A stretch of DNA of 54,102 bases from the NCBI GenBank assembly GCA_035297365.1, contig DATGZA010000060.1, forward strand, positions 1-54,102, written 5' to 3'. Source of the stretch: Nitrososphaeraceae archaeon. Its GTDB lineage: Archaea > Thermoproteota > Nitrososphaeria > Nitrososphaerales > Nitrososphaeraceae. Below are positions 1 through 54,102 of the stretch, piece after piece. Both the position numbers and the translations under genes were made by a program. Under the pieces are notes generated by a model, which was not told where the DNA came from, made no database searches, and saw only the letters and a program-made list of their open reading frames with translations. Numbering within the stretch: the first letter of the stretch is position 1; the number at the start of each line of letters is the position of its first letter.

Positions 1-976
1 GGTTACCTGCCGCAAGGTTAGAGTAGGACTTGGTGGCACCAGCAGTACAGTCTGTAAAATTAGCAAAATCTAGAGAACACACAAAACCATCGGCAGTGGC
101 ATTTACAGGTGTATCTGGATTATCATCATTAAGGACCGTTGGATGGTAGGTAAAGGTGATATCATCATAATTGGTCATACCATCCTGAGTTACATTAACA
201 TCACTGCTATCTATGGCAGTATCTATGACCGTATCGGTGGTGATTGTCCATCTCCATTCTGCAGGCGTTGAGTCATTTATCTGAACATTATTCGATACTA
301 TGAATGCTCTCACTTGGAAGGTATGGTTACCTGCTGGAAGATCAAAGTAGGACTTGGTGGCACCAGCAGTACAGTCTGTAAAATTACCACCATCAAGAGA
401 ACACTCAAAACCATCGACTGTAACTACTACATTTTGGCTATTTTTAGCCGTGAAATTAAATGTTATATCATCATAATTGGTAGTACCGTTCTGAGTTACA
501 TTAACATCACTGCTATCTATGGCAGAGGTAATAAAAGTATCAAAATCAACTACAAACCATACCCAAGTAGCAGGTGTTTCGTCGCACTTATTATTTGATT
601 TCATACAGGCTTGCACCTCAAATGTATGCATTCCCAATGACAATCCAGTGTAGTTTTTGTTACTGGTAAAATTGGTTGGAGAATCTATAAAGTTCGTACA
701 GTCGACAAATCCTAGGCTATCATTATCTAATCGACATTTGAACTTATCAACTTGAGGTTGGTTGTTTATAACTTCACTATAATAGAAGGCTATAAAATTA
801 GAAGTTGTAGAACTTACGTTAAGTACAGGATTGTTAAAACCATCTATGGCAGAGGTAATATTAGTATCTCGAGAGGTTTGTCCATACACTGAAGCAATAT
901 CAGTTGAAGATAAAACTATTATAACAGCAATTGAAAGTAAAAAAGTTATAAAAATTAAGAATAATGCATTTATCAT
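1..976 (-). CDS. Secreted/surface protein with tandem Ig-like repeats (partial, runs off the left edge; absent from the ORF track)
   Basis: Manual translation from ATG at 976: MINALFLIFITFLLSIAVIIVLSS (signal/TM), then ~100-108 aa repeats DT.I..AID...FxCxLD..F.DC...Y.L..G.HTF.V.A...D.TPA.W.W. Open to position 1. Confidence 0.85.
   Translation of the reverse strand, partial: MINALFLIFITFLLSIAVIIVLSSTDIASVYGQTSRDTNITSAIDGFNNPVLNVSSTTSNFIAFYYSEVINNQPQVDKFKCRLDNDSLGFVDCTNFIDSPTNFTSNKNYTGLSLGMHTFEVQACMKSNNKCDETPATWVWFVVDFDTFITSAIDSSDVNVTQNGTTNYDDITFNFTAKNSQNVVVTVDGFECSLDGGNFTDCTAGATKSYFDLPAGNHTFQVRAFIVSNNVQINDSTPAEWRWTITTDTVIDTAIDSSDVNVTQDGMTNYDDITFTYHPTVLNDDNPDTPVNATADGFVCSLDFANFTDCTAGATKSYSNLAAGN
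22..525. repeat. Intragenic direct repeats of the Ig-like domain gene
   Basis: Identical 41-bp block at 22-62 and 346-386; identical 35-bp block at 185-219 and 491-525. Confidence 0.9.
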
Positions 977-1287
977 TCAGAAATTGTACATTTTGTATAT
1001 TTATCGATTACATATGTTTGAGGTAGAAAAATCAAATGTAAACAATCAATGTATAATAGTAACAATTATTTTTTCAAAAAATTTTAAATTATACTCTTAC
1101 TATTATATCTATAATATAATTTCGTAAGTACCACTCGGAATCTTATATTCATGTGAATTAGTCTGTATCAGTTGAATACATTATTTTATAATGATTCAAG
1201 TTCAATTTGATATAATTTACACAGGAAATATATTGTGTTTCGTGGATATTAGACGAATATCTTATTCATTACTAAATTATTATACTA

Positions 1288-3276
1288 TTATAAATAATCC
1301 AACAGTGTCCTTTGGGAGTTACTTTTTATTTTATTTGAGATTCTTATTAAATTGGACGCTCTCAATCCAACTTTTCTAATTGGTAGTATGTTTGTAGTTA
1401 CTAATTCACTTTCGTTGTTATCTTGATTTTTCGTTAAATTGAATCTATCCAATAATTTATCTATTGTTAATTCAATACTTTCTCTATCATTTTTGTAGCT
1501 ATTATAAGATGTTTCTCTTGTTTCAATGCTAAAATCGGTCCTAACGAGTTTTATTCCGACTGTTCTATACTGATAACCATAACTAGAAATTCTATCATAC
1601 AGTTCATCAGTTAGACCATATAAGACCTTATGTATTTCTTGTCTGTCTTGAGTAAAATTCTCCAATGTAGATTCATTACTCAAGGAAACATGATCTTCTC
1701 TTGGAACGACCTTATCGTCATCTTCTCCATTAGCCACTTTCCACATCCACGTTCCAGTTTTCTTTCCAAATCTTTCTATCAAGACCTGAACATTGGCTCT
1801 TGCCAATTCGCCTATGGTTTTAATTTTCAACTCTTCTTTTAAGATTTTTTGTGTCTTACTTCCGATCCCTGAAATTCTTTCAACCTCCAATGGATATAGA
1901 AATTTTTTCAATTCTTCAAAATGGACAATGGTTAGACCATCAGGTTTTTGATAATCCGATGCTATTTTTGCAGCTGATTTTGTTGTTGCTACACCTACGG
2001 AGGTTAACAACCCATGACATTCGTCTTGAATTTTCTTTTTAATCTCTTTAGAATACCAGTCTACAGTCACATTCATTGAAGAAATCTTTCTTGTACAGTC
2101 CAAATATGCCTCATCTATGCTAGCCTGTTCCAAAGTATCTGCGTATCTTTGCAGTATTTCCATTACTTTTTCTGAGATCATATTATAGTATTTTTTGTCT
2201 ACAGCACGTAATATCAAATTGGGACATAGGTTTAACGCTTTGTATAAGGGCATCGCAGACTGTACTCCCAATCTCTTAGCCTCATATGAACAGGTTGCCA
2301 CCACACCTTTTGTAATGTTATTATTTTCTTCATCGGTCATTATGACGGCATGAGGTTTTCCTTTTAAAGATGGATCTCTTATCTCTTCACACGATGAATA
2401 AAAAGAGTTAATGTCAACATGGAAAATCGCTTTACCTTTCCATGCTTTGACCTCGTTTTTCGGATTATTGTAATTATTGACGCTTTGAACCTGCCCTGAA
2501 TTTAACAATTTCCGGATAAAATTTATTTTCGAGATATTATTATTTTCCAGTACTATACCTACAAAATAAACTGCATCGGTATGAGAATAAGAGTTTGTAC
2601 TTATATTATTTGATTTTTCAATGTCTTTCTCTTTTTCTTTTAACTTTTGTATCCACTTTTCCAGATTTTCGCTTATCTGTAAATACAAAAAATTGGATGT
2701 AATTACATTATATTTATGTCGATCAGACCATATCAGCGAAGTATTGTACTTTTTTAAAATGTTGTAGGTTAGGTCTTGATACCAAGATTGATGTTCAAAC
2801 TCTATTGCAATTAAATATTTAAACTGTTTACAAAATTTTAAAAGGGTATTCAACCATTCTCTATCTTTTGCTAAAGTAAAAGTCGATGGCACTTTTAACA
2901 CTATTGCAAGAATCTTTTTTTGAATTGGTTGAAGTTCTTGAAGAAATCTTTCTAATTTGTCATGGCTATCCTTATTAATATCTATATACTGTTTTGGGAC
3001 CATTATAGTGATTTTAAAATCAATAGAATCAAATTCTGCCCATTCTCTAAGTGTTTGTCTAAATCTAGGTAAATCCGACAATATCTTCTTATCCTTGAAA
3101 ATATCGAGAAAATCAATTTGTACAAAGTTAAAAAGGTGAGAATAATCCCATAAATAATCTTTTGATTTAAAAGTTGTCTGGCAAAGATTTTCAATTATAT
3201 CTTTTCCTTCTTTTTCTTTTTTATTAGATGGAACCGTTATCTTTTGCCATCCCACGAAACCTACGCTGTATTTCAA
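1288..3276 (-). CDS. dinB: Y-family DNA polymerase IV (DinB/Dpo4) with N-terminal degenerate DUF72-like domain
   Basis: C-terminal part: IFHVDINSFYSSCE, ATCSYEAKRLGVQSAM, ASIDEAYLD, AKIASDYQKPDG, ISGIGSKT, terminal PIP-box-like QRTLLDYL. N-terminal ~220 aa follows the DUF72 pattern (VGFVGW, YSHLFNFVQID, LKVPSTF, AIEFEHQSW). Confidence 0.9.
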   Translation of the reverse strand: MKYSVGFVGWQKITVPSNKKEKEGKDIIENLCQTTFKSKDYLWDYSHLFNFVQIDFLDIFKDKKILSDLPRFRQTLREWAEFDSIDFKITIMVPKQYIDINKDSHDKLERFLQELQPIQKKILAIVLKVPSTFTLAKDREWLNTLLKFCKQFKYLIAIEFEHQSWYQDLTYNILKKYNTSLIWSDRHKYNVITSNFLYLQISENLEKWIQKLKEKEKDIEKSNNISTNSYSHTDAVYFVGIVLENNNISKINFIRKLLNSGQVQSVNNYNNPKNEVKAWKGKAIFHVDINSFYSSCEEIRDPSLKGKPHAVIMTDEENNNITKGVVATCSYEAKRLGVQSAMPLYKALNLCPNLILRAVDKKYYNMISEKVMEILQRYADTLEQASIDEAYLDCTRKISSMNVTVDWYSKEIKKKIQDECHGLLTSVGVATTKSAAKIASDYQKPDGLTIVHFEELKKFLYPLEVERISGIGSKTQKILKEELKIKTIGELARANVQVLIERFGKKTGTWMWKVANGEDDDKVVPREDHVSLSNESTLENFTQDRQEIHKVLYGLTDELYDRISSYGYQYRTVGIKLVRTDFSIETRETSYNSYKNDRESIELTIDKLLDRFNLTKNQDNNESELVTTNILPIRKVGLRASNLIRISNKIKSNSQRTLLDYL

Positions 3277-3404
3277 GATTATATTACCCCTGCTCTAATT
3301 ATTTATGGAATATTCAATTTTTAATCGTTTATTCATAATTGTATCTTTTCTATACATGCTTATGTCTGGGTCCTTCCGTAGTAATCTGTCATATTAGTTA
3401 TTTC

Positions 3405-4414
3405 TGCTCTGTTGCATGATTCATAAATTTATTGATAATAATTCTGTGGTTGTAGTCTTTTATGTTGTGGATATAAACAAATTGTATAATGATGCTTTCA
3501 ACATTATCTCTTTTACCATGTTCTCAAATTTAACAGCAGATACATATTCACCAAACATTCTCTTCATAGAGGAAAAGACAGATTCTACAACCCATCTCTT
3601 GCCATAGCTAACGCTATCCTTCCATTTATTAAAATCAGTTTTCTATTCTACTACTGCAAGATTTCTTTTATAGTGATTGTCATTTCTGATTCTAGCATTC
3701 TTTCTTACCTTTATTGCTGGTTTGATATCGTTGAATGAAAGAAATTGGAATATTTTGTTGTTATCATATGAACCATCTGATATCACAGTATTTACATCGA
3801 TATTCTGTTGTCTGATAATATCATGCATTAGCATGGGTAATACTTTTGAATCAGGTACTTTGTCTGTAGTAACATTTAGAGATAGAATTTTTATCTTATT
3901 ATTATTATTTATATCTACAGCTACATGAATCTTAAGATATCCTTTTCTACTTTTACAGTGCCACTTATGACGCATCCACTCTCCTCTATTTGTTATCTTT
4001 ATTCCTGTAGAATCAATTGCTATAATAACATCATTACCTCCTAATTTGTTGTTGTTAACATGAATATCCAGTTTGTTTATTCTCCTATCTATAGTACTAT
4101 AGTCAGGAATTGATGGGATTTTATTTTCAGCATGAGCTCTTACTATACCTTCAGTCTGCCTGAATGGAAGATGAAAATACACTCTTGCATATCCAAGTAA
4201 TAAGAGAAATGAGTTGGGATAGTGATATGGTTCTCCAACTTTACCTTTGTTCATTTCTTTCAATTCATTATCCCAATTATCTATAATATCAAATCCAAGC
4301 ATAATTTCTCCACGCTTAACAAGAGATTGATTATATTTTCTCCAGTTTATCACATAATATGACTATAACAGGTTAGCTAAATAGATTAGCAGTAGTAAAT
4401 CATGCAACAAACCA
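3405..4414 (-). mobile_element. IS5-family (IS903-like) insertion sequence
   Basis: 17-bp terminal inverted repeats: TGCTCTGTTGCATGATT (3405-3421) vs TGGTTTGTTGCATGATT (reverse complement of 4398-4414). Direct repeat GTTATTTC at 3397-3404 and 4415-4422. Transposase inside. Confidence 0.92.
3460..4353 (-). pseudogene. IS5-family transposase interrupted by one in-frame TAG at 3643-3645
   Basis: NWRKYNQSLVKRG, IAIDSTG, KIHVAVD, DGSYD. After the TAG the same frame continues KTDFNKWKDSVSYGKRWVVESVFSSMKRMFG to TAA at 3460-3462. Confidence 0.9.
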
Positions 4415-4747
4415 GTTATTTCCACCATGGTAATTCTCGGTGCAGAAAATCACATTAAAATAAAAGATTTCTTAACCCGCTTTGAGAAATAAACGATGTC
4501 AATATAATATCAAAAGACTTGTTAATTTTAAAAGTGCTGAAACTATTTAAAAAGTTGCTCATAAATTTATTTGAATGTTATTGTTTACATCGTTTAAAAA
4601 TACAGACATTTATGTATTCAGTTTTAGTTACTTATCACTGAGGTTTAACATATTTCTTTTTTTGTTCGGGGTTATTGTCAATCTTTTTAATATTTAAAAA
4701 GTATTGCAAATTATTTATATCTAGATAAATTATCATTAAAATACAGA

Positions 4748-5755
4748 TTGCAAATAAAAGATAAAAAAGATATAGAATTTGGACTAACTATTCCACAAGG
4801 TTGGAGAGGTGGAGATCTACCATTAGAAGAAGAAAATGATCCGATTAAACAATACGAGTTTTCAAAAAAGATAGCCCTTGCTGCAGAGCAGGCTAGATTC
4901 AATTCCATTTATGCTTACGATCATTTTATCCCGCATTTTAGAGATGATGTTGAAAAAAATATTTTTGAATGTTTTACACTGATTTCATCAATTGCATCAA
5001 TAACACAGAAAATTAAGATAGGGCAGGTCGTCACTTGTAATTCTTATCGCAATCCGTGTCTTCTATCAAAAATGATTGCTACCTTGGACATAATCAGTAA
5101 TGGTCGGGCTGAGGTCGGATTGGGTGCTGGATGGTATCAAGAAGAATATATGTCATATGGATATGAATTTCCATCTCACGTTACACGAATCTCTCAATTG
5201 GATGAATCTTTACAGATAATGAAAAAAATGTGGGAGGAAAATACGATTTCTTTTATAGGCAATTACTATAAAATATCAAACGCAATATGTAACCCTAAAC
5301 CGATTCAGAATCCGCATCCTATAATAATGATAGGAGGCTCTGGAGAAAAATATCTTCTTAAAGTTGCGGCAAAACATGCTGATAGATATAATCTTTTTTT
5401 TGGCTCTCCAGAGAAGATGAAAAGAAAAATTTCCATTTTGAAAAGCTATTGTAAGGACATAGGAAGAGATCCAGAAGAGATAGAATATTCTATCGTACTT
5501 CCTTGTCTTATCAGAGAATCTGAAGATGAGATCGATAGTATCTTGATTAAACATAAAAGGAAAGATAAAAGCATGAAAGAATATCTGCAGTATCTCGTAG
5601 ATGGCGTTACAATAGGAACTCCTGAAAAAATAATTAAAGGATTGAACGAATATGTGAATGATGGAGTAAGTCACTTCATAATGCATTTTTTAAATTTGAA
5701 TGTCAAAAGTTTAGAATTATTTCAATCACAGGTGATAAAGAATTATAAACTATAA
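4748..5755 (+). CDS. LLM-class (probably F420-dependent) oxidoreductase
   Basis: YDHF, SYRNPCLLSKMIATLDIISNGR, GLGAGW, CNPKPIQNPHPIIMIGGSGEK motifs. Confidence 0.9.
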   Translation: MQIKDKKDIEFGLTIPQGWRGGDLPLEEENDPIKQYEFSKKIALAAEQARFNSIYAYDHFIPHFRDDVEKNIFECFTLISSIASITQKIKIGQVVTCNSYRNPCLLSKMIATLDIISNGRAEVGLGAGWYQEEYMSYGYEFPSHVTRISQLDESLQIMKKMWEENTISFIGNYYKISNAICNPKPIQNPHPIIMIGGSGEKYLLKVAAKHADRYNLFFGSPEKMKRKISILKSYCKDIGRDPEEIEYSIVLPCLIRESEDEIDSILIKHKRKDKSMKEYLQYLVDGVTIGTPEKIIKGLNEYVNDGVSHFIMHFLNLNVKSLELFQSQVIKNYKL

Positions 5756-6251
5756 CCTTTTCTGATCGCACATAGAATTAGATAATAGGTAGGTTACGAT
5801 TAGATAGTTGAATTGCATTCTCTTATTTTTGCTTTTAAATATAACGAGATCAATACTTAATACTTCTTCGAGCTCTGCTTCTACAATCGATGACATTATT
5901 TCATAAATCTAACCGATTACCAGTATACTGTATAAAAAGATCTAATTGACAGAAATAACACATCGATAAATTGGCAGTATATTTAACCGAAGGACTATAA
6001 AGGTGCTTTAAAAATTAGGACATTACATTTTAACTTTAAATTTTTTACCTTAAACTAGAATTTATCTAAAATAATTAGTACAATTCTTGATAGTTCCTTC
6101 TACAGATGTTGTTTGTACAGAAGAGATTCTTAATGACAATTCCATATAATTAAATAGTAAATAGGATTGAACAACAATATATCGTTCAAAGAAAAAATGA
6201 ATTTGTGGGGAACTCCTGTAATTCTCTCATATGTGTCTATGCATTTTAATG

Positions 6252-6506
6252 TTAGTCGTCAGAATTTTGTGAATTTATGTTTAAATTGAAACAATGTGGA
6301 AAGTCTTCATTAGGAGATGAGAATACTGTCTCACCATTAATATTTACATTTTTGTTTATACACACGTCTTTTTGGACATTTATATTTTTTTTATATTTAT
6401 AATCCTCATTTGCCTGCACGTTTGCAAAACTAGAAGAAAAGGTCATTGCAACTATTCCTACAATCAATATTGCACTTAAAATCACACTATATTTTGTTAT
6501 ATTCAT
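6252..6506 (-). CDS. Small secreted hypothetical protein
   Basis: Signal-peptide-like N-terminus; two Cys in CINKNVNING / CFNLNIN. Confidence 0.7.
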   Translation of the reverse strand: MNITKYSVILSAILIVGIVAMTFSSSFANVQANEDYKYKKNINVQKDVCINKNVNINGETVFSSPNEDFPHCFNLNINSQNSDD

Positions 6507-6842
6507 TAGTTATCTATAATACTTATAGATATATTTGAGCTTAGGTAGATTATTAAAGATTTTTTTAAGAGAATTTCTATTAGTTAAATTATAAAAAATG
6601 TTTTCTATAAATAAAATATAATATTTTTATTCTAATTTTATAACGTAAAAAGTTTATTTATATTAAATCATCGGTGCAATGTCTTATTAAAAGGATTTTT
6701 TTTGTGTAATAGAGTCATATCAAAATTTTAGACTAATTTGGAGCTTACGTTTTAAGAATACAAAATAGTAGACAGACAATCTTAAATTATAGCATAACAG
6801 CCTGACGTTCCATTTTTTCTGACAATATGATAAAAATAATTA

Positions 6843-7208
6843 TCAAGTCAAATTCCAGAGTGAGACGTTGTCTCCAGATGAAATATTATTTAAATAAAGT
6901 TTGTAGCCTTTTAACAAATTATCTTTGACGTATCTTTTTTCGACAAAAGCAAAATCTTTTTCACAGTTGGTTATAAGCTGAGGCTCTTCCTTAAAGAACG
7001 AATTTTTTATGAAGTCTAATGCATCCTTCCATCTGTAGGCTTTGATTCTTCCAACAAATTGACTATTATTAAAATTTTCTGTATATTTATAAACATCAAA
7101 GTAATCTGCTAATTTAATACAATTATCACAAAAGTTATCCTTCTTTCCGGTTTTAGAACAGTCAGGACACTGGGTGATCATGCTATGAGATTTATATAAT
7201 AAATTCAT
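6843..7208 (-). CDS. Hypothetical protein with N-terminal Zn-ribbon
   Basis: CPDC...CDNC pairs; the true start may be the second Met (MITQCPDC). Confidence 0.7.
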   Translation of the reverse strand: MNLLYKSHSMITQCPDCSKTGKKDNFCDNCIKLADYFDVYKYTENFNNSQFVGRIKAYRWKDALDFIKNSFFKEEPQLITNCEKDFAFVEKRYVKDNLLKGYKLYLNNISSGDNVSLWNLT

Positions 7209-7665
7209 ATTTTAATATGTTTACTTCGATATCGTAGACACACTATATTTACCAGATATTTTTAATCGTCCAAAATACAGGGTAAGGTATAAGAAATATG
7301 CTTGTCACGCTACAAACAATGTAGCTATGAAATTGCACTTAAAAATGATTGCCGGAACAAAATTGTTTGACTATTGCGACCATGTAAACACAATGTCAGT
7401 ATATGAATATAATCAAGGTTAGTAAATGGCTAGTTGTAAGATCCCAGTTGTTCAGAATTAATCAATAATCATATAATAGTCTTAGTATGTCATTCCTGTG
7501 ATGTTTATCTCAAATTTGGGTAAATACCCACAAATAGATGTAATTCCATTTTGAAATTTTTTATATGCACAACAAACAACATATAATTTAGCTTATTAAA
7601 CATTATTCATTTTTTTTATCAGTTATTATGTAAAAAAAAGTAGTATTTTTTTATAGATGCAATAG

Positions 7666-7914
7666 TTGTATATTAGTATGATAAAGGCGTATATCTTGAT
7701 TATCTGTGAACCCGCTAATAAGTATAAGATTGCCAACAGTCTTAAAAAAATAGACAATGTGATAAATGTTGACATTATTAACGGCGCGTATGATCTAATC
7801 TTGGAAATAATGGTTAAAACAATGGATGATTTGAGAGAAAAATTTCAAAATGATATTAAAAATATAGATGGATCAATCTCAACTTTGACTTTAGTTACGT
7901 CAGAGGATTTATGA
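7666..7914 (+). CDS. Lrp/AsnC ligand-binding-domain-only protein
   Basis: AYILI.CEP, GAYDLILEI, IKNIDG..STLTL; no HTH. Confidence 0.85.
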   Translation: MYISMIKAYILIICEPANKYKIANSLKKIDNVINVDIINGAYDLILEIMVKTMDDLREKFQNDIKNIDGSISTLTLVTSEDL

Positions 7915-8142
7915 GAAGTATTACAAATTATTGGCATATTTGAAAATACTCTTCAATGTAGGATATGTACCACTTCATTTGAAATTATAGTATATTTATT
8001 CTATTTCTGATTGTTCAAATCTAATATTTTATAATAAATAATAATAAACCTATCTTTTTGTAAAATATCTACTTTACCTACTTTGTGTTTCTTAAAATAA
8101 GTTTGAATTGAATCCCAAGAAATTCTTTTCAGGTAAAAAAAA

Positions 8143-8727
8143 TCAAAAATCGCCAAAACCTCCACCATCGAAGCCACCAAAATCTGCTTGGCCAGCACTT
8201 GCATCCATATCACTAGCACCAGCATCGCCAGTGTCTGTCGCTGCTCCTTCCGCCCCTGATTGGTCTATCTGTCCATCTGTCATTGAACTTTCAGTTGGAT
8301 TCATTCCCATTCCCATAAAAGACATCATAGAAGCAAAAAACATCATATTCATAATTCCTGAAAATAACATCATGGGTATCCACATTCTATTAGAATCCAT
8401 AAAGCTTTGCATTTGAGTTTTGTCGCCAGTTTGGTATAACTGTTGAAGGCGTTCTGATTTTTCATACAATTCTTGTTTTTTTGTGTTAAGAATTTCTATT
8501 CCAGTTTTGGCGATATCAAGTTCCACCTTTTTATTACCAAAAAAACCCTTTTTTACACTTTTTACTATCAATCTCTGGTTAATCAGATCATTAACGATTA
8601 ACTCGACTTCCGCCTTAGAAAGTTTAGTAACCTTAGAGATAGAGTCTATTTTTTTCATTCCTCTCGATATAGCGTCCAAAACCATAAAATGGTTTGGACT
8701 TTCATTAAATCCACTATTTGAAGACAT
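8143..8727 (-). CDS. Winged-helix protein with Met-rich hydrophobic segment and acidic Gly-rich tail
   Basis: VLDAISRG..IDSISKVTKLSKAEVELIVNDL (wHTH-like); WIPMMLFSGIMNMMFF; tail DFGGFDGGGFGDF. Confidence 0.75.
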   Translation of the reverse strand: MSSNSGFNESPNHFMVLDAISRGMKKIDSISKVTKLSKAEVELIVNDLINQRLIVKSVKKGFFGNKKVELDIAKTGIEILNTKKQELYEKSERLQQLYQTGDKTQMQSFMDSNRMWIPMMLFSGIMNMMFFASMMSFMGMGMNPTESSMTDGQIDQSGAEGAATDTGDAGASDMDASAGQADFGGFDGGGFGDF

Positions 8728-9018
8728 TATACTATTTTATACCTAAAAAGATATTTAAATGAAATGGTGATTACATTATAACATGACAAAATATGGTTTC
8801 ATAGATAGAGCATGAAATTAATAATTCATTTATATTTTACAAACATTAAATCATCGAAATAATGAATTACAAATTGAAAAATTGATAATTTATCTTTATT
8901 TTGTCTTGAAGATGGTTAAAGAGTAAGTCATTTCACTTGCAATTCCTTAACCTGTGTGAAAAAATAGTATGAAATCTAAACTATACTGATCCATTTATTT
9001 ATCTCCAGCATAATCAAT

Positions 9019-9306
9019 ATGCACATGGGAAATGAAACTACATTTTTGGTATTTTATAGATTCAGACCATTAGATTCTGAAGAAAAGAGTATAGCAAAAC
9101 ACAAATGGGACGAAATAAAGAGTAGCTTACCTAAGGATATAGCACTTATTGGAGAGTATGATCACGCTTGGGGAACAGAATATAATGGATTTCTAATGTT
9201 CCAATCAAATACAAGTGATCAGTTTTTGGAATGGTGGTCAACTTTTAAAGATGAAATCAGATGGTATGTAGAGAAAACTCACACTATCGTAGCTCGTAAA
9301 CGTTAA
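9019..9306 (+). CDS. Small alpha/beta hypothetical protein (dimeric alpha-beta barrel-like)
   Basis: Alternating strand/helix pattern, GEYDHAWGTEYNGF; clean ORF followed by a T-rich tract. Confidence 0.7.
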   Translation: MHMGNETTFLVFYRFRPLDSEEKSIAKHKWDEIKSSLPKDIALIGEYDHAWGTEYNGFLMFQSNTSDQFLEWWSTFKDEIRWYVEKTHTIVARKR

Positions 9307-9335
9307 TTTCCTTTTTTAAGGAACATGTTATTTTT

Positions 9336-9863
9336 TTGATATATTTGATAATAATAATCTGTGGATTACCAGGAACAGGAAAAACATTTCTAGCTAGGAA
9401 ACTATCAAAAAAGATAAACGCAGTATTATTATCAACTGATAAAATAAGAAAGGAAATAATTCAAAAACCCAAATATAGTTTATGGGAACGAGCTTTGGTT
9501 TATGATGTACTTTTTCTAATATCCAAATACTTACATTCTGCAGGAAATAATTGTATTTTGGATGGAACATTCAACCGGAAAAGATCTAGGGATGAAGCTA
9601 TCGAAAAACTAGATTCCGAAAGAAATGATATATATATTATTGAAGCTATCTGCCCTGAAGATATTATATTTTCAAGACTGCAATCTAGAAAAAAGGATTA
9701 TTCAGATGCAGATATTTCTGTATATCTAAAGATGAAAAAATTTTATGAAAAAGTGTCAGAAAAGCATTTGACTATAGATACAGCTAAATCTTTAGAAAAA
9801 AATCTTGAAAAAATAATGAACTTTATTGGTCAAAAAGAAAATTGTCAAAGAATAAGAAAATGA
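9336..9863 (+). CDS. P-loop kinase (AAA_33-like)
   Basis: GLPGTGKT Walker A, LSTDKIRK, ILDGTF, RLQSR, SDAD. Confidence 0.85.
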   Translation: MIYLIIIICGLPGTGKTFLARKLSKKINAVLLSTDKIRKEIIQKPKYSLWERALVYDVLFLISKYLHSAGNNCILDGTFNRKRSRDEAIEKLDSERNDIYIIEAICPEDIIFSRLQSRKKDYSDADISVYLKMKKFYEKVSEKHLTIDTAKSLEKNLEKIMNFIGQKENCQRIRK

Positions 9864-10448
9864 GATTAATTGTAAAATTAATTCGATTCTTGTTGTGTCT
9901 TCCTAAGATCAATTTACAAACTTATTTATGCCTAATTTATCAAATCAGCAGGATAAATAAGAATAGGTTAATTGGTACAGCATTATACAACTACAATATA
10001 ATGTACAACAACAATATAATAAAATAATATATTACCTATTGTTAATAAATATAATCAAATACAATTATTAGCGCTTTTTTTATATTTTTTATCAAAAAGT
10101 TCAAAATGACACAAAGAATAAGATTTGAAATAATTCAAGTGGGAAAGATTCTAACATCTAATTCAACTGTTCTTGGTCCTCAAAATATTCTCATATATTA
10201 ATAATTGGTATTAGATTAAAATACTAGTGATACATAGTAAAGAGAAAATAGTGTATTTTTATTGAAATTTAAATTTACTGGTAAAAATAAAAAATCTTAA
10301 ATTGGATATACATGCAGGAAACTGACAACAGGTTGTTTACAGAACCTGACAGAAAACTAAAAAATAAATAATTAATATAAATCAAACTATATTATATCTT
10401 GAATTCCTCATAACAATTTATATAAGTATATTTTGACAATTTCAATAG

Positions 10449-11849
10449 ATGCTATCGTTAAAGTTCAAGACAATTAATCCCACTACAGAAGAAATTCTTA
10501 ATGAATATGAGAATATGTCATATGAAAATATTGATAAAACTGTAATTAAAGCTAAGAATGCGTTTAATACTTGGAAGGAAAATTTTAAAAAAAGAGATAT
10601 TTATCTGCATTCTTTTGCTACTGAATTTAGGAGGAATAAGGAGAATCTAGCTAAGATTGCGACAATGGAAATGGGAAAACCGATAAAAGAAGCAAGAACG
10701 GAGATAGAAAAATGTGCTTGGACCATGGAATATTATGCTGATAACGGCCAAGTGTTTATGACTGACGAGATTGTTAATACTGATGCAAGAAAGAGTTTTA
10801 TAACTTTTGAGCCATTAGGCGTTATCGCAAGTATAATGCCATGGAATTTTCCTTATTGGCAAGCTTTGAGATTTGCTGCTCCTTCTTTAATAGCAGGAAA
10901 TACCATCGTACTTAAACCCGCAAGCGCCACTGTCCAATGTGGCTTAGAAATTGAGAAAATATTTAACAAAGTTGGATTGCCGGAAGGAGTGTTTCAAACA
11001 GTAGTTGGAAATTCAAATATCGCTGAATATCTGATAGATTCTAGTAATGTTAATGCAGTTACATTTACAGGAAGTGTTCCAGTTGGTTCAAAAGTAGCAC
11101 AGCGAGCGACATCTCAGCTAAAGAAAACAGTATTAGAGCTTGGAGGCAGCGACCCGTTTATAGTATGTGACGATGCTGATATTGACAAGGCATCGGCAGG
11201 AGCTGTGAAGGGCCGTTTTATAAATTGTGGTCAAAGTTGTATTGCAAGTAAAAGATTCTTTGTAGTAAAGAAAGTAGCAAATGAATTTATTGAAAAATTT
11301 ACTCAAAATACGGAAAAACTCCGTGTTGGAGACCCACTTGATGAAAATACAGACATAGGACCAATGATCAATCTCCACAGTCTTGAGTTTATACATGAAG
11401 TGATTCATAGTTCCATAAAGGATGGAGCAGAGCTTTTATTGGGAGGAGAAAGGTTGTCTAGAAAGGGATATTTCTATGAACCGACAATACTAAAGAATGT
11501 CACTCCAAAAATGCCCGTTGCAAAAGAAGAGACTTTCGGTCCAGTAGCACCAATAACAATTGTAGAAAACGAAATGGAGGCGATTAAATTTGCCAACGAA
11601 TCAGAATTTGGACTTGGAGCCAGTATATGGACACAAGATCTAGATAAGGCCGAACGACTATCTAGACTGGTGCAATCCGGAATTGTGACTGTCAACAGCG
11701 TAGTAGTATCAGATCCTCGGGTCCCATTTGGAGGTATAAAGAATAGTGGGTTTGGTAGGGAATTATCAAAATACGGGTTATTTGAATTTGTAAATATAAA
11801 ATCTGTGAGATTCTATGATCAATTGATACGTAATCACCATGTAGAATAA
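10449..11849 (+). CDS. NAD(P)-dependent aldehyde dehydrogenase (succinate-semialdehyde dehydrogenase-like)
   Basis: IMPWNFP, FTGS, LELGGSDPF, GQSCIA, EETFGPV, PFGGIKNSGFGRE. Confidence 0.93.
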   Translation: MLSLKFKTINPTTEEILNEYENMSYENIDKTVIKAKNAFNTWKENFKKRDIYLHSFATEFRRNKENLAKIATMEMGKPIKEARTEIEKCAWTMEYYADNGQVFMTDEIVNTDARKSFITFEPLGVIASIMPWNFPYWQALRFAAPSLIAGNTIVLKPASATVQCGLEIEKIFNKVGLPEGVFQTVVGNSNIAEYLIDSSNVNAVTFTGSVPVGSKVAQRATSQLKKTVLELGGSDPFIVCDDADIDKASAGAVKGRFINCGQSCIASKRFFVVKKVANEFIEKFTQNTEKLRVGDPLDENTDIGPMINLHSLEFIHEVIHSSIKDGAELLLGGERLSRKGYFYEPTILKNVTPKMPVAKEETFGPVAPITIVENEMEAIKFANESEFGLGASIWTQDLDKAERLSRLVQSGIVTVNSVVVSDPRVPFGGIKNSGFGRELSKYGLFEFVNIKSVRFYDQLIRNHHVE

Positions 11850-11946
11850 TGTCAGAAAAGGCAATACGAAATTCAGGAAGAAAGCAGCAAGTAACTTATG
11901 GGAGAAAGATTAAAACAACAAAAAAAAGAACCAACTTTTTTTAATT

Positions 11947-12816
11947 TTAATCTGCTTCGTGGTATGTTTCTATTTGAATAGTGCTATGAGAGATATTGAA
12001 CTTCTTGTCTAATAATGACATTATTTCTCTTAATATTAAATCTGATTTATTCTTATCACTTATAACCACATGAGCAGTTAAGGCATCCAGATTTGAAGAT
12101 ATTGTCCAAATATGAAGATCAAAAATACCTGTCACCCCCTTTATTTCCAAGATAGATTTTTTAACCTTTTCATATGATATATTTGGAGGAACACCTTCCA
12201 TCAATATATGAATCGACTTCTTAACAAGTGACCATATACGAGGAATTATAAATAATACCAAAATAACACTGACAATTGGGTCTATTAAAGAAAAATTTGT
12301 AAAAAAGATTATAATTCCAGTTATTATTATACCGACCGAACCTATCGCATCCTTAATGACTTCAAGATATGCTCCCTCTATATTCAGGTTAGTTTTGGCG
12401 TCTTTTTGTAATAACGATATTCCAATAAGATTTATTATCAAACCAAATATTCCAATAGAAATTATAGATATTGAATCTAATGACTTTTCAAAATAAAAAA
12501 AGTTACGATAAGCCTCGTAAATAATATATGATGATATAAGAGATACTATTATTCCGTTTACTAATGCAGCTAGTATTTCAAATCTATAGAATCCATAGGT
12601 TTTCTGCGGTGTAGGGGGTTTTTGTGAAAACTTGATGGCAAACCAAGCTAGAAACAGACCACATATATCAATAAACATATGCCCTGCATCGGCTATCAAA
12701 ACTAGACTATTTAATAAGAATCCGGCAAAAACCTCAACAGAAATAAAAGAGCTGGTTAATATGAGAACTAATTTTAAATTCTTTATTTGAGATCCATTAG
12801 AAAAATGAAAGTGCAC
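11947..12816 (-). CDS. Cation diffusion facilitator (CzcD/ZitB-like) metal exporter
   Basis: LIADAGHMFID, TYGFYRFEILAALVNG, DLHIWTI, HSTIQIE. Confidence 0.9.
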   Translation of the reverse strand: MHFHFSNGSQIKNLKLVLILTSSFISVEVFAGFLLNSLVLIADAGHMFIDICGLFLAWFAIKFSQKPPTPQKTYGFYRFEILAALVNGIIVSLISSYIIYEAYRNFFYFEKSLDSISIISIGIFGLIINLIGISLLQKDAKTNLNIEGAYLEVIKDAIGSVGIIITGIIIFFTNFSLIDPIVSVILVLFIIPRIWSLVKKSIHILMEGVPPNISYEKVKKSILEIKGVTGIFDLHIWTISSNLDALTAHVVISDKNKSDLILREIMSLLDKKFNISHSTIQIETYHEAD

Positions 12817-13109
12817 GACAATATACTAGGGATATGAAACAATATCTGGCTTTCTAATTTTCTAATTAGTTTCATTTTATGTTTATCTATCCATTTTCAG
12901 TTATAATGGACAAAAAAGTAATTGATGAAATAAATTTTAATGATTTGTGAGAGAAATACTAGTCATTTCATTCAGGATGGATGGAATATTCTATAACGTA
13001 GAACTATCAGAGCCTAAACACAATATGATTTCTCAAGAAAAGAAGTAATAAAAAATAAACTTTATACGAACCGTTATACAAACGATTATTAATTTTATAA
13101 ATCTCTCAA

Positions 13110-14012
13110 ATGAATGTAATTATGATTTTTATTAATCCAATTAATGCTCTGCTATGGTCAATTAGACGAGATCAAAGAGATGTAATTAATTTGTATGATG
13201 TTCTTTCTCCACTAATGTACATTACCACAGGAAGTACCATGTTAAATTTTGGATATTGGTCTGATGAAATTAGAAAGCCTGAGGAAGCTCAAATTAACCT
13301 GTGTAAAATAACTGGAGAAATGGCAGAACTTGATACAGCAAAAAATCTTGTAGACGTGGGAAGTGGTTTATCGTCCCCAGCCATCTGGTGGAAAAATAGA
13401 TATAATTCTCTAGATCTCTGTTGTATAAATATCAATTATAATCAACAGGTAATAGCTAATAAAATAAAAGGTAATTTTTTTAATTCAAAAACGTCAAAAA
13501 GATTTTCCAAGGATATTTGTCTAATTAATAGTTCTTCTATTAGTTTACCATTCAACAAGGAATCAGTTGATAGAATAATTTGTTTAGAGGCAGCACAACA
13601 TTTCAAACCGTTAACTAATTTTATCACACAAACAAGATACATCTTAAAACCAAAAGGAATAATGGTCATCGCTCTACCAGTTATCACGAAATTACTCAAT
13701 CCGGTTAAGAATTTATTAAATCTCGGAATTTTATCTTTTAGTTGGGCATCTGAGCATTATTTATTAGATTATGTTTCGTCGACTATAACAAGTAAAAAAT
13801 TCAAAGTTATTGATATTGTTAAAATAGGTCCACAAGTCTATTCTCCGTTGGCTGAATTCTATATTAAAAACAGAACAAAATTAAAAGCTAAAATTTGTTG
13901 CAAATACCATCCTGTTCTAGAATATATTCTATACAGATCGATATTAAAGATGGATAAACTATCAAAAGATAAAATTATTGAATATGTTATAATCAAGTGC
14001 GTCAAAATGTAA
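13110..14012 (+). CDS. Class I SAM-dependent methyltransferase (sterol/tocopherol MT-like)
   Basis: MLNFGYW, LVDVGSG, LPF..ESVD, LEAAQHF, LKPKG. Confidence 0.85.
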   Translation: MNVIMIFINPINALLWSIRRDQRDVINLYDVLSPLMYITTGSTMLNFGYWSDEIRKPEEAQINLCKITGEMAELDTAKNLVDVGSGLSSPAIWWKNRYNSLDLCCININYNQQVIANKIKGNFFNSKTSKRFSKDICLINSSSISLPFNKESVDRIICLEAAQHFKPLTNFITQTRYILKPKGIMVIALPVITKLLNPVKNLLNLGILSFSWASEHYLLDYVSSTITSKKFKVIDIVKIGPQVYSPLAEFYIKNRTKLKAKICCKYHPVLEYILYRSILKMDKLSKDKIIEYVIIKCVKM

Positions 14013-14614
14013 TTCTTTCAATATATATGATTAGTAACATAGTTAACGCGTTTTGAAAAAACATATTTTATAACCCATGAAAATCACAATTACAACCCTT
14101 AGAAAATTACATCTACAAATATCCAGATTAATGTAATATTATGTTAACAATAGTCTTACCAACTTTTCTTGATCTTGAGTAAAGCATTCTATTTTAACTA
14201 AATTAGTCATACTAAAATACGATAAACATATAAAAATTGTCGTAAATATTTTATTACATGTGAATATTTTTACCTAGCACAAACAAAAAATATTTTGGGA
14301 ATAATTAAGACTTTCCCGTAAAAAGTGATATCTTCTTATCAAAGGGATTTCCTATATAAATTATATGCATTTCAGATTTGTCCTAACCAATTTGCATAAG
14401 TTTAAAAATTGCTATTCAATATAACTGAATACTAGATCCTAATTTATCTATAACTTACCTTGTATAACTGACCTTGTATTAGACAAGTTCATATAGACAT
14501 ATCAACCACATAGATCAATGAACGAAAGTACGAAATTGATTGATGAAATTGTTCTAATCATATCTCCTCCGGCCATTACATCTAATAGAAGATGTATAGG
14601 AGGGGAATAATAAA

Positions 14615-14785
14615 ATGGAAAAAACCTTCTCATTGATAAGACCATCTACCGAAACGAGTAAAAAGGCAAAATTTTGCGTAACCTGTGGTAATTTAGCTAC
14701 TCAAGAAGCCTTTTTCAATGTAGGCGATGGGGCTATTCTCATAGAACGATATTGTGATATATGTGCGGACAAGGAGATTCCGTAA
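14615..14785 (+). CDS. 56-aa Zn-ribbon protein (absent from the ORF track)
   Basis: MEKTFSLIRPSTETSKKAKFCVTCGNLATQEAFFNVGDGAILIERYCDICADKEIP; two CxxC; SD-like GGAGGGG upstream. Confidence 0.8.
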   Translation: MEKTFSLIRPSTETSKKAKFCVTCGNLATQEAFFNVGDGAILIERYCDICADKEIP

Positions 14786-15151
14786 TCGTCACAAGATCAT
14801 TTATCAAAAATTTAAGAGTGTTACAACATAATAGAATCTGATCGTTTCTACATTATGATGAAATATAACAATTATTCAATAATTATAAATAGATATTCTG
14901 GCTGTTTATTTTTTTTAGCTTCTGTAAAGAAAAAATAATAATTGTAACTAGGGAAATTCATCATAAGAACGAGCGATATTTACTATAAAATATTTACTAA
15001 AAAAGTATTATAATATATTAGCTAATCCTCAGCAAAGAGTTTGATTGAGATGAAAATGTTAAATAATTAAGGTATAAACTTTGCAATAAAGGGTACAAAC
15101 TACATTATAGTAAAATATACAACACATTCTACAATTTAACGATATTATAAA

Positions 15152-15643
15152 TCAAAATCTCATTAGGAATGTTTCATTTATGTCACATATATTAAGATAA
15201 TTATGAAACAATTTATATTCCCTAAAAATATTTTGTTTACTAGAATTATATCCGATTTTTAATATTTTCTTAAATGTTTCTAATTGATATTTCATCATTA
15301 TCATGCCAATCCCGATTCTACCCAATCTTATTTCATTTATTATATCTAATGGAATTCTTTTGACATATATTTTCGAAATAGCTGTTGCTAATACTTTTTT
15401 TATTTTATCGTTAGATATAATATTAGATTCACGCCTCATAATAAAATTCGATTCATTTTGTCTGATTACTTTAATCTTAGTGGAAGTATTTAATAAAACC
15501 TGAAGCACTTGTTCCGTAGTACCATTATTCACTAACAAGACCTTTTCATAAATATTAAATTTAGTGTTACTTGCTTGTTCAAGTTTAGAAATATCATTCA
15601 ATGTAACCTGATAAGGATCTGCTATTTGTAAAATGTTTTTCAT
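15152..15643 (-). CDS. Chorismate pyruvate-lyase-like (UbiC/DUF98) protein
   Basis: LLVNNGTTEQVLQVL, V+RQ, RRES, A.SKI, IGIG....QLET, REY, INETF pattern. Confidence 0.7.
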   Translation of the reverse strand: MKNILQIADPYQVTLNDISKLEQASNTKFNIYEKVLLVNNGTTEQVLQVLLNTSTKIKVIRQNESNFIMRRESNIISNDKIKKVLATAISKIYVKRIPLDIINEIRLGRIGIGMIMMKYQLETFKKILKIGYNSSKQNIFREYKLFHNYLNICDINETFLMRF

Positions 15644-15675
15644 ATATTATCTAGTAGTTACTGAAATTTAAAATC

Positions 15676-16380
15676 TTATAAAAAGAAAATTCTGTAAATA
15701 ACTAGTATTATACAAATTGAAATTGTGGAGGCACTAAGAAGTTTGAGATGTGATTCTAATTTTCTTGATTTTTTATTATCACAATTTTTTCTTTTAATTT
15801 CTTTGTATTCTCTGGAATATCTTATTTCAAGAAAAGAAGCTAAAAACGTAAATAAAGCCAAAATTAATGGCAGCTCAGAAATAGTATTTGTCTGCATGAT
15901 ATAACCGGCTAATAAGGGTAGACTTCCCCAAGATAAGGCAAACCAAAAATTGTTATGAAAAACACCTCTAAAAAGCTCGAAATTATAAGCAAATAAGAAA
16001 AATCCTTCTATTATTCCAATAAATAATAACAAATTTACCGAAGTTATTACATAGTAAATTCCAATAATATATGCAATAGAAAGACCAACTATAACCATTA
16101 TTTTTAGCTCTAACTTTGAAAAATAATTGCCCCATGGTTTAATTTTTTTTGAACCAAGATTGTCTGCCGCATGAGCTGATATTCCTAGTGCCAAAAAGTA
16201 TATTGTAAATATAGCTACTACTCTATCCCAGTATATCGTAGGTGAAATCATAGATCCTATAATGGTAAATGAAATACACATTCCAGTATACGGGAGAAAC
16301 AACAATCCAACGAATGCTCTGAATTTTACTGGACCAAAATTTGGTACAAACCATTCGTTAATTCTGGTAAACTCGTTCAT
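15676..16380 (-). CDS. Multi-pass membrane protein, UbiA prenyltransferase-like (divergent)
   Basis: About 7 TM segments; LPYTGM, SAHAAD, FAYNFELF.G.FH, WGSLP; ATGA overlap with the upstream methyltransferase. Confidence 0.6.
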   Translation of the reverse strand: MNEFTRINEWFVPNFGPVKFRAFVGLLFLPYTGMCISFTIIGSMISPTIYWDRVVAIFTIYFLALGISAHAADNLGSKKIKPWGNYFSKLELKIMVIVGLSIAYIIGIYYVITSVNLLLFIGIIEGFFLFAYNFELFRGVFHNNFWFALSWGSLPLLAGYIMQTNTISELPLILALFTFLASFLEIRYSREYKEIKRKNCDNKKSRKLESHLKLLSASTISICIILVIYRIFFL

Positions 16381-17051
16381 GACTTAATGGCCGATACAAT
16401 TGCAGCTGTTCCGCAAGTATAATACTTGTAAGTAACAGATTTGAATCCCTTTTTATCTAATGTTTCTACAAGATCCTTAACCCATTCACTTTTTTCGATG
16501 ACATCGTCTAGGTCAGAAAAAACTAATTCCCACGGTTTAGCTATTTTTCCAATTAGATTTAATATTACAAAATATGACTTCCACATGGTTTGCATAAAGA
16601 AATTAGTAGGATATGTAAAGTCATGAAAAATTATAGATCCATTTTTCTTGATGATACGCCAGAGTTCCTCCACCAAAAGAGGAATATTTGCATACTTAGC
16701 TAGGTATGATGATAGTACTACATCAAATGTGTCTGATTGAAATGGCAAAAACTCTGCCACACAATTCGTTAGAAATGAGTATCTCATTCTATTTTTTGCC
16801 TTTATAATATAATCATATGTCATATCAGCTCCAAACATCTCTAAATTTGAGCTTGGAATAAATGTGGAATAGATCCCTGTTCCGCATGCAAGGTCTAGAA
16901 TACGTATATGTTCCTCTTTGACATTTTTCGCAATATGTCTTTTCCATGATGAATCCTTTCCAAAAGTCGTGTATTTAACAACGAGGTCATAACTTAATGC
17001 GTTATCAGAAGAAAAGAATTTTTTTGGTAGAGTGTATACATTAAAATTCAT
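16377..17051 (-). CDS. UbiE/MenG-like SAM-dependent methyltransferase
   Basis: YDLVV...TFGKD..WK, ILDLACGTG, AEFLPF.SDTFD, G.AAIVSA.K. Confidence 0.85.
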   Translation of the reverse strand: MNFNVYTLPKKFFSSDNALSYDLVVKYTTFGKDSSWKRHIAKNVKEEHIRILDLACGTGIYSTFIPSSNLEMFGADMTYDYIIKAKNRMRYSFLTNCVAEFLPFQSDTFDVVLSSYLAKYANIPLLVEELWRIIKKNGSIIFHDFTYPTNFFMQTMWKSYFVILNLIGKIAKPWELVFSDLDDVIEKSEWVKDLVETLDKKGFKSVTYKYYTCGTAAIVSAIKS

Positions 17052-17390
17052 CCTATCATAATTACTACTTATCTATAATATAATGTTAGATATCATCTAT
17101 ATATGGTCATTTCCTTCAGGATTTTCAAGATATAATTAGATAAATCATCATTTCTCTTATATATTCTTGTAATAATAAGAAATTCAAACTTTACGCCGTA
17201 CAAAGGTAAATCAACAATAAACTGTTTCTCATAAAGTGTAAAATCTATCTTGTATTAAGAATTATAAATTCAATGAACTAGATGAAAGCAAATACACTAC
17301 GTGAATTTTATAATAATTAAATGAGAAAATATGTTCTTTTGAGAATCACTTGATAGGTTAATATATATACAAGATTGGCGGTTATAAACT

Positions 17391-17720
17391 ATGACAGTAT
17401 ATAATAATTTTCCAATGAGAGACTGGCATATTAAACATATGGAAAAAACTATTGTAAAGTTTGTAACAGGATTATCGCCTAATCCATCACACTGGGAAAA
17501 GAGACAGCATAAAAGATTTAATAATATATATCGCACTTGTGGAAAAATAAATCACGATATTAAACATGGAGTAACAAGTGAAGAAGTTCAAGATTTTTTG
17601 CAGAAAATTCACGACGATTCTTCTTTTTTTGATCTACGAAAAAAAGAGGGTGTAATAGGAAGGTTAGAGGAAGTAGAGAAACATTTTGGCCCTTCTAGAA
17701 ATAATGGATTGAATATTTAA
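17391..17720 (+). CDS. Conserved hypothetical protein, paralogue of 41584-41904
   Basis: Shares NNxPMRxWHxKxMEKTxVKxxTGL and DIKHGV with the second copy. Confidence 0.8.
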   Translation: MTVYNNFPMRDWHIKHMEKTIVKFVTGLSPNPSHWEKRQHKRFNNIYRTCGKINHDIKHGVTSEEVQDFLQKIHDDSSFFDLRKKEGVIGRLEEVEKHFGPSRNNGLNI

Positions 17721-18075
17721 ACAAAAAATATCATCTACTTTCTCGGGATCAATACATTAAATTTTGTATTAATTCCATCGTTCAAATGTAAATTTTTTTA
17801 TTTTATACTTTATTACATCCTAGGTAATAATATTACATTATACAATAAATATTGAATAACTTGAATTAGATTTTAATATCTGAGGAATTCATTTACAAAA
17901 TAGAAATAAAAAAATTCAGCATGCTAATTTTATAATTCATAACCTTTTCCATCTATATTATTCTCAATTCAGGGATCTTGTACAAATTTCCAGTTTATAT
18001 TAAAATAAAAGTACATACTATTGTAACGATTTCATGAAAGAAATAATAGAGAAATATCTATGTATAAAGTTCAGG

Positions 18076-19872
18076 TCATGAAACAACATCGCAAATAAAT
18101 AATACAACCCATGTTTTATCTATGATCTTTACAGGAGAATAGGTAATTTCATATTCTTTACCTAGAATTGTATCTGTCGTAGAACCTGTGTTACCATTTG
18201 AAGCATCAATAAAAGATCTTAATTTACTGAAATCGAAGATCTGATTACCAGTTATTTTTTCCAATATCTTTCTATCAGAAATTCCTACGTCGACTCCATT
18301 TTCGTCCAAGTACAGGATCAAATCGTTTTCGTTGGTTAGATTAAAATTTTGAATTATTTTACTGATAGTGGTGAGATTTAATCCTCCTGCCCAGATCCCG
18401 CTCAGAGTCATGTTTTCGGAAAAAACAGGAACAGCAATATTGGGTTGATTTTTACCTGTTGCTGAGGATACAATTGCATTACCCAGAGATGTACTATTGG
18501 AATTCTTTACTCCCTTATAATAGTCTCTTATTACAAAGTTATCTCGTGAAAGATTTTCTTGTCTTTGATAAGGTTCGTCTAGATACATATCTCCATTATT
18601 AAGAAGGAGAAAAACTGATTCAAATAGGTTTGTCTTGGATAAAATGCTTTTTGCAACTTGCCTTTTTTCTAATCCGTCAAAACTATTTATTCCATGAACA
18701 GTCGAATTTATTAAATTTGGATTAATATTTTCTGAAATCTGAGGTAATTTGCTTGTTATATCTAATAATATCTCTGCAACTTGAAGATATTCTTTTAGGT
18801 TAAGTGATAATAAATTAACTAAAAAGTTTTTGTCAATCAATGGTGAACCTTTTATAATCTTGTTTTCGATGTTCTCGCAAGAGAATTTGTTTTCATTCTC
18901 TGTATAATTTTGTAAATCTGAACATTCTTGCATTACCAAAAGTATTCTCACATTTTGTAATGTTTTATATGGAATATATGAAATTATAGCTGTTTTGTTA
19001 TCTATTTTTTCTTTAGTAAATCCGCTTTCTCCTTTTAGTGCATTGTTAAAAGCGTCAAGATATGAAAATTTATTTGCTTCTTCAAACGTTCTATTAGAAA
19101 AAGATGGGACTTTACTTTTATCAGAGTCCCCTAATTTTACTCCAGCCTTATCTACTATGAGAATCCTGTAATTACTTGGTAACGCAAATGACTGTAATAA
19201 TTCATTAAAAATATTTAGGTCAAGAGTTCCATATAATACTCCAATTATCTGATTATTTGAGAATACTGGAGTTGCCATAACAGTTAGACTCCTACCTGAG
19301 GATTTAGATACAATAGCATCACTAAGATAGGTTTTGCCAGTGTTCAACGTCGTCTTAAAATAATCTCTGAAACCAAGGTTGCCAGTAGTTAGATTCTTTT
19401 GCCTCTCAAAAGGCTCTTGCATGTATACATTTCCGTTTGGTAAAATAAAGCCTATTAGTGAAAAATCATCATATTTCACTAAAATGTCTTTAGCTAATTT
19501 TCTTTTATATGCATCAAAATTTTCAGGTATACCATTCAATTTTTTATCTATAAATTCATCCATTGGAAAGTTAGTTATTTGTGGAAGGGTACTTGTTATT
19601 TCTAGTAGAGAAGATAGTTTATTTAGCTTTGTTTCCAATGTATCAGATAGTATTGTTAATTCCACACTAGTATTTGTGAAATTAGTGTTTTTGATGCTAC
19701 TCTCAGTAATTGTTTCATTATAAGGTACAAATATACTTTGATTATCAGTTTGAGTGGCCTCGGAAACATACAAATGAAATGTCATTAAGCTAAAACTGAA
19801 AATTGAAATTAAGAATATAGCGATTTTATAATTATAATATCTGTTAATTGATATATTAGCACTGCCAATCAT
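18076..19872 (-). CDS. Membrane-anchored/secreted protein with two tandem dCache-like domains and no output domain
   Basis: N-terminal hydrophobic segment. Repeated unit NG..Y..EP..RQ.NL...N...RDY(F/Y)K, AIVS..(S/T)G, A.PVFS, plus a second PAS-like subdomain in each copy. Confidence 0.8.
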   Translation of the reverse strand: MIGSANISINRYYNYKIAIFLISIFSFSLMTFHLYVSEATQTDNQSIFVPYNETITESSIKNTNFTNTSVELTILSDTLETKLNKLSSLLEITSTLPQITNFPMDEFIDKKLNGIPENFDAYKRKLAKDILVKYDDFSLIGFILPNGNVYMQEPFERQKNLTTGNLGFRDYFKTTLNTGKTYLSDAIVSKSSGRSLTVMATPVFSNNQIIGVLYGTLDLNIFNELLQSFALPSNYRILIVDKAGVKLGDSDKSKVPSFSNRTFEEANKFSYLDAFNNALKGESGFTKEKIDNKTAIISYIPYKTLQNVRILLVMQECSDLQNYTENENKFSCENIENKIIKGSPLIDKNFLVNLLSLNLKEYLQVAEILLDITSKLPQISENINPNLINSTVHGINSFDGLEKRQVAKSILSKTNLFESVFLLLNNGDMYLDEPYQRQENLSRDNFVIRDYYKGVKNSNSTSLGNAIVSSATGKNQPNIAVPVFSENMTLSGIWAGGLNLTTISKIIQNFNLTNENDLILYLDENGVDVGISDRKILEKITGNQIFDFSKLRSFIDASNGNTGSTTDTILGKEYEITYSPVKIIDKTWVVLFICDVVS

Positions 19873-20435
19873 TGATCATTTCTCCTTATCACAATCCGTA
19901 AATCCGTTACTTCTATTTCAATCTTCTCACCTTGTTATTAATTAGCTTTGTCTACATTATCTTCCAAAATAATATACAATTCATTTTTTTGTGATGTCCT
20001 TTAAAGTATTTTGTTAAAAATATAATTATTAATATTTAATTCGAAAATAAATCGTATATGTGAACTAGATATTTGTAATTGAGATGCATACATGAAAATA
20101 TGAATATTATCTCTATTAATAGAATCAAATTAGCATATTTATTAAATAAACATTATGAAAAAATACGACAAGATATTATAGTAAAAATAATTTCATTTAT
20201 ACAGGGTGGGATTATTGGTGCCCAAAATATTCCTTTAATAATATAATCAGATATATTAATTAAAAACTATAACATATTGTGCTATCACAGTACGGGATAT
20301 TGATATAGCAGTCATAAAAATACAAATATAATATTACAAGGACAAGCAAAAGATTGTAAAATGATTTTTTAAATCTTCGAATTCCCATTTTTTCAATTTA
20401 CAAGAGAATTTATAACTAGTAGATCGAGTCCTATT

Positions 20436-21074
20436 TTGATGATAATTGATCTAACACAATCAATCTCTCAAACACTCAAGCAATTTCCAGGTTCGCCTGA
20501 GGTCGCATTTATAAAATGGTCAAAATATGAAATTCAAGGTTATAATTTAGAAGCAATGTTTTTAAGCACGCATACAGGCACGCATATGGATGCACCATCT
20601 CATTTTATCAAGGAAGGTTATTCTGTTGATAAGATAGACGTGAATAGGTTCGTTATGTCGAATACACATATAATTAGAATTCATAAGGATCCGAATGAAT
20701 TGATCTCGTTAGAAGATATTGTCAATAGCGGTGTATCATTTAAAACAGGAGATTCAATCGTATTTTCAACTGGATGGGAAAAACACTATTTATCTGATAA
20801 TTATATGTCTTCTAATCCCGGTCTATCGATAGAAGCTGCTACTTATTTGATAGATAATAAGATAAATACTGTGGCAATAGATAGTCCCAGTATAGACGTA
20901 GGTAAAGATAATTCCTTTCTAGCACATCAGGCACTCCTAAAAAATAATATTATCATAATAGAGAATCTATGTAACCTAGAAAAGATTAATAAAAATAATT
21001 TTACATTCATCGCCGTTCCACTGAAAATTATGGGTGCGACTGGTTCTCCTATTAGAGCTTTAGCAATTATCTAA
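20436..21074 (+). CDS. Cyclase family / kynurenine formamidase-like metal hydrolase
   Basis: HTGTHMDAPSHF, IDSPSID, H..LL, IIENL, GATGSPIRA. Confidence 0.9.
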   Translation: MMIIDLTQSISQTLKQFPGSPEVAFIKWSKYEIQGYNLEAMFLSTHTGTHMDAPSHFIKEGYSVDKIDVNRFVMSNTHIIRIHKDPNELISLEDIVNSGVSFKTGDSIVFSTGWEKHYLSDNYMSSNPGLSIEAATYLIDNKINTVAIDSPSIDVGKDNSFLAHQALLKNNIIIIENLCNLEKINKNNFTFIAVPLKIMGATGSPIRALAII

Positions 21075-21395
21075 AATATAAAAAGGAATTTTTAAATATT
21101 TCATAAAAATTAAATTATTTTTATTATGAGTAATATATAATATAATATAATAAGTGCCTATTAGAAAAAATATAAATGATAAATTAAATTATAATGTTTA
21201 TTAGTTTATATGATGATCAATTTTTGGGGAGATCTATGAAATCTTAAAATTTTTAATATAATTTTTTTAATAAATCTTTTTTGAAGATGATTAAAGATAT
21301 AACAATCACAAATATTCTATTCAATAATATTCCAGAAATTCATGCAAAATCTAATAAACACTCAAATATTATAGTATACTTGTATCAAAAATACA

Positions 21396-22499
21396 ATGAT
21401 AAAATTTACAAAATCATCGATCTTTTTCCTTCTCTTAATCTTTGTGCCTGTTGCCATTATATTAGATTCGCTACATGCAAATCACATTATCTTATTTATT
21501 ATTGCAGTAATAGCATTATTACCACTTGCAAAGTTAATAGGAGATTCTACCGAACATCTTTCTACTCATTACGGTTCTACTCTAGGTTCTCTACTAAATG
21601 TAACATTTGGAAATGCTGCGGAAATAATAATTGCGGTAGTAGCTATTAATGCTGGTTTATTAGATCTAGTAAAGGCATCAATAACTGGAGCCATCCTTGG
21701 AAATATAATGTTAATTTTCGGTTTGAGTATGATTGCTGGAGGTATTAGAAGAAAGGAACAACTTTTCAGTATACAAAATGCAGGACTTCAGTCAACTATG
21801 ATCTTCTTGGCAATAATAGGATTAGCAATTCCAACTGTTCTATCCAGTACTGTACTCAAACCTGTCGATATTGAGAATCAAATTAAAATTGAATTTTTGA
21901 GTGATGCTCTGGCATTTTTGCTATTAGGTGTCTATATCGCAGGAATAATATTTACATTTGTTACGCATAAATATTTATTTGTGTCTCCTCAGTTAGAAGA
22001 AGAAAATGAAACTTATAGTGATCACAAGAATGCAAAACACTGGAGTAAGAAAAAGGCTTTTTTGATGTTAGCGGTAAGTATGATAGGGGTAGTTGTGATA
22101 AGTGAAATTTTAGTGGGATCGGTAGAAGAAACCAGCAAAGAATTTGGTTTTGGGGAATTATTTGTAGGAGCTATCATAGTTGGAATAGTTGGAAATGCAG
22201 CAGAACATAGTAGTGCTATTATTCTTGCAAGAAAAGGAAAGATTGATCTATCGATAGGAATAGCAGCTGGATCTGGAACTCAAATAGCTTTATTTGTAGT
22301 ACCTGTTTTGGTAATATTTGGAATAATGACGAACCAACCTTTTACACTTGAATTTACGATTTATGAATTAGTCACTTTATTTCTTGCTGCCATTATTCTT
22401 AATCTAATTGCACACGATGGAAAAAGTAATTGGTTTGAGGGAGTAATGCTAACTGCGGTGTATGTCATTATTGCAATGGGATTCTACTTCATAGGATAA
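21396..22499 (+). CDS. cax: Calcium/proton exchanger
   Basis: Alpha repeats TFGNAAE and VGNAAEH; GSGTQIALFV; GKSNWFEG. Confidence 0.92.
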   Translation: MIKFTKSSIFFLLLIFVPVAIILDSLHANHIILFIIAVIALLPLAKLIGDSTEHLSTHYGSTLGSLLNVTFGNAAEIIIAVVAINAGLLDLVKASITGAILGNIMLIFGLSMIAGGIRRKEQLFSIQNAGLQSTMIFLAIIGLAIPTVLSSTVLKPVDIENQIKIEFLSDALAFLLLGVYIAGIIFTFVTHKYLFVSPQLEEENETYSDHKNAKHWSKKKAFLMLAVSMIGVVVISEILVGSVEETSKEFGFGELFVGAIIVGIVGNAAEHSSAIILARKGKIDLSIGIAAGSGTQIALFVVPVLVIFGIMTNQPFTLEFTIYELVTLFLAAIILNLIAHDGKSNWFEGVMLTAVYVIIAMGFYFIG

Positions 22500-23042
22500 T
22501 TATTATTTAAAATCGTTGTAATATCTATTACTATTAATTGTGTAAAAATTTCATACATTGAATATATTTATTTTTATTACTTGATTACATGAATGTTGAT
22601 AATATATCAAAAGACCTATACTTCTTAACTTAAATTTGTCTAATAGTTTTTCTTATTCTATAAACATTCTAAGGATTTGAAATAAAATCTTCATCATTAG
22701 ACTAATCTCGTACTCGAATTATTTTATATTATCTTAAATATGACCAAAATTTGATAGGTTTGATCATAACATACTTGTGCATGGTGTGAATTTATGTTAG
22801 ATAGTGTGTTTAGGACGAATTTGATGAATGATAAGAACTAGTATTTTTTTAAAGTTTAGGATGTGTGTTATGGAATTGATATATTAAAAATTTACAATCC
22901 TGGAAATATATATTATTGCGTTTAATTGCTTGTATATGTATTTCAAGATTTAAAATGTAATATTTTTGTATATTTATATAGATTTTGAGAAAAGGCATTC
23001 CATTTACTGGAACTGTATTTTAAACATAGACTTTTAAATATA

Positions 23043-23180
23043 TGCTATTTGTTGCAACCATGAAAATCAATACTATGTTCTGAATTTTTTACGGGAACAA
23101 ATTAATAAAATGGATATCTTATATGAGTGTGACCTTCTAGAAGCTATAGAAAGAAATGATCATATAGCTCAACTAAAGCA
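23043..23180. mobile_element. Degenerate MITE-like element, copy 1
   Basis: Internal similarity to 33229-33369 (ATGAAAATCAATA, CGGGAACAAATT.ATAAAAT); imperfect inverted ends TGCTATTTGTTGCA / CAACTAAAGCA. Confidence 0.6.
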
Positions 23181-23227
23181 TTGTTGAATCTGGGCTAGGC
23201 AAAGCATTTTATTATGCCTTCTTAAAG

Positions 23228-23785
23228 TTGACGAATATGAGTAATACTTATTTAAGAATTGCCCAAATTATACTTGGAATTATTGCTATAGGGTTATCTC
23301 TCTATGTGATTTTTAATCCTGCTCTTGCATTGGCATATATGATAACAATCCTGTCTATCATTTTGATTATTACAGGTATAGAACGGATTGTTCATGGTTT
23401 AAGCTCCTCTGAGTCAGCTTCGAAAACTTCAAAGATGGGAAATATTATTCTAGGAATTATTGCAATTGGATTTGGAATTCTTGTTGCTACGTATCCTGGA
23501 TTTACCACTGGCTTTTTACTAACATTAATGGCATTAGGACTTTTATTCATAGGAGTGGCTAGAGTCATCACTGGATTATCTCAAAAGGAGACAGCAAAAT
23601 GGTTGAGAATATTTCTCATAATTTCTGGAAGCTTCGCAATCGTAGCTTCTATAACAGTATTTGCAGTACCTCTGATAGGAGTTATATTTTTAGCTTTGAT
23701 AATATCAATCAGCTTACTGGTGATAGGAATAGATAGTATAACACAGGGAATCTCTGGAAAAAAAATAAGACTGACAAAAAAATAG
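23228..23785 (+). CDS. HdeD/DUF308 membrane protein
   Basis: Three helix-pair repeats of the ILGIIAI..G...P type; six TM segments. Confidence 0.8.
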   Translation: MTNMSNTYLRIAQIILGIIAIGLSLYVIFNPALALAYMITILSIILIITGIERIVHGLSSSESASKTSKMGNIILGIIAIGFGILVATYPGFTTGFLLTLMALGLLFIGVARVITGLSQKETAKWLRIFLIISGSFAIVASITVFAVPLIGVIFLALIISISLLVIGIDSITQGISGKKIRLTKK

Positions 23786-24288
23786 GAAAATCTTTTCCCT
23801 TTTTTAAAATAGATAAAAAATCCAAAAATTATTGCTGTTATCTTATATATTGTATGTAGACCATTGGAAAATCATATAAGTACTACAACCAGATATGCAC
23901 TAGATAATTATTCTACAAAGATTTTTCTGACTAAAAATATTTAATTAGTTCACTCATAAAGTGTCAAAAAAATAGTAGTTTTCCAGATCGTTTTAAAATC
24001 CCCATTATAATTAAAATTTAGAATTTTTAGCAATTAATTCTAATACAATTATCAAATTGTATGAGGCTGGTAGTAAATCATTGAATATATATCCTTAAAA
24101 ACATATTAAAATTTCAACAGAATATCTGAATCATAATGTCTTATAATAATAAAATGATCCATTCTAATTATAATTGGATAGACAATAATACGCGTTGAAA
24201 AGATCATTTCAGTGGATTCATGGATATTTGTTATAAATTATTGCTCAAGAAATAATAGACCCGCCAACTTTTAAAAAACTAGTATTAA

Positions 24289-24915
24289 TTGGACTTCCTA
24301 AATGAACTATTCTTGTCTTCAGAAAATTCATATCTATTAGTTTTTGCAATTATATTTGTTATAAGTATCATACCAATTCTCACTCCCCCAACGTGGGCAG
24401 TAGTGGTTATGTCTTATACTTTAAATCCTGCTTTGGACGCTGTTCTTCTTTCAGTAATTGGTGCATCAGCTGCTACAATAGGAAGATTTTTACTGATGAG
24501 ATTTTCTTCTATAGGAAGAAAAGTAATAAATGACGAACGTAAATCTAGTCTGGACAAACTAAAAGATTATTTGGAAAGAAAAAGATATGGATATTTTTTA
24601 GGAACTATGCTTTTTGCCTTATTACCATTGCCAAGCAACATGCTCTTTGTTTCTTACGGACTTATGAAAGTTAGATCATTACAGATAATAGCAGGTTTCT
24701 GGATTGGAAGATTCTCGGTATATCTTCTAATGATTTATTTATCAAAAAATATTTTAGTTTCAATTACAGATGAAATAGATCTGAGCTTTGCTTCCGTAAT
24801 ATGGATAGATGTTGCAGGTATAATTATGACTATCCTAATATTATTAATTGATTGGAATAAATTAATTTTCGAAAAAAAAATTGGATTTATTAAACCAAGA
24901 AGATTTATCTTTTAG
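24289..24915 (+). CDS. Membrane protein (DedA/VTT-like)
   Basis: PILTPPTW, GASAATIGR, ALLPLPS, GFWIGR. Confidence 0.65.
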   Translation: MDFLNELFLSSENSYLLVFAIIFVISIIPILTPPTWAVVVMSYTLNPALDAVLLSVIGASAATIGRFLLMRFSSIGRKVINDERKSSLDKLKDYLERKRYGYFLGTMLFALLPLPSNMLFVSYGLMKVRSLQIIAGFWIGRFSVYLLMIYLSKNILVSITDEIDLSFASVIWIDVAGIIMTILILLIDWNKLIFEKKIGFIKPRRFIF

Positions 24916-24916
24916 A

Positions 24917-26029
24917 TTATGAAATCCTAACACCGGTATCGGCATTGAAGAGGAGAATATCCACATACTTGGTTTCCAAAATGAGTTTGGTCCCATTTTT
25001 AAGAGAAGAATCTACAGATAAATTACTTACATGAATGATATTATTATTTTCAAGTTTAAATTCATATATTGTTTCATCTCCTAGCATTTCCACAAAGCAA
25101 AGTTCTCCTTTGAAATGCATAGAATTAGAATCACTATAATCAGCTAAAAATATATCTTTTGGTCTGATACCAAGAGATATCTTTTTTATAGATTTTCCAA
25201 AAGACGAAAGTACATCATACCATATCTTAGGAACGTTTATCGACATGTTCCCAGATTTCAAGGAAATTAGTTGACCATCTTCCTTTCTTATTATCTCAAA
25301 ATTCAATATATTTATTTGAGGATTTCCTATAAAATTTGCAACAAAAATATTCTGTGGCTTTTTATAAACTTCTTCTGGAGTACCTACCTGTTGAATTATC
25401 CCCTCATTTAAGATGACTATTTTGTCCGCCATACCCATTGCTTCAGTCTGATCATGAGTAATGTATATTGTAGTAACGCCGACACGTTTTTGAAGTTTTT
25501 TTATTTCCGATCTCATTTGTATCCTCAGTTTTGAATCTAGATTGCTTAGAGGTTCGTCCAACAAAAATAGTTTAGGTTCTCTCACTAACGCTCTTCCTAA
25601 TGCCACCCTCTGCATTTGTCCTCCACTTAATTCTCGCGGTTTTCTTTTTAATAACTCTGAAATGCCCAGCATTTGAGAGATTTTTAATACTTTATCTTTA
25701 ACTTCTTCTTTAGATAATTTTCTCATTTTCAGAGGAAATGCGATGTTGTCGTAGACTGTCATATGAGGATATAGTGCATAATTCTGGAAAACTACAGCAA
25801 CATCTCGATCTTTTGGAGGAATTCCATTCACCAATTTGTCGTCTATAAATATTTGTCCATCAGTAGGGTCTATTAGTCCAGATATACACCGTATAATTGT
25901 TGTTTTCCCACATCCGGAAGGACCCAATAATACTAAGAATTCACCATCTGCTATTTGGATTGAAAAATTTTCAATTGCTGTAAAGTTCCCGTATTTCTTG
26001 CTTAATCCCGTTACCCTGACCCTTGACAG
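24917..26029 (-). CDS. Sugar-type ABC transporter ATPase (MalK/UgpC-like); start extended to a CTG
   Basis: GPSGCGKT, VFQNYALYPHMTV, LSGGQMQRVALGRA, LLDEPLSNLD, YITHDQ. The frame continues 34 codons upstream of the track start (SRVRVTGLSKKYGNFTAI...GEFLVL) to CTG at 26029. Confidence 0.9.
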   Translation of the reverse strand: MSRVRVTGLSKKYGNFTAIENFSIQIADGEFLVLLGPSGCGKTTIIRCISGLIDPTDGQIFIDDKLVNGIPPKDRDVAVVFQNYALYPHMTVYDNIAFPLKMRKLSKEEVKDKVLKISQMLGISELLKRKPRELSGGQMQRVALGRALVREPKLFLLDEPLSNLDSKLRIQMRSEIKKLQKRVGVTTIYITHDQTEAMGMADKIVILNEGIIQQVGTPEEVYKKPQNIFVANFIGNPQINILNFEIIRKEDGQLISLKSGNMSINVPKIWYDVLSSFGKSIKKISLGIRPKDIFLADYSDSNSMHFKGELCFVEMLGDETIYEFKLENNNIIHVSNLSVDSSLKNGTKLILETKYVDILLFNADTGVRIS

Positions 26030-26153
26030 ATAATATCAAGTTATCTACACTTTCCATATTATTTAATTTTAGCCATTTTAATTATCTTATCTGATCATTT
26101 ATAGATCATAATAGCCTATAGATAACCTTAAAAAATATCGTCTTGTTTATTGT

Positions 26154-27518
26154 TTGATGTTTAGCAGTAATGAAACTCATATTATAAAATTTCTTCAACC
26201 GAAAAATATAGCAATTTTATTAATCATACCACTTTCACTATTTTGTAGTATTACTGTCTTCAATGCAGTAATGATAATTAATTCTTATAGTCAGGAAGAG
26301 ACCATTAAACTAACTGCCATTTTTGCTGAACCGAAAGAAAGATGGGATATACTCGTTGAAAAGGCTCTAGAGAAATTAAACGAAATACATCCTGACAAAA
26401 AAATACAAATTGAATACAGTGTTCTGCCATATTCAGATACAAGAACACAAATTCTTACGGCTATGGCTGGCAAGTCAGAATTGGATCTTGTTTCACTTGA
26501 TCAGATTTGGCTGGGTGAATTTGCCGAGGCAGGATTTCTAACGGATATAACTGAAAAGACAAAAGTATGGAACAAGTCTTCAGACTGGTACGAAAATAAC
26601 TGGCTCGGAGGCATATATAATGATAAAGTATATGGAATATGGGCATGGACAGATGTCAGAGCACTATGGTATTGGAAAGACCTATTGAATCAGTCTGGAT
26701 TATCACCTGAAAAACTAAAAACATGGGATGGATATCTACAAGGATTTAAAATATTGTCAGAAAAACTAACTGATAAGAATATTCAACCAATACATCTGAC
26801 CAGTGCAAATCATGTACCTGATATGTGGTATCCGTATTTATGGATGCTTGATGGTAACATATTAGAATTAAGAGATGGTCATCCATCAAAAGGAAAGTAC
26901 TGGTTTCCAACATACAATAGTAAACAGGGTCTATTGGCACTTGAATTTTTAAGGGATCAAATTAACGCCGGCATTAAACCTCAAATAAACCATTTTTGGG
27001 GTCAAGAGTTTGCAGATAAAAAATTTGCTGTAATGTTAGAAGGATCTTGGATTCTAGGTCATTTCCCAAAAGAAGAATGGAAGAATCTGAAAGAGAAAAT
27101 AGGTTTGATAACAATGTTTCCTGTTCCTAATAATACCACTAAAACATCTACCATGATGGGAGGATGGCTATTTAGCATTCCTGAAACTTCCAAACATAAA
27201 GACCTTACATGGGAATTAATCACTATTATGTTAGATCCTGAGGTCCTTATGCCTATGCTTTTGAAACAAGGTTATCTACCTACGCAGAAGAGCATTGCAG
27301 AAGGAAATTACTCGAAGGAAATGAAATCTACTATTCCGTATTATGAAGAACTGATTTCACTTATTCCTTATGCCAAAGGTAGACCAAACATTCCTGAATA
27401 TCCTCAAATTGCAGATCACATACGCACAGCAATTGAGGAAGTCTATCAAGGGGCCGATCCGAAACAGTCTCTTGATAAGGCAGTAGAAGATTCAATGAAA
27501 GTGCTTGGATGGAAGTAG
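26154..27518 (+). CDS. Sugar-type ABC transporter substrate-binding protein
   Basis: N-terminal anchor; DLVSLDQIWLGEFAEAGFL, YNDKVYG, F...KFAVMLEGSW, MGGW, GYLPT. Confidence 0.88.
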   Translation: MMFSSNETHIIKFLQPKNIAILLIIPLSLFCSITVFNAVMIINSYSQEETIKLTAIFAEPKERWDILVEKALEKLNEIHPDKKIQIEYSVLPYSDTRTQILTAMAGKSELDLVSLDQIWLGEFAEAGFLTDITEKTKVWNKSSDWYENNWLGGIYNDKVYGIWAWTDVRALWYWKDLLNQSGLSPEKLKTWDGYLQGFKILSEKLTDKNIQPIHLTSANHVPDMWYPYLWMLDGNILELRDGHPSKGKYWFPTYNSKQGLLALEFLRDQINAGIKPQINHFWGQEFADKKFAVMLEGSWILGHFPKEEWKNLKEKIGLITMFPVPNNTTKTSTMMGGWLFSIPETSKHKDLTWELITIMLDPEVLMPMLLKQGYLPTQKSIAEGNYSKEMKSTIPYYEELISLIPYAKGRPNIPEYPQIADHIRTAIEEVYQGADPKQSLDKAVEDSMKVLGWK

Positions 27519-27603
27519 TGAAAACGAAATTCAAATTAAAATAAAAAGTAATATTAAACTAACATCCATAATTTTTAAATATTTTTGAAATACGACATTC
27601 GAA

Positions 27604-28482
27604 ATGCCAAGTAACAGAGCAATCATTGAACCATATTTATATCTGCTTCCAAGCTTACTAATTCTAGTAGTATTCTTATTGTTTCCTCTAGTCTGGAATA
27701 TTTATGTATCAGTTCATAATGTGTCTATTTTGACCATTTTAAAAGATTGGGAATTTGTTGGATTGAAAAATTTTATTGACCTTCTAACAGAACCTAAATT
27801 TTATGAATCTTTAAAATTAACTTTATTTTTTGCTGGTGGGTCGGTTCTCGCTCAGTTTACCATAGGACTTGTTCTATCTATTTTACTCAATCAAAAAATA
27901 CAAGGAACTAATATCTTCAGAATGTTGTTAATAATTCCATGGAGTGTTTCAACCGTAATAACTGCATTCTCTTTTAAATTCATGTATGATGATAATTTTG
28001 GAATTCTGAATTATCTATTGAAGCAGATGGGATTGGACTCTGTTGGATGGCTTTCCGATCCAAATATCGCCATTTGGTCTATAGTTTTAACAAATATTTG
28101 GTACGGTACTCCTTTCACGATTTTGTTTTTGACTGCAGGTCTTCAATCAATTAACCCTCTTCTTTATGAAGCTGCACTAATAGATGGAGCAACAAAGATA
28201 AAGAGGTTTTTTTTCATAACGATCCCACTTTTAAGACAATTTATGGTTACAAATCTTATTCTTATAACAGTATGGAGTATAAATTTCTTTGATTTACAGC
28301 TTATCATGACTGGAGGAGGTCCGTTGTTTTCGACTACCACGATCTCGCTATACATGTACAGACAGGCTTTTGAATTTGGTTCATTCTCGGGTGGAGCAAC
28401 TATCGGCATTTTTTTGATAATTATGAATCTACTTCTAACTTTGACTTACATAAAAATTTTTAATAGGAGAAGCAAGTTATGA
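27604..28482 (+). CDS. Carbohydrate ABC transporter permease (MalF-like)
   Basis: FVGLKNF, AGLQSI..LYEAALIDGA (EAA motif), MTGGGP. Confidence 0.9.
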   Translation: MPSNRAIIEPYLYLLPSLLILVVFLLFPLVWNIYVSVHNVSILTILKDWEFVGLKNFIDLLTEPKFYESLKLTLFFAGGSVLAQFTIGLVLSILLNQKIQGTNIFRMLLIIPWSVSTVITAFSFKFMYDDNFGILNYLLKQMGLDSVGWLSDPNIAIWSIVLTNIWYGTPFTILFLTAGLQSINPLLYEAALIDGATKIKRFFFITIPLLRQFMVTNLILITVWSINFFDLQLIMTGGGPLFSTTTISLYMYRQAFEFGSFSGGATIGIFLIIMNLLLTLTYIKIFNRRSKL

Positions 28483-29333
28483 AAAACAATTCTGGAAAAA
28501 AAACAAAATTAGTCTTGACTGATAAATGGCTTATTTATTCCATCATATTCATTTACATCTTTATAACTTTGGTTCCTCTTATGTGGATATTCTCTACCTC
28601 TTTAAAATCTAATGATGTGGCTGTCTCTCTTCCTCCAAAGATTTTCCCTTCTGATCCAACCATAGAAAACTATGTTTTTGTAATTACAGAACCGCGTCTA
28701 CTTCATAGTTTGATAAATAGCCTACTTGTTAGTTTAGGCAGTACTGGACTAAGCGTGCTAATAAGTGCCTTAGGAGGATATGCTTTTGCTAGGTTCAAAT
28801 TTAGAGGAAAGGACATACTTTTAAGTATAGTCCTTGGTCTTTTTATGATCCCTATCATCATAAATATAATTCCTTTATATCTTATGTTATCACAAGTAGG
28901 ATTACTAAACTCTATATTTACACTTATGATTACTTTTCAGATTTTGATTATCCCTCTAAACATCTTTCTTTTGAAAAACTATTTTGAAACTATACCACAT
29001 GAGCTAGAAGAGGCTGCCCTCGTAGACGGATGCTCCAGGTTTGGAATACTGAGAAGAATAATCATACCATTATCTACACCAGGACTTGCTATTGCATCAG
29101 TTTTAGCTTTTAGATTTTCTTGGAACGAATTTCTTCTTCCAATAGTTTTATCAAATAGACCTGATTCACTAGTTTTTCAGGTGGCATTATATCAATTTAT
29201 TTCTATTTACAGAATAGAATGGGGTTATTTGACTGCTGGAATCAACATAGCATTGATACCGATTGTCGTGTTGATGTTATTGTTTCAAAAACAACTCATC
29301 CAAGGTCTTACAGCAGGTTCATTGAAAGGATAG
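28479..29333 (+). CDS. Carbohydrate ABC transporter permease (MalG-like)
   Basis: YAFARFKFRGK, IPHELEEAALVDGC, SWNEFL, GLTAGSLKG; ATGA overlap with the previous gene. Confidence 0.9.
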   Translation: MKNNSGKKTKLVLTDKWLIYSIIFIYIFITLVPLMWIFSTSLKSNDVAVSLPPKIFPSDPTIENYVFVITEPRLLHSLINSLLVSLGSTGLSVLISALGGYAFARFKFRGKDILLSIVLGLFMIPIIINIIPLYLMLSQVGLLNSIFTLMITFQILIIPLNIFLLKNYFETIPHELEEAALVDGCSRFGILRRIIIPLSTPGLAIASVLAFRFSWNEFLLPIVLSNRPDSLVFQVALYQFISIYRIEWGYLTAGINIALIPIVVLMLLFQKQLIQGLTAGSLKG

Positions 29334-30006
29334 ACCAAAATCTCGTTATTGTCCTATTTGAGAAAAGGAAACGGAGGTAGCCAATATATTAAAACAAATG
29401 TTGGGAATATATGATTGACGATCGAAATAATAAAAAAACATTCATTTAGCAAAATTATGATTTCAAATAAATATCAAAGATAAAAAATACTGGTATTGAA
29501 TAATTGTAGCCTAATTAATATAAGGATAGTGATTAGATATTATGAGAATTTAAATTAGATTTAATCCATACTAAAAAATTTTTTCTTTTTATAAATTTTC
29601 AATCATGTAGTAATTACTATTGAAAGATATGAGACAACACAATTTTATATCGAGTTTTTAAAAATATAAAAAGATAAAATCTAATCCTTCAAAATGAAAA
29701 ATAAAATAAAAAAATATAATTTTACAAAGTTTATTATAATATTTGCTCTATTGCACAAATACAAAAAATATTAGTTCACATATTTATTCTGTTAATATTG
29801 TTATTTTAAATATTTTGCATAAAATAAGAAACAAATACGATCATTTTGTATTTAGCTTTATTGGAAATATGTATAACTAAATCTTAAATTAAGGAAAAAA
29901 GTTACTATAAATAATGATATAAGATTATTAAGATATTTTTTTTAGAATAATTTTAACATACCTATTTTAAATGGGAATGCAATTATTAAAATGTCGATAA
30001 AAATAA

Positions 30007-30609
30007 TTGATATCTGTGAAGTCATACCTTTTCATCATTTCATTAATAATATTGATAGGCATAGGTTATAATAATCTAGAAGCCCAAGAGGTAGTAGATA
30101 ACGAATCCCAAAATACCAATTTTCCTGGCATTGCTACTCCAACAGCCCATGTTGTAATAGAAGGAACGGATCTAGATGACAAACTTAAAGGTGGTTCGGG
30201 AGATGATACAATTGATGGTGGTAAAGGAGATGATACCCTGCATGGAAATGAAGGAGATGACAAGATAGACGGAGGTAAAGGGAATGATGTTCTAGAAGGT
30301 GGACCGGGTGACGATGAAATTAATGGTGACGCTGGAGAAGACGAGATTTACGGTGCAGAAGGAGATGACGAAATAGACGGAGGTAAAGGAGATGATATTC
30401 TAGAAGGTGGACTTGGAAAAGATCAGATGTCTGGCGGCGGAGGATCTGATAAATTTATATGTGATAAAAAAGACAAAATCAAAGATTTTAATTCTTTGGA
30501 ACATGACCGCATATCGGGTAATTGCAAATATGTGGATAAAGGAATAATAGTACCAAAAATACCCAAATATCCGAAAAATTCGTTCCTTGATAACTCCTTA
30601 TTTAGGTGA
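30007..30609 (+). CDS. Secreted RTX/hemolysin-type calcium-binding protein
   Basis: Signal peptide; about 10 GGxGxDxLx nonapeptides; C-terminal Cys pair. Confidence 0.88.
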   Translation: MISVKSYLFIISLIILIGIGYNNLEAQEVVDNESQNTNFPGIATPTAHVVIEGTDLDDKLKGGSGDDTIDGGKGDDTLHGNEGDDKIDGGKGNDVLEGGPGDDEINGDAGEDEIYGAEGDDEIDGGKGDDILEGGLGKDQMSGGGGSDKFICDKKDKIKDFNSLEHDRISGNCKYVDKGIIVPKIPKYPKNSFLDNSLFR

Positions 30610-30933
30610 TAACCATTATTTGATTGTCGATGTATATAAATGATTTATTTATACCTTATCTAGAATGATGACCTAAAATTATTGATGAATTTTTTTAATT
30701 CTTTTTTATTATTTGATATTTGGAATTTCATTTATAATTCCAAACAATTTACTATAATATAAGATTTGGATAAAATGCCTTCGCAGTCTCTCTTTTAAAT
30801 AGAATATGACAATATGAAAAAGATATAAAATAACATTTATTAATATAATACCGTAACGGAAATAAGAAAGCTTGCTAGAATCAATATTAAAAGATAGATC
30901 AATTTTTTAGTAATTCAGTATAATGACAGTATA

Positions 30934-31578
30934 GTGTTTATATTAAATCACATGTATTTTATAAGAGTGTATTTTATAACATGCATTATTTTATTTATAG
31001 TAACAATTAACGTAATTATCCCTTTAAGTGAAATAAGTGGTCAGGCTAATTCTACTACTATTATTGAAAATGAGGCTGTAAATTCAGTTAATACTTCTGA
31101 TTCCGGTTCTTATGGAACCATAAAGGTGGACGTCATAATTGAGGGAACTGTTAATAATGACAAGATCAGAGGGGGAGAAGGTAATGATGAGATATTGGGT
31201 GGTGGAGGAGATGATCTAATAAGTGGTAAGATGGGTAACGATCGATTAAAAGGTGACCAAGGATATGATACATTGAAGGGAGATGAAGGGGATGATGAAC
31301 TTGATGGTGGGCCAGGAAATGATGAACTTGATGGTGGGCCAGGAAATGATGAACTTACTGGTGGAGAAGGTGCTGATAAATATATTTGCGATAAGATGGA
31401 TAAAATAATTGGTTTTAATTCTGATGAAGGCGATACCAAGATAGGAGTATGCAAGGTTAAAGACAAAGGAGCCTTATCATCTTCATCTGATACTAAAAAT
31501 GAAGATAAAAAGTCAGATAAAGATAAGAGTAAGGACAATTCGAAAGATTCAAATGGTAAAATATTCCCAACTAGTTAG
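30934..31578 (+). CDS. Secreted RTX/hemolysin-type calcium-binding protein, paralogue of the previous gene
   Basis: Signal peptide; GGxGxD repeats; shares IEGT..DK and DK(F/Y)ICDK.DKI..FNS..D..I.G.C with the neighbour. Confidence 0.88.
   Translation: MFILNHMYFIRVYFITCIILFIVTINVIIPLSEISGQANSTTIIENEAVNSVNTSDSGSYGTIKVDVIIEGTVNNDKIRGGEGNDEILGGGGDDLISGKMGNDRLKGDQGYDTLKGDEGDDELDGGPGNDELDGGPGNDELTGGEGADKYICDKMDKIIGFNSDEGDTKIGVCKVKDKGALSSSSDTKNEDKKSDKDKSKDNSKDSNGKIFPTS
31294..31356. repeat. Perfect 27-bp tandem repeat (about 2.3 units) in the RTX gene
   Basis: GATGAACTTGATGGTGGGCCAGGAAAT at 31294 and 31321, partial at 31348. Confidence 0.9.
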
Positions 31579-32066
31579 ATCTTGTGTAATAACACAATCT
31601 TTAAGGTATCATGTTACTCATTCATGTAAGTCGTTATAGTGAAATGTTATTGTTATTCATGATTCTGTAATTCAAGATATTGTAAAATATTAGAAATGTC
31701 ACAATATCTTTTTGTTTGTTCCTAAATTTCATACAATTTATGCCACATTGCTTTATAATTTTTCAATATTCAAAATAAAAGACAATGATGTTTCAATCCT
31801 ATAATGTATAATAATACAAATTTGTTAAAGGATTATTGCAAGGAGTCTACCTTTTTTCCTGTAACGGCACGAGTCAACGGGAATGGTTTTAAATTGAGTG
31901 CTCATGGATAAATAATTCTGGCTTGACATATTTTAATGTCTAACCGCTAAAATGATAATTGTATTTTTAACGTTGTTAATTATATTATGTATTTACAAGG
32001 ATTTTTTCAATTTTCAGAGATGAGTACTTAATGAAAAATGAAAAATAAAAAAAAGTTAATGATAAA

Positions 32067-33140
32067 TCATTTTTTGACATCATACACAATATTAAATGGG
32101 GTCTGTGCCGATCTCCTGAATCTACTAAAACCTGCCGATTTTATTATATCTCTTATTTTATTTTCACCTGCTTGAGCCCCTAGTGCAGGACCGTGATCCG
32201 CAACCGAATTCGGTACACATACGAGAGTTGAAGCAGCAAAGAAAGTCTTGCCAATTAAATTTAAATTATCTTCTAATTTATCATTTGCCATCGGTTCAAC
32301 TATCATGCAAGTTCCATCAGATTTTAGAGATTTCCAAGCCTGTTTCATAACCCCTACTGGGTCACCCATATCATGCAAACAATCAAAGAAAGTTATAAAA
32401 TCAAAGTCTCCTTCTAAGAATTCGTTGGCAGAATTAGTCATAAATTTTACCCGTCCTTCCAATCCCTCTAATCGGACTTGCTGATTAGCCTTTTCGATCG
32501 ATGGTAAATGATTATCGAAACCAAAGAAGATAGAATTAGGAAATTCCTTTGCCATAATGATAGTAGATATTCCGTATCCACAGCCAATATCAGCCACCTT
32601 AGCACCTTTTTCTAACTTTTCTTTTACTCCATCAAGCGATGGAATCCAGGATTTTACAAGATTTGAGATATAATTTGGTTTAAAAAAACGTGCAGTTCCT
32701 TCAAACAAGTCATTATGATGGTCACTCCATCTCAAACCCTTGCCAGTTTTGAACATATCAATGAATTTATCTTCATCTTTAAAGATAGAACGCATTACTT
32801 GATAAGCACCATGCAAATACACAGTACTATTATCATCGGCCAAAGCCATTGCATGTTCAGGTGGAAGAAAATATTTGCCGTTTTTCGGGTCATAATTTAC
32901 ATACCCGCTTGCCGCCTGATTTGCCAACCATTCTCGGACATACCTCTCATACGTATTAGTTTTTGATGCTAACTCTGAGGACGTAATGGGTCCAGATTTT
33001 GCCATAGCTTTGTATAATCCTAATTTCTCTCCAAGAATCACAAGCATCGCACTCATACTACTAGATATGTCCGCAAACGCTTTTTGCATGAATTCTTCAA
33101 GTTTCTTTTCAGAAATAGAACTATAAGAATTGGAATCCAT
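32067..33140 (-). CDS. SAM-dependent methyltransferase with N-terminal wHTH (Rv2258c-like)
   Basis: GEKLGLYKAM, ERYVREWL, VADIGCGYG, FDCLHDMGDP, LGAQAGE, TPFN. Confidence 0.88.
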   Translation of the reverse strand: MDSNSYSSISEKKLEEFMQKAFADISSSMSAMLVILGEKLGLYKAMAKSGPITSSELASKTNTYERYVREWLANQAASGYVNYDPKNGKYFLPPEHAMALADDNSTVYLHGAYQVMRSIFKDEDKFIDMFKTGKGLRWSDHHNDLFEGTARFFKPNYISNLVKSWIPSLDGVKEKLEKGAKVADIGCGYGISTIIMAKEFPNSIFFGFDNHLPSIEKANQQVRLEGLEGRVKFMTNSANEFLEGDFDFITFFDCLHDMGDPVGVMKQAWKSLKSDGTCMIVEPMANDKLEDNLNLIGKTFFAASTLVCVPNSVADHGPALGAQAGENKIRDIIKSAGFSRFRRSAQTPFNIVYDVKK

Positions 33141-33228
33141 AAAAAATATAACAAATTACTTTTATAAAAATATTTTAATTATAGAGTTTGAAAATAATCT
33201 CCATTGAACATCAATCAGTGCCAATATT

Positions 33229-33369
33229 TGGTATGTTGCACAACTATGAAAATCAATAACATGATATAAATTTTTGGCGGGAACAAATTGATAAAATAGA
33301 TTTCTTATAAGAATGTTGATCCATCTTTTTAGTCAAAATTGACTATAATCATAGTTGCAATACAAAGCA
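33229..33369. mobile_element. Degenerate MITE-like element, copy 2
   Basis: Inverted ends TGGTATGTTGCACAACTATGA / TCATAGTTGCAATACAAAGCA; interior similar to 23043-23180. Confidence 0.65.
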
Positions 33370-33589
33370 TCAATAAGTATTTCATAATATTATCGAGCTA
33401 ATCATTAGATTCAAGTCAAATAAATTTATTACACATAATTTTAGACATAATTATAAATGGTAAAATTTTAACTGAATTCAATTATCACATAGATTAAAAA
33501 GAAGAAAATAATATTTTTCTAGATTTTGAAAACATTTGATAATCTAATTCATCGATAATATTTATAATAGAATAACGATCAGACAACAT

Positions 33590-34873
33590 ATGGATGTTTT
33601 TCCATCACAAGATGAACGCTTGAATCCATTCTCCTTTTATGCTAAAATGCGAAGTCATCATCATATTGAATATGATTCTAAGAATGAAATATGGGGAATT
33701 TTTCGTTATTCTGATTCAAAGGAAGTTCTTTCTAACTATAAGATTTTTTCGTCTGACATTCAAAGATTAACTCTTCTACAAAACGAAAGAGAAAATGAAA
33801 AAAAGAGAAGCAAGGCTAAGAATAAAAACGATCAAGATAAATATAGTAAAAATGTTGAAGTACAGACAGTAAGGCCTAGTATTCTTACATTAGATCCACC
33901 TCTTCAAAGACAATTACGGAATGTCATATCTTCTGCTTTTACTCCAAACACTATATATAACTTAAAACCAAAAATAGAACAGACTACAAATAATCTGTTA
34001 GATCAAGTTATCGAAAGAGGTCAAATGGATGTCATAGCGGATTTAGCTTATCCTTTACCTGTAACCATTATTGCGGAACTACTTGGTGTTCCTTATAGAG
34101 ATCATGATTTATTTAGGCAATGGGCAGATAGATTACTTGGTCCAAATACAAATACGACTAATTTTCTCGATAGAAATTTAGAGCCACTTTTCAAAAAAGT
34201 TCAGATTGAAATGGATTCTTATTTCCATATCATCATAGAAAAAAGAAAGTTAAATCCTCAAAATGATCTTATTTCAAATTTGATAAAAGCTACAGTAGAT
34301 AATAGAAGATTATCGCAAGATGAAATCCTTGCATTCTGTTCGCTCCTGTTGCTAGCTGGCCACGTAACCACGGTAAACCTTATAGGCAATACAATTCGAT
34401 CATTACTTGATTATCCTAAACAATTTAGGAAATTAAAAGATGAACAAAACTCCTTGATACCGTTAGCAATAGAAGAAACCTTACGCTATAGGTCCCCCGT
34501 TCAAGCACTTTTTCGTTTTTTAATCAAAGATTCAGTTTTTCATGGACATAAAATGAAAAAAGGAGAAAGGGTAATAATATGGATAGGCTCTGCTAATCAT
34601 GATGAAAGAATCTTTCGAAATTCTGAAGAATTCGATATTAATAGAACCCCTAACGATCACATAGCTTTCGGACATGGAATCCACTTTTGTTTAGGTTCAA
34701 CTTTAGCGAAGCTAGAAGCCCAGATAGTGTTGAGAAAAGTAATAGAAAGATTAGAGGATTTAGGATTTGCTGATGATTATAGTGAGGACTCTTTGAAACC
34801 TCTCTATGATGTATTTTTACATGGAGTCAGTAATATTCCAGTAAAGTTTCGATCACTGCGAATAGCCAAATAG
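33590..34873 (+). CDS. Cytochrome P450
   Basis: LDPP, I-helix LLLAGHVTT, EETLR, SANHDE, heme motif FGHGIHFCLG. Confidence 0.95.
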   Translation: MDVFPSQDERLNPFSFYAKMRSHHHIEYDSKNEIWGIFRYSDSKEVLSNYKIFSSDIQRLTLLQNERENEKKRSKAKNKNDQDKYSKNVEVQTVRPSILTLDPPLQRQLRNVISSAFTPNTIYNLKPKIEQTTNNLLDQVIERGQMDVIADLAYPLPVTIIAELLGVPYRDHDLFRQWADRLLGPNTNTTNFLDRNLEPLFKKVQIEMDSYFHIIIEKRKLNPQNDLISNLIKATVDNRRLSQDEILAFCSLLLLAGHVTTVNLIGNTIRSLLDYPKQFRKLKDEQNSLIPLAIEETLRYRSPVQALFRFLIKDSVFHGHKMKKGERVIIWIGSANHDERIFRNSEEFDINRTPNDHIAFGHGIHFCLGSTLAKLEAQIVLRKVIERLEDLGFADDYSEDSLKPLYDVFLHGVSNIPVKFRSLRIAK

Positions 34874-35593
34874 AAAAAGCCTGTTTGATATATCTATTTT
34901 ATTGAATTTAGGAAAATAAGATCTTTCATAAAAACTATATGATACTGGTATAATGAAGTATTGCAATGTATATAGAAATAAAATTATAAAAAATCTTTCC
35001 ATACCATTGAAAATTAACCCAAGAACTGTTATCTGATACATAATACGCAGAACACTAAAGATTATCATGTCTTCTAATTAGTAACGTGTAAACTAATTAT
35101 CTGTTGAAATTATTAATTGACCTGTAAAATATTCCCGAAATTTATAGGAGAACGAAATTCTACTTTAGCATCGAACTGCCGGAAATGGGGTTCTGCAACA
35201 AATGGAGATCTTTTATTGCTTACACAATATGCAAAATTAAATGAAAGTTCTTTCGCCTTATATTTCTGTAGGATAGGCTCAAAACACATTCATTTATAAT
35301 CTCTATTCAAGAAAATTTAAAAAATTAGGATTAATTCCTATCTTGCTACTGCGATATAAGGAAATCAATACCTTAAAAATAAACCCCATTTCTTGATCCT
35401 ACTTTAAAACTAACATTACTAAGATTTTTGCAAATAATATCTTCAAGTTGTATATCGATTAACTAGATTTTTTGTAAACGGTGCAAATTAATTTTATAAA
35501 GTATATAAAATTGATAACATAATCAAGAAAAAGTTCAACGTACTCTTGCTTTCTATTTTAAAGGATTTTAATTATTATAAAAAAATGAGATTG

Positions 35594-36400
35594 CTATCTA
35601 CCTAAAATATAGATAACACTCACACTCACGGAAACTTCGTGTTCACCTTCTAGAATTGGAGTTGATGAATCTGCCTCAGAACCTATAGATTTCGCAGTAA
35701 ATGAAGGTCCAGGAAATGGCATTATAGGAGGAGGTGATCCAATCCCTCCAACTGCTATTGATTTGATTCCAACTATATTCATTCCTGCTGCAGAAGCAAC
35801 TATATCTGCTTTCATTTTGGCTTTAGTTACAGATTCTTTCAATAAACTATCCTTGATCTCTTCAAGTTTCGAATCCGATAAGCTAAAATAAACATTATTG
35901 ATATTGTTTGCACCAGCTTTTACTGCGGTATCTATCCATCTTGAAACTTGATCGATATGTGGGCTATCTACTTGAATCGAATTGGATACAGTAAAACCAG
36001 TAAGATCTCCGCGAGATCCGTATTGAGAATAATTATAGTTGGGATTTATGGTAAATGAAGATGTACTTGTTTCATTATCCTGCACACCTGCTTCTTTTAA
36101 GTTAGTAAGAACTTTATTCATAAGGTTAGTATTGGAAGATAAAGCTTCTTCGGCCGTGCTATTTGTAGTCTCGACTCCAAGAGAAACGATTACCTTATCT
36201 GACTTTGCATGACTAATCGCAGATCCAGTAACAAACAAAGTACTATTCGGTAAATCTGAGGCAGGCAACTCTGCATACGTAAGAATATCGTCTTGGATTA
36301 CAGAGACAAATAATGCAAATGCCAAAACAAAAACGCCTGTAAATAGTGTTGCTGATATTACTCTCTTTTGTGAATTATCAATCGTCTTTTTTTTATTCAT
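35594..36400 (-). CDS. SIMPL (DUF541) domain protein
   Basis: N-terminal TM; VTGSA, LGVET, IDTAVKAGANNI, V.VSVSVIY. Confidence 0.85.
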   Translation of the reverse strand: MNKKKTIDNSQKRVISATLFTGVFVLAFALFVSVIQDDILTYAELPASDLPNSTLFVTGSAISHAKSDKVIVSLGVETTNSTAEEALSSNTNLMNKVLTNLKEAGVQDNETSTSSFTINPNYNYSQYGSRGDLTGFTVSNSIQVDSPHIDQVSRWIDTAVKAGANNINNVYFSLSDSKLEEIKDSLLKESVTKAKMKADIVASAAGMNIVGIKSIAVGGIGSPPPIMPFPGPSFTAKSIGSEADSSTPILEGEHEVSVSVSVIYILGR

Positions 36401-36974
36401 TAATACATATTTAGATTGAGCTTATATGAAAGATTTGCCCAAGGAATTTAATCCAATCTAAAATCATGCTTTAAATATATGCCAGAACTATTTTACCTAT
36501 TCATAGATGTAAATTTAGTTAATATTATAACATGGAAATATCAATAATTAGAGGATATTGAAAGAATTGGATTACACTTTTTTCATTGCTGTGCTAATGG
36601 ATAATTACACGGACTAGTTTTTTAATCTATCAAAATATACAGTTTGATAATAAAAGATAACCCAAATATTGTTTAATAAACATTCAAATTGATGAGTCAA
36701 GTAGAATTATTAAAATAAGTTAGCATATATTTTTTTAATACTTATCCAATTCGAAACTACGAAATGTTTTTAGTATTTCCTGAAAATTAATTACATTAAT
36801 CCAAATAAATTATTATAATTCTATTCATTTCACATGACAGTCAACCTAAGTCGTGGAAATAAATAATATACATCAAATCTATTTCAGAATTTTTTTAGTA
36901 ATTTTCTATATTAAGGAAAATGTTTTACGTTAACATGTCTCTTGTTGTTATTTTTACCAACTTTTTTCCTCGAC

Positions 36975-37247
36975 CTACTTAAAATAACAGCTATCACATT
37001 TATCAGAAGAGTGTATTGTTCCAATTTTACCACAGACCCTGCAATGTTTTTCGGTGTTTATGGTAGCGTCATGAGACTTAACACGTTGTAAACAATGTCC
37101 GCATATAGGAGCATCCATCGAATAGCTTGATAAGAAGCCCTCATTGCATTGATTGCATTTCAAACTATATATTTTTCCTTTTGGCTTCCACATCTTTCTC
37201 CTAATCCAATTTATTACCATCTTCATAAGTGGAGAGATAGTCAGCAT
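36975..37247 (-). CDS. Small Cys-rich Zn-finger protein
   Basis: Four CxxC pairs; start uncertain (possibly MWKPKG). Confidence 0.7.
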   Translation of the reverse strand: MLTISPLMKMVINWIRRKMWKPKGKIYSLKCNQCNEGFLSSYSMDAPICGHCLQRVKSHDATINTEKHCRVCGKIGTIHSSDKCDSCYFK

Positions 37248-37588
37248 TTTATATAATTAACCTTTATTGATTGCTAGTTGCGAAATATACCTGCTGATAC
37301 TTGGGGTTATTTTTAAAAAGAAATATAAAAGTACTTTAACAATTGAGGGCAACTAATATCACTAACAAGACTTTTTATTATCTTCTTTGGTAGATTTTCG
37401 TCGATATTCCAGTTATAGATATCTTAAGCATCGTTGTTCTATCGACTCTTGCAGATATGATTCAGCGAAGATTTGGTAAAGGTATAGCAGTTGGCTACTT
37501 TCGTTATTCCTCTATAAACTCTTTTTGTTTCTCACATGAAATTAAAATATTTTAATGAAATGTGACATGTAGTTTTGTATGGGTTTTT

Positions 37589-39193
37589 TCAGTTACTTGA
37601 AAGCTGGCCGGTTAATTTGTCCAATTGTAACTTTCCGGCCTCATGTACAGTTGAAAAATTAAACATGTCATTTATTGAACCTGCAATAGAATCAAACGAT
37701 AAATCACCGATTTGTGCTAGTTGCCAATTATCTTCAATGAATTTTATAATAGAAGATTGGTCAATAACATGATGACTAACATAATTTTCCTTTGAAAAGG
37801 GCGATATTACAAGCATTGGTAATCTCAACCCGTATCCACATCTACCATCATAATTTTTTTCATCAATGGAATTACCACAGAGAAGATCGGCTCCAGAAAG
37901 AAGATCATATCCGGGAAGATCAGAATTCATAATTATTGGAGGCATCTCATGATCGTACCATCCACCTGAATCATCATATGCAATTATTATTGCCATTTCG
38001 TTCCACTCAGGTGATTCTTGCAATCTATTAATTGTACTTGTAATAAATACTTGTTCATCAAAAGGATCAGAGTATCCAGAATGCCCATTCTGATATGCTG
38101 GTGGTTTTAAGAAACTAATGTATGGAATATTTTGGGTATCTAAAGCATTCCAAAAGTCGGATATGTCGTATTGATGATTAGCTTGATCTGTATGACCTAT
38201 CATATGTACAGCACTTGGCGGGAGGTGATGAGCGTTAGATGTCGATCTGAAATATTGGAATGGTTCGTGATGTACAACATAATCTGTAATGTTCTTCCCA
38301 ACTATATTTTGGTGTGAAGAATTACATTCTGCTTTTCTATTCTTAGTAGAATTTTTATCTTCTGAAATCCAATTAGTTGGCTTAAACCCGCCTTGGAACC
38401 ATCCCCAAGTAATATTTTTTTTATTTAATAGATCTCCTATATTCTTGCCGTCTAAGGAAATAGTTTGACCTTCTGAACAATCATCATAGAGAGAATCTAA
38501 ATCATTTATCACTGTACCATTAACTACAAGGCTCTTAATGTTTGAAGGCGAAGCACCATGTGTTTGTCCTGAAATAAGATTGAGATGTCCTGGAAGGGAC
38601 GGACCGAGAATAGAACTATGGAATGAGTCACTCATAGCGTAATGTTGTGCATAATTCCATAACGCTGTAACGGTATTGCCGTCAAAGTAACCCATGACTT
38701 GCGCAGAATCGCAATTACCATAATTTTGTGCAGGAGATTGTACAAATTTGTTCATAAGACCACTATTAAGTGACCTTTGTATTGCAGTATAAGTATGGTT
38801 ATTTCCACATTCAGCAATCTTGGTTGCAAAAGAGGGCTCAAGACGATATGGTTTAACCAAATTTGTGTTATTCAGAATAAGTGCTTCTGTTAAACCATTT
38901 ACAGAAGGAGTATCTTTTAATGGAATGAATGTTGACTCTCCTTCTTGGTTTTCAGAGTTTGGATATGTAGCAAAATAATGATCAAATGAATTATTTTCCT
39001 GAAATATAACTACAATATATTTTATACGTGTTGTGGTAATAGGGATAGAATCTAATAATGTTGAAGAATTAGTTACGTTTTCAGATTTTTGTGACGTATC
39101 AATTGTTTGAGCAAAACTGTTTGAAAAAGTTATGGTAGAAAACATTGATAAGATAAAGACAAATATAACATATAAAGTAAAATATTTTTTCAT
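37589..39193 (-). CDS. Secreted phosphoesterase (acid phosphatase AcpA / phospholipase C superfamily)
   Basis: Signal peptide; IFQENNSFDHYF, MGYFD, GPSLPGH, HHEPFQY, YDDSGGWYDH, G.RLP.LVISP. Confidence 0.9.
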   Translation of the reverse strand: MKKYFTLYVIFVFILSMFSTITFSNSFAQTIDTSQKSENVTNSSTLLDSIPITTTRIKYIVVIFQENNSFDHYFATYPNSENQEGESTFIPLKDTPSVNGLTEALILNNTNLVKPYRLEPSFATKIAECGNNHTYTAIQRSLNSGLMNKFVQSPAQNYGNCDSAQVMGYFDGNTVTALWNYAQHYAMSDSFHSSILGPSLPGHLNLISGQTHGASPSNIKSLVVNGTVINDLDSLYDDCSEGQTISLDGKNIGDLLNKKNITWGWFQGGFKPTNWISEDKNSTKNRKAECNSSHQNIVGKNITDYVVHHEPFQYFRSTSNAHHLPPSAVHMIGHTDQANHQYDISDFWNALDTQNIPYISFLKPPAYQNGHSGYSDPFDEQVFITSTINRLQESPEWNEMAIIIAYDDSGGWYDHEMPPIIMNSDLPGYDLLSGADLLCGNSIDEKNYDGRCGYGLRLPMLVISPFSKENYVSHHVIDQSSIIKFIEDNWQLAQIGDLSFDSIAGSINDMFNFSTVHEAGKLQLDKLTGQLSSN

Positions 39194-39423
39194 TTCAAAC
39201 TTCTAACAATGGAGGTATTAATAAAGTTTTATTTTTATTAAGTGTTTACATAAATTTATTATGCAATATGTTGAACCGTCAATATTGAATGTTGATATCT
39301 AGGGGACAAGAGGTGAACTCAATATTATGTGTCTTTAATAAATATGTTAACAATATTGAATTAAAATTAGATTTACTCTTATGAAGTAGATTTTCTTCGT
39401 AAGATAAATACTAAATTGATATT

Positions 39424-40614
39424 CTATTTCATCAGATGTTGTTTCATTACTTGTTTCATGGTTTGAGTTACGATTGGTAGTATCCTTTGGTCATTAATTT
39501 GTGGAATTATATAATTTTCATCAAGATGTTGTTTATCAACCAATCCTGCAATTGATTGAGCCACAGTAACAAGTAGATCTTCACTTAAATACTTTATACG
39601 TAGATCTAGTAAAGCTCTAAGAACAGAAGGAAAGATAGTAGCGTTATTAATTTGATTAGGAAAATCTGACCTTCCAGTGGCAACTATTTTAGCACCTGCT
39701 TTTATTGCATCATCTGGAAATATTTCTGGATCTGGATTGCTTAAGGCAAATATTATCGGATTTAAGTTCATCGATTTTACCATTTGACTGGTTAAAACTT
39801 TAGCTTTTCCTGAAACTCCGATAAAAACGTCAGCTCCTTTTAACACATCATCTAGATTTCCCTTTATTTTTCCAAGATTAGTTTTGGTTGCTATTTCTTG
39901 TTTATATGGATTGCCGGTTAGGTGATCACGTCCCTCATAAATAGATCCGTGACTATCCACTACGACAATATTTGTACATCCTGCTGCATGAAGAATCTTA
40001 TATATACCATAACCAGCAGAGCCAGCACCTAATATTACCACAAGGATATCTTTCAATTTTTTCTCCGATAAAGTGAGAGCATTAATTAATGCAGATAAAG
40101 TAATAATTGCTGTGCCATGTTGATCATCATGAAAAACAGGTAGAGAAATTTCATGTTTTAATCGTTCTACAATATCTAAAACTTTGGGTGATTCGATATC
40201 TTCAATGTTAATCGCTCCAAACATCGGTTCAACAGATTTTACAAATTTTATTATCTCTTCCTTATTTTGTGTAGCGATACATAATGGGATTGCGTTTATT
40301 CCACCTAATAACTTAAAAAGGACAGATTTTCCTTCCATAACTGGAATTGCAGCCTCAGGTCCTATATTGCCTAAACCCAAAACACGTGTACCGTCACATA
40401 TTATTGCAACATTATTCCATTTAGAAGTATATTCATACGCTAATTCCTTATCTGTACTTATTTCTTTCGCAACATATGCAACACCAGGAGTATATATCAA
40501 ATTGATAAGACCATTTTCTTTTTCAAACATATTTTCTACAGGAACACGATTATGAATCTCTATTTTACCTTTAAGCATTCTATGTAGGTTTAACGAGTCT
40601 TCTCTAATATTCAA
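39424..40614 (-). CDS. NAD(P)-dependent malic enzyme
   Basis: YTPGVA, DGTRVLGLGNIG, PVMEGK, PVFHDDQHGTA, GAGSAG, ALSNPDPE, ATGRSDFPNQINN. Confidence 0.93.
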   Translation of the reverse strand: MNIREDSLNLHRMLKGKIEIHNRVPVENMFEKENGLINLIYTPGVAYVAKEISTDKELAYEYTSKWNNVAIICDGTRVLGLGNIGPEAAIPVMEGKSVLFKLLGGINAIPLCIATQNKEEIIKFVKSVEPMFGAINIEDIESPKVLDIVERLKHEISLPVFHDDQHGTAIITLSALINALTLSEKKLKDILVVILGAGSAGYGIYKILHAAGCTNIVVVDSHGSIYEGRDHLTGNPYKQEIATKTNLGKIKGNLDDVLKGADVFIGVSGKAKVLTSQMVKSMNLNPIIFALSNPDPEIFPDDAIKAGAKIVATGRSDFPNQINNATIFPSVLRALLDLRIKYLSEDLLVTVAQSIAGLVDKQHLDENYIIPQINDQRILPIVTQTMKQVMKQHLMK

Positions 40615-41583
40615 ACAAGAACAGGTTATCAGTAATACTATTATTATTTTGCTAAAAAAAGAAATGATTTTTTGATATTAGTCTTGTCGAATGGTAAAAA
40701 TATTTAGCAATATTTATTTCAAAATTCCTTGTTAACATCTAAAATCTTTATAAAATTTACAGTTTATCTTTCGATGTGTTTAAAGATTGATCTTGAAACG
40801 ATTATAACCTTACTGAAATGAATTTATGATGTGGATTAATCGAATCCTTACTTTTTCTAAAATTTCAGGTTTATCTATAACAAGAATCGAAATAACTCAA
40901 TATAAATTTCCTCTTAATAATCTCTAGGGATCCGATTTGACCAAAATAAGATATTACACTATTACACTGTTTTGTTACTCGTTTCTTAGATTTTTAGTTT
41001 ATTGTATCGTATACTTAACATTTTGAAGCTATGATACTCATTCAAACATAAAAGGAATCGAGTTTTCAACACATCATTTGAAGAAACTCTGAGGTTATCT
41101 AAGTCATAACAAACATTGAATATACATATCATAATAATATAGATATGAAACAATTATCGAGTTTTTTATAACATCATAAAATTATATCAAGATCTCTTTT
41201 TGTAGGCATTAATAAGAATAGATCTAGAAAGTAATCACAAAAGAGTGATCCATACTACTATTTTTGTATTTTGTCACATACTTTGTTTGTATTTTCCTTA
41301 CATTTTGGACTATGTCGCCAGCTTCCATTCATAAAGTATTCAAGGTGTTTATCTTTGTTATTATCAAATACAACTCGAGTCTCACCATTTTTTGATGATT
41401 TGAATTTACTAAAAATTTCTATTTTTTTCATAATATTTTATTATTTAATGATAATAAGAACGTTGATAGGCAATTTTATTCTCTTTTCGTCGTTGTATAA
41501 ATAAAGATTAACAATAATTTCGAATTTTGTAGAAATTTACTCTAAAAAAGGTCATATTATATATCCCTTATTTATAAATAATA

Positions 41584-41904
41584 ATGGTCATTTTGATACC
41601 AAATAATTATCCTATGAGAGAATGGCATGTAAAAAATATGGAAAAAACAGTTGTTAAATATTTGACAGGTCTTCCAGAAAATGCTTCTCCATATCAGAAA
41701 CGACTTTTCAAAAAATATGGTGGTTTTAATAAAGTTTGTAATCGTATCAAATACGATATAAAACACGGTGTAAAAAATGAGGAAATTGTTTTATTTTTAG
41801 AAAAAATAAAAACTGATTCAGATTTTTCTGATTTAAGAAAATTAGAAGGTTATCCAGATAGAATAAACGAGATTGAGACAAAGTTTAATGACATACATTT
41901 TTAA
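41584..41904 (+). CDS. Conserved hypothetical protein, paralogue of 17391-17720
   Basis: NNYPMREWHVKNMEKTVVKYLTGL...YDIKHGV. Confidence 0.8.
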   Translation: MVILIPNNYPMREWHVKNMEKTVVKYLTGLPENASPYQKRLFKKYGGFNKVCNRIKYDIKHGVKNEEIVLFLEKIKTDSDFSDLRKLEGYPDRINEIETKFNDIHF

Positions 41905-41957
41905 CAAGGTAATAGAAATCAAATCTGAAAATTTGAATACTATAAACGGTTTTTAAA

Positions 41958-42176
41958 ATGACATGTAAGGGCATATGCTTACGACACAAAGCATTAAAAC
42001 CTAAAAATGGTCAGCGTTACATATTAGGTCAAAAACGTTGTCAGATATGCAATATTTTCATTATGTGGCCTATTGCAACATGTCCTTGTTGTGGAGGACG
42101 GTTAAGAACTAGACCACGAAATGGAAAGTACAAATCGATGTTAAATGAAAGTATAATACACAGTCGGATATTGTAG
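41958..42176 (+). CDS. Small basic Cys-rich protein of a type common in Nitrososphaerota
   Basis: MTCKGIC.RHKA, GQKRCQIC, CPCCG.RLRTRPR. Confidence 0.8.
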   Translation: MTCKGICLRHKALKPKNGQRYILGQKRCQICNIFIMWPIATCPCCGGRLRTRPRNGKYKSMLNESIIHSRIL

Positions 42177-43343
42177 GTAGTAGTCTCCTTAAATAATACC
42201 TTAGGTGCAATTTAATATTCAATTTATTACAAATTCCAGAACCAGAATAGAAATATTCAAGATATTTTGTATAAGTAGAAAGCTTAAAGCGATATTTCTT
42301 TTCTCTACCACAATTGTTTATAGATTTCCTTAATCATCATAGATTATTGTTTAGATCATTTACTGGATTGGAATCATCTGAATTTGATTCTATTTCCAAT
42401 GAAATAGAATCAAAATATCCAAAATAGGAGATAAAACGTTTGTTTAAGCAAAAGAACAAGATCGTTAGATGCAGGAAGACATTTCAAAGATTCAGCTGAA
42501 GTCAGATTCATAATGTTTCTTGTGCTTTACAAATAATACATAATTGACTTTTTCATATAAGGATTCTTGTTTGAGTTAGATCAATGCAATGTATATAGAG
42601 ATATACGATATATTGAACTTCCAGTAAGAAGCCGTGTTCCGCTGCCTCAAAATCTATACAATCCTACAACAGGATCAAGAACAGTAGGCGGAAGATATTT
42701 CATCTTAACGATACTACCTATTATCTATTCTGACGTAAAATGTATTTACCATTGTAAAATATATCAGTACACTTATGACAGATGCCAGGATACCACATAC
42801 ATACTTTCAAGATTAATCTCGATGCCATTGCTCTTGAAGTTTAGCTCTGAACATTTCACCACAGAGCCATAATTAACATGAATTTTTTACAGAACTCAAA
42901 ATAAATGTCGACAATTTTGCTAGGTAACATATCAAAAATAGAGTTTACCTCGGCAGAAAATATTTTTGATATGGATTATTTGATTATGATTATGATTATG
43001 TAACCGATTGTTATTATTATTCGCTATACTCTAAAGTCGATCCCAGAAAATACAAATATAATACATACAAACTTATCTTACCTAATGTTCTCTCAATTTC
43101 GGATAAACTTAAATATGGCAGGATATTCTCAGCTTTAGTCTTTCCTCTGCTCAACCTAATAATACGTCGAGATAATTATATATACATTTAAAGAAATACT
43201 TTTTGGAGCTTATAATAGATACATATATGATTAAAATTATTCCAAAGTACGAGGATCATACTTTAATAAGACAAATATGTTAATAATATTAAAAAATAAA
43301 TGTTATATTAATACGTTGTAGTATCAATGCATCTTAATAAAAG

Positions 43344-43361
43344 TTTTTCGGCGCCGAAAAA
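43344..43361. promoter_or_regulatory. Palindromic operator-like site, copy 1
   Basis: Perfect palindrome TTTTTCGGCGCCGAAAAA about 90 bp upstream of the 88-aa gene. Confidence 0.7.
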
Positions 43362-43451
43362 TTGCTTGATGAGATTTAGAATTTTGATAATATATATAAT
43401 TAGTATATAATTAGAGGATCAAATTTAAATATGTGACTCATTATTAGTTAA

Positions 43452-43718
43452 TTGATGGTTACACAATTAGGTGAAATCAGACGTGTAATTGTGGAAGATA
43501 AAGGTAAAAAAGCGAAGATCTTATTCGATCCTGCTGGGACAACAACACCACCTCTATGGTTAAAACTGTCAAATGACAGTACGAGTTCATTTGTAGCAAT
43601 GGTATCAGCTGCTTGTACGGGATTTATCTATGGTGGTCCTGTATTCGGCGGTCCACATGTGCACGTAACATACGACACTGGCGACAACGAAGTTGATGAA
43701 ATACAGATACATCGTTAG
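43452..43718 (+). CDS. Small hypothetical protein (possible OB-fold)
   Basis: Clean ORF; TATA-like TTTAAAT upstream and pyrimidine tract downstream; ATG at 43455 is the likelier start. Confidence 0.75.
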   Translation: MMVTQLGEIRRVIVEDKGKKAKILFDPAGTTTPPLWLKLSNDSTSSFVAMVSAACTGFIYGGPVFGGPHVHVTYDTGDNEVDEIQIHR

Positions 43719-43720
43719 AA

Positions 43721-43739
43721 CTTCCCCTTTCTTTTTTTT
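43721..43739 (+). terminator. Archaeal-type pyrimidine/T-rich terminator
   Basis: TTCCCCTTTCTTTTTTTT directly after the stop codon. Confidence 0.5.
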
Positions 43740-45339
43740 GAAGTTGGTGATATCTAGTTTGGAACAGAAATGAGATAGTTGAAGTTGAGATATAACCCAC
43801 TTAAATCATATTATGCTAATAGCAGGATGGAAATAAGATTATTAACATATTAAATTGTATACAGAGGGGTTTAATGAAAATAATGCTTAGTTATAAAAAT
43901 TAATTTATAATATGAACAATATGTCTAAATAATTGAATAATAAATTATTTTAATATTGGATAATAATAATAATAACAATACAAAAAAATCTGAATTTATT
44001 CCAGTACATTTATTGAAATAGATATAGATTCAAAAAATATTTTAATTTCAGATGGATAATCACATGTAATCACATGGTAATTTATATTCATTGATTTAAC
44101 AATAAAACTTCAGACTATAGTCAAATCCGATCACATCAGGATTAAAAGCGATAGCGGTACCAAAATAAGCGTCTAACGTCACTATAAAAGCAATATTTTT
44201 TAGCAATTATTAGAAATGATAATAGGACTTTTATAATTGCAGAGACATGTATGAAAAAGTAATTATATAATTTATTATAGATCAGTTGTTCAAATTACTA
44301 CATCGAATCATTTTTTCTCCCATTTATTTTATTTACTCTATCATTTTTTATAATATTCTTTTAAATCTTATTTTCTAATTTCTTTAATAAATCTCATGGC
44401 ATATCCCTTTTCATAGTTAACAATTTCCTGACGATAAAAATTATACTTTATTAGATTCTATTATATTGTATGTAGTTTATTCGTAACAATTTAGAACAGA
44501 ATGACTTTAAAGAATAAAACAAGTGGTATGGAATGTTTTTGCTAGGAGAAGATTCAATATGACTATTGAAAAGATTTACCATCCAATTTATTTAATCAAT
44601 GAATAAGCAAATTCCATGAAAATTTATTTATCTATGTTAATTTATTCTCTAGATGAAAGAAATCAACAAGACTGATTATTATAATAATAATAATGATGTT
44701 GATGTTACATTTCTGAAATTACTAATTGAATCAATAGAATATGCGGATTTTCAAATACGTTCAGAACCCTTAATCAATTTTTGATTGATGATGAAAAACC
44801 TATGTTAATTCATACAGGCCATATAGACATGTAAAAAATATAAGAAAAATAAAAGAAGTTTTCACTTTGGTGAAAGTTAGCATATGTATCCTTTTTACGC
44901 TTTGAAAATGACAAATGTGGTAGAATGACATTTTCAGAATTTGCTGATCCAAAATTAGTATGCAGCGATTTAAGTTCAAATCTCAATATAATGGGATAGT
45001 ATAAGATTCCGGTAGACCATATAGCAGTTTGGGATATAGTGTAATACAGTATGATATCATTCCTACAGAAATTTATAGAATTGCACAAATATACACCATA
45101 TGCAAAAAGGGTTATTTTCCTCTGTCTCTATATAAAATGCGATCATTGGTAATATATTTACACCAGAAAAAAGTCAGATAAATATTATATAATACACAAA
45201 TAAGATATTGTTTAATTTTACAGTCAAAAGCATTTATCTTCGCAATTAAATTAATCATCAACCTGAGAGTTAACTAACAATTATAGTGATTACATCTTTC
45301 ATAGAAAAAGAAAAAAATGTGATTTATATAATAATTTCT

Positions 45340-45702
45340 ATGGCGGTAGAAACTATAACAGCCACATTATGGCCAGAAAAAGTAACAGACTCTGTTCTCC
45401 CAGTAGTAGTTAACTTTAGTGCAGTTCGTTGTGGTTTTTGTCAAGCTTTAGAACCATTGTATAATCGATTATCTGGACAGTATAATAATAAGTTGATATT
45501 TCTAAAGCTTATGGTAGACGATCAAAATAATCAGGAATTATTAGATAGGATATCGATTGGAGGTACTCCTATGCTAAAGTTTTATTGTAAAAATAGAGAG
45601 ATAGGTGAGCATATTGGATATGCAATAGAACCAGTATTAAAACAAAAGATAGAAACCTTTTTATCAGAAATGGAATTCTGCATTAAGAATAGTACGAAAT
45701 AA
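45340..45702 (+). CDS. Thioredoxin-family protein
   Basis: PVVVNFSAVRCGFC, GTP cis-Pro motif. ATG at 45340 preferred over the track start. Confidence 0.85.
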   Translation: MAVETITATLWPEKVTDSVLPVVVNFSAVRCGFCQALEPLYNRLSGQYNNKLIFLKLMVDDQNNQELLDRISIGGTPMLKFYCKNREIGEHIGYAIEPVLKQKIETFLSEMEFCIKNSTK

Positions 45703-46336
45703 GCCAAGTAATTATATTGTTGGTAAATTTAAAAGAGTCTCTTAGGCTAAGACTAATCCTATTTTCCAATGCGTTTTGTTTTCAACCTTGGATTATAAAA
45801 ATAAATGAATAACTAAATCACCTGTAGTGTACATATTATTGGTCACAGTTAAAACTATTATTTTAGTCTATAATGTTTGGACACCAAGATAAATATGGAT
45901 CTGTTACTTTATCATTCATCTGGAATAATATTTCATACCTTTCTTTCTAAATGACAATTAAGTTATATACTACAAAATTTCGAAAATAGTTTTAACTTCA
46001 TTATCAAATTTAAACCAAACTTCTTTATATATTTGTAATGGGAGGGGACGGGTAACGGCCAAATTTGTATATAATTCAAATATCCATATCTCTAATTCAA
46101 AGACACGACATTCAAGTTTGAATATAGACATATAGACAGGTTTAACAAATGTCTGTAATCATGATGAACTTATTATCGAAACAATTTATGTTTAATTTGA
46201 GGTAATTTATATATAAAAACAAAAAGATATCGACAAGGTGAAACTAATAATTATCCGAAAAAATGGTTCTAAAAAAGTTTCAAATATAGTTTAATGCAAG
46301 GAATAAAAAAAATTGGGGATAATTTTATCTACTATT

Positions 46337-46789
46337 CTAAATCTGATCTAAATAAAGGTATTTACCGAATTCACTCCCGAGCCATATTCCAGGTGCATCT
46401 ATACCAGCATTTCCAGGAACTGGTCCATGAAATAGTCCGTATGTTGTAACAGGTGGGCCACCTTCTGATATTTTTACGGTAACGTTCTTAACCAGCCATT
46501 TTTTATTCGAATCGTAGCAAAGGTACACGCTATATTTTGTATTGTTTACATCACTAATATCTATTCTAATGGGCTTTGTTGGATTATTTTTATCTGGGTT
46601 ATTTACTGTCGAATTGGTGTCATTTTCATCTAGAACAAAATCATCTATATCCGCTCTTTCGAATGTATTGTCACCACTTCTAGCCAATCTAAACTCTCTA
46701 TTTCCAACACCTAAATAAACCGGACCGTCAGCGTCAGCTCCACTTTCATCTGCTGTTTCTATATGTACTTCTATTCTTCTTATATGCAT
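46337..46789 (-). CDS. Stand-alone PLAT/LH2-like beta-sandwich protein
   Basis: V.IETAD.SGADADGPVYLG, FERADIDDF, WLVKNVTV, WL: matches the PLAT consensus (TGD..GAGTD..VYL, FERG..D.F, W....V.V). Confidence 0.7.
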   Translation of the reverse strand: MHIRRIEVHIETADESGADADGPVYLGVGNREFRLARSGDNTFERADIDDFVLDENDTNSTVNNPDKNNPTKPIRIDISDVNNTKYSVYLCYDSNKKWLVKNVTVKISEGGPPVTTYGLFHGPVPGNAGIDAPGIWLGSEFGKYLYLDQI

Positions 46790-46888
46790 TACATATTTAT
46801 TACATTACTTATCTTTAAATATGATCCTCTAATCATAGACCCATATTACTAAATATATTTATCATATTATTCAATGTTAAACAAAAAT

Positions 46889-46906
46889 TTTTTCGGCGCC
46901 GAAAAA
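46889..46906. promoter_or_regulatory. Palindromic operator-like site, copy 2
   Basis: Perfect TTTTTCGGCGCCGAAAAA between the divergent PLAT-like gene and the peptide-tyrosinase unit. Confidence 0.7.
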
Positions 46907-47511
46907 TTACAATAAAACATTAGATCTTATAATCAATAGGATGGCTATAATTGGTCAGATATATGCCATCCTGTTGTCAATTACCCATCTTTTGTGTAAT
47001 GATATAATTATATGGTATTTGTATTATTTATTATATTTGGTAACAAAAGTACTGCATAAGAAGTATGGTCCTCTCTATAATATAACGATCCTATTTTGGT
47101 ATGTCTTTTTATCAATCGTAATATCCTACTTTTTCCGTTAGAGATTTCAAATGTAATAGTATCATTTTCCATTAAATTTAGAGAAAAAGCATATATTGAT
47201 ACTCAATTATAGCCGAAGGTCTAATAACCGTTATACTATTCAATTTCATATTGTACATTGATCCAAATAAAATATGTTATATAATTTAACCTTAGATATT
47301 AATTAGATTCAATGACTTAGGGTTTTACACATTATATGACTATAATATATTATCTAAATGAGTTCGGAAAATGAGTTACCTAAAATGACATTTTCTAATT
47401 ATTGTAATATAATATATATTTTATAGAAATAATATATTATTTACATGAACAATTGCAATTTCTATAAAATTACGAATATCTTTATATAATTTAACTTGTT
47501 GCTCATATAAC

Positions 47512-47727
47512 ATGGAATCAGCAAACAAGACGCTGACCGATGAAGAGATGAAAAATTTGGCAAAATTATATTGGGCAAATGCAAAACGATCCCAGAAGAA
47601 ATCAAGAAAACTAAGTCTTGATAAAATGCCAGGAGAAGAAGAGATGGAATCCGAGTCTATGGGTAAAATGCCAGGAGAAGAAGAAGAGATGGAATCTGAG
47701 TCTATGGGTAAAATGCCAGGAGAGTGA
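47512..47727 (+). CDS. 71-aa peptide with Met/Glu-rich tandem repeats (candidate tyrosinase copper partner)
   Basis: Basic/helical N-half, then KMPGEEE(E)MESESMG twice plus KMPGE. TATA-like TTTATATA upstream; ends 6 bp before the tyrosinase ATG. Confidence 0.75.
   Translation: MESANKTLTDEEMKNLAKLYWANAKRSQKKSRKLSLDKMPGEEEMESESMGKMPGEEEEMESESMGKMPGE
47622..47724. repeat. In-frame 42/45-bp tandem repeat
   Basis: TAAAATGCCAGGAGA starts at 47622, 47664 and 47709. Units differ by one GAA codon and one synonymous change (TCC/TCT). Confidence 0.92.
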
Positions 47728-47733
47728 AAAAAG

Positions 47734-48699
47734 ATGGGACATAGAAGAGATTTGAATAGTCTTAGTGCAGCTGACAGAACTGCCCTTGTCAACTTGATGC
47801 TAAATTATATCAATGATGATATAGTATGGCAACATAATCCTCTTAATCCAAACGCAATAGTTCACCATGAAGGCGAACATGCATTCATTACACACAGAAA
47901 CTTTATTGGAGATTTAGAATCATGGCTTGCTTCACATGGTGGAAGCAAATTTGTTCCTTTACCAATGTGGGATCCTGGTAATTCAATTCCTTCTGAGTTT
48001 AATGTTGTAAAGCCTCAGGACAATAGCACTCCACGCCCACCTTTACAAAATCTTAATCCCAATATACCAAAACCTGCAAATCTAAATTCACCAGCATTAT
48101 GCACCTTGACAACTAACGGGGATATACTTTGGAATAATCATGTTGATGGGTGGCATGGCGCAGTTCATGTTACAATTGGTGGTACTATGGGAGATATTAC
48201 AATAGCACCGGCTGCACCAATATTTTTCTGTTGGCACGGATTTGTGGATGAAATCTATGAAGACTATCTAACATGTCGCTGGAGTGGATGGGAGGACCTT
48301 GGTGGTATAATTACATCTGCACCTTCTGTGGCTTCATGGGCAGCTAATCGTTTGGATTGTTTTGTCAGAGGGCAAGACTCTCATATGTGGCACAAATGGT
48401 GGAACGGTTCAAGCTGGAGTGGATGGGAGGACCTTGGTGGTAAAATCACGGCTGCGCCTGCTGTTGCCTCAAGAGGAACAAACAGATTGGATTGCTTTGT
48501 TAAAGGTCAAGATAATGCCTTGTGGTACAAGTGGATAGATAGTTCAGTAGTTCATGGTCACCCAGGAGTTTGGAGTGGCTGGCATTCTTTAGGGGGGATT
48601 CTTGACAACGCGCCTGCCGCAGTATCTTGGGGTCCAAACCGTATAGACTGTTTCGTCCGAGGAATGAACAACCATATGTGGCACAAATGGAGGGCATAA
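47734..48699 (+). CDS. Tyrosinase (type-3 copper) domain fused to three PLL/fucose-lectin-type beta-propeller repeats
   Basis: RRDLNSLS start; CuA candidates WQH, VHH, FITHR; LPMWD; CuB HGAVH..IGG.M...P..PIFFCWH..VD. Repeats WSGWEDLGG..T.AP.VASW..NRLDCFVRG.D.HMWHKW. Confidence 0.88.
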   Translation: MGHRRDLNSLSAADRTALVNLMLNYINDDIVWQHNPLNPNAIVHHEGEHAFITHRNFIGDLESWLASHGGSKFVPLPMWDPGNSIPSEFNVVKPQDNSTPRPPLQNLNPNIPKPANLNSPALCTLTTNGDILWNNHVDGWHGAVHVTIGGTMGDITIAPAAPIFFCWHGFVDEIYEDYLTCRWSGWEDLGGIITSAPSVASWAANRLDCFVRGQDSHMWHKWWNGSSWSGWEDLGGKITAAPAVASRGTNRLDCFVKGQDNALWYKWIDSSVVHGHPGVWSGWHSLGGILDNAPAAVSWGPNRIDCFVRGMNNHMWHKWRA

Positions 48700-49229
48700 T
48701 ACTATATTCTATTTCTTCACCTTCCTTTTTTGTCCCATATTAATTTGTGTATGATTAATGTATAGTAGGTATTGAAAGAATAAGAAACAATGAATCATTG
48801 TATATTTTAAATGCAGTCACATCTCTGTTAGAAGAAAAGTTATGACATATCTACCCTTAAAATAGACATATTATCTCATAATAAGTTGTAATCTCACATT
48901 TAAATTTGATAAATGCGTCAGATTCTTTAAATGTGTTTATCACTCGTTTCAATGTAACACCTTCTTTCAGCAGATATATTTCTATTAAACTAACTCATTA
49001 AAGAAAGAAATAAAGATGTTAATTTTTACATCGATAGAATTCAGTAATGAAAAAGAAACCAAAAAACTAATGGAACTGTTAGAGGAAAATTAATTTAACA
49101 CGTTAATTCTTACACATTCAAACGGAGGTGTGTCAACTGTTTTTAACACAATTTTGTAGTTCACAAATAGAAAATACTTAACCGATGAAAAGAATATAAT
49201 AATTAAAAAATATACACTCTGTTAATTAT

Positions 49230-49658
49230 ATGAATTCAAATGAAATTGCTGATATCTTAGATGTTGTTGTGATTCCTATTGTGGTAGTACTAATTGCACT
49301 CCTTTGGTCAGATATTCAATCTTGGCATAGAAAAAGAAAATTTAAAAATTTAATTTGTAGAGAATTAGAAGAATTAAAGCCGCCAAAAAAGAAAGATCCA
49401 GAAAAAAATTGGAATGAACATTTTAATAAAAGATTAATTCATCGTGAGATTTTTAATAATGTCGCCGAAAATCGTGACTTTATTCTCAGCCTTGATCCTG
49501 ATTTAGTTTATTATGTCAGCAACTTATGGAATGCTTATGATAATTCAGATTATGAACAATTCAAATACTATCTAACTAAAATTTTATCTCATTATGAGGT
49601 AAAAAATTCAGAATCTATTAAAGAGAAATGGGAAAATCTATTAAATAACAAGAATTAA
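49230..49658 (+). CDS. Hypothetical protein with one N-terminal TM helix
   Basis: VVVIPIVVVLIALLW followed by basic RKRKFK and a helical domain. Confidence 0.7.
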   Translation: MNSNEIADILDVVVIPIVVVLIALLWSDIQSWHRKRKFKNLICRELEELKPPKKKDPEKNWNEHFNKRLIHREIFNNVAENRDFILSLDPDLVYYVSNLWNAYDNSDYEQFKYYLTKILSHYEVKNSESIKEKWENLLNNKN

Positions 49659-50274
49659 ACTTTTAGATTAAAACAGGATTGATAATTCCATTGAATAACA
49701 AGTCGATACAATTCTGAGGGCTTCCAATTTGCATTATAACAGGGTTCGGTAACATAATATTTAAGTTTTCAGGTATTTCAAATACGATTATTTTTACTGT
49801 TCAATAAATATAAAATTCTGATTGTGTACAATTCCCACCAGAGGCTCAGAATTCTAACCTCGAGTCCGCTTGTTTGGTTCAGTCATCAGTCGTTATAAAA
49901 CGATAATATCGAGATAAACTTTTTGAACTTTAATAAATATTATTTGTTTTATTAAAATTATATTAAAAAACAAGTTGAACGTCCGGGCATGACGTTGATA
50001 TCGACTCTAAGCATTTAGTAATTTTAAATATTCTATCTAAAAAGGTTTATTTAATACTTTTTTCTTGAAATTAATATTTTCTATATATATTCCAGAAAGC
50101 AAATACAAAATAATTATAATAGAACCCTATTAATGAACTATCCAAATCCCGACAAGATTATTAAATATTCAGATGACCCTTACTTAAAAAGAGAATCCTA
50201 TTAATAGATTTTGTATCAATAGTTTATTAAAATGTAATACAACAGTGGCAATTTATTTAAATTTATTTGTCAAA

Positions 50275-50292
50275 TTTTAAGGCGCCGAAAAA
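50275..50292. promoter_or_regulatory. Palindromic operator-like site, copy 3 (2 mismatches)
   Basis: TTTTAAGGCGCCGAAAAA upstream of the lipase gene. Confidence 0.55.
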
Positions 50293-50527
50293 AATTACTA
50301 TATTCACAATAATTTATAATAATTAAGACAAAAAGATTAATAAAAAAAAAGGTTTCTTATGATAGGTAAATAATTATAAGTATTATATTTTTCTAAATCA
50401 AACAAAAAACTTAAAACTACAATAAAAAACCTTTAAACTCCACTCTACTACTCAAGCCTTAGCTATGTAATAGAACATTATAAAAATTACCAACATGTAT
50501 AAAAACATCTTATTTTTTTATAATAAC

Positions 50528-51403
50528 ATGAAAGAAAAATATACAACATTATGTGCTATAACCATACTATTATTATTAACTGTAATCTCTAGCTCATTTT
50601 TTTTTCCAACAGCGAATGGTCAACAGCGACTTCCAGTTCTTTTGATACATGGTTATCTAAATGATAAATCAGTATGGAATGATTGGGTAATGGATCTTAA
50701 AGCACTTGGCTTTAATGTAAAAGCAGTAGAATTTAATGGAAATGATAAATGTGGAAGTGCCGCAGATCATGCGGAACAGTTAAGAAATATAGTTGAAGAT
50801 TTCAAGACAAGTACTGGATCAGATAAGATAAACATAGTTGGTCATAGCAAAGGTGGATTAGATGCAAGAGTATATTTGGCTAATGATCTTGCAAATGATG
50901 ATATTGCAAATCTAATAATGATTGGAACTCCAAATGCAGGCTCTCCAAGAGCAGAAAATAGAGATCTTGAAGTGATTAACAATGCCAATAAGATTTGTCG
51001 GCCATTTCCAGATCAAGCTATAAATGATTTAATACCTGGAGCTGCAGCTACTGAAGTAAAAAAGAATGATCATACTCAATATCATACTATTGCTGGAGAC
51101 TGGAAAGCTATCTTTGACAGTGGGATGTTCATTTCCACACTTATTCCCACACCACCGTTTGGGATACTTGTTTGGGCACTTGTTTGGACACTTATTGATA
51201 ATGATTGTATAGATGACGTAGCAATAGTTACTTATCAATTCGATGGAAATATAGAGATCGATGGGTCTGATGATGGAATTGTACCGCTCGAGAGTGTTGA
51301 ATCAGGAGGATTTAACTCACTTGGGCATACAGATAATTGTCATACAAATTTGTTTAGCAATGAAGAGTTTAATAAGGCAATGACTATACTTGGGAGGCAA
51401 TGA
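50528..51403 (+). CDS. Secreted alpha/beta-hydrolase (lipase/esterase-like)
   Basis: Signal peptide from MKEKY; PVLLIHGY, nucleophile GHSKGG, IGTPNAGS, DDGIVP, CH. Confidence 0.88.
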   Translation: MKEKYTTLCAITILLLLTVISSSFFFPTANGQQRLPVLLIHGYLNDKSVWNDWVMDLKALGFNVKAVEFNGNDKCGSAADHAEQLRNIVEDFKTSTGSDKINIVGHSKGGLDARVYLANDLANDDIANLIMIGTPNAGSPRAENRDLEVINNANKICRPFPDQAINDLIPGAAATEVKKNDHTQYHTIAGDWKAIFDSGMFISTLIPTPPFGILVWALVWTLIDNDCIDDVAIVTYQFDGNIEIDGSDDGIVPLESVESGGFNSLGHTDNCHTNLFSNEEFNKAMTILGRQ

Positions 51404-51723
51404 CTATACTTAATGTTTAATTAAAAAAGATTATTGGATAGTAATCTCATTAAAACTTTATATTCCGTCTTCCAAATACCGATTCACTCCTTCTACTAGA
51501 CATTTCTAAAATGGTGAGTGCATATAGTTTTTCATTCGAATCAGCTTATATGCTTTATAATACAATGTGTAAGTTCATACCTATAGCAGTATGTTTTATC
51601 TGTTTGGATACAAGAAATCTAATAAAATTCTCTGTTACATATATGTGTCTTACCTTTAGAAACTGTGTTTCCAAGGATAGAACTGAAACTTTTGATGATT
51701 ATTGAGGATATCAAAAAAGTTTT

Positions 51724-51846
51724 TTACAAGAAAAAAACCGGTAGAGGACTGTGTGCCTGACCTTGAACTGAAAGGATTACTGACGTTGGTACAGTTAAAT
51801 TAAATACTGAAAAAATTAGTAAAACCAATAAAGAAATTGTTCTCAT
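51724..51846 (-). other. 40-aa signal-peptide-like ORF, possibly a truncated gene
   Basis: MRTISLLVLLIFSVFNLTVPTSVILSVQGQAHSPLPVFFL*, stopping within adjacent homopolymer runs. Confidence 0.4.
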
Positions 51847-52154
51847 TTAATATAAAAAAATAATAGGAACTATTTATTTATATTTGTCATACAAAGAAAC
51901 ATTCTTCTCTTATTGAATATTAAATCGAAATCATTATTCAAAATTTTAGTAAATATAGTATCAGCTGATAAGTGCTAAAATATTTTCGGTTATAAAGATA
52001 AATTGCCAGGCTATTAATTAGGTTTACATTTTACGTTATTATTTATTTATATATTTATTAAGTTTGTCGGATGTAGAATCGTGCATGTAATGGCTTCTAC
52101 TACCTTACATTTAGTCATTATTATATCTCTTGATAAAAATGATATTAAACCTAA

Positions 52155-52172
52155 TTTTTCGGCGTCGAAAAA
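52155..52172. promoter_or_regulatory. Palindromic operator-like site, copy 4 (1 mismatch)
   Basis: AATTTTTCGGCGTCGAAAAATT at 52153-52174. Confidence 0.65.
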
Positions 52173-52795
52173 TTTGAGCCAAATATTTAAGTAGCCAATA
52201 CAATGATCGATAAATCATAAATTAATTGACAATAAAATATGAATTGTGGAATAATGAAAAAATAGCATCTGAGTTATTCTAGTTATTTAAGCATGCAAGG
52301 GAATTTATTTAACGATGTTCTTGATAAAGAGTAATAATTGAATCTCTTTCTATAAGACAATATTGTCATGTTGTGGGTCGTTTGAGTTACAAATTTGTTA
52401 CTAATCCATATTACAGAATGTATATTGATATAATTAAATTAACAGCATCTTTATAATAATAATTAATTCTCTTGTACATAAGGATTGGAATCTTCGTCAA
52501 TCAAATGTGGGTTCTACTTTCGGTTACTAAAATATTGGATTATAATATAAATACATTCGAGTAATCCAAGTTTATAATATAGTCATTATTGTTTATAGAA
52601 TCTTATTTATAAGTTATTTAATGACATTACTTAAACCAATAATACTATTATTACAAACTCCATTTCTTGTGAAATGAGATCAATTATCTAAAATCAACAA
52701 AACTATTGAAACAAATAAAAGATATAAAAATCAAGAATAAATTCATTACAAATAAAAGACAATCTTATAAGGTAAAGAATCGTTTAAATATAATA

Positions 52796-53116
52796 ATGTC
52801 TAAATTTAAACTCCCATTAAAGAGGACCGATTTGAAAGAAGGCGAATTGGTAAAAGCTGAAGTAGGAGATAAATCTATTGTGCTTGGAATGGTTAAAGGG
52901 ACAATATATGCAATGGATTCAGTTTGTTCGCACCAAGGAGGACCACTTGAGGAGGGATGGTTAGACGATTACGATCTTACCTGCCCTTGGCATCAAGGAA
53001 TTTTTGATATACGCACCGCTAAAGGTTCTCCTAAAACAAATTGGGTTACTGATCATAACTCCTATTCTGTCGTTGTTGATGAGAAAAGTGAAGAAATTTT
53101 TGTAGAAATAGATTAG
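52796..53116 (+). CDS. Rieske [2Fe-2S] ferredoxin
   Basis: CSHQGGPL and CPWH..FD; ATG at 52796 (MSKFK) preferred over the track start. Confidence 0.9.
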   Translation: MSKFKLPLKRTDLKEGELVKAEVGDKSIVLGMVKGTIYAMDSVCSHQGGPLEEGWLDDYDLTCPWHQGIFDIRTAKGSPKTNWVTDHNSYSVVVDEKSEEIFVEID

Positions 53117-53484
53117 ATATTAAATAGTGATCATATGTTATCTCTACATCTTGTATGTTCCCAAAACATTTCATCTGAATGGGCAAGGTCTGACTCATTG
53201 TTTACAATATGAACCTAAATAAAAAATATCTATAATATAGCTGGAGTAATAAAATTATAAATTTATAATTATATTTTTTCAATTGTTAAAAAATTATATT
53301 ATAACAATAAAATAATTAGAAACTCAAGATTCTTACTCTTACTCCCCCGTAGGATATGAAATAGGACCTAAATATTCATAACAATAGACACTGATAAATA
53401 TCAATCCACTAAACAACAAAGAATGAATTTTAAGTGCCAAGATCATAGCTATAGTCTGCTCTCACTATGTGTTATATATTTACG

Positions 53485-54102
53485 TTATTTAGATACTAGC
53501 TTATTCATTATGGATACATAATAATGAAAAGGATTAACGCTGTAAATCTGACCATTAAATTCTGCTACTATTCTGGTAGTGTGAGTTCCAAGTATGATAT
53601 TATTTGCAATAACTTCATTAGTAATACCATCTATCACACTAACGGTATTTTGTATCACTACGTATAATAAATTATTCATAGTATCATAATATAAATGACG
53701 TACATGGTCATAGAGCTCGATTGTTTTAACAACAGAGTTGTCTGTACGGTTGATGACAGAAACCGTGTTGTTACCAGAGTTGGCAACATAGAGGAGGTTT
53801 TTTGTTGGGTTAACGGCTAATGCTTCTGGAAATTTAGCTACTTTGATTGTATCAATAACAGAGTTGTCTGTAGAGTTGATGTCAGAAACCGTGTTGTTAC
53901 CAGAGTTGGCAACATAGAGGAGATTGTTAGCAGGGTTAAGAGCTAATTCTTTTGGGTTTTTACCTACTTTGATAGTGTCTGCAATAGAATTGTCTGTAGA
54001 GTTGATGACAGATATAGTTTCCTCTCCATAATTAGCAACGTAGAGGAGATTGTTATTTGAGTTAAGAGCTAATTCTATTGGGGCTTTGCCCACTATAATT
54101 GT
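53485..54102 (-). CDS. YVTN/YncE-type beta-propeller repeat protein (partial, start beyond the right edge)
   Basis: Repeats LYVANSGNNTVSVIN.TDNSV..TIKVG..P..LA.NP with a 126-bp DNA period. Confidence 0.9.
   Translation of the reverse strand, partial: TIIVGKAPIELALNSNNNLLYVANYGEETISVINSTDNSIADTIKVGKNPKELALNPANNLLYVANSGNNTVSDINSTDNSVIDTIKVAKFPEALAVNPTKNLLYVANSGNNTVSVINRTDNSVVKTIELYDHVRHLYYDTMNNLLYVVIQNTVSVIDGITNEVIANNIILGTHTTRIVAEFNGQIYSVNPFHYYVSIMNKLVSK

Follow-up and report, generated by a model that had tools for sequence, protein, structure and literature searches.

A soil ammonia-oxidising archaeon of the Nitrososphaeraceae makes a DUF72 barrel and a translesion polymerase as one protein, and the locus raises the question of what such a barrel may do for the polymerase to which it is joined. 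DUF72 (YecE/TM1631) is widespread in bacteria and archaea and its structures have been solved since 2004; to our knowledge, it is still without an assigned activity. The initial annotation of the window, by which we mean the whole stretch of 54,102 nucleotides that was analysed, had described one reading frame joining a DUF72-pattern N-terminus, an Asn-rich linker and an intact DinB with a PIP-like tail, and had suggested that the fusion links DUF72 to lesion processing, perhaps as an inactive, lesion-binding module. Here we argue, with a probability of about 0.6, that the product is a translesion polymerase tethered to PCNA, with a DUF72-derived accessory module that is probably not catalytic. 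No description of a DUF72-DinB fusion was found in the literature searched.

One gene encodes both domains

The list of open reading frames holds a single frame whose translation has 662 codons plus the stop (1288..3276, minus strand; TTG start at 3274-3276, stop at 1288-1290), as annotated, and this frame stays open for just 6 codons upstream of the TTG (668 aa). An HMM search bore out the DUF72 pattern at the N-terminus, since residues 37-216 aligned with positions 6-189 of the 217 in the PF01904 profile (62 bits, cut-off 25.3, E 1.1e-16), and the DUF72 score in a genome-wide scan was 63.7 bits. AF2 models place beta-8 at residues 238-243 and a helix at 248-257, so that, by PF01904, the AF2 domain model and VIA-align, the TIM barrel occupies residues 1-258 (2503..3276, minus strand). 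Because the barrel reaches about residue 258, the Asn-rich linker of the initial annotation is present as a flexible tether, LNSGQVQSVNNYNNPKNEVKAWKG, but it covers only about residues 259-281 (2434..2502, minus strand) and not 217-281; the domain model has pLDDT below 50 at residues 266-281, the full-length model at 262-277. At the end of the tether, 99% of the other fused proteins keep W279 and 97% keep G281, and the junction W-x-G-K just before the polymerase is common to the window and the other fusions of the family. These fusions, named 'DNA polymerase IV' or 'DUF72 domain-containing protein' and 580-745 aa long, also have the same architecture and the PIP tail.

An error of assembly or sequencing that merged adjacent DUF72 and dinB genes could create such a frame as well, and it would fit the finding that one relative, L027 (87% identity), has two ORFs, the gene being split where codon 262 has become TAA and codon 266 has become ATG, that the barrel is frameshifted in L015 and L063, and that the X3 contigs break at 2581-2602. 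However, the L027 split takes four substitutions making the stop and the start, and it is thus an evolved and not an ancestral state. The genes of L024 (89% identity) and L026 (94%) have the same frame and length as the window gene, and contigs from two independent studies span the junction with 0 gaps (X8, 1399-3400; X5, 2222-2841), which supports, at the level of contigs, the continuity across the linker that the initial annotation had marked for checking. Among the matches listed, PF01904 and PF00817 were both found in 114 of 120 database relatives, which come from several sources, and a hand count gave the fusion in one uninterrupted frame of at least 597 aa in at least 67 of the 151 genomes of the family. 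We regard an artefact as hardly conceivable and the fusion of DUF72 to a Y-family polymerase as true; separate genes, named initially as a sign against it, occur in a minority of derived relatives only. Judged from this distribution, the fusion is not peculiar to the window genome: it arose long ago and occurs widely in the family.

Some candidate features of the locus were rejected. The X3 gap (end at 2580, resumption at 2603) is a contig break in low-complexity sequence, and a stop at codon 461 in X5 is an artefact of two changes in one codon being scored singly, relatives having N or E there. A product without the barrel, made from an internal start, was discarded as an option for the window, where codon 266 is GTC, ATG being found only in L027. 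Two small contigs from RNA library X18, one of 246 nt at 2483-2728 and one of 112 nt near 3157-3238 with an odd back-joint, may be DNA carry-over and were not accepted as evidence of transcription.

The polymerase part

The tether is followed by the palm and fingers (IMS) at residues 282-441 (1954..2433, minus strand; PF00817 over residues 287-441, 143.8 bits, cut-off 23.2, E 4.7e-42), a thumb with helix-hairpin-helix at residues 454-519 (1720..1917, minus strand; Pfam helix-hairpin-helix thumb match over residues 465-519; PF21704, 38.1 bits, cut-off 27; PF21999 and PF11798) and the little finger (IMS_C) at residues 531-646 (1339..1686, minus strand; PF11799, 51.1 bits, cut-off 20.7, E 2e-13). 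With IMS core, thumb and little finger above the curated thresholds, the protein is a Y-family DNA polymerase of the DinB/Dpo4 branch; the NCBIfam DNA polymerase IV equivalog PRK02406 scored 261.2 bits (cut-off 256). The DinB is intact, as had been claimed, also in its key residues: D288 of motif I and D388-E389 of motif III, which we take to be the catalytic carboxylates by their roles in Dpo4 and DinB, do not vary among 48 aligned fused proteins and occur in 57/57 aligned rows. From these residues and matches, the polymerase is most likely active.

A PIP box is a motif of the type Q-x-x-[LIM]-x-x-[FY]-[FYLI] at an accessible terminus. The PIP-like tail noted initially, QRTLLDYL at residues 655-662 (1291..1314, minus strand), fits the pattern Q-x-x-[LIM]-x-x-[FY]-x, which was found at the extreme C-terminus of all 57 aligned relatives with Q655 invariant. 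In the full-length AF2 model the tail has low confidence (pLDDT below 50 at residues 648-656) and hence is likely flexible. It is predicted to bind PCNA and most likely serves to recruit the protein to it.

The window protein thus has IMS, helix-hairpin-helix thumb, little finger, carboxylates, an aromatic pair after motif I (F292-Y293) and a PIP-type tail in common with Dpo4, Dbh and DinB, but it differs from them in its N-terminal TIM barrel of 258 residues with the tether, and in motif I. Motif I of Dpo4 and DinB is D-x-D, whereas here it is D-x-N, as in 52 of the 57 aligned rows; this departure from D-x-D counts against our reading. The genome has a second DinB, which is stand-alone and carries a DFDYFF motif, and to which the window polymerase is only 27% identical.

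The barrel keeps its fold and has lost conserved polar residues

The AF2 model of the barrel domain is confident (pLDDT 82.7, pTM 0.82). Its top four Foldseek matches were to 1ztv, 1vpq and 1vpy (E 3e-9 to 4e-8), and VIA-align gave Z 20.2-20.7 to 1vpy, 1ztv and 1vpq, with rmsd 2.4-2.8 over 204-216 residues, against Z of at most 13.3 for all other chains. According to the model, then, the DUF72-type TIM-barrel fold is retained. In the full-length AF2 model each of the two domains is confident, but pTM is just 0.46 and the barrel is not confidently docked against the polymerase; hence a structural role of the barrel is not indicated by this model, which counts against our reading.

Seven polar residues are near-invariant in DUF72, namely E53, K92, H99, Q128, E159, R161 and R200, each kept in 93-96% of 82 stand-alone proteins. 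The window clade keeps one of the seven, E159, and the losses (E53Q, K92M, H99D, Q128K, R161E, R200Q) are common to 6/6 of its sequences, position 92 being I in one. The initial annotation had called the conserved positions of DUF72 eroded, and the residue comparison agrees: VQID replaces VE(I)D, K...TH is gone (K92M, T98I, H99D), and the R..G motif reads YLQISE (R200Q, G203E), so that the eroded positions now are Q53, M92, I98, D99, K128, E161, Q200 and E203. The window barrel is also without the STFY, TH, QLPP and NNHY motifs. It retains E159, H162, S164 and W165, and it matches 26 of the 32 columns whose conservation in the other fused proteins is 90% or more, mostly hydrophobic ones. Among the other fused proteins, 107 in number, E53 is present in 98%, K92 in 89%, E159 in 100% and R200 in 99%. 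Replacements differ between genera (E53 to Q, S or H; R200 to Q, H or D), and PF01904 scores run from 62 bits in the window through 77 in two fused copies of the same genus to 164-182 in canonical-type fused copies. The alignments indicate that remodelling has already affected most fused barrels, and that the window clade, additionally lacking E53, K92 and R200, is one step further.

Compared with DUF72/UPF0759 (PF01904; TM1631, 1VPQ; EF0366, 1VPY/1ZTV; YecE per JGI), the window copy has the same barrel and lies above the Pfam threshold, but it is fused, has one of the seven polar residues, and its own PIP tail is replaced by the polymerase. By fold and sequence it is thus a member of DUF72, and it does not appear to be a functional equivalent. 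Very probably it no longer performs the canonical DUF72 reaction, and, because the conserved positions are eroded, inactivity is its most likely state, in line with the inactive module that the initial annotation had suggested as a possibility. Conserved residues are, however, not proven catalytic ones, so that activity could persist in a remodelled site; this counts against our reading.

Origin, spread and repeated loss of the fused barrel

The window barrel derives, by its sequence, from a Nitrososphaeraceae subfamily of stand-alone DUF72 that the genome's own copies C26 and C31 represent, and in this donor subfamily the stand-alone DUF72 has a PIP box at its end in 111 of 114 proteins. Of the 32 fused barrels, 30 group together in a single clade whose stem is long (100*, length 1.01). 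Forms with and without the barrel are interleaved in the tree of the polymerase, where the starred branches force at least 6 changes; at 19 of 21 unfused loci no trace of DUF72 was found in at least 876 nt of upstream DNA. Many times over, the barrel was separated, put out of frame or deleted with the polymerase left intact, and it is dispensable: the L027 split results in the 396-397-aa polymerases P0008, P0011 and P0014, and other species of the same genus have orthologues of 396-425 aa without any barrel. The barrel frame is open in all six full-length sequences of the window clade, as it is in L024 and L026. The repeated losses among relatives would be just as expected of a relic without function, and to that extent they count against our reading. 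Two further loci, L066 and L067 (10 and 11 bases), were fillers of no use.

In L039 and L040, a sub-lineage of the same genus, the old barrel is swapped for a canonical stand-alone DUF72 (Pfam 164-182 bits), so that the canonical DUF72 on the same polymerase is, judging by sequence, a second, recent fusion or a domain swap. Outside the family, no frame above 482 aa, and hence no fusion, was found among the 150 DUF72 matches listed from 251 genomes of the phylum. As weak evidence, a search with the canonical paralogue as query gave just 26 fused proteins, all with the same DinB partner.

Close relatives for an analysis of selection came from scans that gave 2 loci in genome contigs and 4 in metagenome contigs, and because so few were found, the clade dN/dS rests on three sequences. 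In the three pairs, which are not independent and share branches, pN/pS was 0.37-0.70 for the barrel and 0.20-0.37 for the polymerase; the synonymous excess in the barrel had p = 0.0095, 0.3 and 0.00075, and the barrel was relaxed relative to the polymerase with Fisher p = 0.015, 0.18 and 0.043. Purifying selection was not significant in the closest pair (barrel pN/pS 0.70, p = 0.3), which counts against our reading. Across the family, dN/dS of the N-domain was 0.10-0.55 in 14 pairs, and remodelled barrels elsewhere in the family had 0.10-0.48. Evolution of the barrel is relaxed but non-neutral, with purifying selection weaker than on the polymerase.

What the barrel may do

We propose that the DinB/Dpo4-type polymerase, most likely active, would be brought to PCNA by the C-terminal PIP box; it carries at its N-terminus, on a flexible tether of about 20 residues, a TIM barrel descended from the stand-alone, PIP-box-bearing DUF72 subfamily of the same archaeal family. 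The fusion is old and the fused barrel was remodelled soon after it had formed; in the window clade, six of the seven polar residues have further been lost, and with them, very probably, the canonical reaction. The barrel persists as a folded, weakly constrained module, which may be an appendage that binds DNA or a partner or may be drifting towards loss, and the polymerase is the part under strong selection. The lesion binding that the initial annotation had suggested finds no support in these results.

Instead, the barrel could be a decaying remnant that is in frame merely for lack of time, the protein working like a stand-alone DinB. The loss of six of the seven polar residues, including the E53 and R200 that 98-99% of the other fused barrels keep, would agree with this, as would the relaxation relative to the polymerase, the closest pair, the split in L027 with its resulting polymerases and the barrel-less orthologues within the genus. 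Against a remnant, the frame is open in the six full-length clade sequences and in L024 and L026, in a region of 21-37% G+C where stops arise easily, the synonymous excess is significant in two of the three pairs, the retained family-conserved columns are mostly structural and the AF2 fold is confident, and remodelled barrels elsewhere are constrained at the dN/dS values given above; on balance we find a functionless barrel unlikely. Less likely still is a new enzyme, whose remodelled active site would couple a lesion-processing step (incision, lyase or similar) to bypass synthesis. Such an enzyme would suit the single long-stem clade under purifying selection, the residues L169, W183, S184, W279 and G281, which are invariant or nearly so in fused and rare in stand-alone DUF72, and E159, H162, S164 and W165, still present in the window. 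It would suit a fold related to UVDE too (3tc3, 4gle, 2j6v, 3bzj and 3c0s, Z 12.2-12.6), but sugar epimerases and MbnB tie with these at Z 12-13, so that the match to UVDE and the xylose-isomerase-like TIM barrels shows a related barrel of shared superfold only. From modelling, the accessible part of one report predicts that TM1631 binds DNA and acts as an endonuclease (PMC3828134), and that of another finds DUF72 enriched next to polB2 and proposes a DNA-repair role from this neighbourhood (PMC11791011). However, different genera have different replacements at positions 53 and 200, which a single new active site would not lead one to expect, and the window clade has lost residues that nearly all other fused barrels keep.

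Our preferred reading, a polymerase with a probably non-catalytic accessory barrel, bears on DUF72 at large. As an eroded copy, the window barrel is not by itself evidence for what DUF72 enzymes do; the initially suggested link to lesion processing rests less on this copy than on the second, canonical fusion and on the PIP box of the donor subfamily. With the covalent fusion in much of the family, the second canonical fusion or swap, and the PIP box in 111/114, there are three further, independent computational clues to a DNA-repair role of DUF72, which combined make it a directly testable hypothesis that DUF72 works with DinB on DNA at the sliding clamp. Tentatively, and with odds that we put below even, DUF72 proteins of the family might be PCNA-docked enzymes of damaged DNA working beside DinB, a partnership selected strongly enough for two fusions; the older fused copy, the window's included, would then be a catalytically dead 'reader' that holds the polymerase at the lesion or hands the lesion over, and the stand-alone PIP-bearing paralogues would keep the chemistry. 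As in the DUF72 genes by PolB2 damage-tolerance operons described in the accessible part of PMC11791011, DUF72 is found here with a translesion-type polymerase, but there the association is one of gene neighbourhood with a B-family enzyme, whereas in the window it is a covalent fusion with a Y-family one.

One gene encodes a DUF72 barrel and a complete Y-family polymerase

By the ORF list and its translation, 1288..3276 (minus strand) is a single ORF of 662 codons with a TTG start, in a region of 21-37% G+C. The initial annotation had read it as a DUF72 domain joined to an intact DinB, and profile searches bore this out: both PF01904 and PF00817 matched, Pfam placing DUF72 at residues 37-216 (E 1.1e-16; score 62 bits, cut-off 25.3) and a complete polymerase behind it, with IMS (287-441), HhH thumb (465-519) and little finger (531-646). 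The C-terminal 380 residues scored as the NCBIfam DNA polymerase IV equivalog, narrowly above its cut-off (261.2 versus 256), and the carboxylates D288, D388 and E389 were invariant among 48 aligned fused proteins. The suspected PIP-like tail was also present, the final eight residues (QRTLLDYL) fitting the PIP pattern and the motif being retained in 57 of 57 aligned relatives. In 52 of the 57 relatives, motif I of the polymerase (window 2407-2415, residues 288-290) has the form D-[IL]-N; D-x-D was limited to four loci (L016, L017, L044, L063) and the distant paralogue L006.

We surveyed relatives for the fusion. PF01904 and PF00817 occurred together in 114 of 120 (best database relatives listed), and 145 of 151 genomes sampled from the same family had a match. 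By hand count among the matches listed, an uninterrupted frame of 597-770 aa was found in at least 67 of the 151 genomes (one of them, G077, unpublished) and in 14 of 18 genera. Our own profile confirmed the N-terminal barrel in 32 fetched loci, and gene length was identical to the window's in L024 (89% identity) and L026 (94%). Contigs from two sequencing runs of other studies, X8 (1399-3400) and X5 (2222-2841), bridged the junction without a gap, and the listed differences between contigs and window created no stop codon. Two separate genes, the outcome that would have spoken against a fusion, were seen in L027, but 114 of the 120 best listed relatives carry both domains. Thus, the fusion is one gene.

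The barrel retains its fold but only one of seven conserved polar positions

AlphaFold2 (AF2) modelling of residues 1-281 gave a confident structure (pLDDT 82.7, pTM 0.82), which, compared with solved structures, matched the three solved DUF72 entries at Z 20.2-20.7 and everything else at 13.3 or below; Foldseek likewise ranked these entries first. The proposed Asn-rich linker exists but is shorter than had been thought, since in the models the barrel reaches about residue 258 and only about 259-281 form an unstructured tether. Both domains were confident in the full-length model, yet its pTM was 0.46, and no mutual arrangement of barrel and polymerase is fixed in the prediction.

The impression that the usual DUF72 positions are eroded proved accurate. 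In 82 stand-alone DUF72 proteins, conservation is 93-96% at seven polar positions, numbered here as in the window: E53, K92, H99, Q128, E159, R161 and R200. In 107 other fused proteins E53 (98%), K92 (89%), E159 (100%) and R200 (99%) are retained, while H99 (19%), Q128 (35%) and R161 (18%) are mostly gone. All six sequences of the window clade read Q, M/I, D, K, E, E and Q at these positions; therefore E159 is the sole residue of the seven kept. At the motif level, GCSGWS has become GFVGWQ, FVEIDSTFY FVQIDFL.., K..ITH M..YID, QLPP KVPS, E.RH.SW EFEHQSW, R..G QISE and NNHY LEN. Other genera changed the same positions otherwise, with S or H in place of E53 and H or D in place of R200. Of the 32 columns with 90% or higher conservation in other fused barrels, the window nevertheless keeps 26. 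The kept ones are mostly aromatic or aliphatic, which fits loss of the polar site while the fold was retained.

Origin of the barrel and a second DUF72 fusion

In the barrel tree, 30 of 32 fused barrels grouped as a single clade, set off by a long stem (length 1.01; starred support of 100) and placed near the stand-alone subfamily of the C26 and C31 copies of the window's own genome. The barrels of L039 (G130:C263) and L040 (G059:C14), from the window's genus, were nested in the stand-alone clade, and a constraint grouping all 32 fused barrels, a group chosen after viewing the tree, was rejected (AU p = 3e-12). L039 has a mosaic make-up. Over roughly its first 290 residues it shares 79-90% identity with a stand-alone DUF72 from another species of the genus, with every canonical motif present (Pfam 179.6 bits); past the W-x-G-K junction it shares 76-94% identity with the L009 polymerase, which itself bears a remodelled barrel of the old type. 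From the tree position of both loci and this mosaic we infer that a canonical DUF72 was fused to this polymerase again, at the same junction, and took the place of the old barrel. Roughly 20 proteins in the database, 681-685 aa long, fall in this class.

The window's genome holds three more DUF72 genes, all stand-alone and canonical (167-198 bits). One, the C26 type (L002 1444-2331), ends in K-Q-S-S-I-S-D-F-F-K, a PIP-box-like tail and putative PIP box. Among the 114 full-length proteins (285-320 aa) drawn from its 120 closest database relatives, 111 finish with Q-x-x-[LIMV]-x-x-[FYW]-[FYWLIM], the end of the pattern falling among the final three residues; being close kin (58-93% identity), they do not count as independent observations and amount to a single conserved trait. 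Elsewhere in these proteins the pattern occurred 8 times in 32,877 positions. The paralogues on C31 and C84 have no PIP-like tail. The genome's second DinB (L006 1441-2577, contig C91) is stand-alone and distant, with 378 aa, 27% identity to the window's polymerase part, the motif DFDYFF and the tail QSTLLNFI; a 271-aa ORF adjoins it on the opposite strand. In other families of the phylum, many top-scoring DUF72 matches lay in open frames of ~385-482 aa covering the profile from position 5-11, which points to roughly 150-200 additional residues.

Loss, fission and decay of the barrel

Fused, unfused and remnant forms interleave on the polymerase-part tree (57 rows, quick IQ-TREE), where parsimony required 13 changes and the starred branches force at least six. 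Of 21 unfused loci, two had too little upstream DNA to judge; the other 19 (876-3061 nt each) held no DUF72 trace at E <=1 upstream of the polymerase. A single frameshift splits the barrel in L015, three pieces of it lie in L063, and its tail alone remains in L055. The closest intermediate is L027 (480-575; 87% identity), with TAA at codon 262 (window CAG) and ATG at codon 266 (window GTC), so that four substitutions yield a stop codon and, nine bases from it, a start codon; its split-off polymerase of 396-397 aa is on record as P0008, P0011 and P0014. In several species of the window's genus the orthologue (396-425 aa, 63-67% identity) lacks the barrel entirely. The DUF72 family seems in flux within this genus, with fragments containing stop codons beside 2-4 intact copies (L081, L084, L089, L091-L093, L095 and L096, including G069:C10:1447548-1448235, G059:C258, G026:C3 and G048:C65).

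Constraint on the barrel and its probable role

Within the clade (window, L024, L026), pN/pS was 0.37-0.70 in the barrel versus 0.20-0.37 in the polymerase. Across its three pairs, which share branches and are not independent, synonymous excess in the barrel was significant in two (p = 0.0095 and 0.00075) and not in the closest (p = 0.3), and relaxation relative to the polymerase gave Fisher p = 0.015, 0.18 and 0.043. Across 14 close pairs family-wide, dN/dS was 0.10-0.55 in the N-domain and 0.09-0.36 in the polymerase (13 pairs, one being saturated). These figures indicate that the remodelled barrel is generally constrained as a protein domain; within the window clade, constraint is only weak. 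Between window and L024, dS in the barrel (2503-3276) was 0.10-0.14, two to three times below the polymerase (1291-2433; 0.30), which recombination or composition could explain.

That weak constraint, and the barrels lost or broken in relatives, could be read as a functionless relic, a reading we consider rather unlikely beside the family-wide constraint and the 26 kept columns. The same constraint, with E159 kept, might also point to a re-modelled enzyme; on the basis of modelling, PMC3828134 predicts that TM1631 binds DNA and acts as an endonuclease, and PMC11791011 likens the DUF72 fold to UVDE and finds polB2 neighbourhoods enriched in DUF72. As the window clade has lost residues that nearly all other fused barrels retain, and other genera changed the same positions differently, we regard an enzyme as quite improbable. 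Our best reading, at a probability of roughly 0.6, is a translesion-type polymerase that would be tethered to PCNA through its PIP tail, carrying the DUF72-derived barrel as a probably non-catalytic accessory module on a flexible tether. The earlier observation stands in full and its interpretation in part.

In the literature searched, PMC11791011 was the sole one of 98 DUF72 papers also touching DinB, Y-family, translesion or PCNA, and no paper named both Nitrososphaera and DinB; the search, with subscription journals outside its scope, therefore found no description of a DUF72-DinB fusion. The wider interest lies in the double fusion and the putative PIP box of stand-alone DUF72, which together bring the function of DUF72, a question of long standing, within reach of a test.

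Neighbourhood of the fusion gene

An A/T-rich ATAAATAA box at window 3299-3306 precedes the TTG start by 23-30 nt and may be the TATA box of a leaderless transcript. About 130 nt upstream of the start is an insertion of ~1 kb (3404-4415) between 18-nt inverted repeats (3404-3421, 4398-4415), containing an ORF for a DDE transposase (PF13737 and PF01609; minus strand, 3646-4353). L026 (flanks 97% identical) and L024 lack the insertion, and in them the luciferase-like gene (window 4748-5755) directly adjoins the fusion gene in divergent orientation; ten L026 bases align at both sides of the insertion, like a target-site duplication. Downstream, 2-976 (minus strand) encodes a protein that is built of repeats and matched nothing in Pfam, and the matching L024 region (6276-9987) has a repeat period of ~330 nt with at least six units.

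Follow-up and report, generated by a model that had tools for sequence, protein, structure and literature searches.

The systems closest to the palindrome described here are those in which a ParB-family protein loads onto a short palindromic site and those in which a dimeric regulator occupies an operator. Sites for ParB (parS) may cluster, and a copy can lie at or near the 3' end of parB, whose product carries ParB_N and HTH_ParB domains and a G-x-R-R box. The sites of Noc, the nucleoid occlusion protein of Firmicutes (NBS), are many and dispersed on the chromosome. KorB of plasmid RK2 is a transcription regulator whose palindromic operator has AT-rich arms and a GC centre, and it has several such operators, which lie between genes and whose distance to promoters varies. 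In archaea, operators of dimeric helix-turn-helix (HTH) regulators of the TrmB, Lrp/AsnC, or ArsR type are dyad-symmetric intergenic DNA sites in promoter regions; their position is usually fixed, on or directly beside the factor-B element, the TATA box, or the start site. In PMC7383237, consensus parS and NBS are both unspaced 16-bp palindromes with a 4-bp centre between TTTC/GAAA arms, the centre being G/C in NBS. The preprint 10.1101/2025.10.10.680097 names KorB as a ParB homologue, states that chromosomal ParABS is thought to be absent in archaea, and describes canonical ParB-HTH fusions as scattered in archaea, rarely associated with ParA, and unlikely to segregate chromosomes.

The window, by which we mean the whole stretch of 54102 bases that was analysed, contains four copies of the 18-mer TTTTTCGGCGCCGAAAAA, at 43344..43361 (copy 1), 46889..46906 (copy 2), 50275..50292 (copy 3), and 52155..52172 (copy 4), none assigned to a strand. 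Copies 1 and 2 are perfect, and the 22-bp dyad around copy 1 covers 43342-43363. Copy 3 (TTTTAAGGCGCCGAAAAA) has two mismatches, with a degenerate left half-site and an intact right half, and copy 4 (TTTTTCGGCGTCGAAAAA) has one, a C to T change in the right half of the core. A sequence-only reading of this DNA had reported these positions and mismatches, and both are confirmed; both strands of the window are otherwise free of matches with three or fewer mismatches. The chance expectation was 0.01 matches (mean of 100 dinucleotide-preserving shuffles) and none of the 100 shuffles reached four. The GC core CGGCGCCG, allowing up to one mismatch, is confined to the same four places (shuffle mean 0.31).

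All four copies are outside supported open reading frames (ORFs), and the longest stop-free frames running over copies 1-4 are 36, 86, 28, and 58 codons. Copy 1 is followed after 93 nt by an 87-aa ORF (43455..43718, + strand). Copy 2 lies between divergent starts, with a gap of 99 nt to the 150-aa PLAT-like ORF (46337..46789, -, starting at 46789) and of 34 nt to a small conserved ORF of 66 aa (46941..47141, +; 23-30 aa in relatives). Copy 3 is 202 nt before an ATG at 50495 that opens an alpha/beta-hydrolase gene of lipase/esterase type (50495..51403, +), and the next supported ORF after copy 4 starts 623 nt away at 52796 and encodes a Rieske-type ferredoxin by family match (52796..53116, +). 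The earlier description of the copies as intergenic and upstream of ORFs thus holds in its first part for all four, while 'upstream' is a loose term for copy 4. Measured from the palindrome centres, the nearest ATGs are ~43, 102, 108, 211, and 632 nt away. A TATA-like box precedes the ATG of most window genes by ~24-34 nt. A fixed distance from TATA boxes, which the sequence-only reading had raised, is not seen; no constant position relative to TATA box or start codon was found in the window or in the gaps of relatives.

The window palindrome is perfectly dyad-symmetric. As RNA, the palindromes form weak hairpins, with free energies of -4.6 to -6.9 kcal/mol and z near -1.3; folding is lost in copy 3 (-0.7 kcal/mol), and the two degenerate copies are without the compensating changes expected of an RNA stem. 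When the flanks were aligned in all eight orientations, conservation was limited to the palindrome and no shared repeat was found around it. The palindrome is neither an RNA hairpin nor a piece of a longer repeat, and it behaves like a double-stranded DNA site for a dimeric protein.

We then scanned species-representative genomes for exact matches to the inner 16-mer of the palindrome. This gave at least 121 distinct sites, at least 24 of which are in at least 18 genomes labelled Nitrososphaerales. This order comprises the soil ammonia-oxidising archaea, and Nitrososphaeraceae is the family label on most of the genomes. Among the matches listed, the full 18-mer is present at 20/24 Nitrososphaerales sites versus 9/97 elsewhere. 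The conserved dyad reaches 22 bp in the Nitrososphaerales sites: over the 48 half-sites from the matches listed, position 9, which was not part of the search, is A in 42 and position 11 is T in 42. Also among the matches listed, none of the 16 Nitrososphaerales sites having 2 kb or more of sequence falls inside an open frame of 150 codons or more, compared with 60 of 63 in other taxa. The 22-bp dyad AWTTTTTCGGCGCCGAAAAAWT is kept in intergenic DNA across Nitrososphaerales, and the palindrome is real, non-random, lineage-conserved, and strictly intergenic in this order. The sequence-only reading had spoken of a candidate undescribed regulon, and our literature search found no published description of the palindrome. 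The claim that it marks the 9-kb island alone did not survive, because it is lineage-wide and in relatives adjoins very different genes. A single copy is carried by 14 of 15 long loci of relatives. Palindrome-to-start gaps in relatives span 33 to about 1330 nt.

One gene recurs beside the palindrome. At 6 of the 24 Nitrososphaerales sites among the matches listed, the palindrome lies 0-182 nt past a conserved ParB-type gene or over its last codons. The protein of locus L018 matches Pfam ParB_N, the N-terminal domain of CTPase fold (PF02195, 1.9e-24), and HTH_ParB (PF17762, 8.6e-17). A tblastn search with this protein found that gene again in L010, L035, L113, and L115, each time with its end next to the palindrome. 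L089 is a further locus with a ParB-type gene, whose last codons are overlapped by the palindrome; in the five other loci the gap between stop codon and 18-mer is 0, 12, 12, 48, or 182 nt. The same tblastn search gave no meaningful E-value in any non-Nitrososphaerales palindrome locus. The genes downstream vary, being DUF4280/PAAR-like, caspase-like (after an intervening 168-aa ORF), or trypsin-like, so the ParB-type gene is the constant partner of the palindrome. An all-against-all comparison of flanking ORFs yielded no other DNA-binding protein recurring there.

In comparisons with the PDB, the ParB-type protein matched Noc best (7ng0, 7.6e-28; 7nfu, 1.1e-27), followed by Spo0J (1.4e-26) and, far behind, KorB (8qa8, 1.2e-11), with Spo0J/ParB structures matching at 1e-26 to 1e-19. 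The alignment to Noc spans the HTH, and across 122 family members the columns of the arginine-rich G-x-R-R box (GHRRYRA and GNRRRKA are instances) and of the HTH segment rank with the most strongly conserved. Nitrososphaera records, including one complete genome, label the family ParB. Judged by its sequence, the palindrome-adjacent protein is a true ParB/Noc relative. L010, L018, and L035 showed no ParA-like family among the ORFs scanned in their 2-kb flanks, and two full-length ParB-type proteins showed neither an N-terminal extension nor the N-terminal ParA-binding peptide that 10.1101/2025.10.10.680097 describes; with neither partner nor motif seen, we do not class palindrome and ParB-type gene as a partition system.

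Several points limit how this association is read. In the window a tblastn search with the ParB-type protein returned nothing at E up to 10 and Pfam found no such family on 39 ORFs, which agrees with the earlier statement that no cognate regulator is evident there. Eighteen of the 24 Nitrososphaerales sites among the matches listed are without a ParB-type gene in their flanks, which cover 2 kb per side in some loci and 300 nt in eight. Every locus compared was picked by its palindrome, and ParB genes lacking a palindrome fall outside the comparison. The six ParB-adjacent cases may also go back to one ancestral arrangement and hence would not be six independent events.

Compared with ParB-parS, the palindrome shares the unspaced TTTC/GAAA arms of the parS consensus (PMC7383237), the position at the 3' end of the gene (6 loci), the domains and box of the protein, and clustering (four copies in 8.8 kb). 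It differs in being 18-22 bp with a 6-bp centre, in the lack of a ParA gene in the flanks named above, in its archaeal host, and in that all Nitrososphaerales sites are intergenic. Such strictly intergenic placement is commoner for operators than for chromosomal parS sites and counts against a parS-like reading. The arms and protein likewise suit Noc and NBS, but the site length and the setting of archaeal cell division do not. Like KorB operators, the window palindromes are multiple, intergenic, and variably spaced, here 43 to 632 nt from ATGs. However, KorB belongs to a bacterial plasmid rather than an archaeal chromosome, the ParB-type protein is far more similar to Noc and Spo0J, repression here is a proposal, and no KorA-like partner was identified. 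Archaeal operators of the TrmB, Lrp/AsnC, and ArsR type differ in that the distance here varies over this range and no regulator of those types recurs beside the palindrome.

The adjacency of the ParB gene in six loci together with the varying distances favours a parS- or KorB-operator-like system over a classical operator at a fixed position. We regard the palindrome as a putative loading site of this kind for an orphan archaeal ParB, with a probability of about 0.5. The binder is probably a ParB-type DNA clamp protein and not a regulator specific to the island; we infer that this protein would bind the palindrome, use nucleotide, and change transcription by binding. A candidate dimer would use the palindrome as its nucleation point, in the manner of ParB at parS, Noc at NBS, and KorB at its operators. 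With four sites in 8.8 kb, the window could receive this kind of complex on its long AT-rich spacers, where the promoters of accessory genes lie, namely those of the 87-aa ORF, the PLAT-like ORF, the small ORF, and the tyrosinase (47734..48699, +), hydrolase, and Rieske genes. The result might be that flanking promoters are modulated, most simply repressed, at variable distance, or that DNA is organised locally.

The sequence-only reading had proposed an operator for a dimeric transcription factor. Dyad symmetry, intergenic placement, and lineage conservation uphold part of this and suit any dimeric factor; the relatives indicate a ParB-type candidate and there is no fixed position. A classical operator of another dimeric factor, with a scattered regulon made up of secreted and accessory genes and the ParB-type gene as just one neighbour or target, is possible but doubtful. 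In its favour, ORF tables place a facing gene start within about 500 nt at 16 of 20 long-flank sites, and among the neighbours are several proteins with a hydrophobic N-terminus or a fold related to secretion (a Big_5 protein, a DUF900 hydrolase, a trypsin-like protein, and the hydrolase of the window, which has a hydrophobic N-terminal segment). In addition, the two ATGs at 102 nt from copy 1 and 108 nt from copy 2 have in common a 20-nt BRE/TATA-like block, whose geometry suggests a core promoter. This block is at 43410..43429 (+), where TTTAAA ends 26 nt before the ATG of the 87-aa ORF, and at 46814..46833 (-), differing in one W position, where TTTAAA ends 24 nt before the ATG of the PLAT-like ORF. 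Against this, the distance to TATA box or start is unfixed in window and relatives alike, the ParB-type gene is the only recurring DNA-binding neighbour, and in the ParB cases the palindrome trails the 3' end of the gene whatever stands downstream.

That the palindrome is a recombinase core site or mobile-element end, with exchangeable cassettes between copies, seems unlikely. Its short arms surround a 6-bp symmetric centre, the accessory genes between copies are mutually unrelated, and one gene in L005 is bracketed by two copies. Further, the small ORF sits in a conserved block of some 130 nt (46936-47051), which follows the palindrome by 34-50 nt in four loci of relatives; one genome has this palindrome-plus-small-ORF module in at least three places, and in L023 and L078 it adjoins a GNAT gene on different sides. 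However, the small-ORF block is present without a palindrome in L074, and in locus-versus-locus blastn this one sub-family alone shares flanks. In most loci similarity stops at the 22-bp dyad, with no terminal-repeat structure. Neither integrase nor recombinase was found near the island among 39 ORFs searched with Pfam, the sole transposase being at 3643-4302. Perfect conservation in 18 genomes with diverged flanks suits a binding site more than a scar.

It is also quite improbable that the palindrome acts as a transcription signal in the nucleic acid itself, either as a terminator for both directions, formed by a hairpin with a T-run on each strand, or as a back-to-back core-promoter element. 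There is a run of five T on each strand, and several copies follow gene 3' ends, namely those of the six ParB-type genes and of a histidine-kinase gene in L046. The right arm also occupies the position expected of a factor-B recognition element at ORF 46941 and in L019, where the 18-mer-to-ATG gap is 33-34 nt. But the hairpins are weak, with copy 3 unfolded, and none of the eight hits of a terminator-like scan is a palindrome. At least five sites lie between divergent starts where no gene ends (copy 2 of the window, the first site of L005, L016, L019, and L023), and the distance to the ATG is far too variable for a core-promoter element. Base-for-base conservation across genomes with about 45% protein identity would be abnormal for terminators. 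Finally, origin-recognition-type boxes of a replication origin are very improbable: several dyads whose arms are rich in T and in A, set in AT-rich non-coding DNA, fit, but the copies span 8.8 kb and are interspersed with genes, the 39 ORFs include no Orc1/Cdc6-type gene, no GC-skew switch occurs at the island, and relatives mostly carry one copy.

The gene labels of the sequence-only reading were partly retained. The tyrosinase domain (E 4e-14) and the lipase-type hydrolase stand, the PLAT match (E 5e-4, 21.2 bits) is under the 23-bit cut-off, and 'OB-like' has sub-threshold Atlas leads only, the 87-aa ORF having no known family and a confident Atlas model (pTM 0.74). The suggested defence programme gained no support from PADLOC, in which 0/12 island proteins matched at E below 0.001 and one match at 0.008 looks like chance. 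Between copies 1 and 2 there is a thioredoxin-fold protein (45340..45702, +; PF00085, E 6.5e-15), and the ORF at 49230..49658 (+) encodes 142 aa, has a hydrophobic N-terminus, and belongs to no known family. The tyrosinase ORF has a weak DUF346 repeat and three C-terminal repeats of about 135 nt; a TGA codon and an ORF at 47512-47727 lie ahead of it in frame. Just left of copy 4, a conserved non-coding block with an inverted repeat (52011..52122, +) is common to L023 (72% over 114 nt) and aligns with L078.

The 18-mer TTTTTCGGCGCCGAAAAA occurs at positions 43344, 46889, 50275 and 52155 of the window with 0, 0, 2 and 1 mismatches, exactly the counts reported in a sequence-only reading of this DNA. 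No other match with up to three mismatches was found anywhere in the 54,102 bases, and the mean number of matches in shuffled sequences was 0.01. A scan of the window with the GC core, allowing at most one mismatch, returned the same four places only. As that reading had also proposed, every copy is intergenic in that it lies outside the supported ORFs. The half-site GCCGAAAAA with at most one mismatch occurs 20 times compared to 10.95 expected, but with seven of these occurrences inside the four palindromes, isolated half-sites show no clear surplus. G+C is approximately 30% across the whole window with no compositional break at the palindrome-bearing island (43344–52174). The clustering of four sites within 8.8 kb is unusual, since a second site within 2 kb was seen in only one of 15 long loci of relatives.

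The palindrome is a lineage-wide element of the Nitrososphaerales. We scanned species-representative genomes with its inner 16-mer, accepting perfect matches only, which gave at least 121 distinct sites. Among the matches listed, at least 24 are in at least 18 Nitrososphaerales genomes, counting those labelled Nitrososphaerales, Nitrososphaeraceae or Nitrososphaera and one labelled Thermoproteota only, which was included because its ParB-type protein groups with the others. Nitrososphaerales account for well below 1% of this collection's species and the chance of encountering the 16-mer is lower at their 31% G+C than at 50% G+C, so the excess in this order is very large. Two internal controls are independent of the taxon share of the collection. 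The T and A needed to extend the 16-mer to the 18-mer flank 20 of the 24 Nitrososphaerales sites versus 9 of 97 elsewhere among the matches listed. Where 2 kb or more of sequence accompanies a listed site, none of 16 sites in Nitrososphaerales falls inside an open frame of 150 codons or longer, versus 60 of 63 in other taxa, and the latter is what chance matches in coding DNA should produce. The 18-mer contains no stop codon in any frame, and its exclusion from genes is thus not forced. In the 48 half-sites, position 9 from the centre is A in 42 and position 11 is T in 42, both of which the 16-mer search had left free. This conservation extends the conserved unit to the 22-bp dyad AWTTTTTCGGCGCCGAAAAAWT.

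A candidate binder is encoded next to the palindrome in some of these loci. In L018, a locus with the exact 16-mer, the gene for a 292-aa protein with a ParB N-terminal domain and a ParB helix-turn-helix ends 182 nt before the palindrome. A tblastn search with this protein placed the end of the same gene next to the palindrome in four further loci (L010, L035, L113 and L115), and flank comparison added a sixth, L089. The distance from stop codon to 18-mer is 0, 12, 12, 48 or 182 nt, and the L089 site overlaps the last codons. The L010 and L018 proteins are 45% identical over 284 residues; the L035 gene may be disrupted, being spread over three frames. There was no match at a meaningful E-value in the listed loci from outside the Nitrososphaerales. 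Structure matches of the protein are to Noc, Spo0J and ParB (1e-28 to 1e-19) and to KorB, the ParB-family repressor of plasmid RK2 (1e-11). It contains a G-x-R-R box; across 122 family members this box and the helix-turn-helix rank with the best-conserved columns. Members are common and carry the name ParB in Nitrososphaera records, one of them a complete genome. PADLOC gave no convincing match for two of the ParB-type proteins.

We propose, with a probability of about one in four, that an orphan ParB-family nucleotide-gated DNA clamp working without ParA is a chromosomal regulator of Nitrososphaeraceae, a family of soil ammonia-oxidising archaea. It would load at the 22-bp palindrome beside its own gene and also at further copies, scattered or clustered, within long spacers of accessory islands, and then silence or insulate these islands at a distance. 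In the window it would load at the four sites and coat or patrol the region, where the simplest outcome would be a KorB-like modulation of promoters in the spacers. The islands so controlled would hold secreted enzymes, contractile-injection-system genes, proteases and signalling proteins. Whereas KorB belongs to bacterial plasmids, the proposed clamp would have carried this mechanism to an archaeal chromosome and would act on promoters of the TBP/TFB type. The sites are also comparable: the consensus parS and NBS, bound by ParB and Noc, are given in PMC7383237 as unspaced palindromes with TTTC/GAAA arms, and the palindrome here has the same arms with two extra central base pairs.

A serious rival, doubtful in itself, is that a different dimeric factor binds the palindrome. 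There is no ParB-type gene in the window by Pfam on its ORFs or by tblastn with the ParB-type protein, which bears out the earlier remark that no cognate regulator is evident there. Among the matches listed, the sequence around 18 of the 24 Nitrososphaerales sites, with flanks of limited length, also has no such gene, and the six ParB-adjacent cases may share one ancestry. The genes downstream of the ParB-adjacent sites vary, being DUF4280/PAAR-like in a contractile-injection-system cluster, trypsin-like or, in L018, a 168-aa ORF of no family followed by a caspase-like peptidase gene; what stays constant beside the site is therefore the ParB-type gene. When flanking ORFs were compared all against all, only four other neighbours recurred, namely a small-ORF/34-aa module, a cyclase pair, a GNAT pair and a zinc-ribbon pair.

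Gene density in the window is low and the genes are prokaryotic. A TATA-like box stands approximately 24–34 nt 5' of the ATG in most supported genes, as in leaderless archaeal transcripts. Taken with DNA-level matches of the window, which among the compared loci were confined to Nitrososphaerales genomes, these features suggest DNA from an AT-rich Nitrososphaeraceae member. A 20-nt block at 43410–43429 (+), 48 nt beyond copy 1 (43344–43361), recurs nearly identically at 46814–46833 (–), 55 nt beyond copy 2 (46889–46906). Both blocks contain GAGGATCA, and the genes behind them, an 87-aa ORF (43455–43718, +) and a PLAT-like ORF (46337–46789, –), are unrelated. Because the TTTAAA of the block is at the usual TATA-box position of other window genes, we read it as a predicted BRE/TATA-like core promoter of these two ORFs. 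A repeat finder showed that, beyond the palindrome, copies 1 and 2 have only a 20–30-nt promoter-like block in common. A small ORF (46941–47141, +) lies 34 nt from copy 2 on the side away from the PLAT-like ORF, a hydrolase gene (50495–51403, +) starts 202 nt after copy 3 (50275–50292), and a Rieske gene (52796–53116, +) starts 623 nt after copy 4 (52155–52172). A third GAGGATCA is found left of copy 1, near 43250.

All other rivals taken together are improbable. An operator at a fixed position, which the sequence-only reading had suggested looking for relative to TATA boxes, does not fit the distances from palindrome centre to nearest ATG in the window (43, 102, 108, 211 and 632 nt) or the 33 to about 1330 nt that separate the site from the next gene start in relatives. 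The same reading had named the end of a mobile repeat as an alternative. When the four copies were aligned in both orientations, their similarity stopped at the palindrome, which rejects a longer repeat. Flanks are shared across loci in one sub-family only. An RNA hairpin or terminator is rejected: the stems have little stability (–4.6 to –6.9 kcal/mol, with z near –1.3), copy 3 has lost its fold through two substitutions that lack compensating changes, the palindromes were not listed by a scan for terminator-like consensus, and several sites are flanked by the starts of divergent genes. A known RNA is likewise rejected with no Rfam match at gathering score in the window, nothing in 42500–54102 at E up to 1, and no tRNA found in the window. 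The suggested defence programme was not upheld either, as PADLOC gave no convincing match for 12 island proteins, and NCBIfam added nothing beyond Pfam.

To our knowledge, archaeal proteins of canonical ParB architecture have no assigned function or target. A 2025 preprint describes canonical ParB-HTH fusions as scattered in archaea and rarely accompanied by ParA, and considers them unlikely to segregate chromosomes (10.1101/2025.10.10.680097). In literature searches covering ParB in combination with Nitrososphaera, archaeal ParB, CTPase and parS, and palindromes of ammonia-oxidising archaea (bioRxiv supplements lying outside the search), we found no description of the motif and no target for these ParB-type proteins; the motif core as a string was found in one unrelated virology paper. 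A ParB-family protein with a palindromic site is of an established kind. What would be new is the setting of this candidate pair, which is archaeal, ParA-less and strictly intergenic. A lineage-conserved candidate site beside the gene makes the role of archaeal ParB-type proteins directly testable; one protein and one 22-mer would be enough for work on binding, nucleotide dependence and ChIP in cultured Nitrososphaera. As far as we know, very little of transcriptional regulation in ammonia-oxidising archaea has been mapped, which gives value to any conserved cis-element that has a candidate binder. If true, the KorB-like reading would be a first case of gene control by a ParB clamp on an archaeal chromosome and, if wrong, the element would still be a conserved, undescribed operator of the family.

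Several other features recur near the palindrome. A conserved block of approximately 130 nt (window 46936–47051, with the ORF at 46941–47141) follows the palindrome by 34–50 nt in L023 (2032–2157), L025 (2066–2158), L078 (~2065–2170) and L090 (364–450) and occurs without it in L074 (1291–1418, –). It encodes a hydrophobic peptide of 23–30 aa, or 66 aa in the window because the stop is lost. Indels are mostly multiples of three and the AT-rich 3' half is nearly invariant. The block folds into two hairpins (RNAalifold –15.3 kcal/mol, with a covariation term of only –0.11) and could encode a small protein, act as a small RNA or do both. A 34-aa hydrophobic ORF with a CRWC end, absent from the window, is convergent with the small ORF in L023 (2288–2392, –), L025 (2315–2419, –) and L078 (2299–2403, –), a layout reminiscent of small membrane toxins paired with an antisense partner. 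A conserved non-coding block with the inverted repeat AGTAGAA...TTCTACT (52011–52122, just left of copy 4) lies between the small-ORF module and the GNAT gene in L023 (2601–2714) and L078 (~940–1050). The zinc-ribbon small ORFs of L016 (~1685–1800, –) and L055 (~1040–1155, +), 49% identical over 39 aa, are the only other recurrent small neighbour, at about 120–260 nt from the palindrome. L010 and L014, from the same Nitrososphaera genome, place two palindromes inside a contractile-injection-system set (DUF4280/PAAR-like, eCIS_core) that directly follows the ParB-type gene.

Elsewhere in the window, a DDE transposase gene and two apparently N-terminally truncated genes occupy 3643–4302, 5072–5755 and 24917–25762; of the profiles matched, the luciferase-like one is covered only from position 88 and the ABC ATPase one from 75. 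Taken with the sparse coding, these apparent truncations suggest gene decay or unusual starts. Fourteen 27-nt periodic copies at 30174–31378 encode RTX-type calcium-binding nonapeptide repeats; Pfam HemolysinCabind matches the ORF at 30952–31578, and no ATG-initiated ORF of at least 100 aa covers the first array (30174–30451). Two 45-nt tandem units in the ORF at 47512–47727 encode acidic Met/Glu-rich repeats. This ORF shares its frame with the tyrosinase ORF (47734–48699, +), from which only a TGA and two codons separate it, and the two could be one interrupted gene or a case of read-through. Paralogous ORFs of 106–109 aa and no known family, 49% identical, lie at 17391–17720 and 41584–41904, the second followed by a Cys-rich, zinc-ribbon-like ORF of 72 aa (41958–42176) located 1.2 kb to the left of copy 1. 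A 94-nt non-coding direct repeat (23037–23130 and 33223–33316) is 79% identical between copies 10 kb apart.

Follow-up and report, generated by a model that had tools for sequence, protein, structure and literature searches.

A peptide with Met-Pro-Gly-Glu units encoded directly ahead of an archaeal tyrosinase-lectin fusion points to an undescribed helper or safety-catch for the enzyme

Tyrosinases need to be loaded with copper and kept harmless, and the known solutions are the caddie protein of Streptomyces and covalent lid domains. What, then, is the role of a short, repeat-bearing ORF that stands immediately ahead of a tyrosinase gene in a member of the Nitrososphaeraceae? The window analysed here is the whole 54,102-nt stretch of contig DATGZA010000060.1. 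A preliminary description of the locus, made from the letters alone, had proposed a copper-delivering mini-caddie, with a RiPP-like precursor as the alternative. Judged by sequence comparison, the 71-aa ORF is a real, translated gene and the first cistron of a conserved two-gene cassette; the arrangement points to an undescribed helper or safety-catch for the tyrosinase.

The partner-peptide gene (71 aa, type A) lies at 47512..47727 on the + strand, as placed by the ORF list, synteny and alignment A2. The TGA stop is complete at 47727, and with the ATG of the tyrosinase starting at 47734 there remains the 6-nt gap reported before. Peptides of type A carry an aromatic-x-A-x-A motif followed by G-K-M-P-G-E units (alignment A2). 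The window version of the first motif is Y20-W-A-N-A24 (47569..47583, +), matching F-R-A-T-A or F-Q-E-S-A of relatives; alignment A2 shows F at residue 20 in at least 90% of its sequences and an invariant A24, and G41, M53 and P54 are invariant family-wide. The in-frame repeat reads KMPGE(E)EEMESESMG. Three K-M-P-G-E units (47623..47724, +) were recognised by reading the sequence, in alignment A2 and by Tandem Repeats Finder (47622-47723, period 45, 2.3 copies, 93% matches): unit 1 at 47623-47664 (14 codons, +), unit 2 at 47665-47709 (15 codons, +) and unit 3 at 47710-47724 (+), which is KMPGE and then the TGA. Units 1 and 2 differ by one additional GAA codon and one synonymous change (tcc/tct), the pattern already noticed in the preliminary description, and unit 3 shows a synonymous gaa/gag. 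The count of residues also agrees with the earlier one: 9 Met in 71 residues, 7 of them in the repeat half, with 1 Tyr, 1 Trp, and neither His nor Cys.

The repeated motif is more than a chance occurrence. MP[SGE][GE] occurs 18 times in the six-frame ORFs of at least 40 aa (2.52 Mb, 1.53 M residues); the 71-aa ORF is the sole frame among them with two or more copies, and within the 54-kb window it is the only frame bearing the motif. The window peptide has no hydrophobic N-terminal stretch, signal peptide or cleavage motif. It is an unnamed singleton in NCBI nr, its ESM Atlas matches are unnamed clusters only (at most 0.81), and the ESM Atlas model has a pLDDT of 0.44; the peptide is predicted to be intrinsically disordered. 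Pfam returned no family at E up to 0.1, PF06236 included. In NCBIfam the window, L038 and L031 peptides had no family, and the L061 and L029 peptides had no match below E 0.09. When screened with PADLOC, neither the peptide nor the enzyme matched a defence system, and the same was true of P0058 and of the ORF within the L026 spacer.

A profile search with the peptide yielded 53 clusters, all unnamed and without a Pfam assignment. Among the 53 members the motif F.ESAKKFK is found in 49, DMSG in 48, MSDG.PG in 50 and MPGE in 48. Synonymous and nonsynonymous rates could be compared for 19 peptide pairs: dN/dS is 0.11-0.43 in 17 of these, the remaining 2 being saturated, and 0.18 for the window peptide against that of L031. 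These ratios indicate that the ORF is translated and under purifying selection, in line with the earlier suggestion, drawn from the repeat units, of a translated product. An exhaustive profile search gave 10 representatives, all of 40-102 aa; a word search, a weak method for this purpose, detected no copy fused into longer proteins.

The second ORF (47734..48699, +) encodes 321 aa, a tyrosinase fused to a PLL-type lectin. Residues 1-182 (47734..48279, +) form a short type-3 copper domain, delimited by Pfam, invariant columns and alignment with the Streptomyces tyrosinase 1wx2. The Pfam Tyrosinase model (PF00264) matches with E 4e-14 and 53.9 bits against a cut-off of 22.6. H141, H145 and H168 align with three His in the CuB stretch of 1wx2, and H54 with the His of its P-W-H-R stretch; we take the former to be CuB ligands and the latter a CuA ligand. 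H45, nine residues ahead of H54, is assigned as another CuA ligand, and H34 may be the first CuA His, from its position only. On that assignment of H34 by position, the enzyme would hold the six-His set of type-3 copper proteins. In 26 sequences H49, H54, H141, H145 and H168 are invariant, and H34 and H45 are kept in at least 90%. Markers of monophenolase activity are an Asn following the first CuB His and a water-keeper Glu. The window enzyme has Gly142 after H141, and Asp138 where 1wx2 has Glu (N-H-L-E-G-W). Neither a lid domain nor a signal peptide was detected in the enzyme.

The remainder of the enzyme (residues 183-321 and the stop codon, 48280..48699, +) consists of three PLL-type lectin beta-propeller blades, recognised by repeat and homology searches. 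These C-terminal 140 aa match solved lectins of the PLL family with high significance (8q7u E 1.5e-102, PHL E 3.5e-82, PLL2 E 1.7e-76). The Photorhabdus lectins PLL, PLL2, PLL3 and PHL are thus homologues, and the Trp pair of their methyl pockets (the W of M/L-W-H and the second W of WSGW) is retained in all three window blades, as is the G-G-x backbone stretch. They differ in having seven blades in one chain, a trait of the family; the window enzyme has three, placed behind an enzyme, and its relatives 4 or 6. Blade counts may depend on assembly, since L026 and L036 have the same upstream DNA yet encode 367 and 457 aa. In the three window blades Gln, Gln and Met stand in place of the Thr that binds fucose, so the pocket chemistry differs from that of PHL. 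No partner peptide has been described for the Photorhabdus lectins.

An archaeal amoA (E 4e-118) marks the genome as archaeal, and with the Pfam match and the PLL homology this bears out the earlier report of a tyrosinase-lectin fusion in an archaeon. Among the 238 genomes of the family the cassette turned up in 1, and its GC lies at the 99.3rd percentile of the long ORFs of that genome; it was therefore probably acquired horizontally. The cassette occurs on contigs titled as belonging to two bacterial phyla and in an archaeon. With 4 of its 20 inner branches starred, the tyrosinase tree has poor resolution, and for this reason we name no donor. Flanks of low-GC metagenome loci, compared with the archaeal genome itself, gave one weak neighbour match (L031), and we do not call those contigs archaeal. 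A non-lectin relative of the tyrosinase was seen in Nitrosospira, in that genome alone of 151 searched; upstream of it lies an apparent reverse-strand transposase, identified by reading alone.

How general is the pairing of peptide and enzyme? Thirty-eight close PLL-type tyrosinase loci were collected, 37 of them with enough upstream DNA to judge. A small ORF on the same strand ending in (K/Q/R)MP(G/E)E precedes the enzyme in 36 of the 37, and the last, L052, has a diverged acidic upstream ORF with EEMPEGE. The 36 include the KVPEE variant L051, four 5'-truncated copies (L028, L030, L039, L053) and L050, whose frame runs off the contig end with an ATG start present. Many of these loci are near-duplicates, and the set corresponds to about 24 distinct peptides. 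An upstream ORF is thus a regular feature of these tyrosinases, the very point on which the preliminary description had said its proposal could fail. Setting aside the peptide, the enzyme and the enzyme's antisense shadow, we found no ORF cluster in more than 7 loci, which defines a cassette of two genes. By these comparisons peptide and enzyme form a unit. A literature search found no description of it; supplementary gene lists, which lay outside that search, might hold relevant entries.

The peptide is not a companion of tyrosinases at large. No motif ORF was found upstream of other tyrosinases at 12 loci, and these include four short tyrosinases of the same clade, listed as 36-58% identical to the query. 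The peptide-less enzymes of that clade are fused to other domains: beta/gamma-crystallin (L023/L069, L024/L070), FG-GAP (L060) or another repeat (L059). The peptide therefore appears to go with the PLL propeller and not with the short tyrosinase domain as such, a co-occurrence inseparable from shared ancestry, since PLL-type tyrosinases are mostly one clade.

One possible explanation for this linkage is that the peptide has a target elsewhere than in its neighbour, being perhaps a factor that is secreted or placed on the surface, or a metal buffer without relation to the enzyme, and is tied to the tyrosinase only by co-inheritance in a mobile cassette. The scattered distribution and aberrant GC noted above do give the cassette a mobile look, and the binding of peptide to enzyme is something that we infer. 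However, adjacency and gene order are kept over loci ranging in GC from 0.37 to 0.72, in the two phyla and the archaeon, and in the genomes searched the peptide profile was never met away from a tyrosinase. It matches one place in the archaeon's own genome, and in 401 genomes of the class of G062 it gave a single match, adjoining the tyrosinase of that genome. We consider a non-neighbour role quite unlikely.

Expression signals around the two genes can be read in several ways. TTTATATAA (47481..47489, +) resembles a TATA box, with its centre some 27 nt upstream of the ATG of the peptide gene; it might be the promoter of a leaderless bicistronic mRNA, in a region that is very AT-rich. Past the tyrosinase stop, a T-rich stretch at 48710..48732 (+) is a possible archaeal terminator. 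AGGAGAG (47718..47724, +), inside the last Pro-Gly-Glu codons, resembles a Shine-Dalgarno (SD) sequence, and its GGAG core (47719-47722) ends 11 nt ahead of the tyrosinase ATG. The low-GC loci L031 and L054, with a 5-nt spacer, likewise have no separate SD. The preliminary description took this overlap as a sign of a single transcript. As an SD the element is plausible, but the argument is weak: bacterial loci have a separate GGAGG 3' of the MPGE codons, and SD-like 4-mers precede 134 of 1076 long ORFs of this genome against 76 of 1076 in a control window. The 3' end of the 16S rRNA, which carries the anti-SD, was not found in the assembly. Soil RNA also bears on this question. A 614-nt contig in two RNA libraries spans 47694-48307 and so reaches 34 nt into the peptide side of the junction, and a 75-nt contig in a third covers 47645-47719; all are from one study, and a contig spanning two genes is suggestive of one transcript without proving it. 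No RNA-library contig covers 47512-47644, an absence that carries no weight. Rfam gave nothing for 46800-49300 at E up to 1, and the window contains no tRNA genes.

The peptide might be a regulatory leader, with translational coupling or pausing at M-P-G-E setting the level of tyrosinase and the product itself functionless. The gap between the genes is short or overlapping in most loci (-11 to +13 nt), the last MPGE lies 10-25 nt ahead of the start codon, and the low-GC loci just mentioned have no further SD. Several features speak against a leader, and we regard it as highly improbable. The MPGE C-terminus is kept when the gap widens to 33 nt (L062), 111 nt (L055) or 594 nt (L026/L036); in L052 the gap is 39 nt. 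A second motif is conserved 40-60 residues further upstream, anything between 0 and 12 residues may separate motif and stop codon, repeat units also occur far from the junction, and the motif is present inside astacin polypeptides, as described below. The narrower proposal that MPGE is a mere SD footprint was rejected on the position of the bacterial GGAGG and on retention of the motif at gaps of 33-594 nt.

Could the peptide be a caddie? MelC1 has a Tat signal and copper-transfer His residues. In Streptomyces, melC1 is likewise a small ORF directly upstream of, and co-expressed with, a short tyrosinase without lid or signal, for which it is a dedicated helper; here the 6-nt gap, the 36 of 37 loci and the junction-crossing RNA contig give the same picture. 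MelC1 is a folded protein (13 kDa for ScMelC1) that plugs the active site, into which it projects the side chain of a Tyr, and it is needed for copper insertion and secretion (PMC11608171, in excerpt). The corresponding account of the archaeal locus is that a Met-rich peptide passes Cu(I) through its thioethers to the apo-tyrosinase, with an aromatic residue as placeholder in the active site. Gene order, the lid-less and signal-less enzyme, the invariant M53 and the enrichment in Met (9 of 71 residues in the window peptide, a mean of 4.4 of 84 in the family) are all consistent with it.

The resemblance to MelC1, which the preliminary description had drawn on, does not amount to kinship: the peptide matches neither PF06236, the family of MelC1, nor any other family, has no signal peptide and no His, appears disordered, is built of Met-Pro-Gly-Glu units, and accompanies only the lectin-fused form of the enzyme. 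A placeholder Tyr would be available in only 3 of the 53 family members. The related suggestion of an expandable copper capacity is weakened as well, given that a single canonical MPGE and some 4 Met are typical of most members, and that Met is replaced by Leu or Val in some units (L026, L051, P0106, P0109). Ctr1 Mets motifs and the Cu(I)/Ag(I) binders PcoE and SilE are similarly acidic, disordered and Met-enriched, but these use closely spaced MxM, MxxM or HxxM motifs. The peptide has M-P-G-E as its unit and lacks His; in most members each unit contributes a single Met, and in most the Met residues are 12-30 residues apart, with no MxM or MxxM clusters. Furthermore, the four sister short tyrosinases lacking a PLL propeller, equally dependent on copper, have no peptide, and the same motif stands before zinc astacins. 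A copper chaperone is accordingly an unlikely, though not a negligible, explanation.

The repeats also recall a RiPP-like precursor, in which an N-terminal leader would precede MPGE cores that the type-3 copper enzyme alters at Met, Pro or Glu by non-phenolic chemistry while the propeller binds the peptide. The leader-like conserved motif is followed by 1-7 short repeated units with fast-evolving spacers, and in L029 and L061 the whole module is repeated. A fungal precedent exists in ustiloxin-type (dikaritin) pathways, where precursors with repeated cores are encoded beside tyrosinases (PMC7329392, in excerpt). The preliminary description had itself thought this reading weak, and the family bears it out. 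Dikaritin cores contain Tyr and are flanked by Kex2 sites, and their precursors have a signal peptide and need DUF3328 oxidases; none of these features is seen in the cassette. Tyr is as scarce as stated above, Cys occurs in 1 of 53 members, and neither is present within any MPGE unit. The neighbourhood has no conserved protease, transporter, RRE or further maturation gene, signal peptide and cleavage motif are lacking, and most members have a single canonical unit. To our knowledge, no type-3 copper enzyme modifies Met, Pro, Gly or Glu. This origin for the repeats seems very unlikely.

A different role is suggested by the occurrence of similar repeats in cis. In astacin-PLL fusions of two other genera, MP[SG][GE] clusters are found at the N-terminus, as GKMPSG x3 in G025 and GEMPSG x4 in G388. 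The two proteins are 54% identical; the motif aligns and the remainder of the repeat differs. Such clusters are seen in 2 of 4 astacin homologues flagged with PLL blades versus 0 of 12 others. In astacins, F-x-G-D has the Asp-switch role. The archaeal astacin-PLL proteins have their MPSG repeats N-terminal to an F-E-G-D-I motif and the Pfam astacin domain. The link to the tyrosinase peptides consists of 4-6 residues only, with copy numbers inflated by tandem duplication; when the profile of the peptide family was compared with the N-terminal extensions of the astacins, the match was not significant (E 0.067 and 0.13, probability <1%), and for single motifs in the PLL loci scanned about 1.3 are expected by chance and 2 stray ones were seen. 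Not every PLL protein has the Met-Pro module: the other two astacin-PLL proteins (L113, L125) lack it, as do a Streptomyces GH27-PLL fusion, a Bacillus S8 peptidase-PLL fusion and 8 archaeal PLL lectins that stand alone. It is thus not a general companion of PLL propellers.

The PLL pockets themselves might offer a site, although the replaced Thr of the window blades speaks against it. In PHL crystals, the side chains of Met60 and of Met1 (followed by Gln2-Pro3) occupy fucose sites 2F and 7F (PMC5584973, in excerpt), an occupancy that is a product of crystal contacts. These hydrophobic sites may not be restricted to carbohydrates (PMC6943638, in excerpt). Segments that mask an enzyme until their removal are familiar from zymogens, such as the astacin pro-peptide and the C-terminal lid of latent tyrosinases and PPOs; the peptide here differs in being a separate gene product, and masking is proposed by analogy.

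The reading that we tentatively favour, at somewhat under an even chance, is that the peptide is a detachable pro-segment acting in trans, its Met-Pro units docking on the propeller. It would be a disordered partner of its own enzyme, with the role that MelC1 or a lid domain has elsewhere. The repeated (G)-K/R-M-P-G-E units might serve as multivalent pseudo-ligands, their Met side chains entering the Trp-lined methyl pockets between propeller blades, and the aromatic motif (F/Y-x-A-x-A, or F-Q-E-S-A-K-K-F in the commoner type) might lie on the catalytic domain. The enzyme would be masked or latent, perhaps with some help to its folding or metal loading as well, and displacement of the peptide, possibly by the true glycan ligand of the lectin, would release it. 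The comparisons demonstrate that the pair is conserved and adjacent, that the peptide ORF is under purifying selection, is represented in RNA libraries and is confined to PLL-type fusions, and that two astacin-PLL proteins carry the motif in cis; beyond these observations, we infer binding, the binding site and a function in latency. A complex prediction for the window enzyme (A1) and peptide (A2) scored 0.01 against a mark of 0.32 and weighs neither way.

A wider version takes in the astacins. Hydrophobic-Pro-(Gly/Ser)-(Glu/Gly) repeats could be a modular plug, that is, detachable pseudo-ligands for the methyl pockets of PLL propellers on metalloenzymes, supplied in trans for the tyrosinase and in cis for the astacin, the enzyme staying masked until a fucosylated or O-methylated glycan displaces the plug. 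We think this generalisation doubtful. If true, it would give prokaryotes a single-polypeptide equivalent of the activation of prophenoloxidase by lectins, and one carried by a two-gene cassette passed between soil bacteria and ammonia-oxidising archaea.

What is new here is a set of 53 unnamed peptide clusters tied to an undescribed architecture, a minimal 180-residue type-3 copper domain joined to a PLL lectin, with a range that covers soil bacteria and one ammonia-oxidising archaeon. The family is a candidate for a third, unrelated way of loading tyrosinases with copper and keeping them harmless. If the Met-Pro units bind the propeller, they would be a new kind of peptide ligand for this lectin fold, the oxidase would be made conditional on glycan recognition, and co-expression of the peptide would be a simple handle for producing these small tyrosinases.

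The 321-aa ORF at 47734-48699 (+) encodes a short type-3 copper domain at residues 1-182, followed by three lectin propeller blades of the PLL type (Photorhabdus lectins; DUF346 denotes the same repeats), placed by homology at residues 183-321 (48280-48696, +). Residues 1-182 score 53.9 bits against Pfam Tyrosinase (cut-off 22.6), and H54, H141, H145 and H168 align with the Streptomyces tyrosinase structure 1wx2; we take the last three to be the CuB histidines and H54 to be a CuA histidine. H45 lies nine residues upstream of H54. Among 26 relatives H49, H54, H141, H145 and H168 do not vary, and H34 and H45 are near-invariant. Residues 183-321 match the Photorhabdus lectin PHL with E 3.5e-82 and 8q7u with E 1.5e-102, and the family profile matches PLL with E 6.5e-75. 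The genome (2.52 Mb, 97.1% complete) also encodes archaeal AmoA (E 4e-118), so the host is an ammonia-oxidising archaeon, and the preliminary description of an archaeal tyrosinase-lectin fusion is borne out.

Blade number varies: there are three in the window, four or six at complete loci, and two, three, four or six as judged from protein lengths. Some of these counts may reflect assembly collapse, since the enzymes of two loci with identical upstream DNA, L026 and L036, differ in length (367 vs 457 aa). An RNA-library contig joins 48313 to 48613, within the propeller part. Closing a propeller from a three-blade chain would need oligomerisation.

The partner peptide is encoded by a 71-aa ORF at 47512-47727 (+), and 6 nt separate its end from the start of the tyrosinase ORF at 47734. 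The peptide closes with three repeat units in one frame. The first is K-M-P-G-E-E-E-M-E-S-E-S-M-G, the second has an additional Glu, and the third is K-M-P-G-E before the stop. Tandem Repeats Finder gives a period of 45, 2.3 copies and 93% matches. The first two units differ by exactly a whole codon and a synonymous change, as had been claimed. It is the only six-frame ORF of its genome with at least two M-P-[SGE]-[GE] matches, and its entry in NCBI nr is an unnamed singleton. The sole other frame there with two G-x-M-P matches (T-G-M-M-P twice) is a 1191-aa frame at 35057-38632 of contig C91, which has a long poly-Gln/Leu tail and is probably not related to the peptide. Its His-rich stretch, H-Q-H-T-F-H-L-H-A-H ... 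H-C-H-V-F-A-H-M, can be read by eye as multicopper-oxidase-like.

The pairing of peptide and enzyme is widely conserved. The copper domain has 57 relatives in the database, the closest 69-81% identical, and most carry DUF346/PLL repeats. Loci were fetched for 45 (40 metagenomic and 5 genomic), 38 of them close PLL-type fusions; with L027 set aside for having 101 nt upstream, 37 were informative. In 36 of these the enzyme gene is directly preceded, on its own strand, by a small ORF whose product ends in (K/Q/R)-M-P-(G/E)-E, and the refuting condition set beforehand, homologues with no such upstream ORF, fails. At the remaining one, L052, the ORF is acidic and diverged and contains E-E-M-P-E-G-E. 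The gap is -11 to +13 nt at most loci, with longer ones at L062 (33 nt), L052 (39 nt), L055 (111 nt) and L026/L036 (594 nt). The 594-nt insert (L026:2407-3000, the same in L036) encodes a 184-aa ORF with no match in PADLOC. No other conserved neighbour genes were found at the cassette loci. A 150-aa ORF at 46337-46789 (-), which PLAT/LH2 matches weakly (21.2 bits where the cut-off is 23; E 4.9e-4), is not conserved beside the cassette elsewhere.

Alignment of the peptides distinguishes two types. Type A (the window, L026, L029/L030, L031, L054, L055, L061/L028 and L062) has F/Y-R/W-A-T/N-A, then two to seven G-(K/R/M/L)-M-P-G-E-(E/Q) units whose spacers are unrelated. Type B, the majority, reads F-Q-E-S-A-K-K-F-K-P-G-P-V-A-P-P-E ... 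D-M-S-G ... M-S-D-G-x-P-G-x-L-x-K-M-P-G-E. In window numbering, A24, G41, M53 and P54 do not vary in either type. For 17 of 19 peptide pairs dN/dS is 0.11-0.43, the other two being saturated, which supports the earlier claim of a translated product. The peptide profile retrieves 53 clusters (90% identity), none of which has a name or a Pfam domain; an exhaustive search of 1.84 billion representatives found 10, each 40-102 aa and none a fused form. Membership of the family of MelC1, the caddie protein of the Streptomyces tyrosinase MelC2, is ruled out on sequence. Cys occurs in 1 and Tyr in 3 of the 53 members. It is very unlikely that the peptide is a RiPP substrate, given the missing Tyr and Cys and the missing maturation genes.

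Codons for M-P-G-E contain GGNGA, and for this reason the junctions were examined. Most bacterial loci have a separate GGAGG 3' of the motif, often across the stop codon, and the motif is kept where the genes are widely spaced; together these rule out M-P-G-E as a by-product of a ribosome-binding site. In the window, L031 and L054 the 5-6-nt spacer holds no further SD-like sequence; there, the end of the peptide ORF may itself serve as the SD, or the two genes may be translationally coupled. SD use in the genome is modest: of 1076 long ORFs, 134 have an SD-like 4-mer in front of them and 76 have one in the control window. A purely leader-peptide role is highly improbable, fitting poorly both with copies far from the enzyme gene and with the second conserved motif. 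Four soil metatranscriptome runs of a single study each contain parts of the region. A 614-nt contig in two runs (47694-48307) starts 34 nt before the end of the peptide ORF and runs across the junction and through the copper domain, and a 75-nt contig in a third (47645-47719) lies within the repeat. The 614-nt contig bridges the junction, in line with the proposal of one transcript; such contigs are no proof of one transcript, with carried-over DNA a possible source. A TATA-like TTTATATAA (+), read from the sequence about 27 nt upstream of the peptide ATG, is a candidate promoter element, and there is probably too little space for a promoter between the two genes.

The cassette is likely to have been acquired horizontally: a single genome among the family's 238 has it, and it is a GC outlier. 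Compared with 851 long ORFs (mean GC 0.330, sd 0.032), the enzyme gene ranks at the 99.3rd percentile for GC, with 0.433, and at the 98.4th for GC3; GC in the propeller part reaches 0.486. In two other genomes of the family there are distant tyrosinases (37-43% identity), and the peptide is missing. Cassette loci range in GC from 0.37 to 0.72, two being in bins titled Chloroflexia and Gaiellaceae, and the tyrosinase tree resolves no donor. The setting is gene-poor; 40615-45285 (about 4.7 kb, 26-30% GC) has no ORF of at least 120 aa on either strand. That the peptide has an unrelated function and is carried along on a mobile cassette is decidedly unlikely.

The 12 loci examined for other tyrosinases all lack an ORF bearing the motif. 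Four of these share the short copper domain, at 36-58% identity to the query, and join it to a different C-terminal domain: beta/gamma-crystallin (L023/L069 and L024/L070), FG-GAP (L060) or an unnamed repeat (L059). The peptide is absent from all four and thus follows the PLL propeller, not the copper domain as such, with the caveat that PLL-type enzymes are largely one clade. At L070 (a Nitrosospira bin) the reverse strand at 900-1330, upstream of the crystallin-fused tyrosinase, resembles a transposase gene by eye, so the missing peptide gene there is uninformative. The initial proposal of a mini-caddie delivering Cu(I) to the tyrosinase now appears unlikely: Leu or Val replaces Met in some variants, Mets are sparse in type B, the non-lectin sister enzymes lack the peptide, and the motif also occurs on zinc proteases.

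A structural lead comes from PHL. In its crystals Met side chains fill fucose sites 2F and 7F. One contributor is Met60 from an adjacent molecule, seen in every structure; the other is Met1, with Gln2 and Pro3. The fucose C6 methyl normally sits there between two Trp (PMC5584973). Alignment mapping shows that each of the three window blades keeps both Trp and the G-G-x backbone stretch; the fucose-binding Thr is replaced by Gln, Gln and Met. The favoured, still tentative reading is that the peptide is a dedicated disordered partner of the enzyme, a pro-segment in trans that masks it from a propeller-docked position, both the binding and its site being what we infer. The Met-Pro units would dock into inter-blade methyl pockets, the aromatic motif would rest on the copper domain, and the enzyme would stay masked until the peptide is displaced. 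In this working model the peptide would do the job of a caddie or a pro-segment.

PLL-type repeats occur in 32 of the 238 family genomes. A scan of these PLL loci found N-terminal M-P-S-G clusters on two astacin (M12A)-PLL fusions from two other genera, G025 (L009:1042-3120, contig C1, -) and G388 (L111:526-2550, contig C28, -). Both have M-P-S-G repeats, followed C-terminally by an F-E-G-D-I motif and the Pfam astacin domain, and seven PLL-type blades; a signal peptide is absent. The repeats are E-D-Q-I-G-K-M-P-S-G-L-D-D-F (three copies, G025) and G-K-A-G-E-M-P-S-G-E-M (four copies, G388). The proteins are 54% identical, and the G-x-M-P-S-G units align while other repeat residues differ. The family's 16 astacin homologues include four that a blade pattern flags as PLL fusions; two of these four carry the repeats, and none of the other 12 does. 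The blade pattern overlooked one blade-like stretch, in homologue L118. M-P repeats are absent from eight stand-alone archaeal PLL lectins, a Bacillus S8 peptidase-PLL fusion, a Streptomyces GH27-PLL fusion and a Bacillus cereus PLL-like protein. The last (L130:2830-3711, plasmid NZ_CP129006.1), annotated 'carbohydrate-binding protein', has blades only, 47% identical to the window propeller over residues 134-318, and has neither a Met-Pro motif nor an upstream motif ORF. Three astacin homologues without PLL blades, L122 (at 2779-3573 of contig C4 in the archaeon's own genome), L120 and L124, have C-terminal tails that are Cys-rich, then Met/Glu-rich, with a C-P-E-C motif; in Met/Glu composition they recall the window peptide. 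When the profiles of the peptide family and the astacin extensions are compared, the match falls short of significance (E 0.067 and 0.13); the link is a short motif in common, with homology not demonstrable. Enzyme-lectin fusions of the astacin-PLL kind seem to be a recurring theme in this archaeal family.
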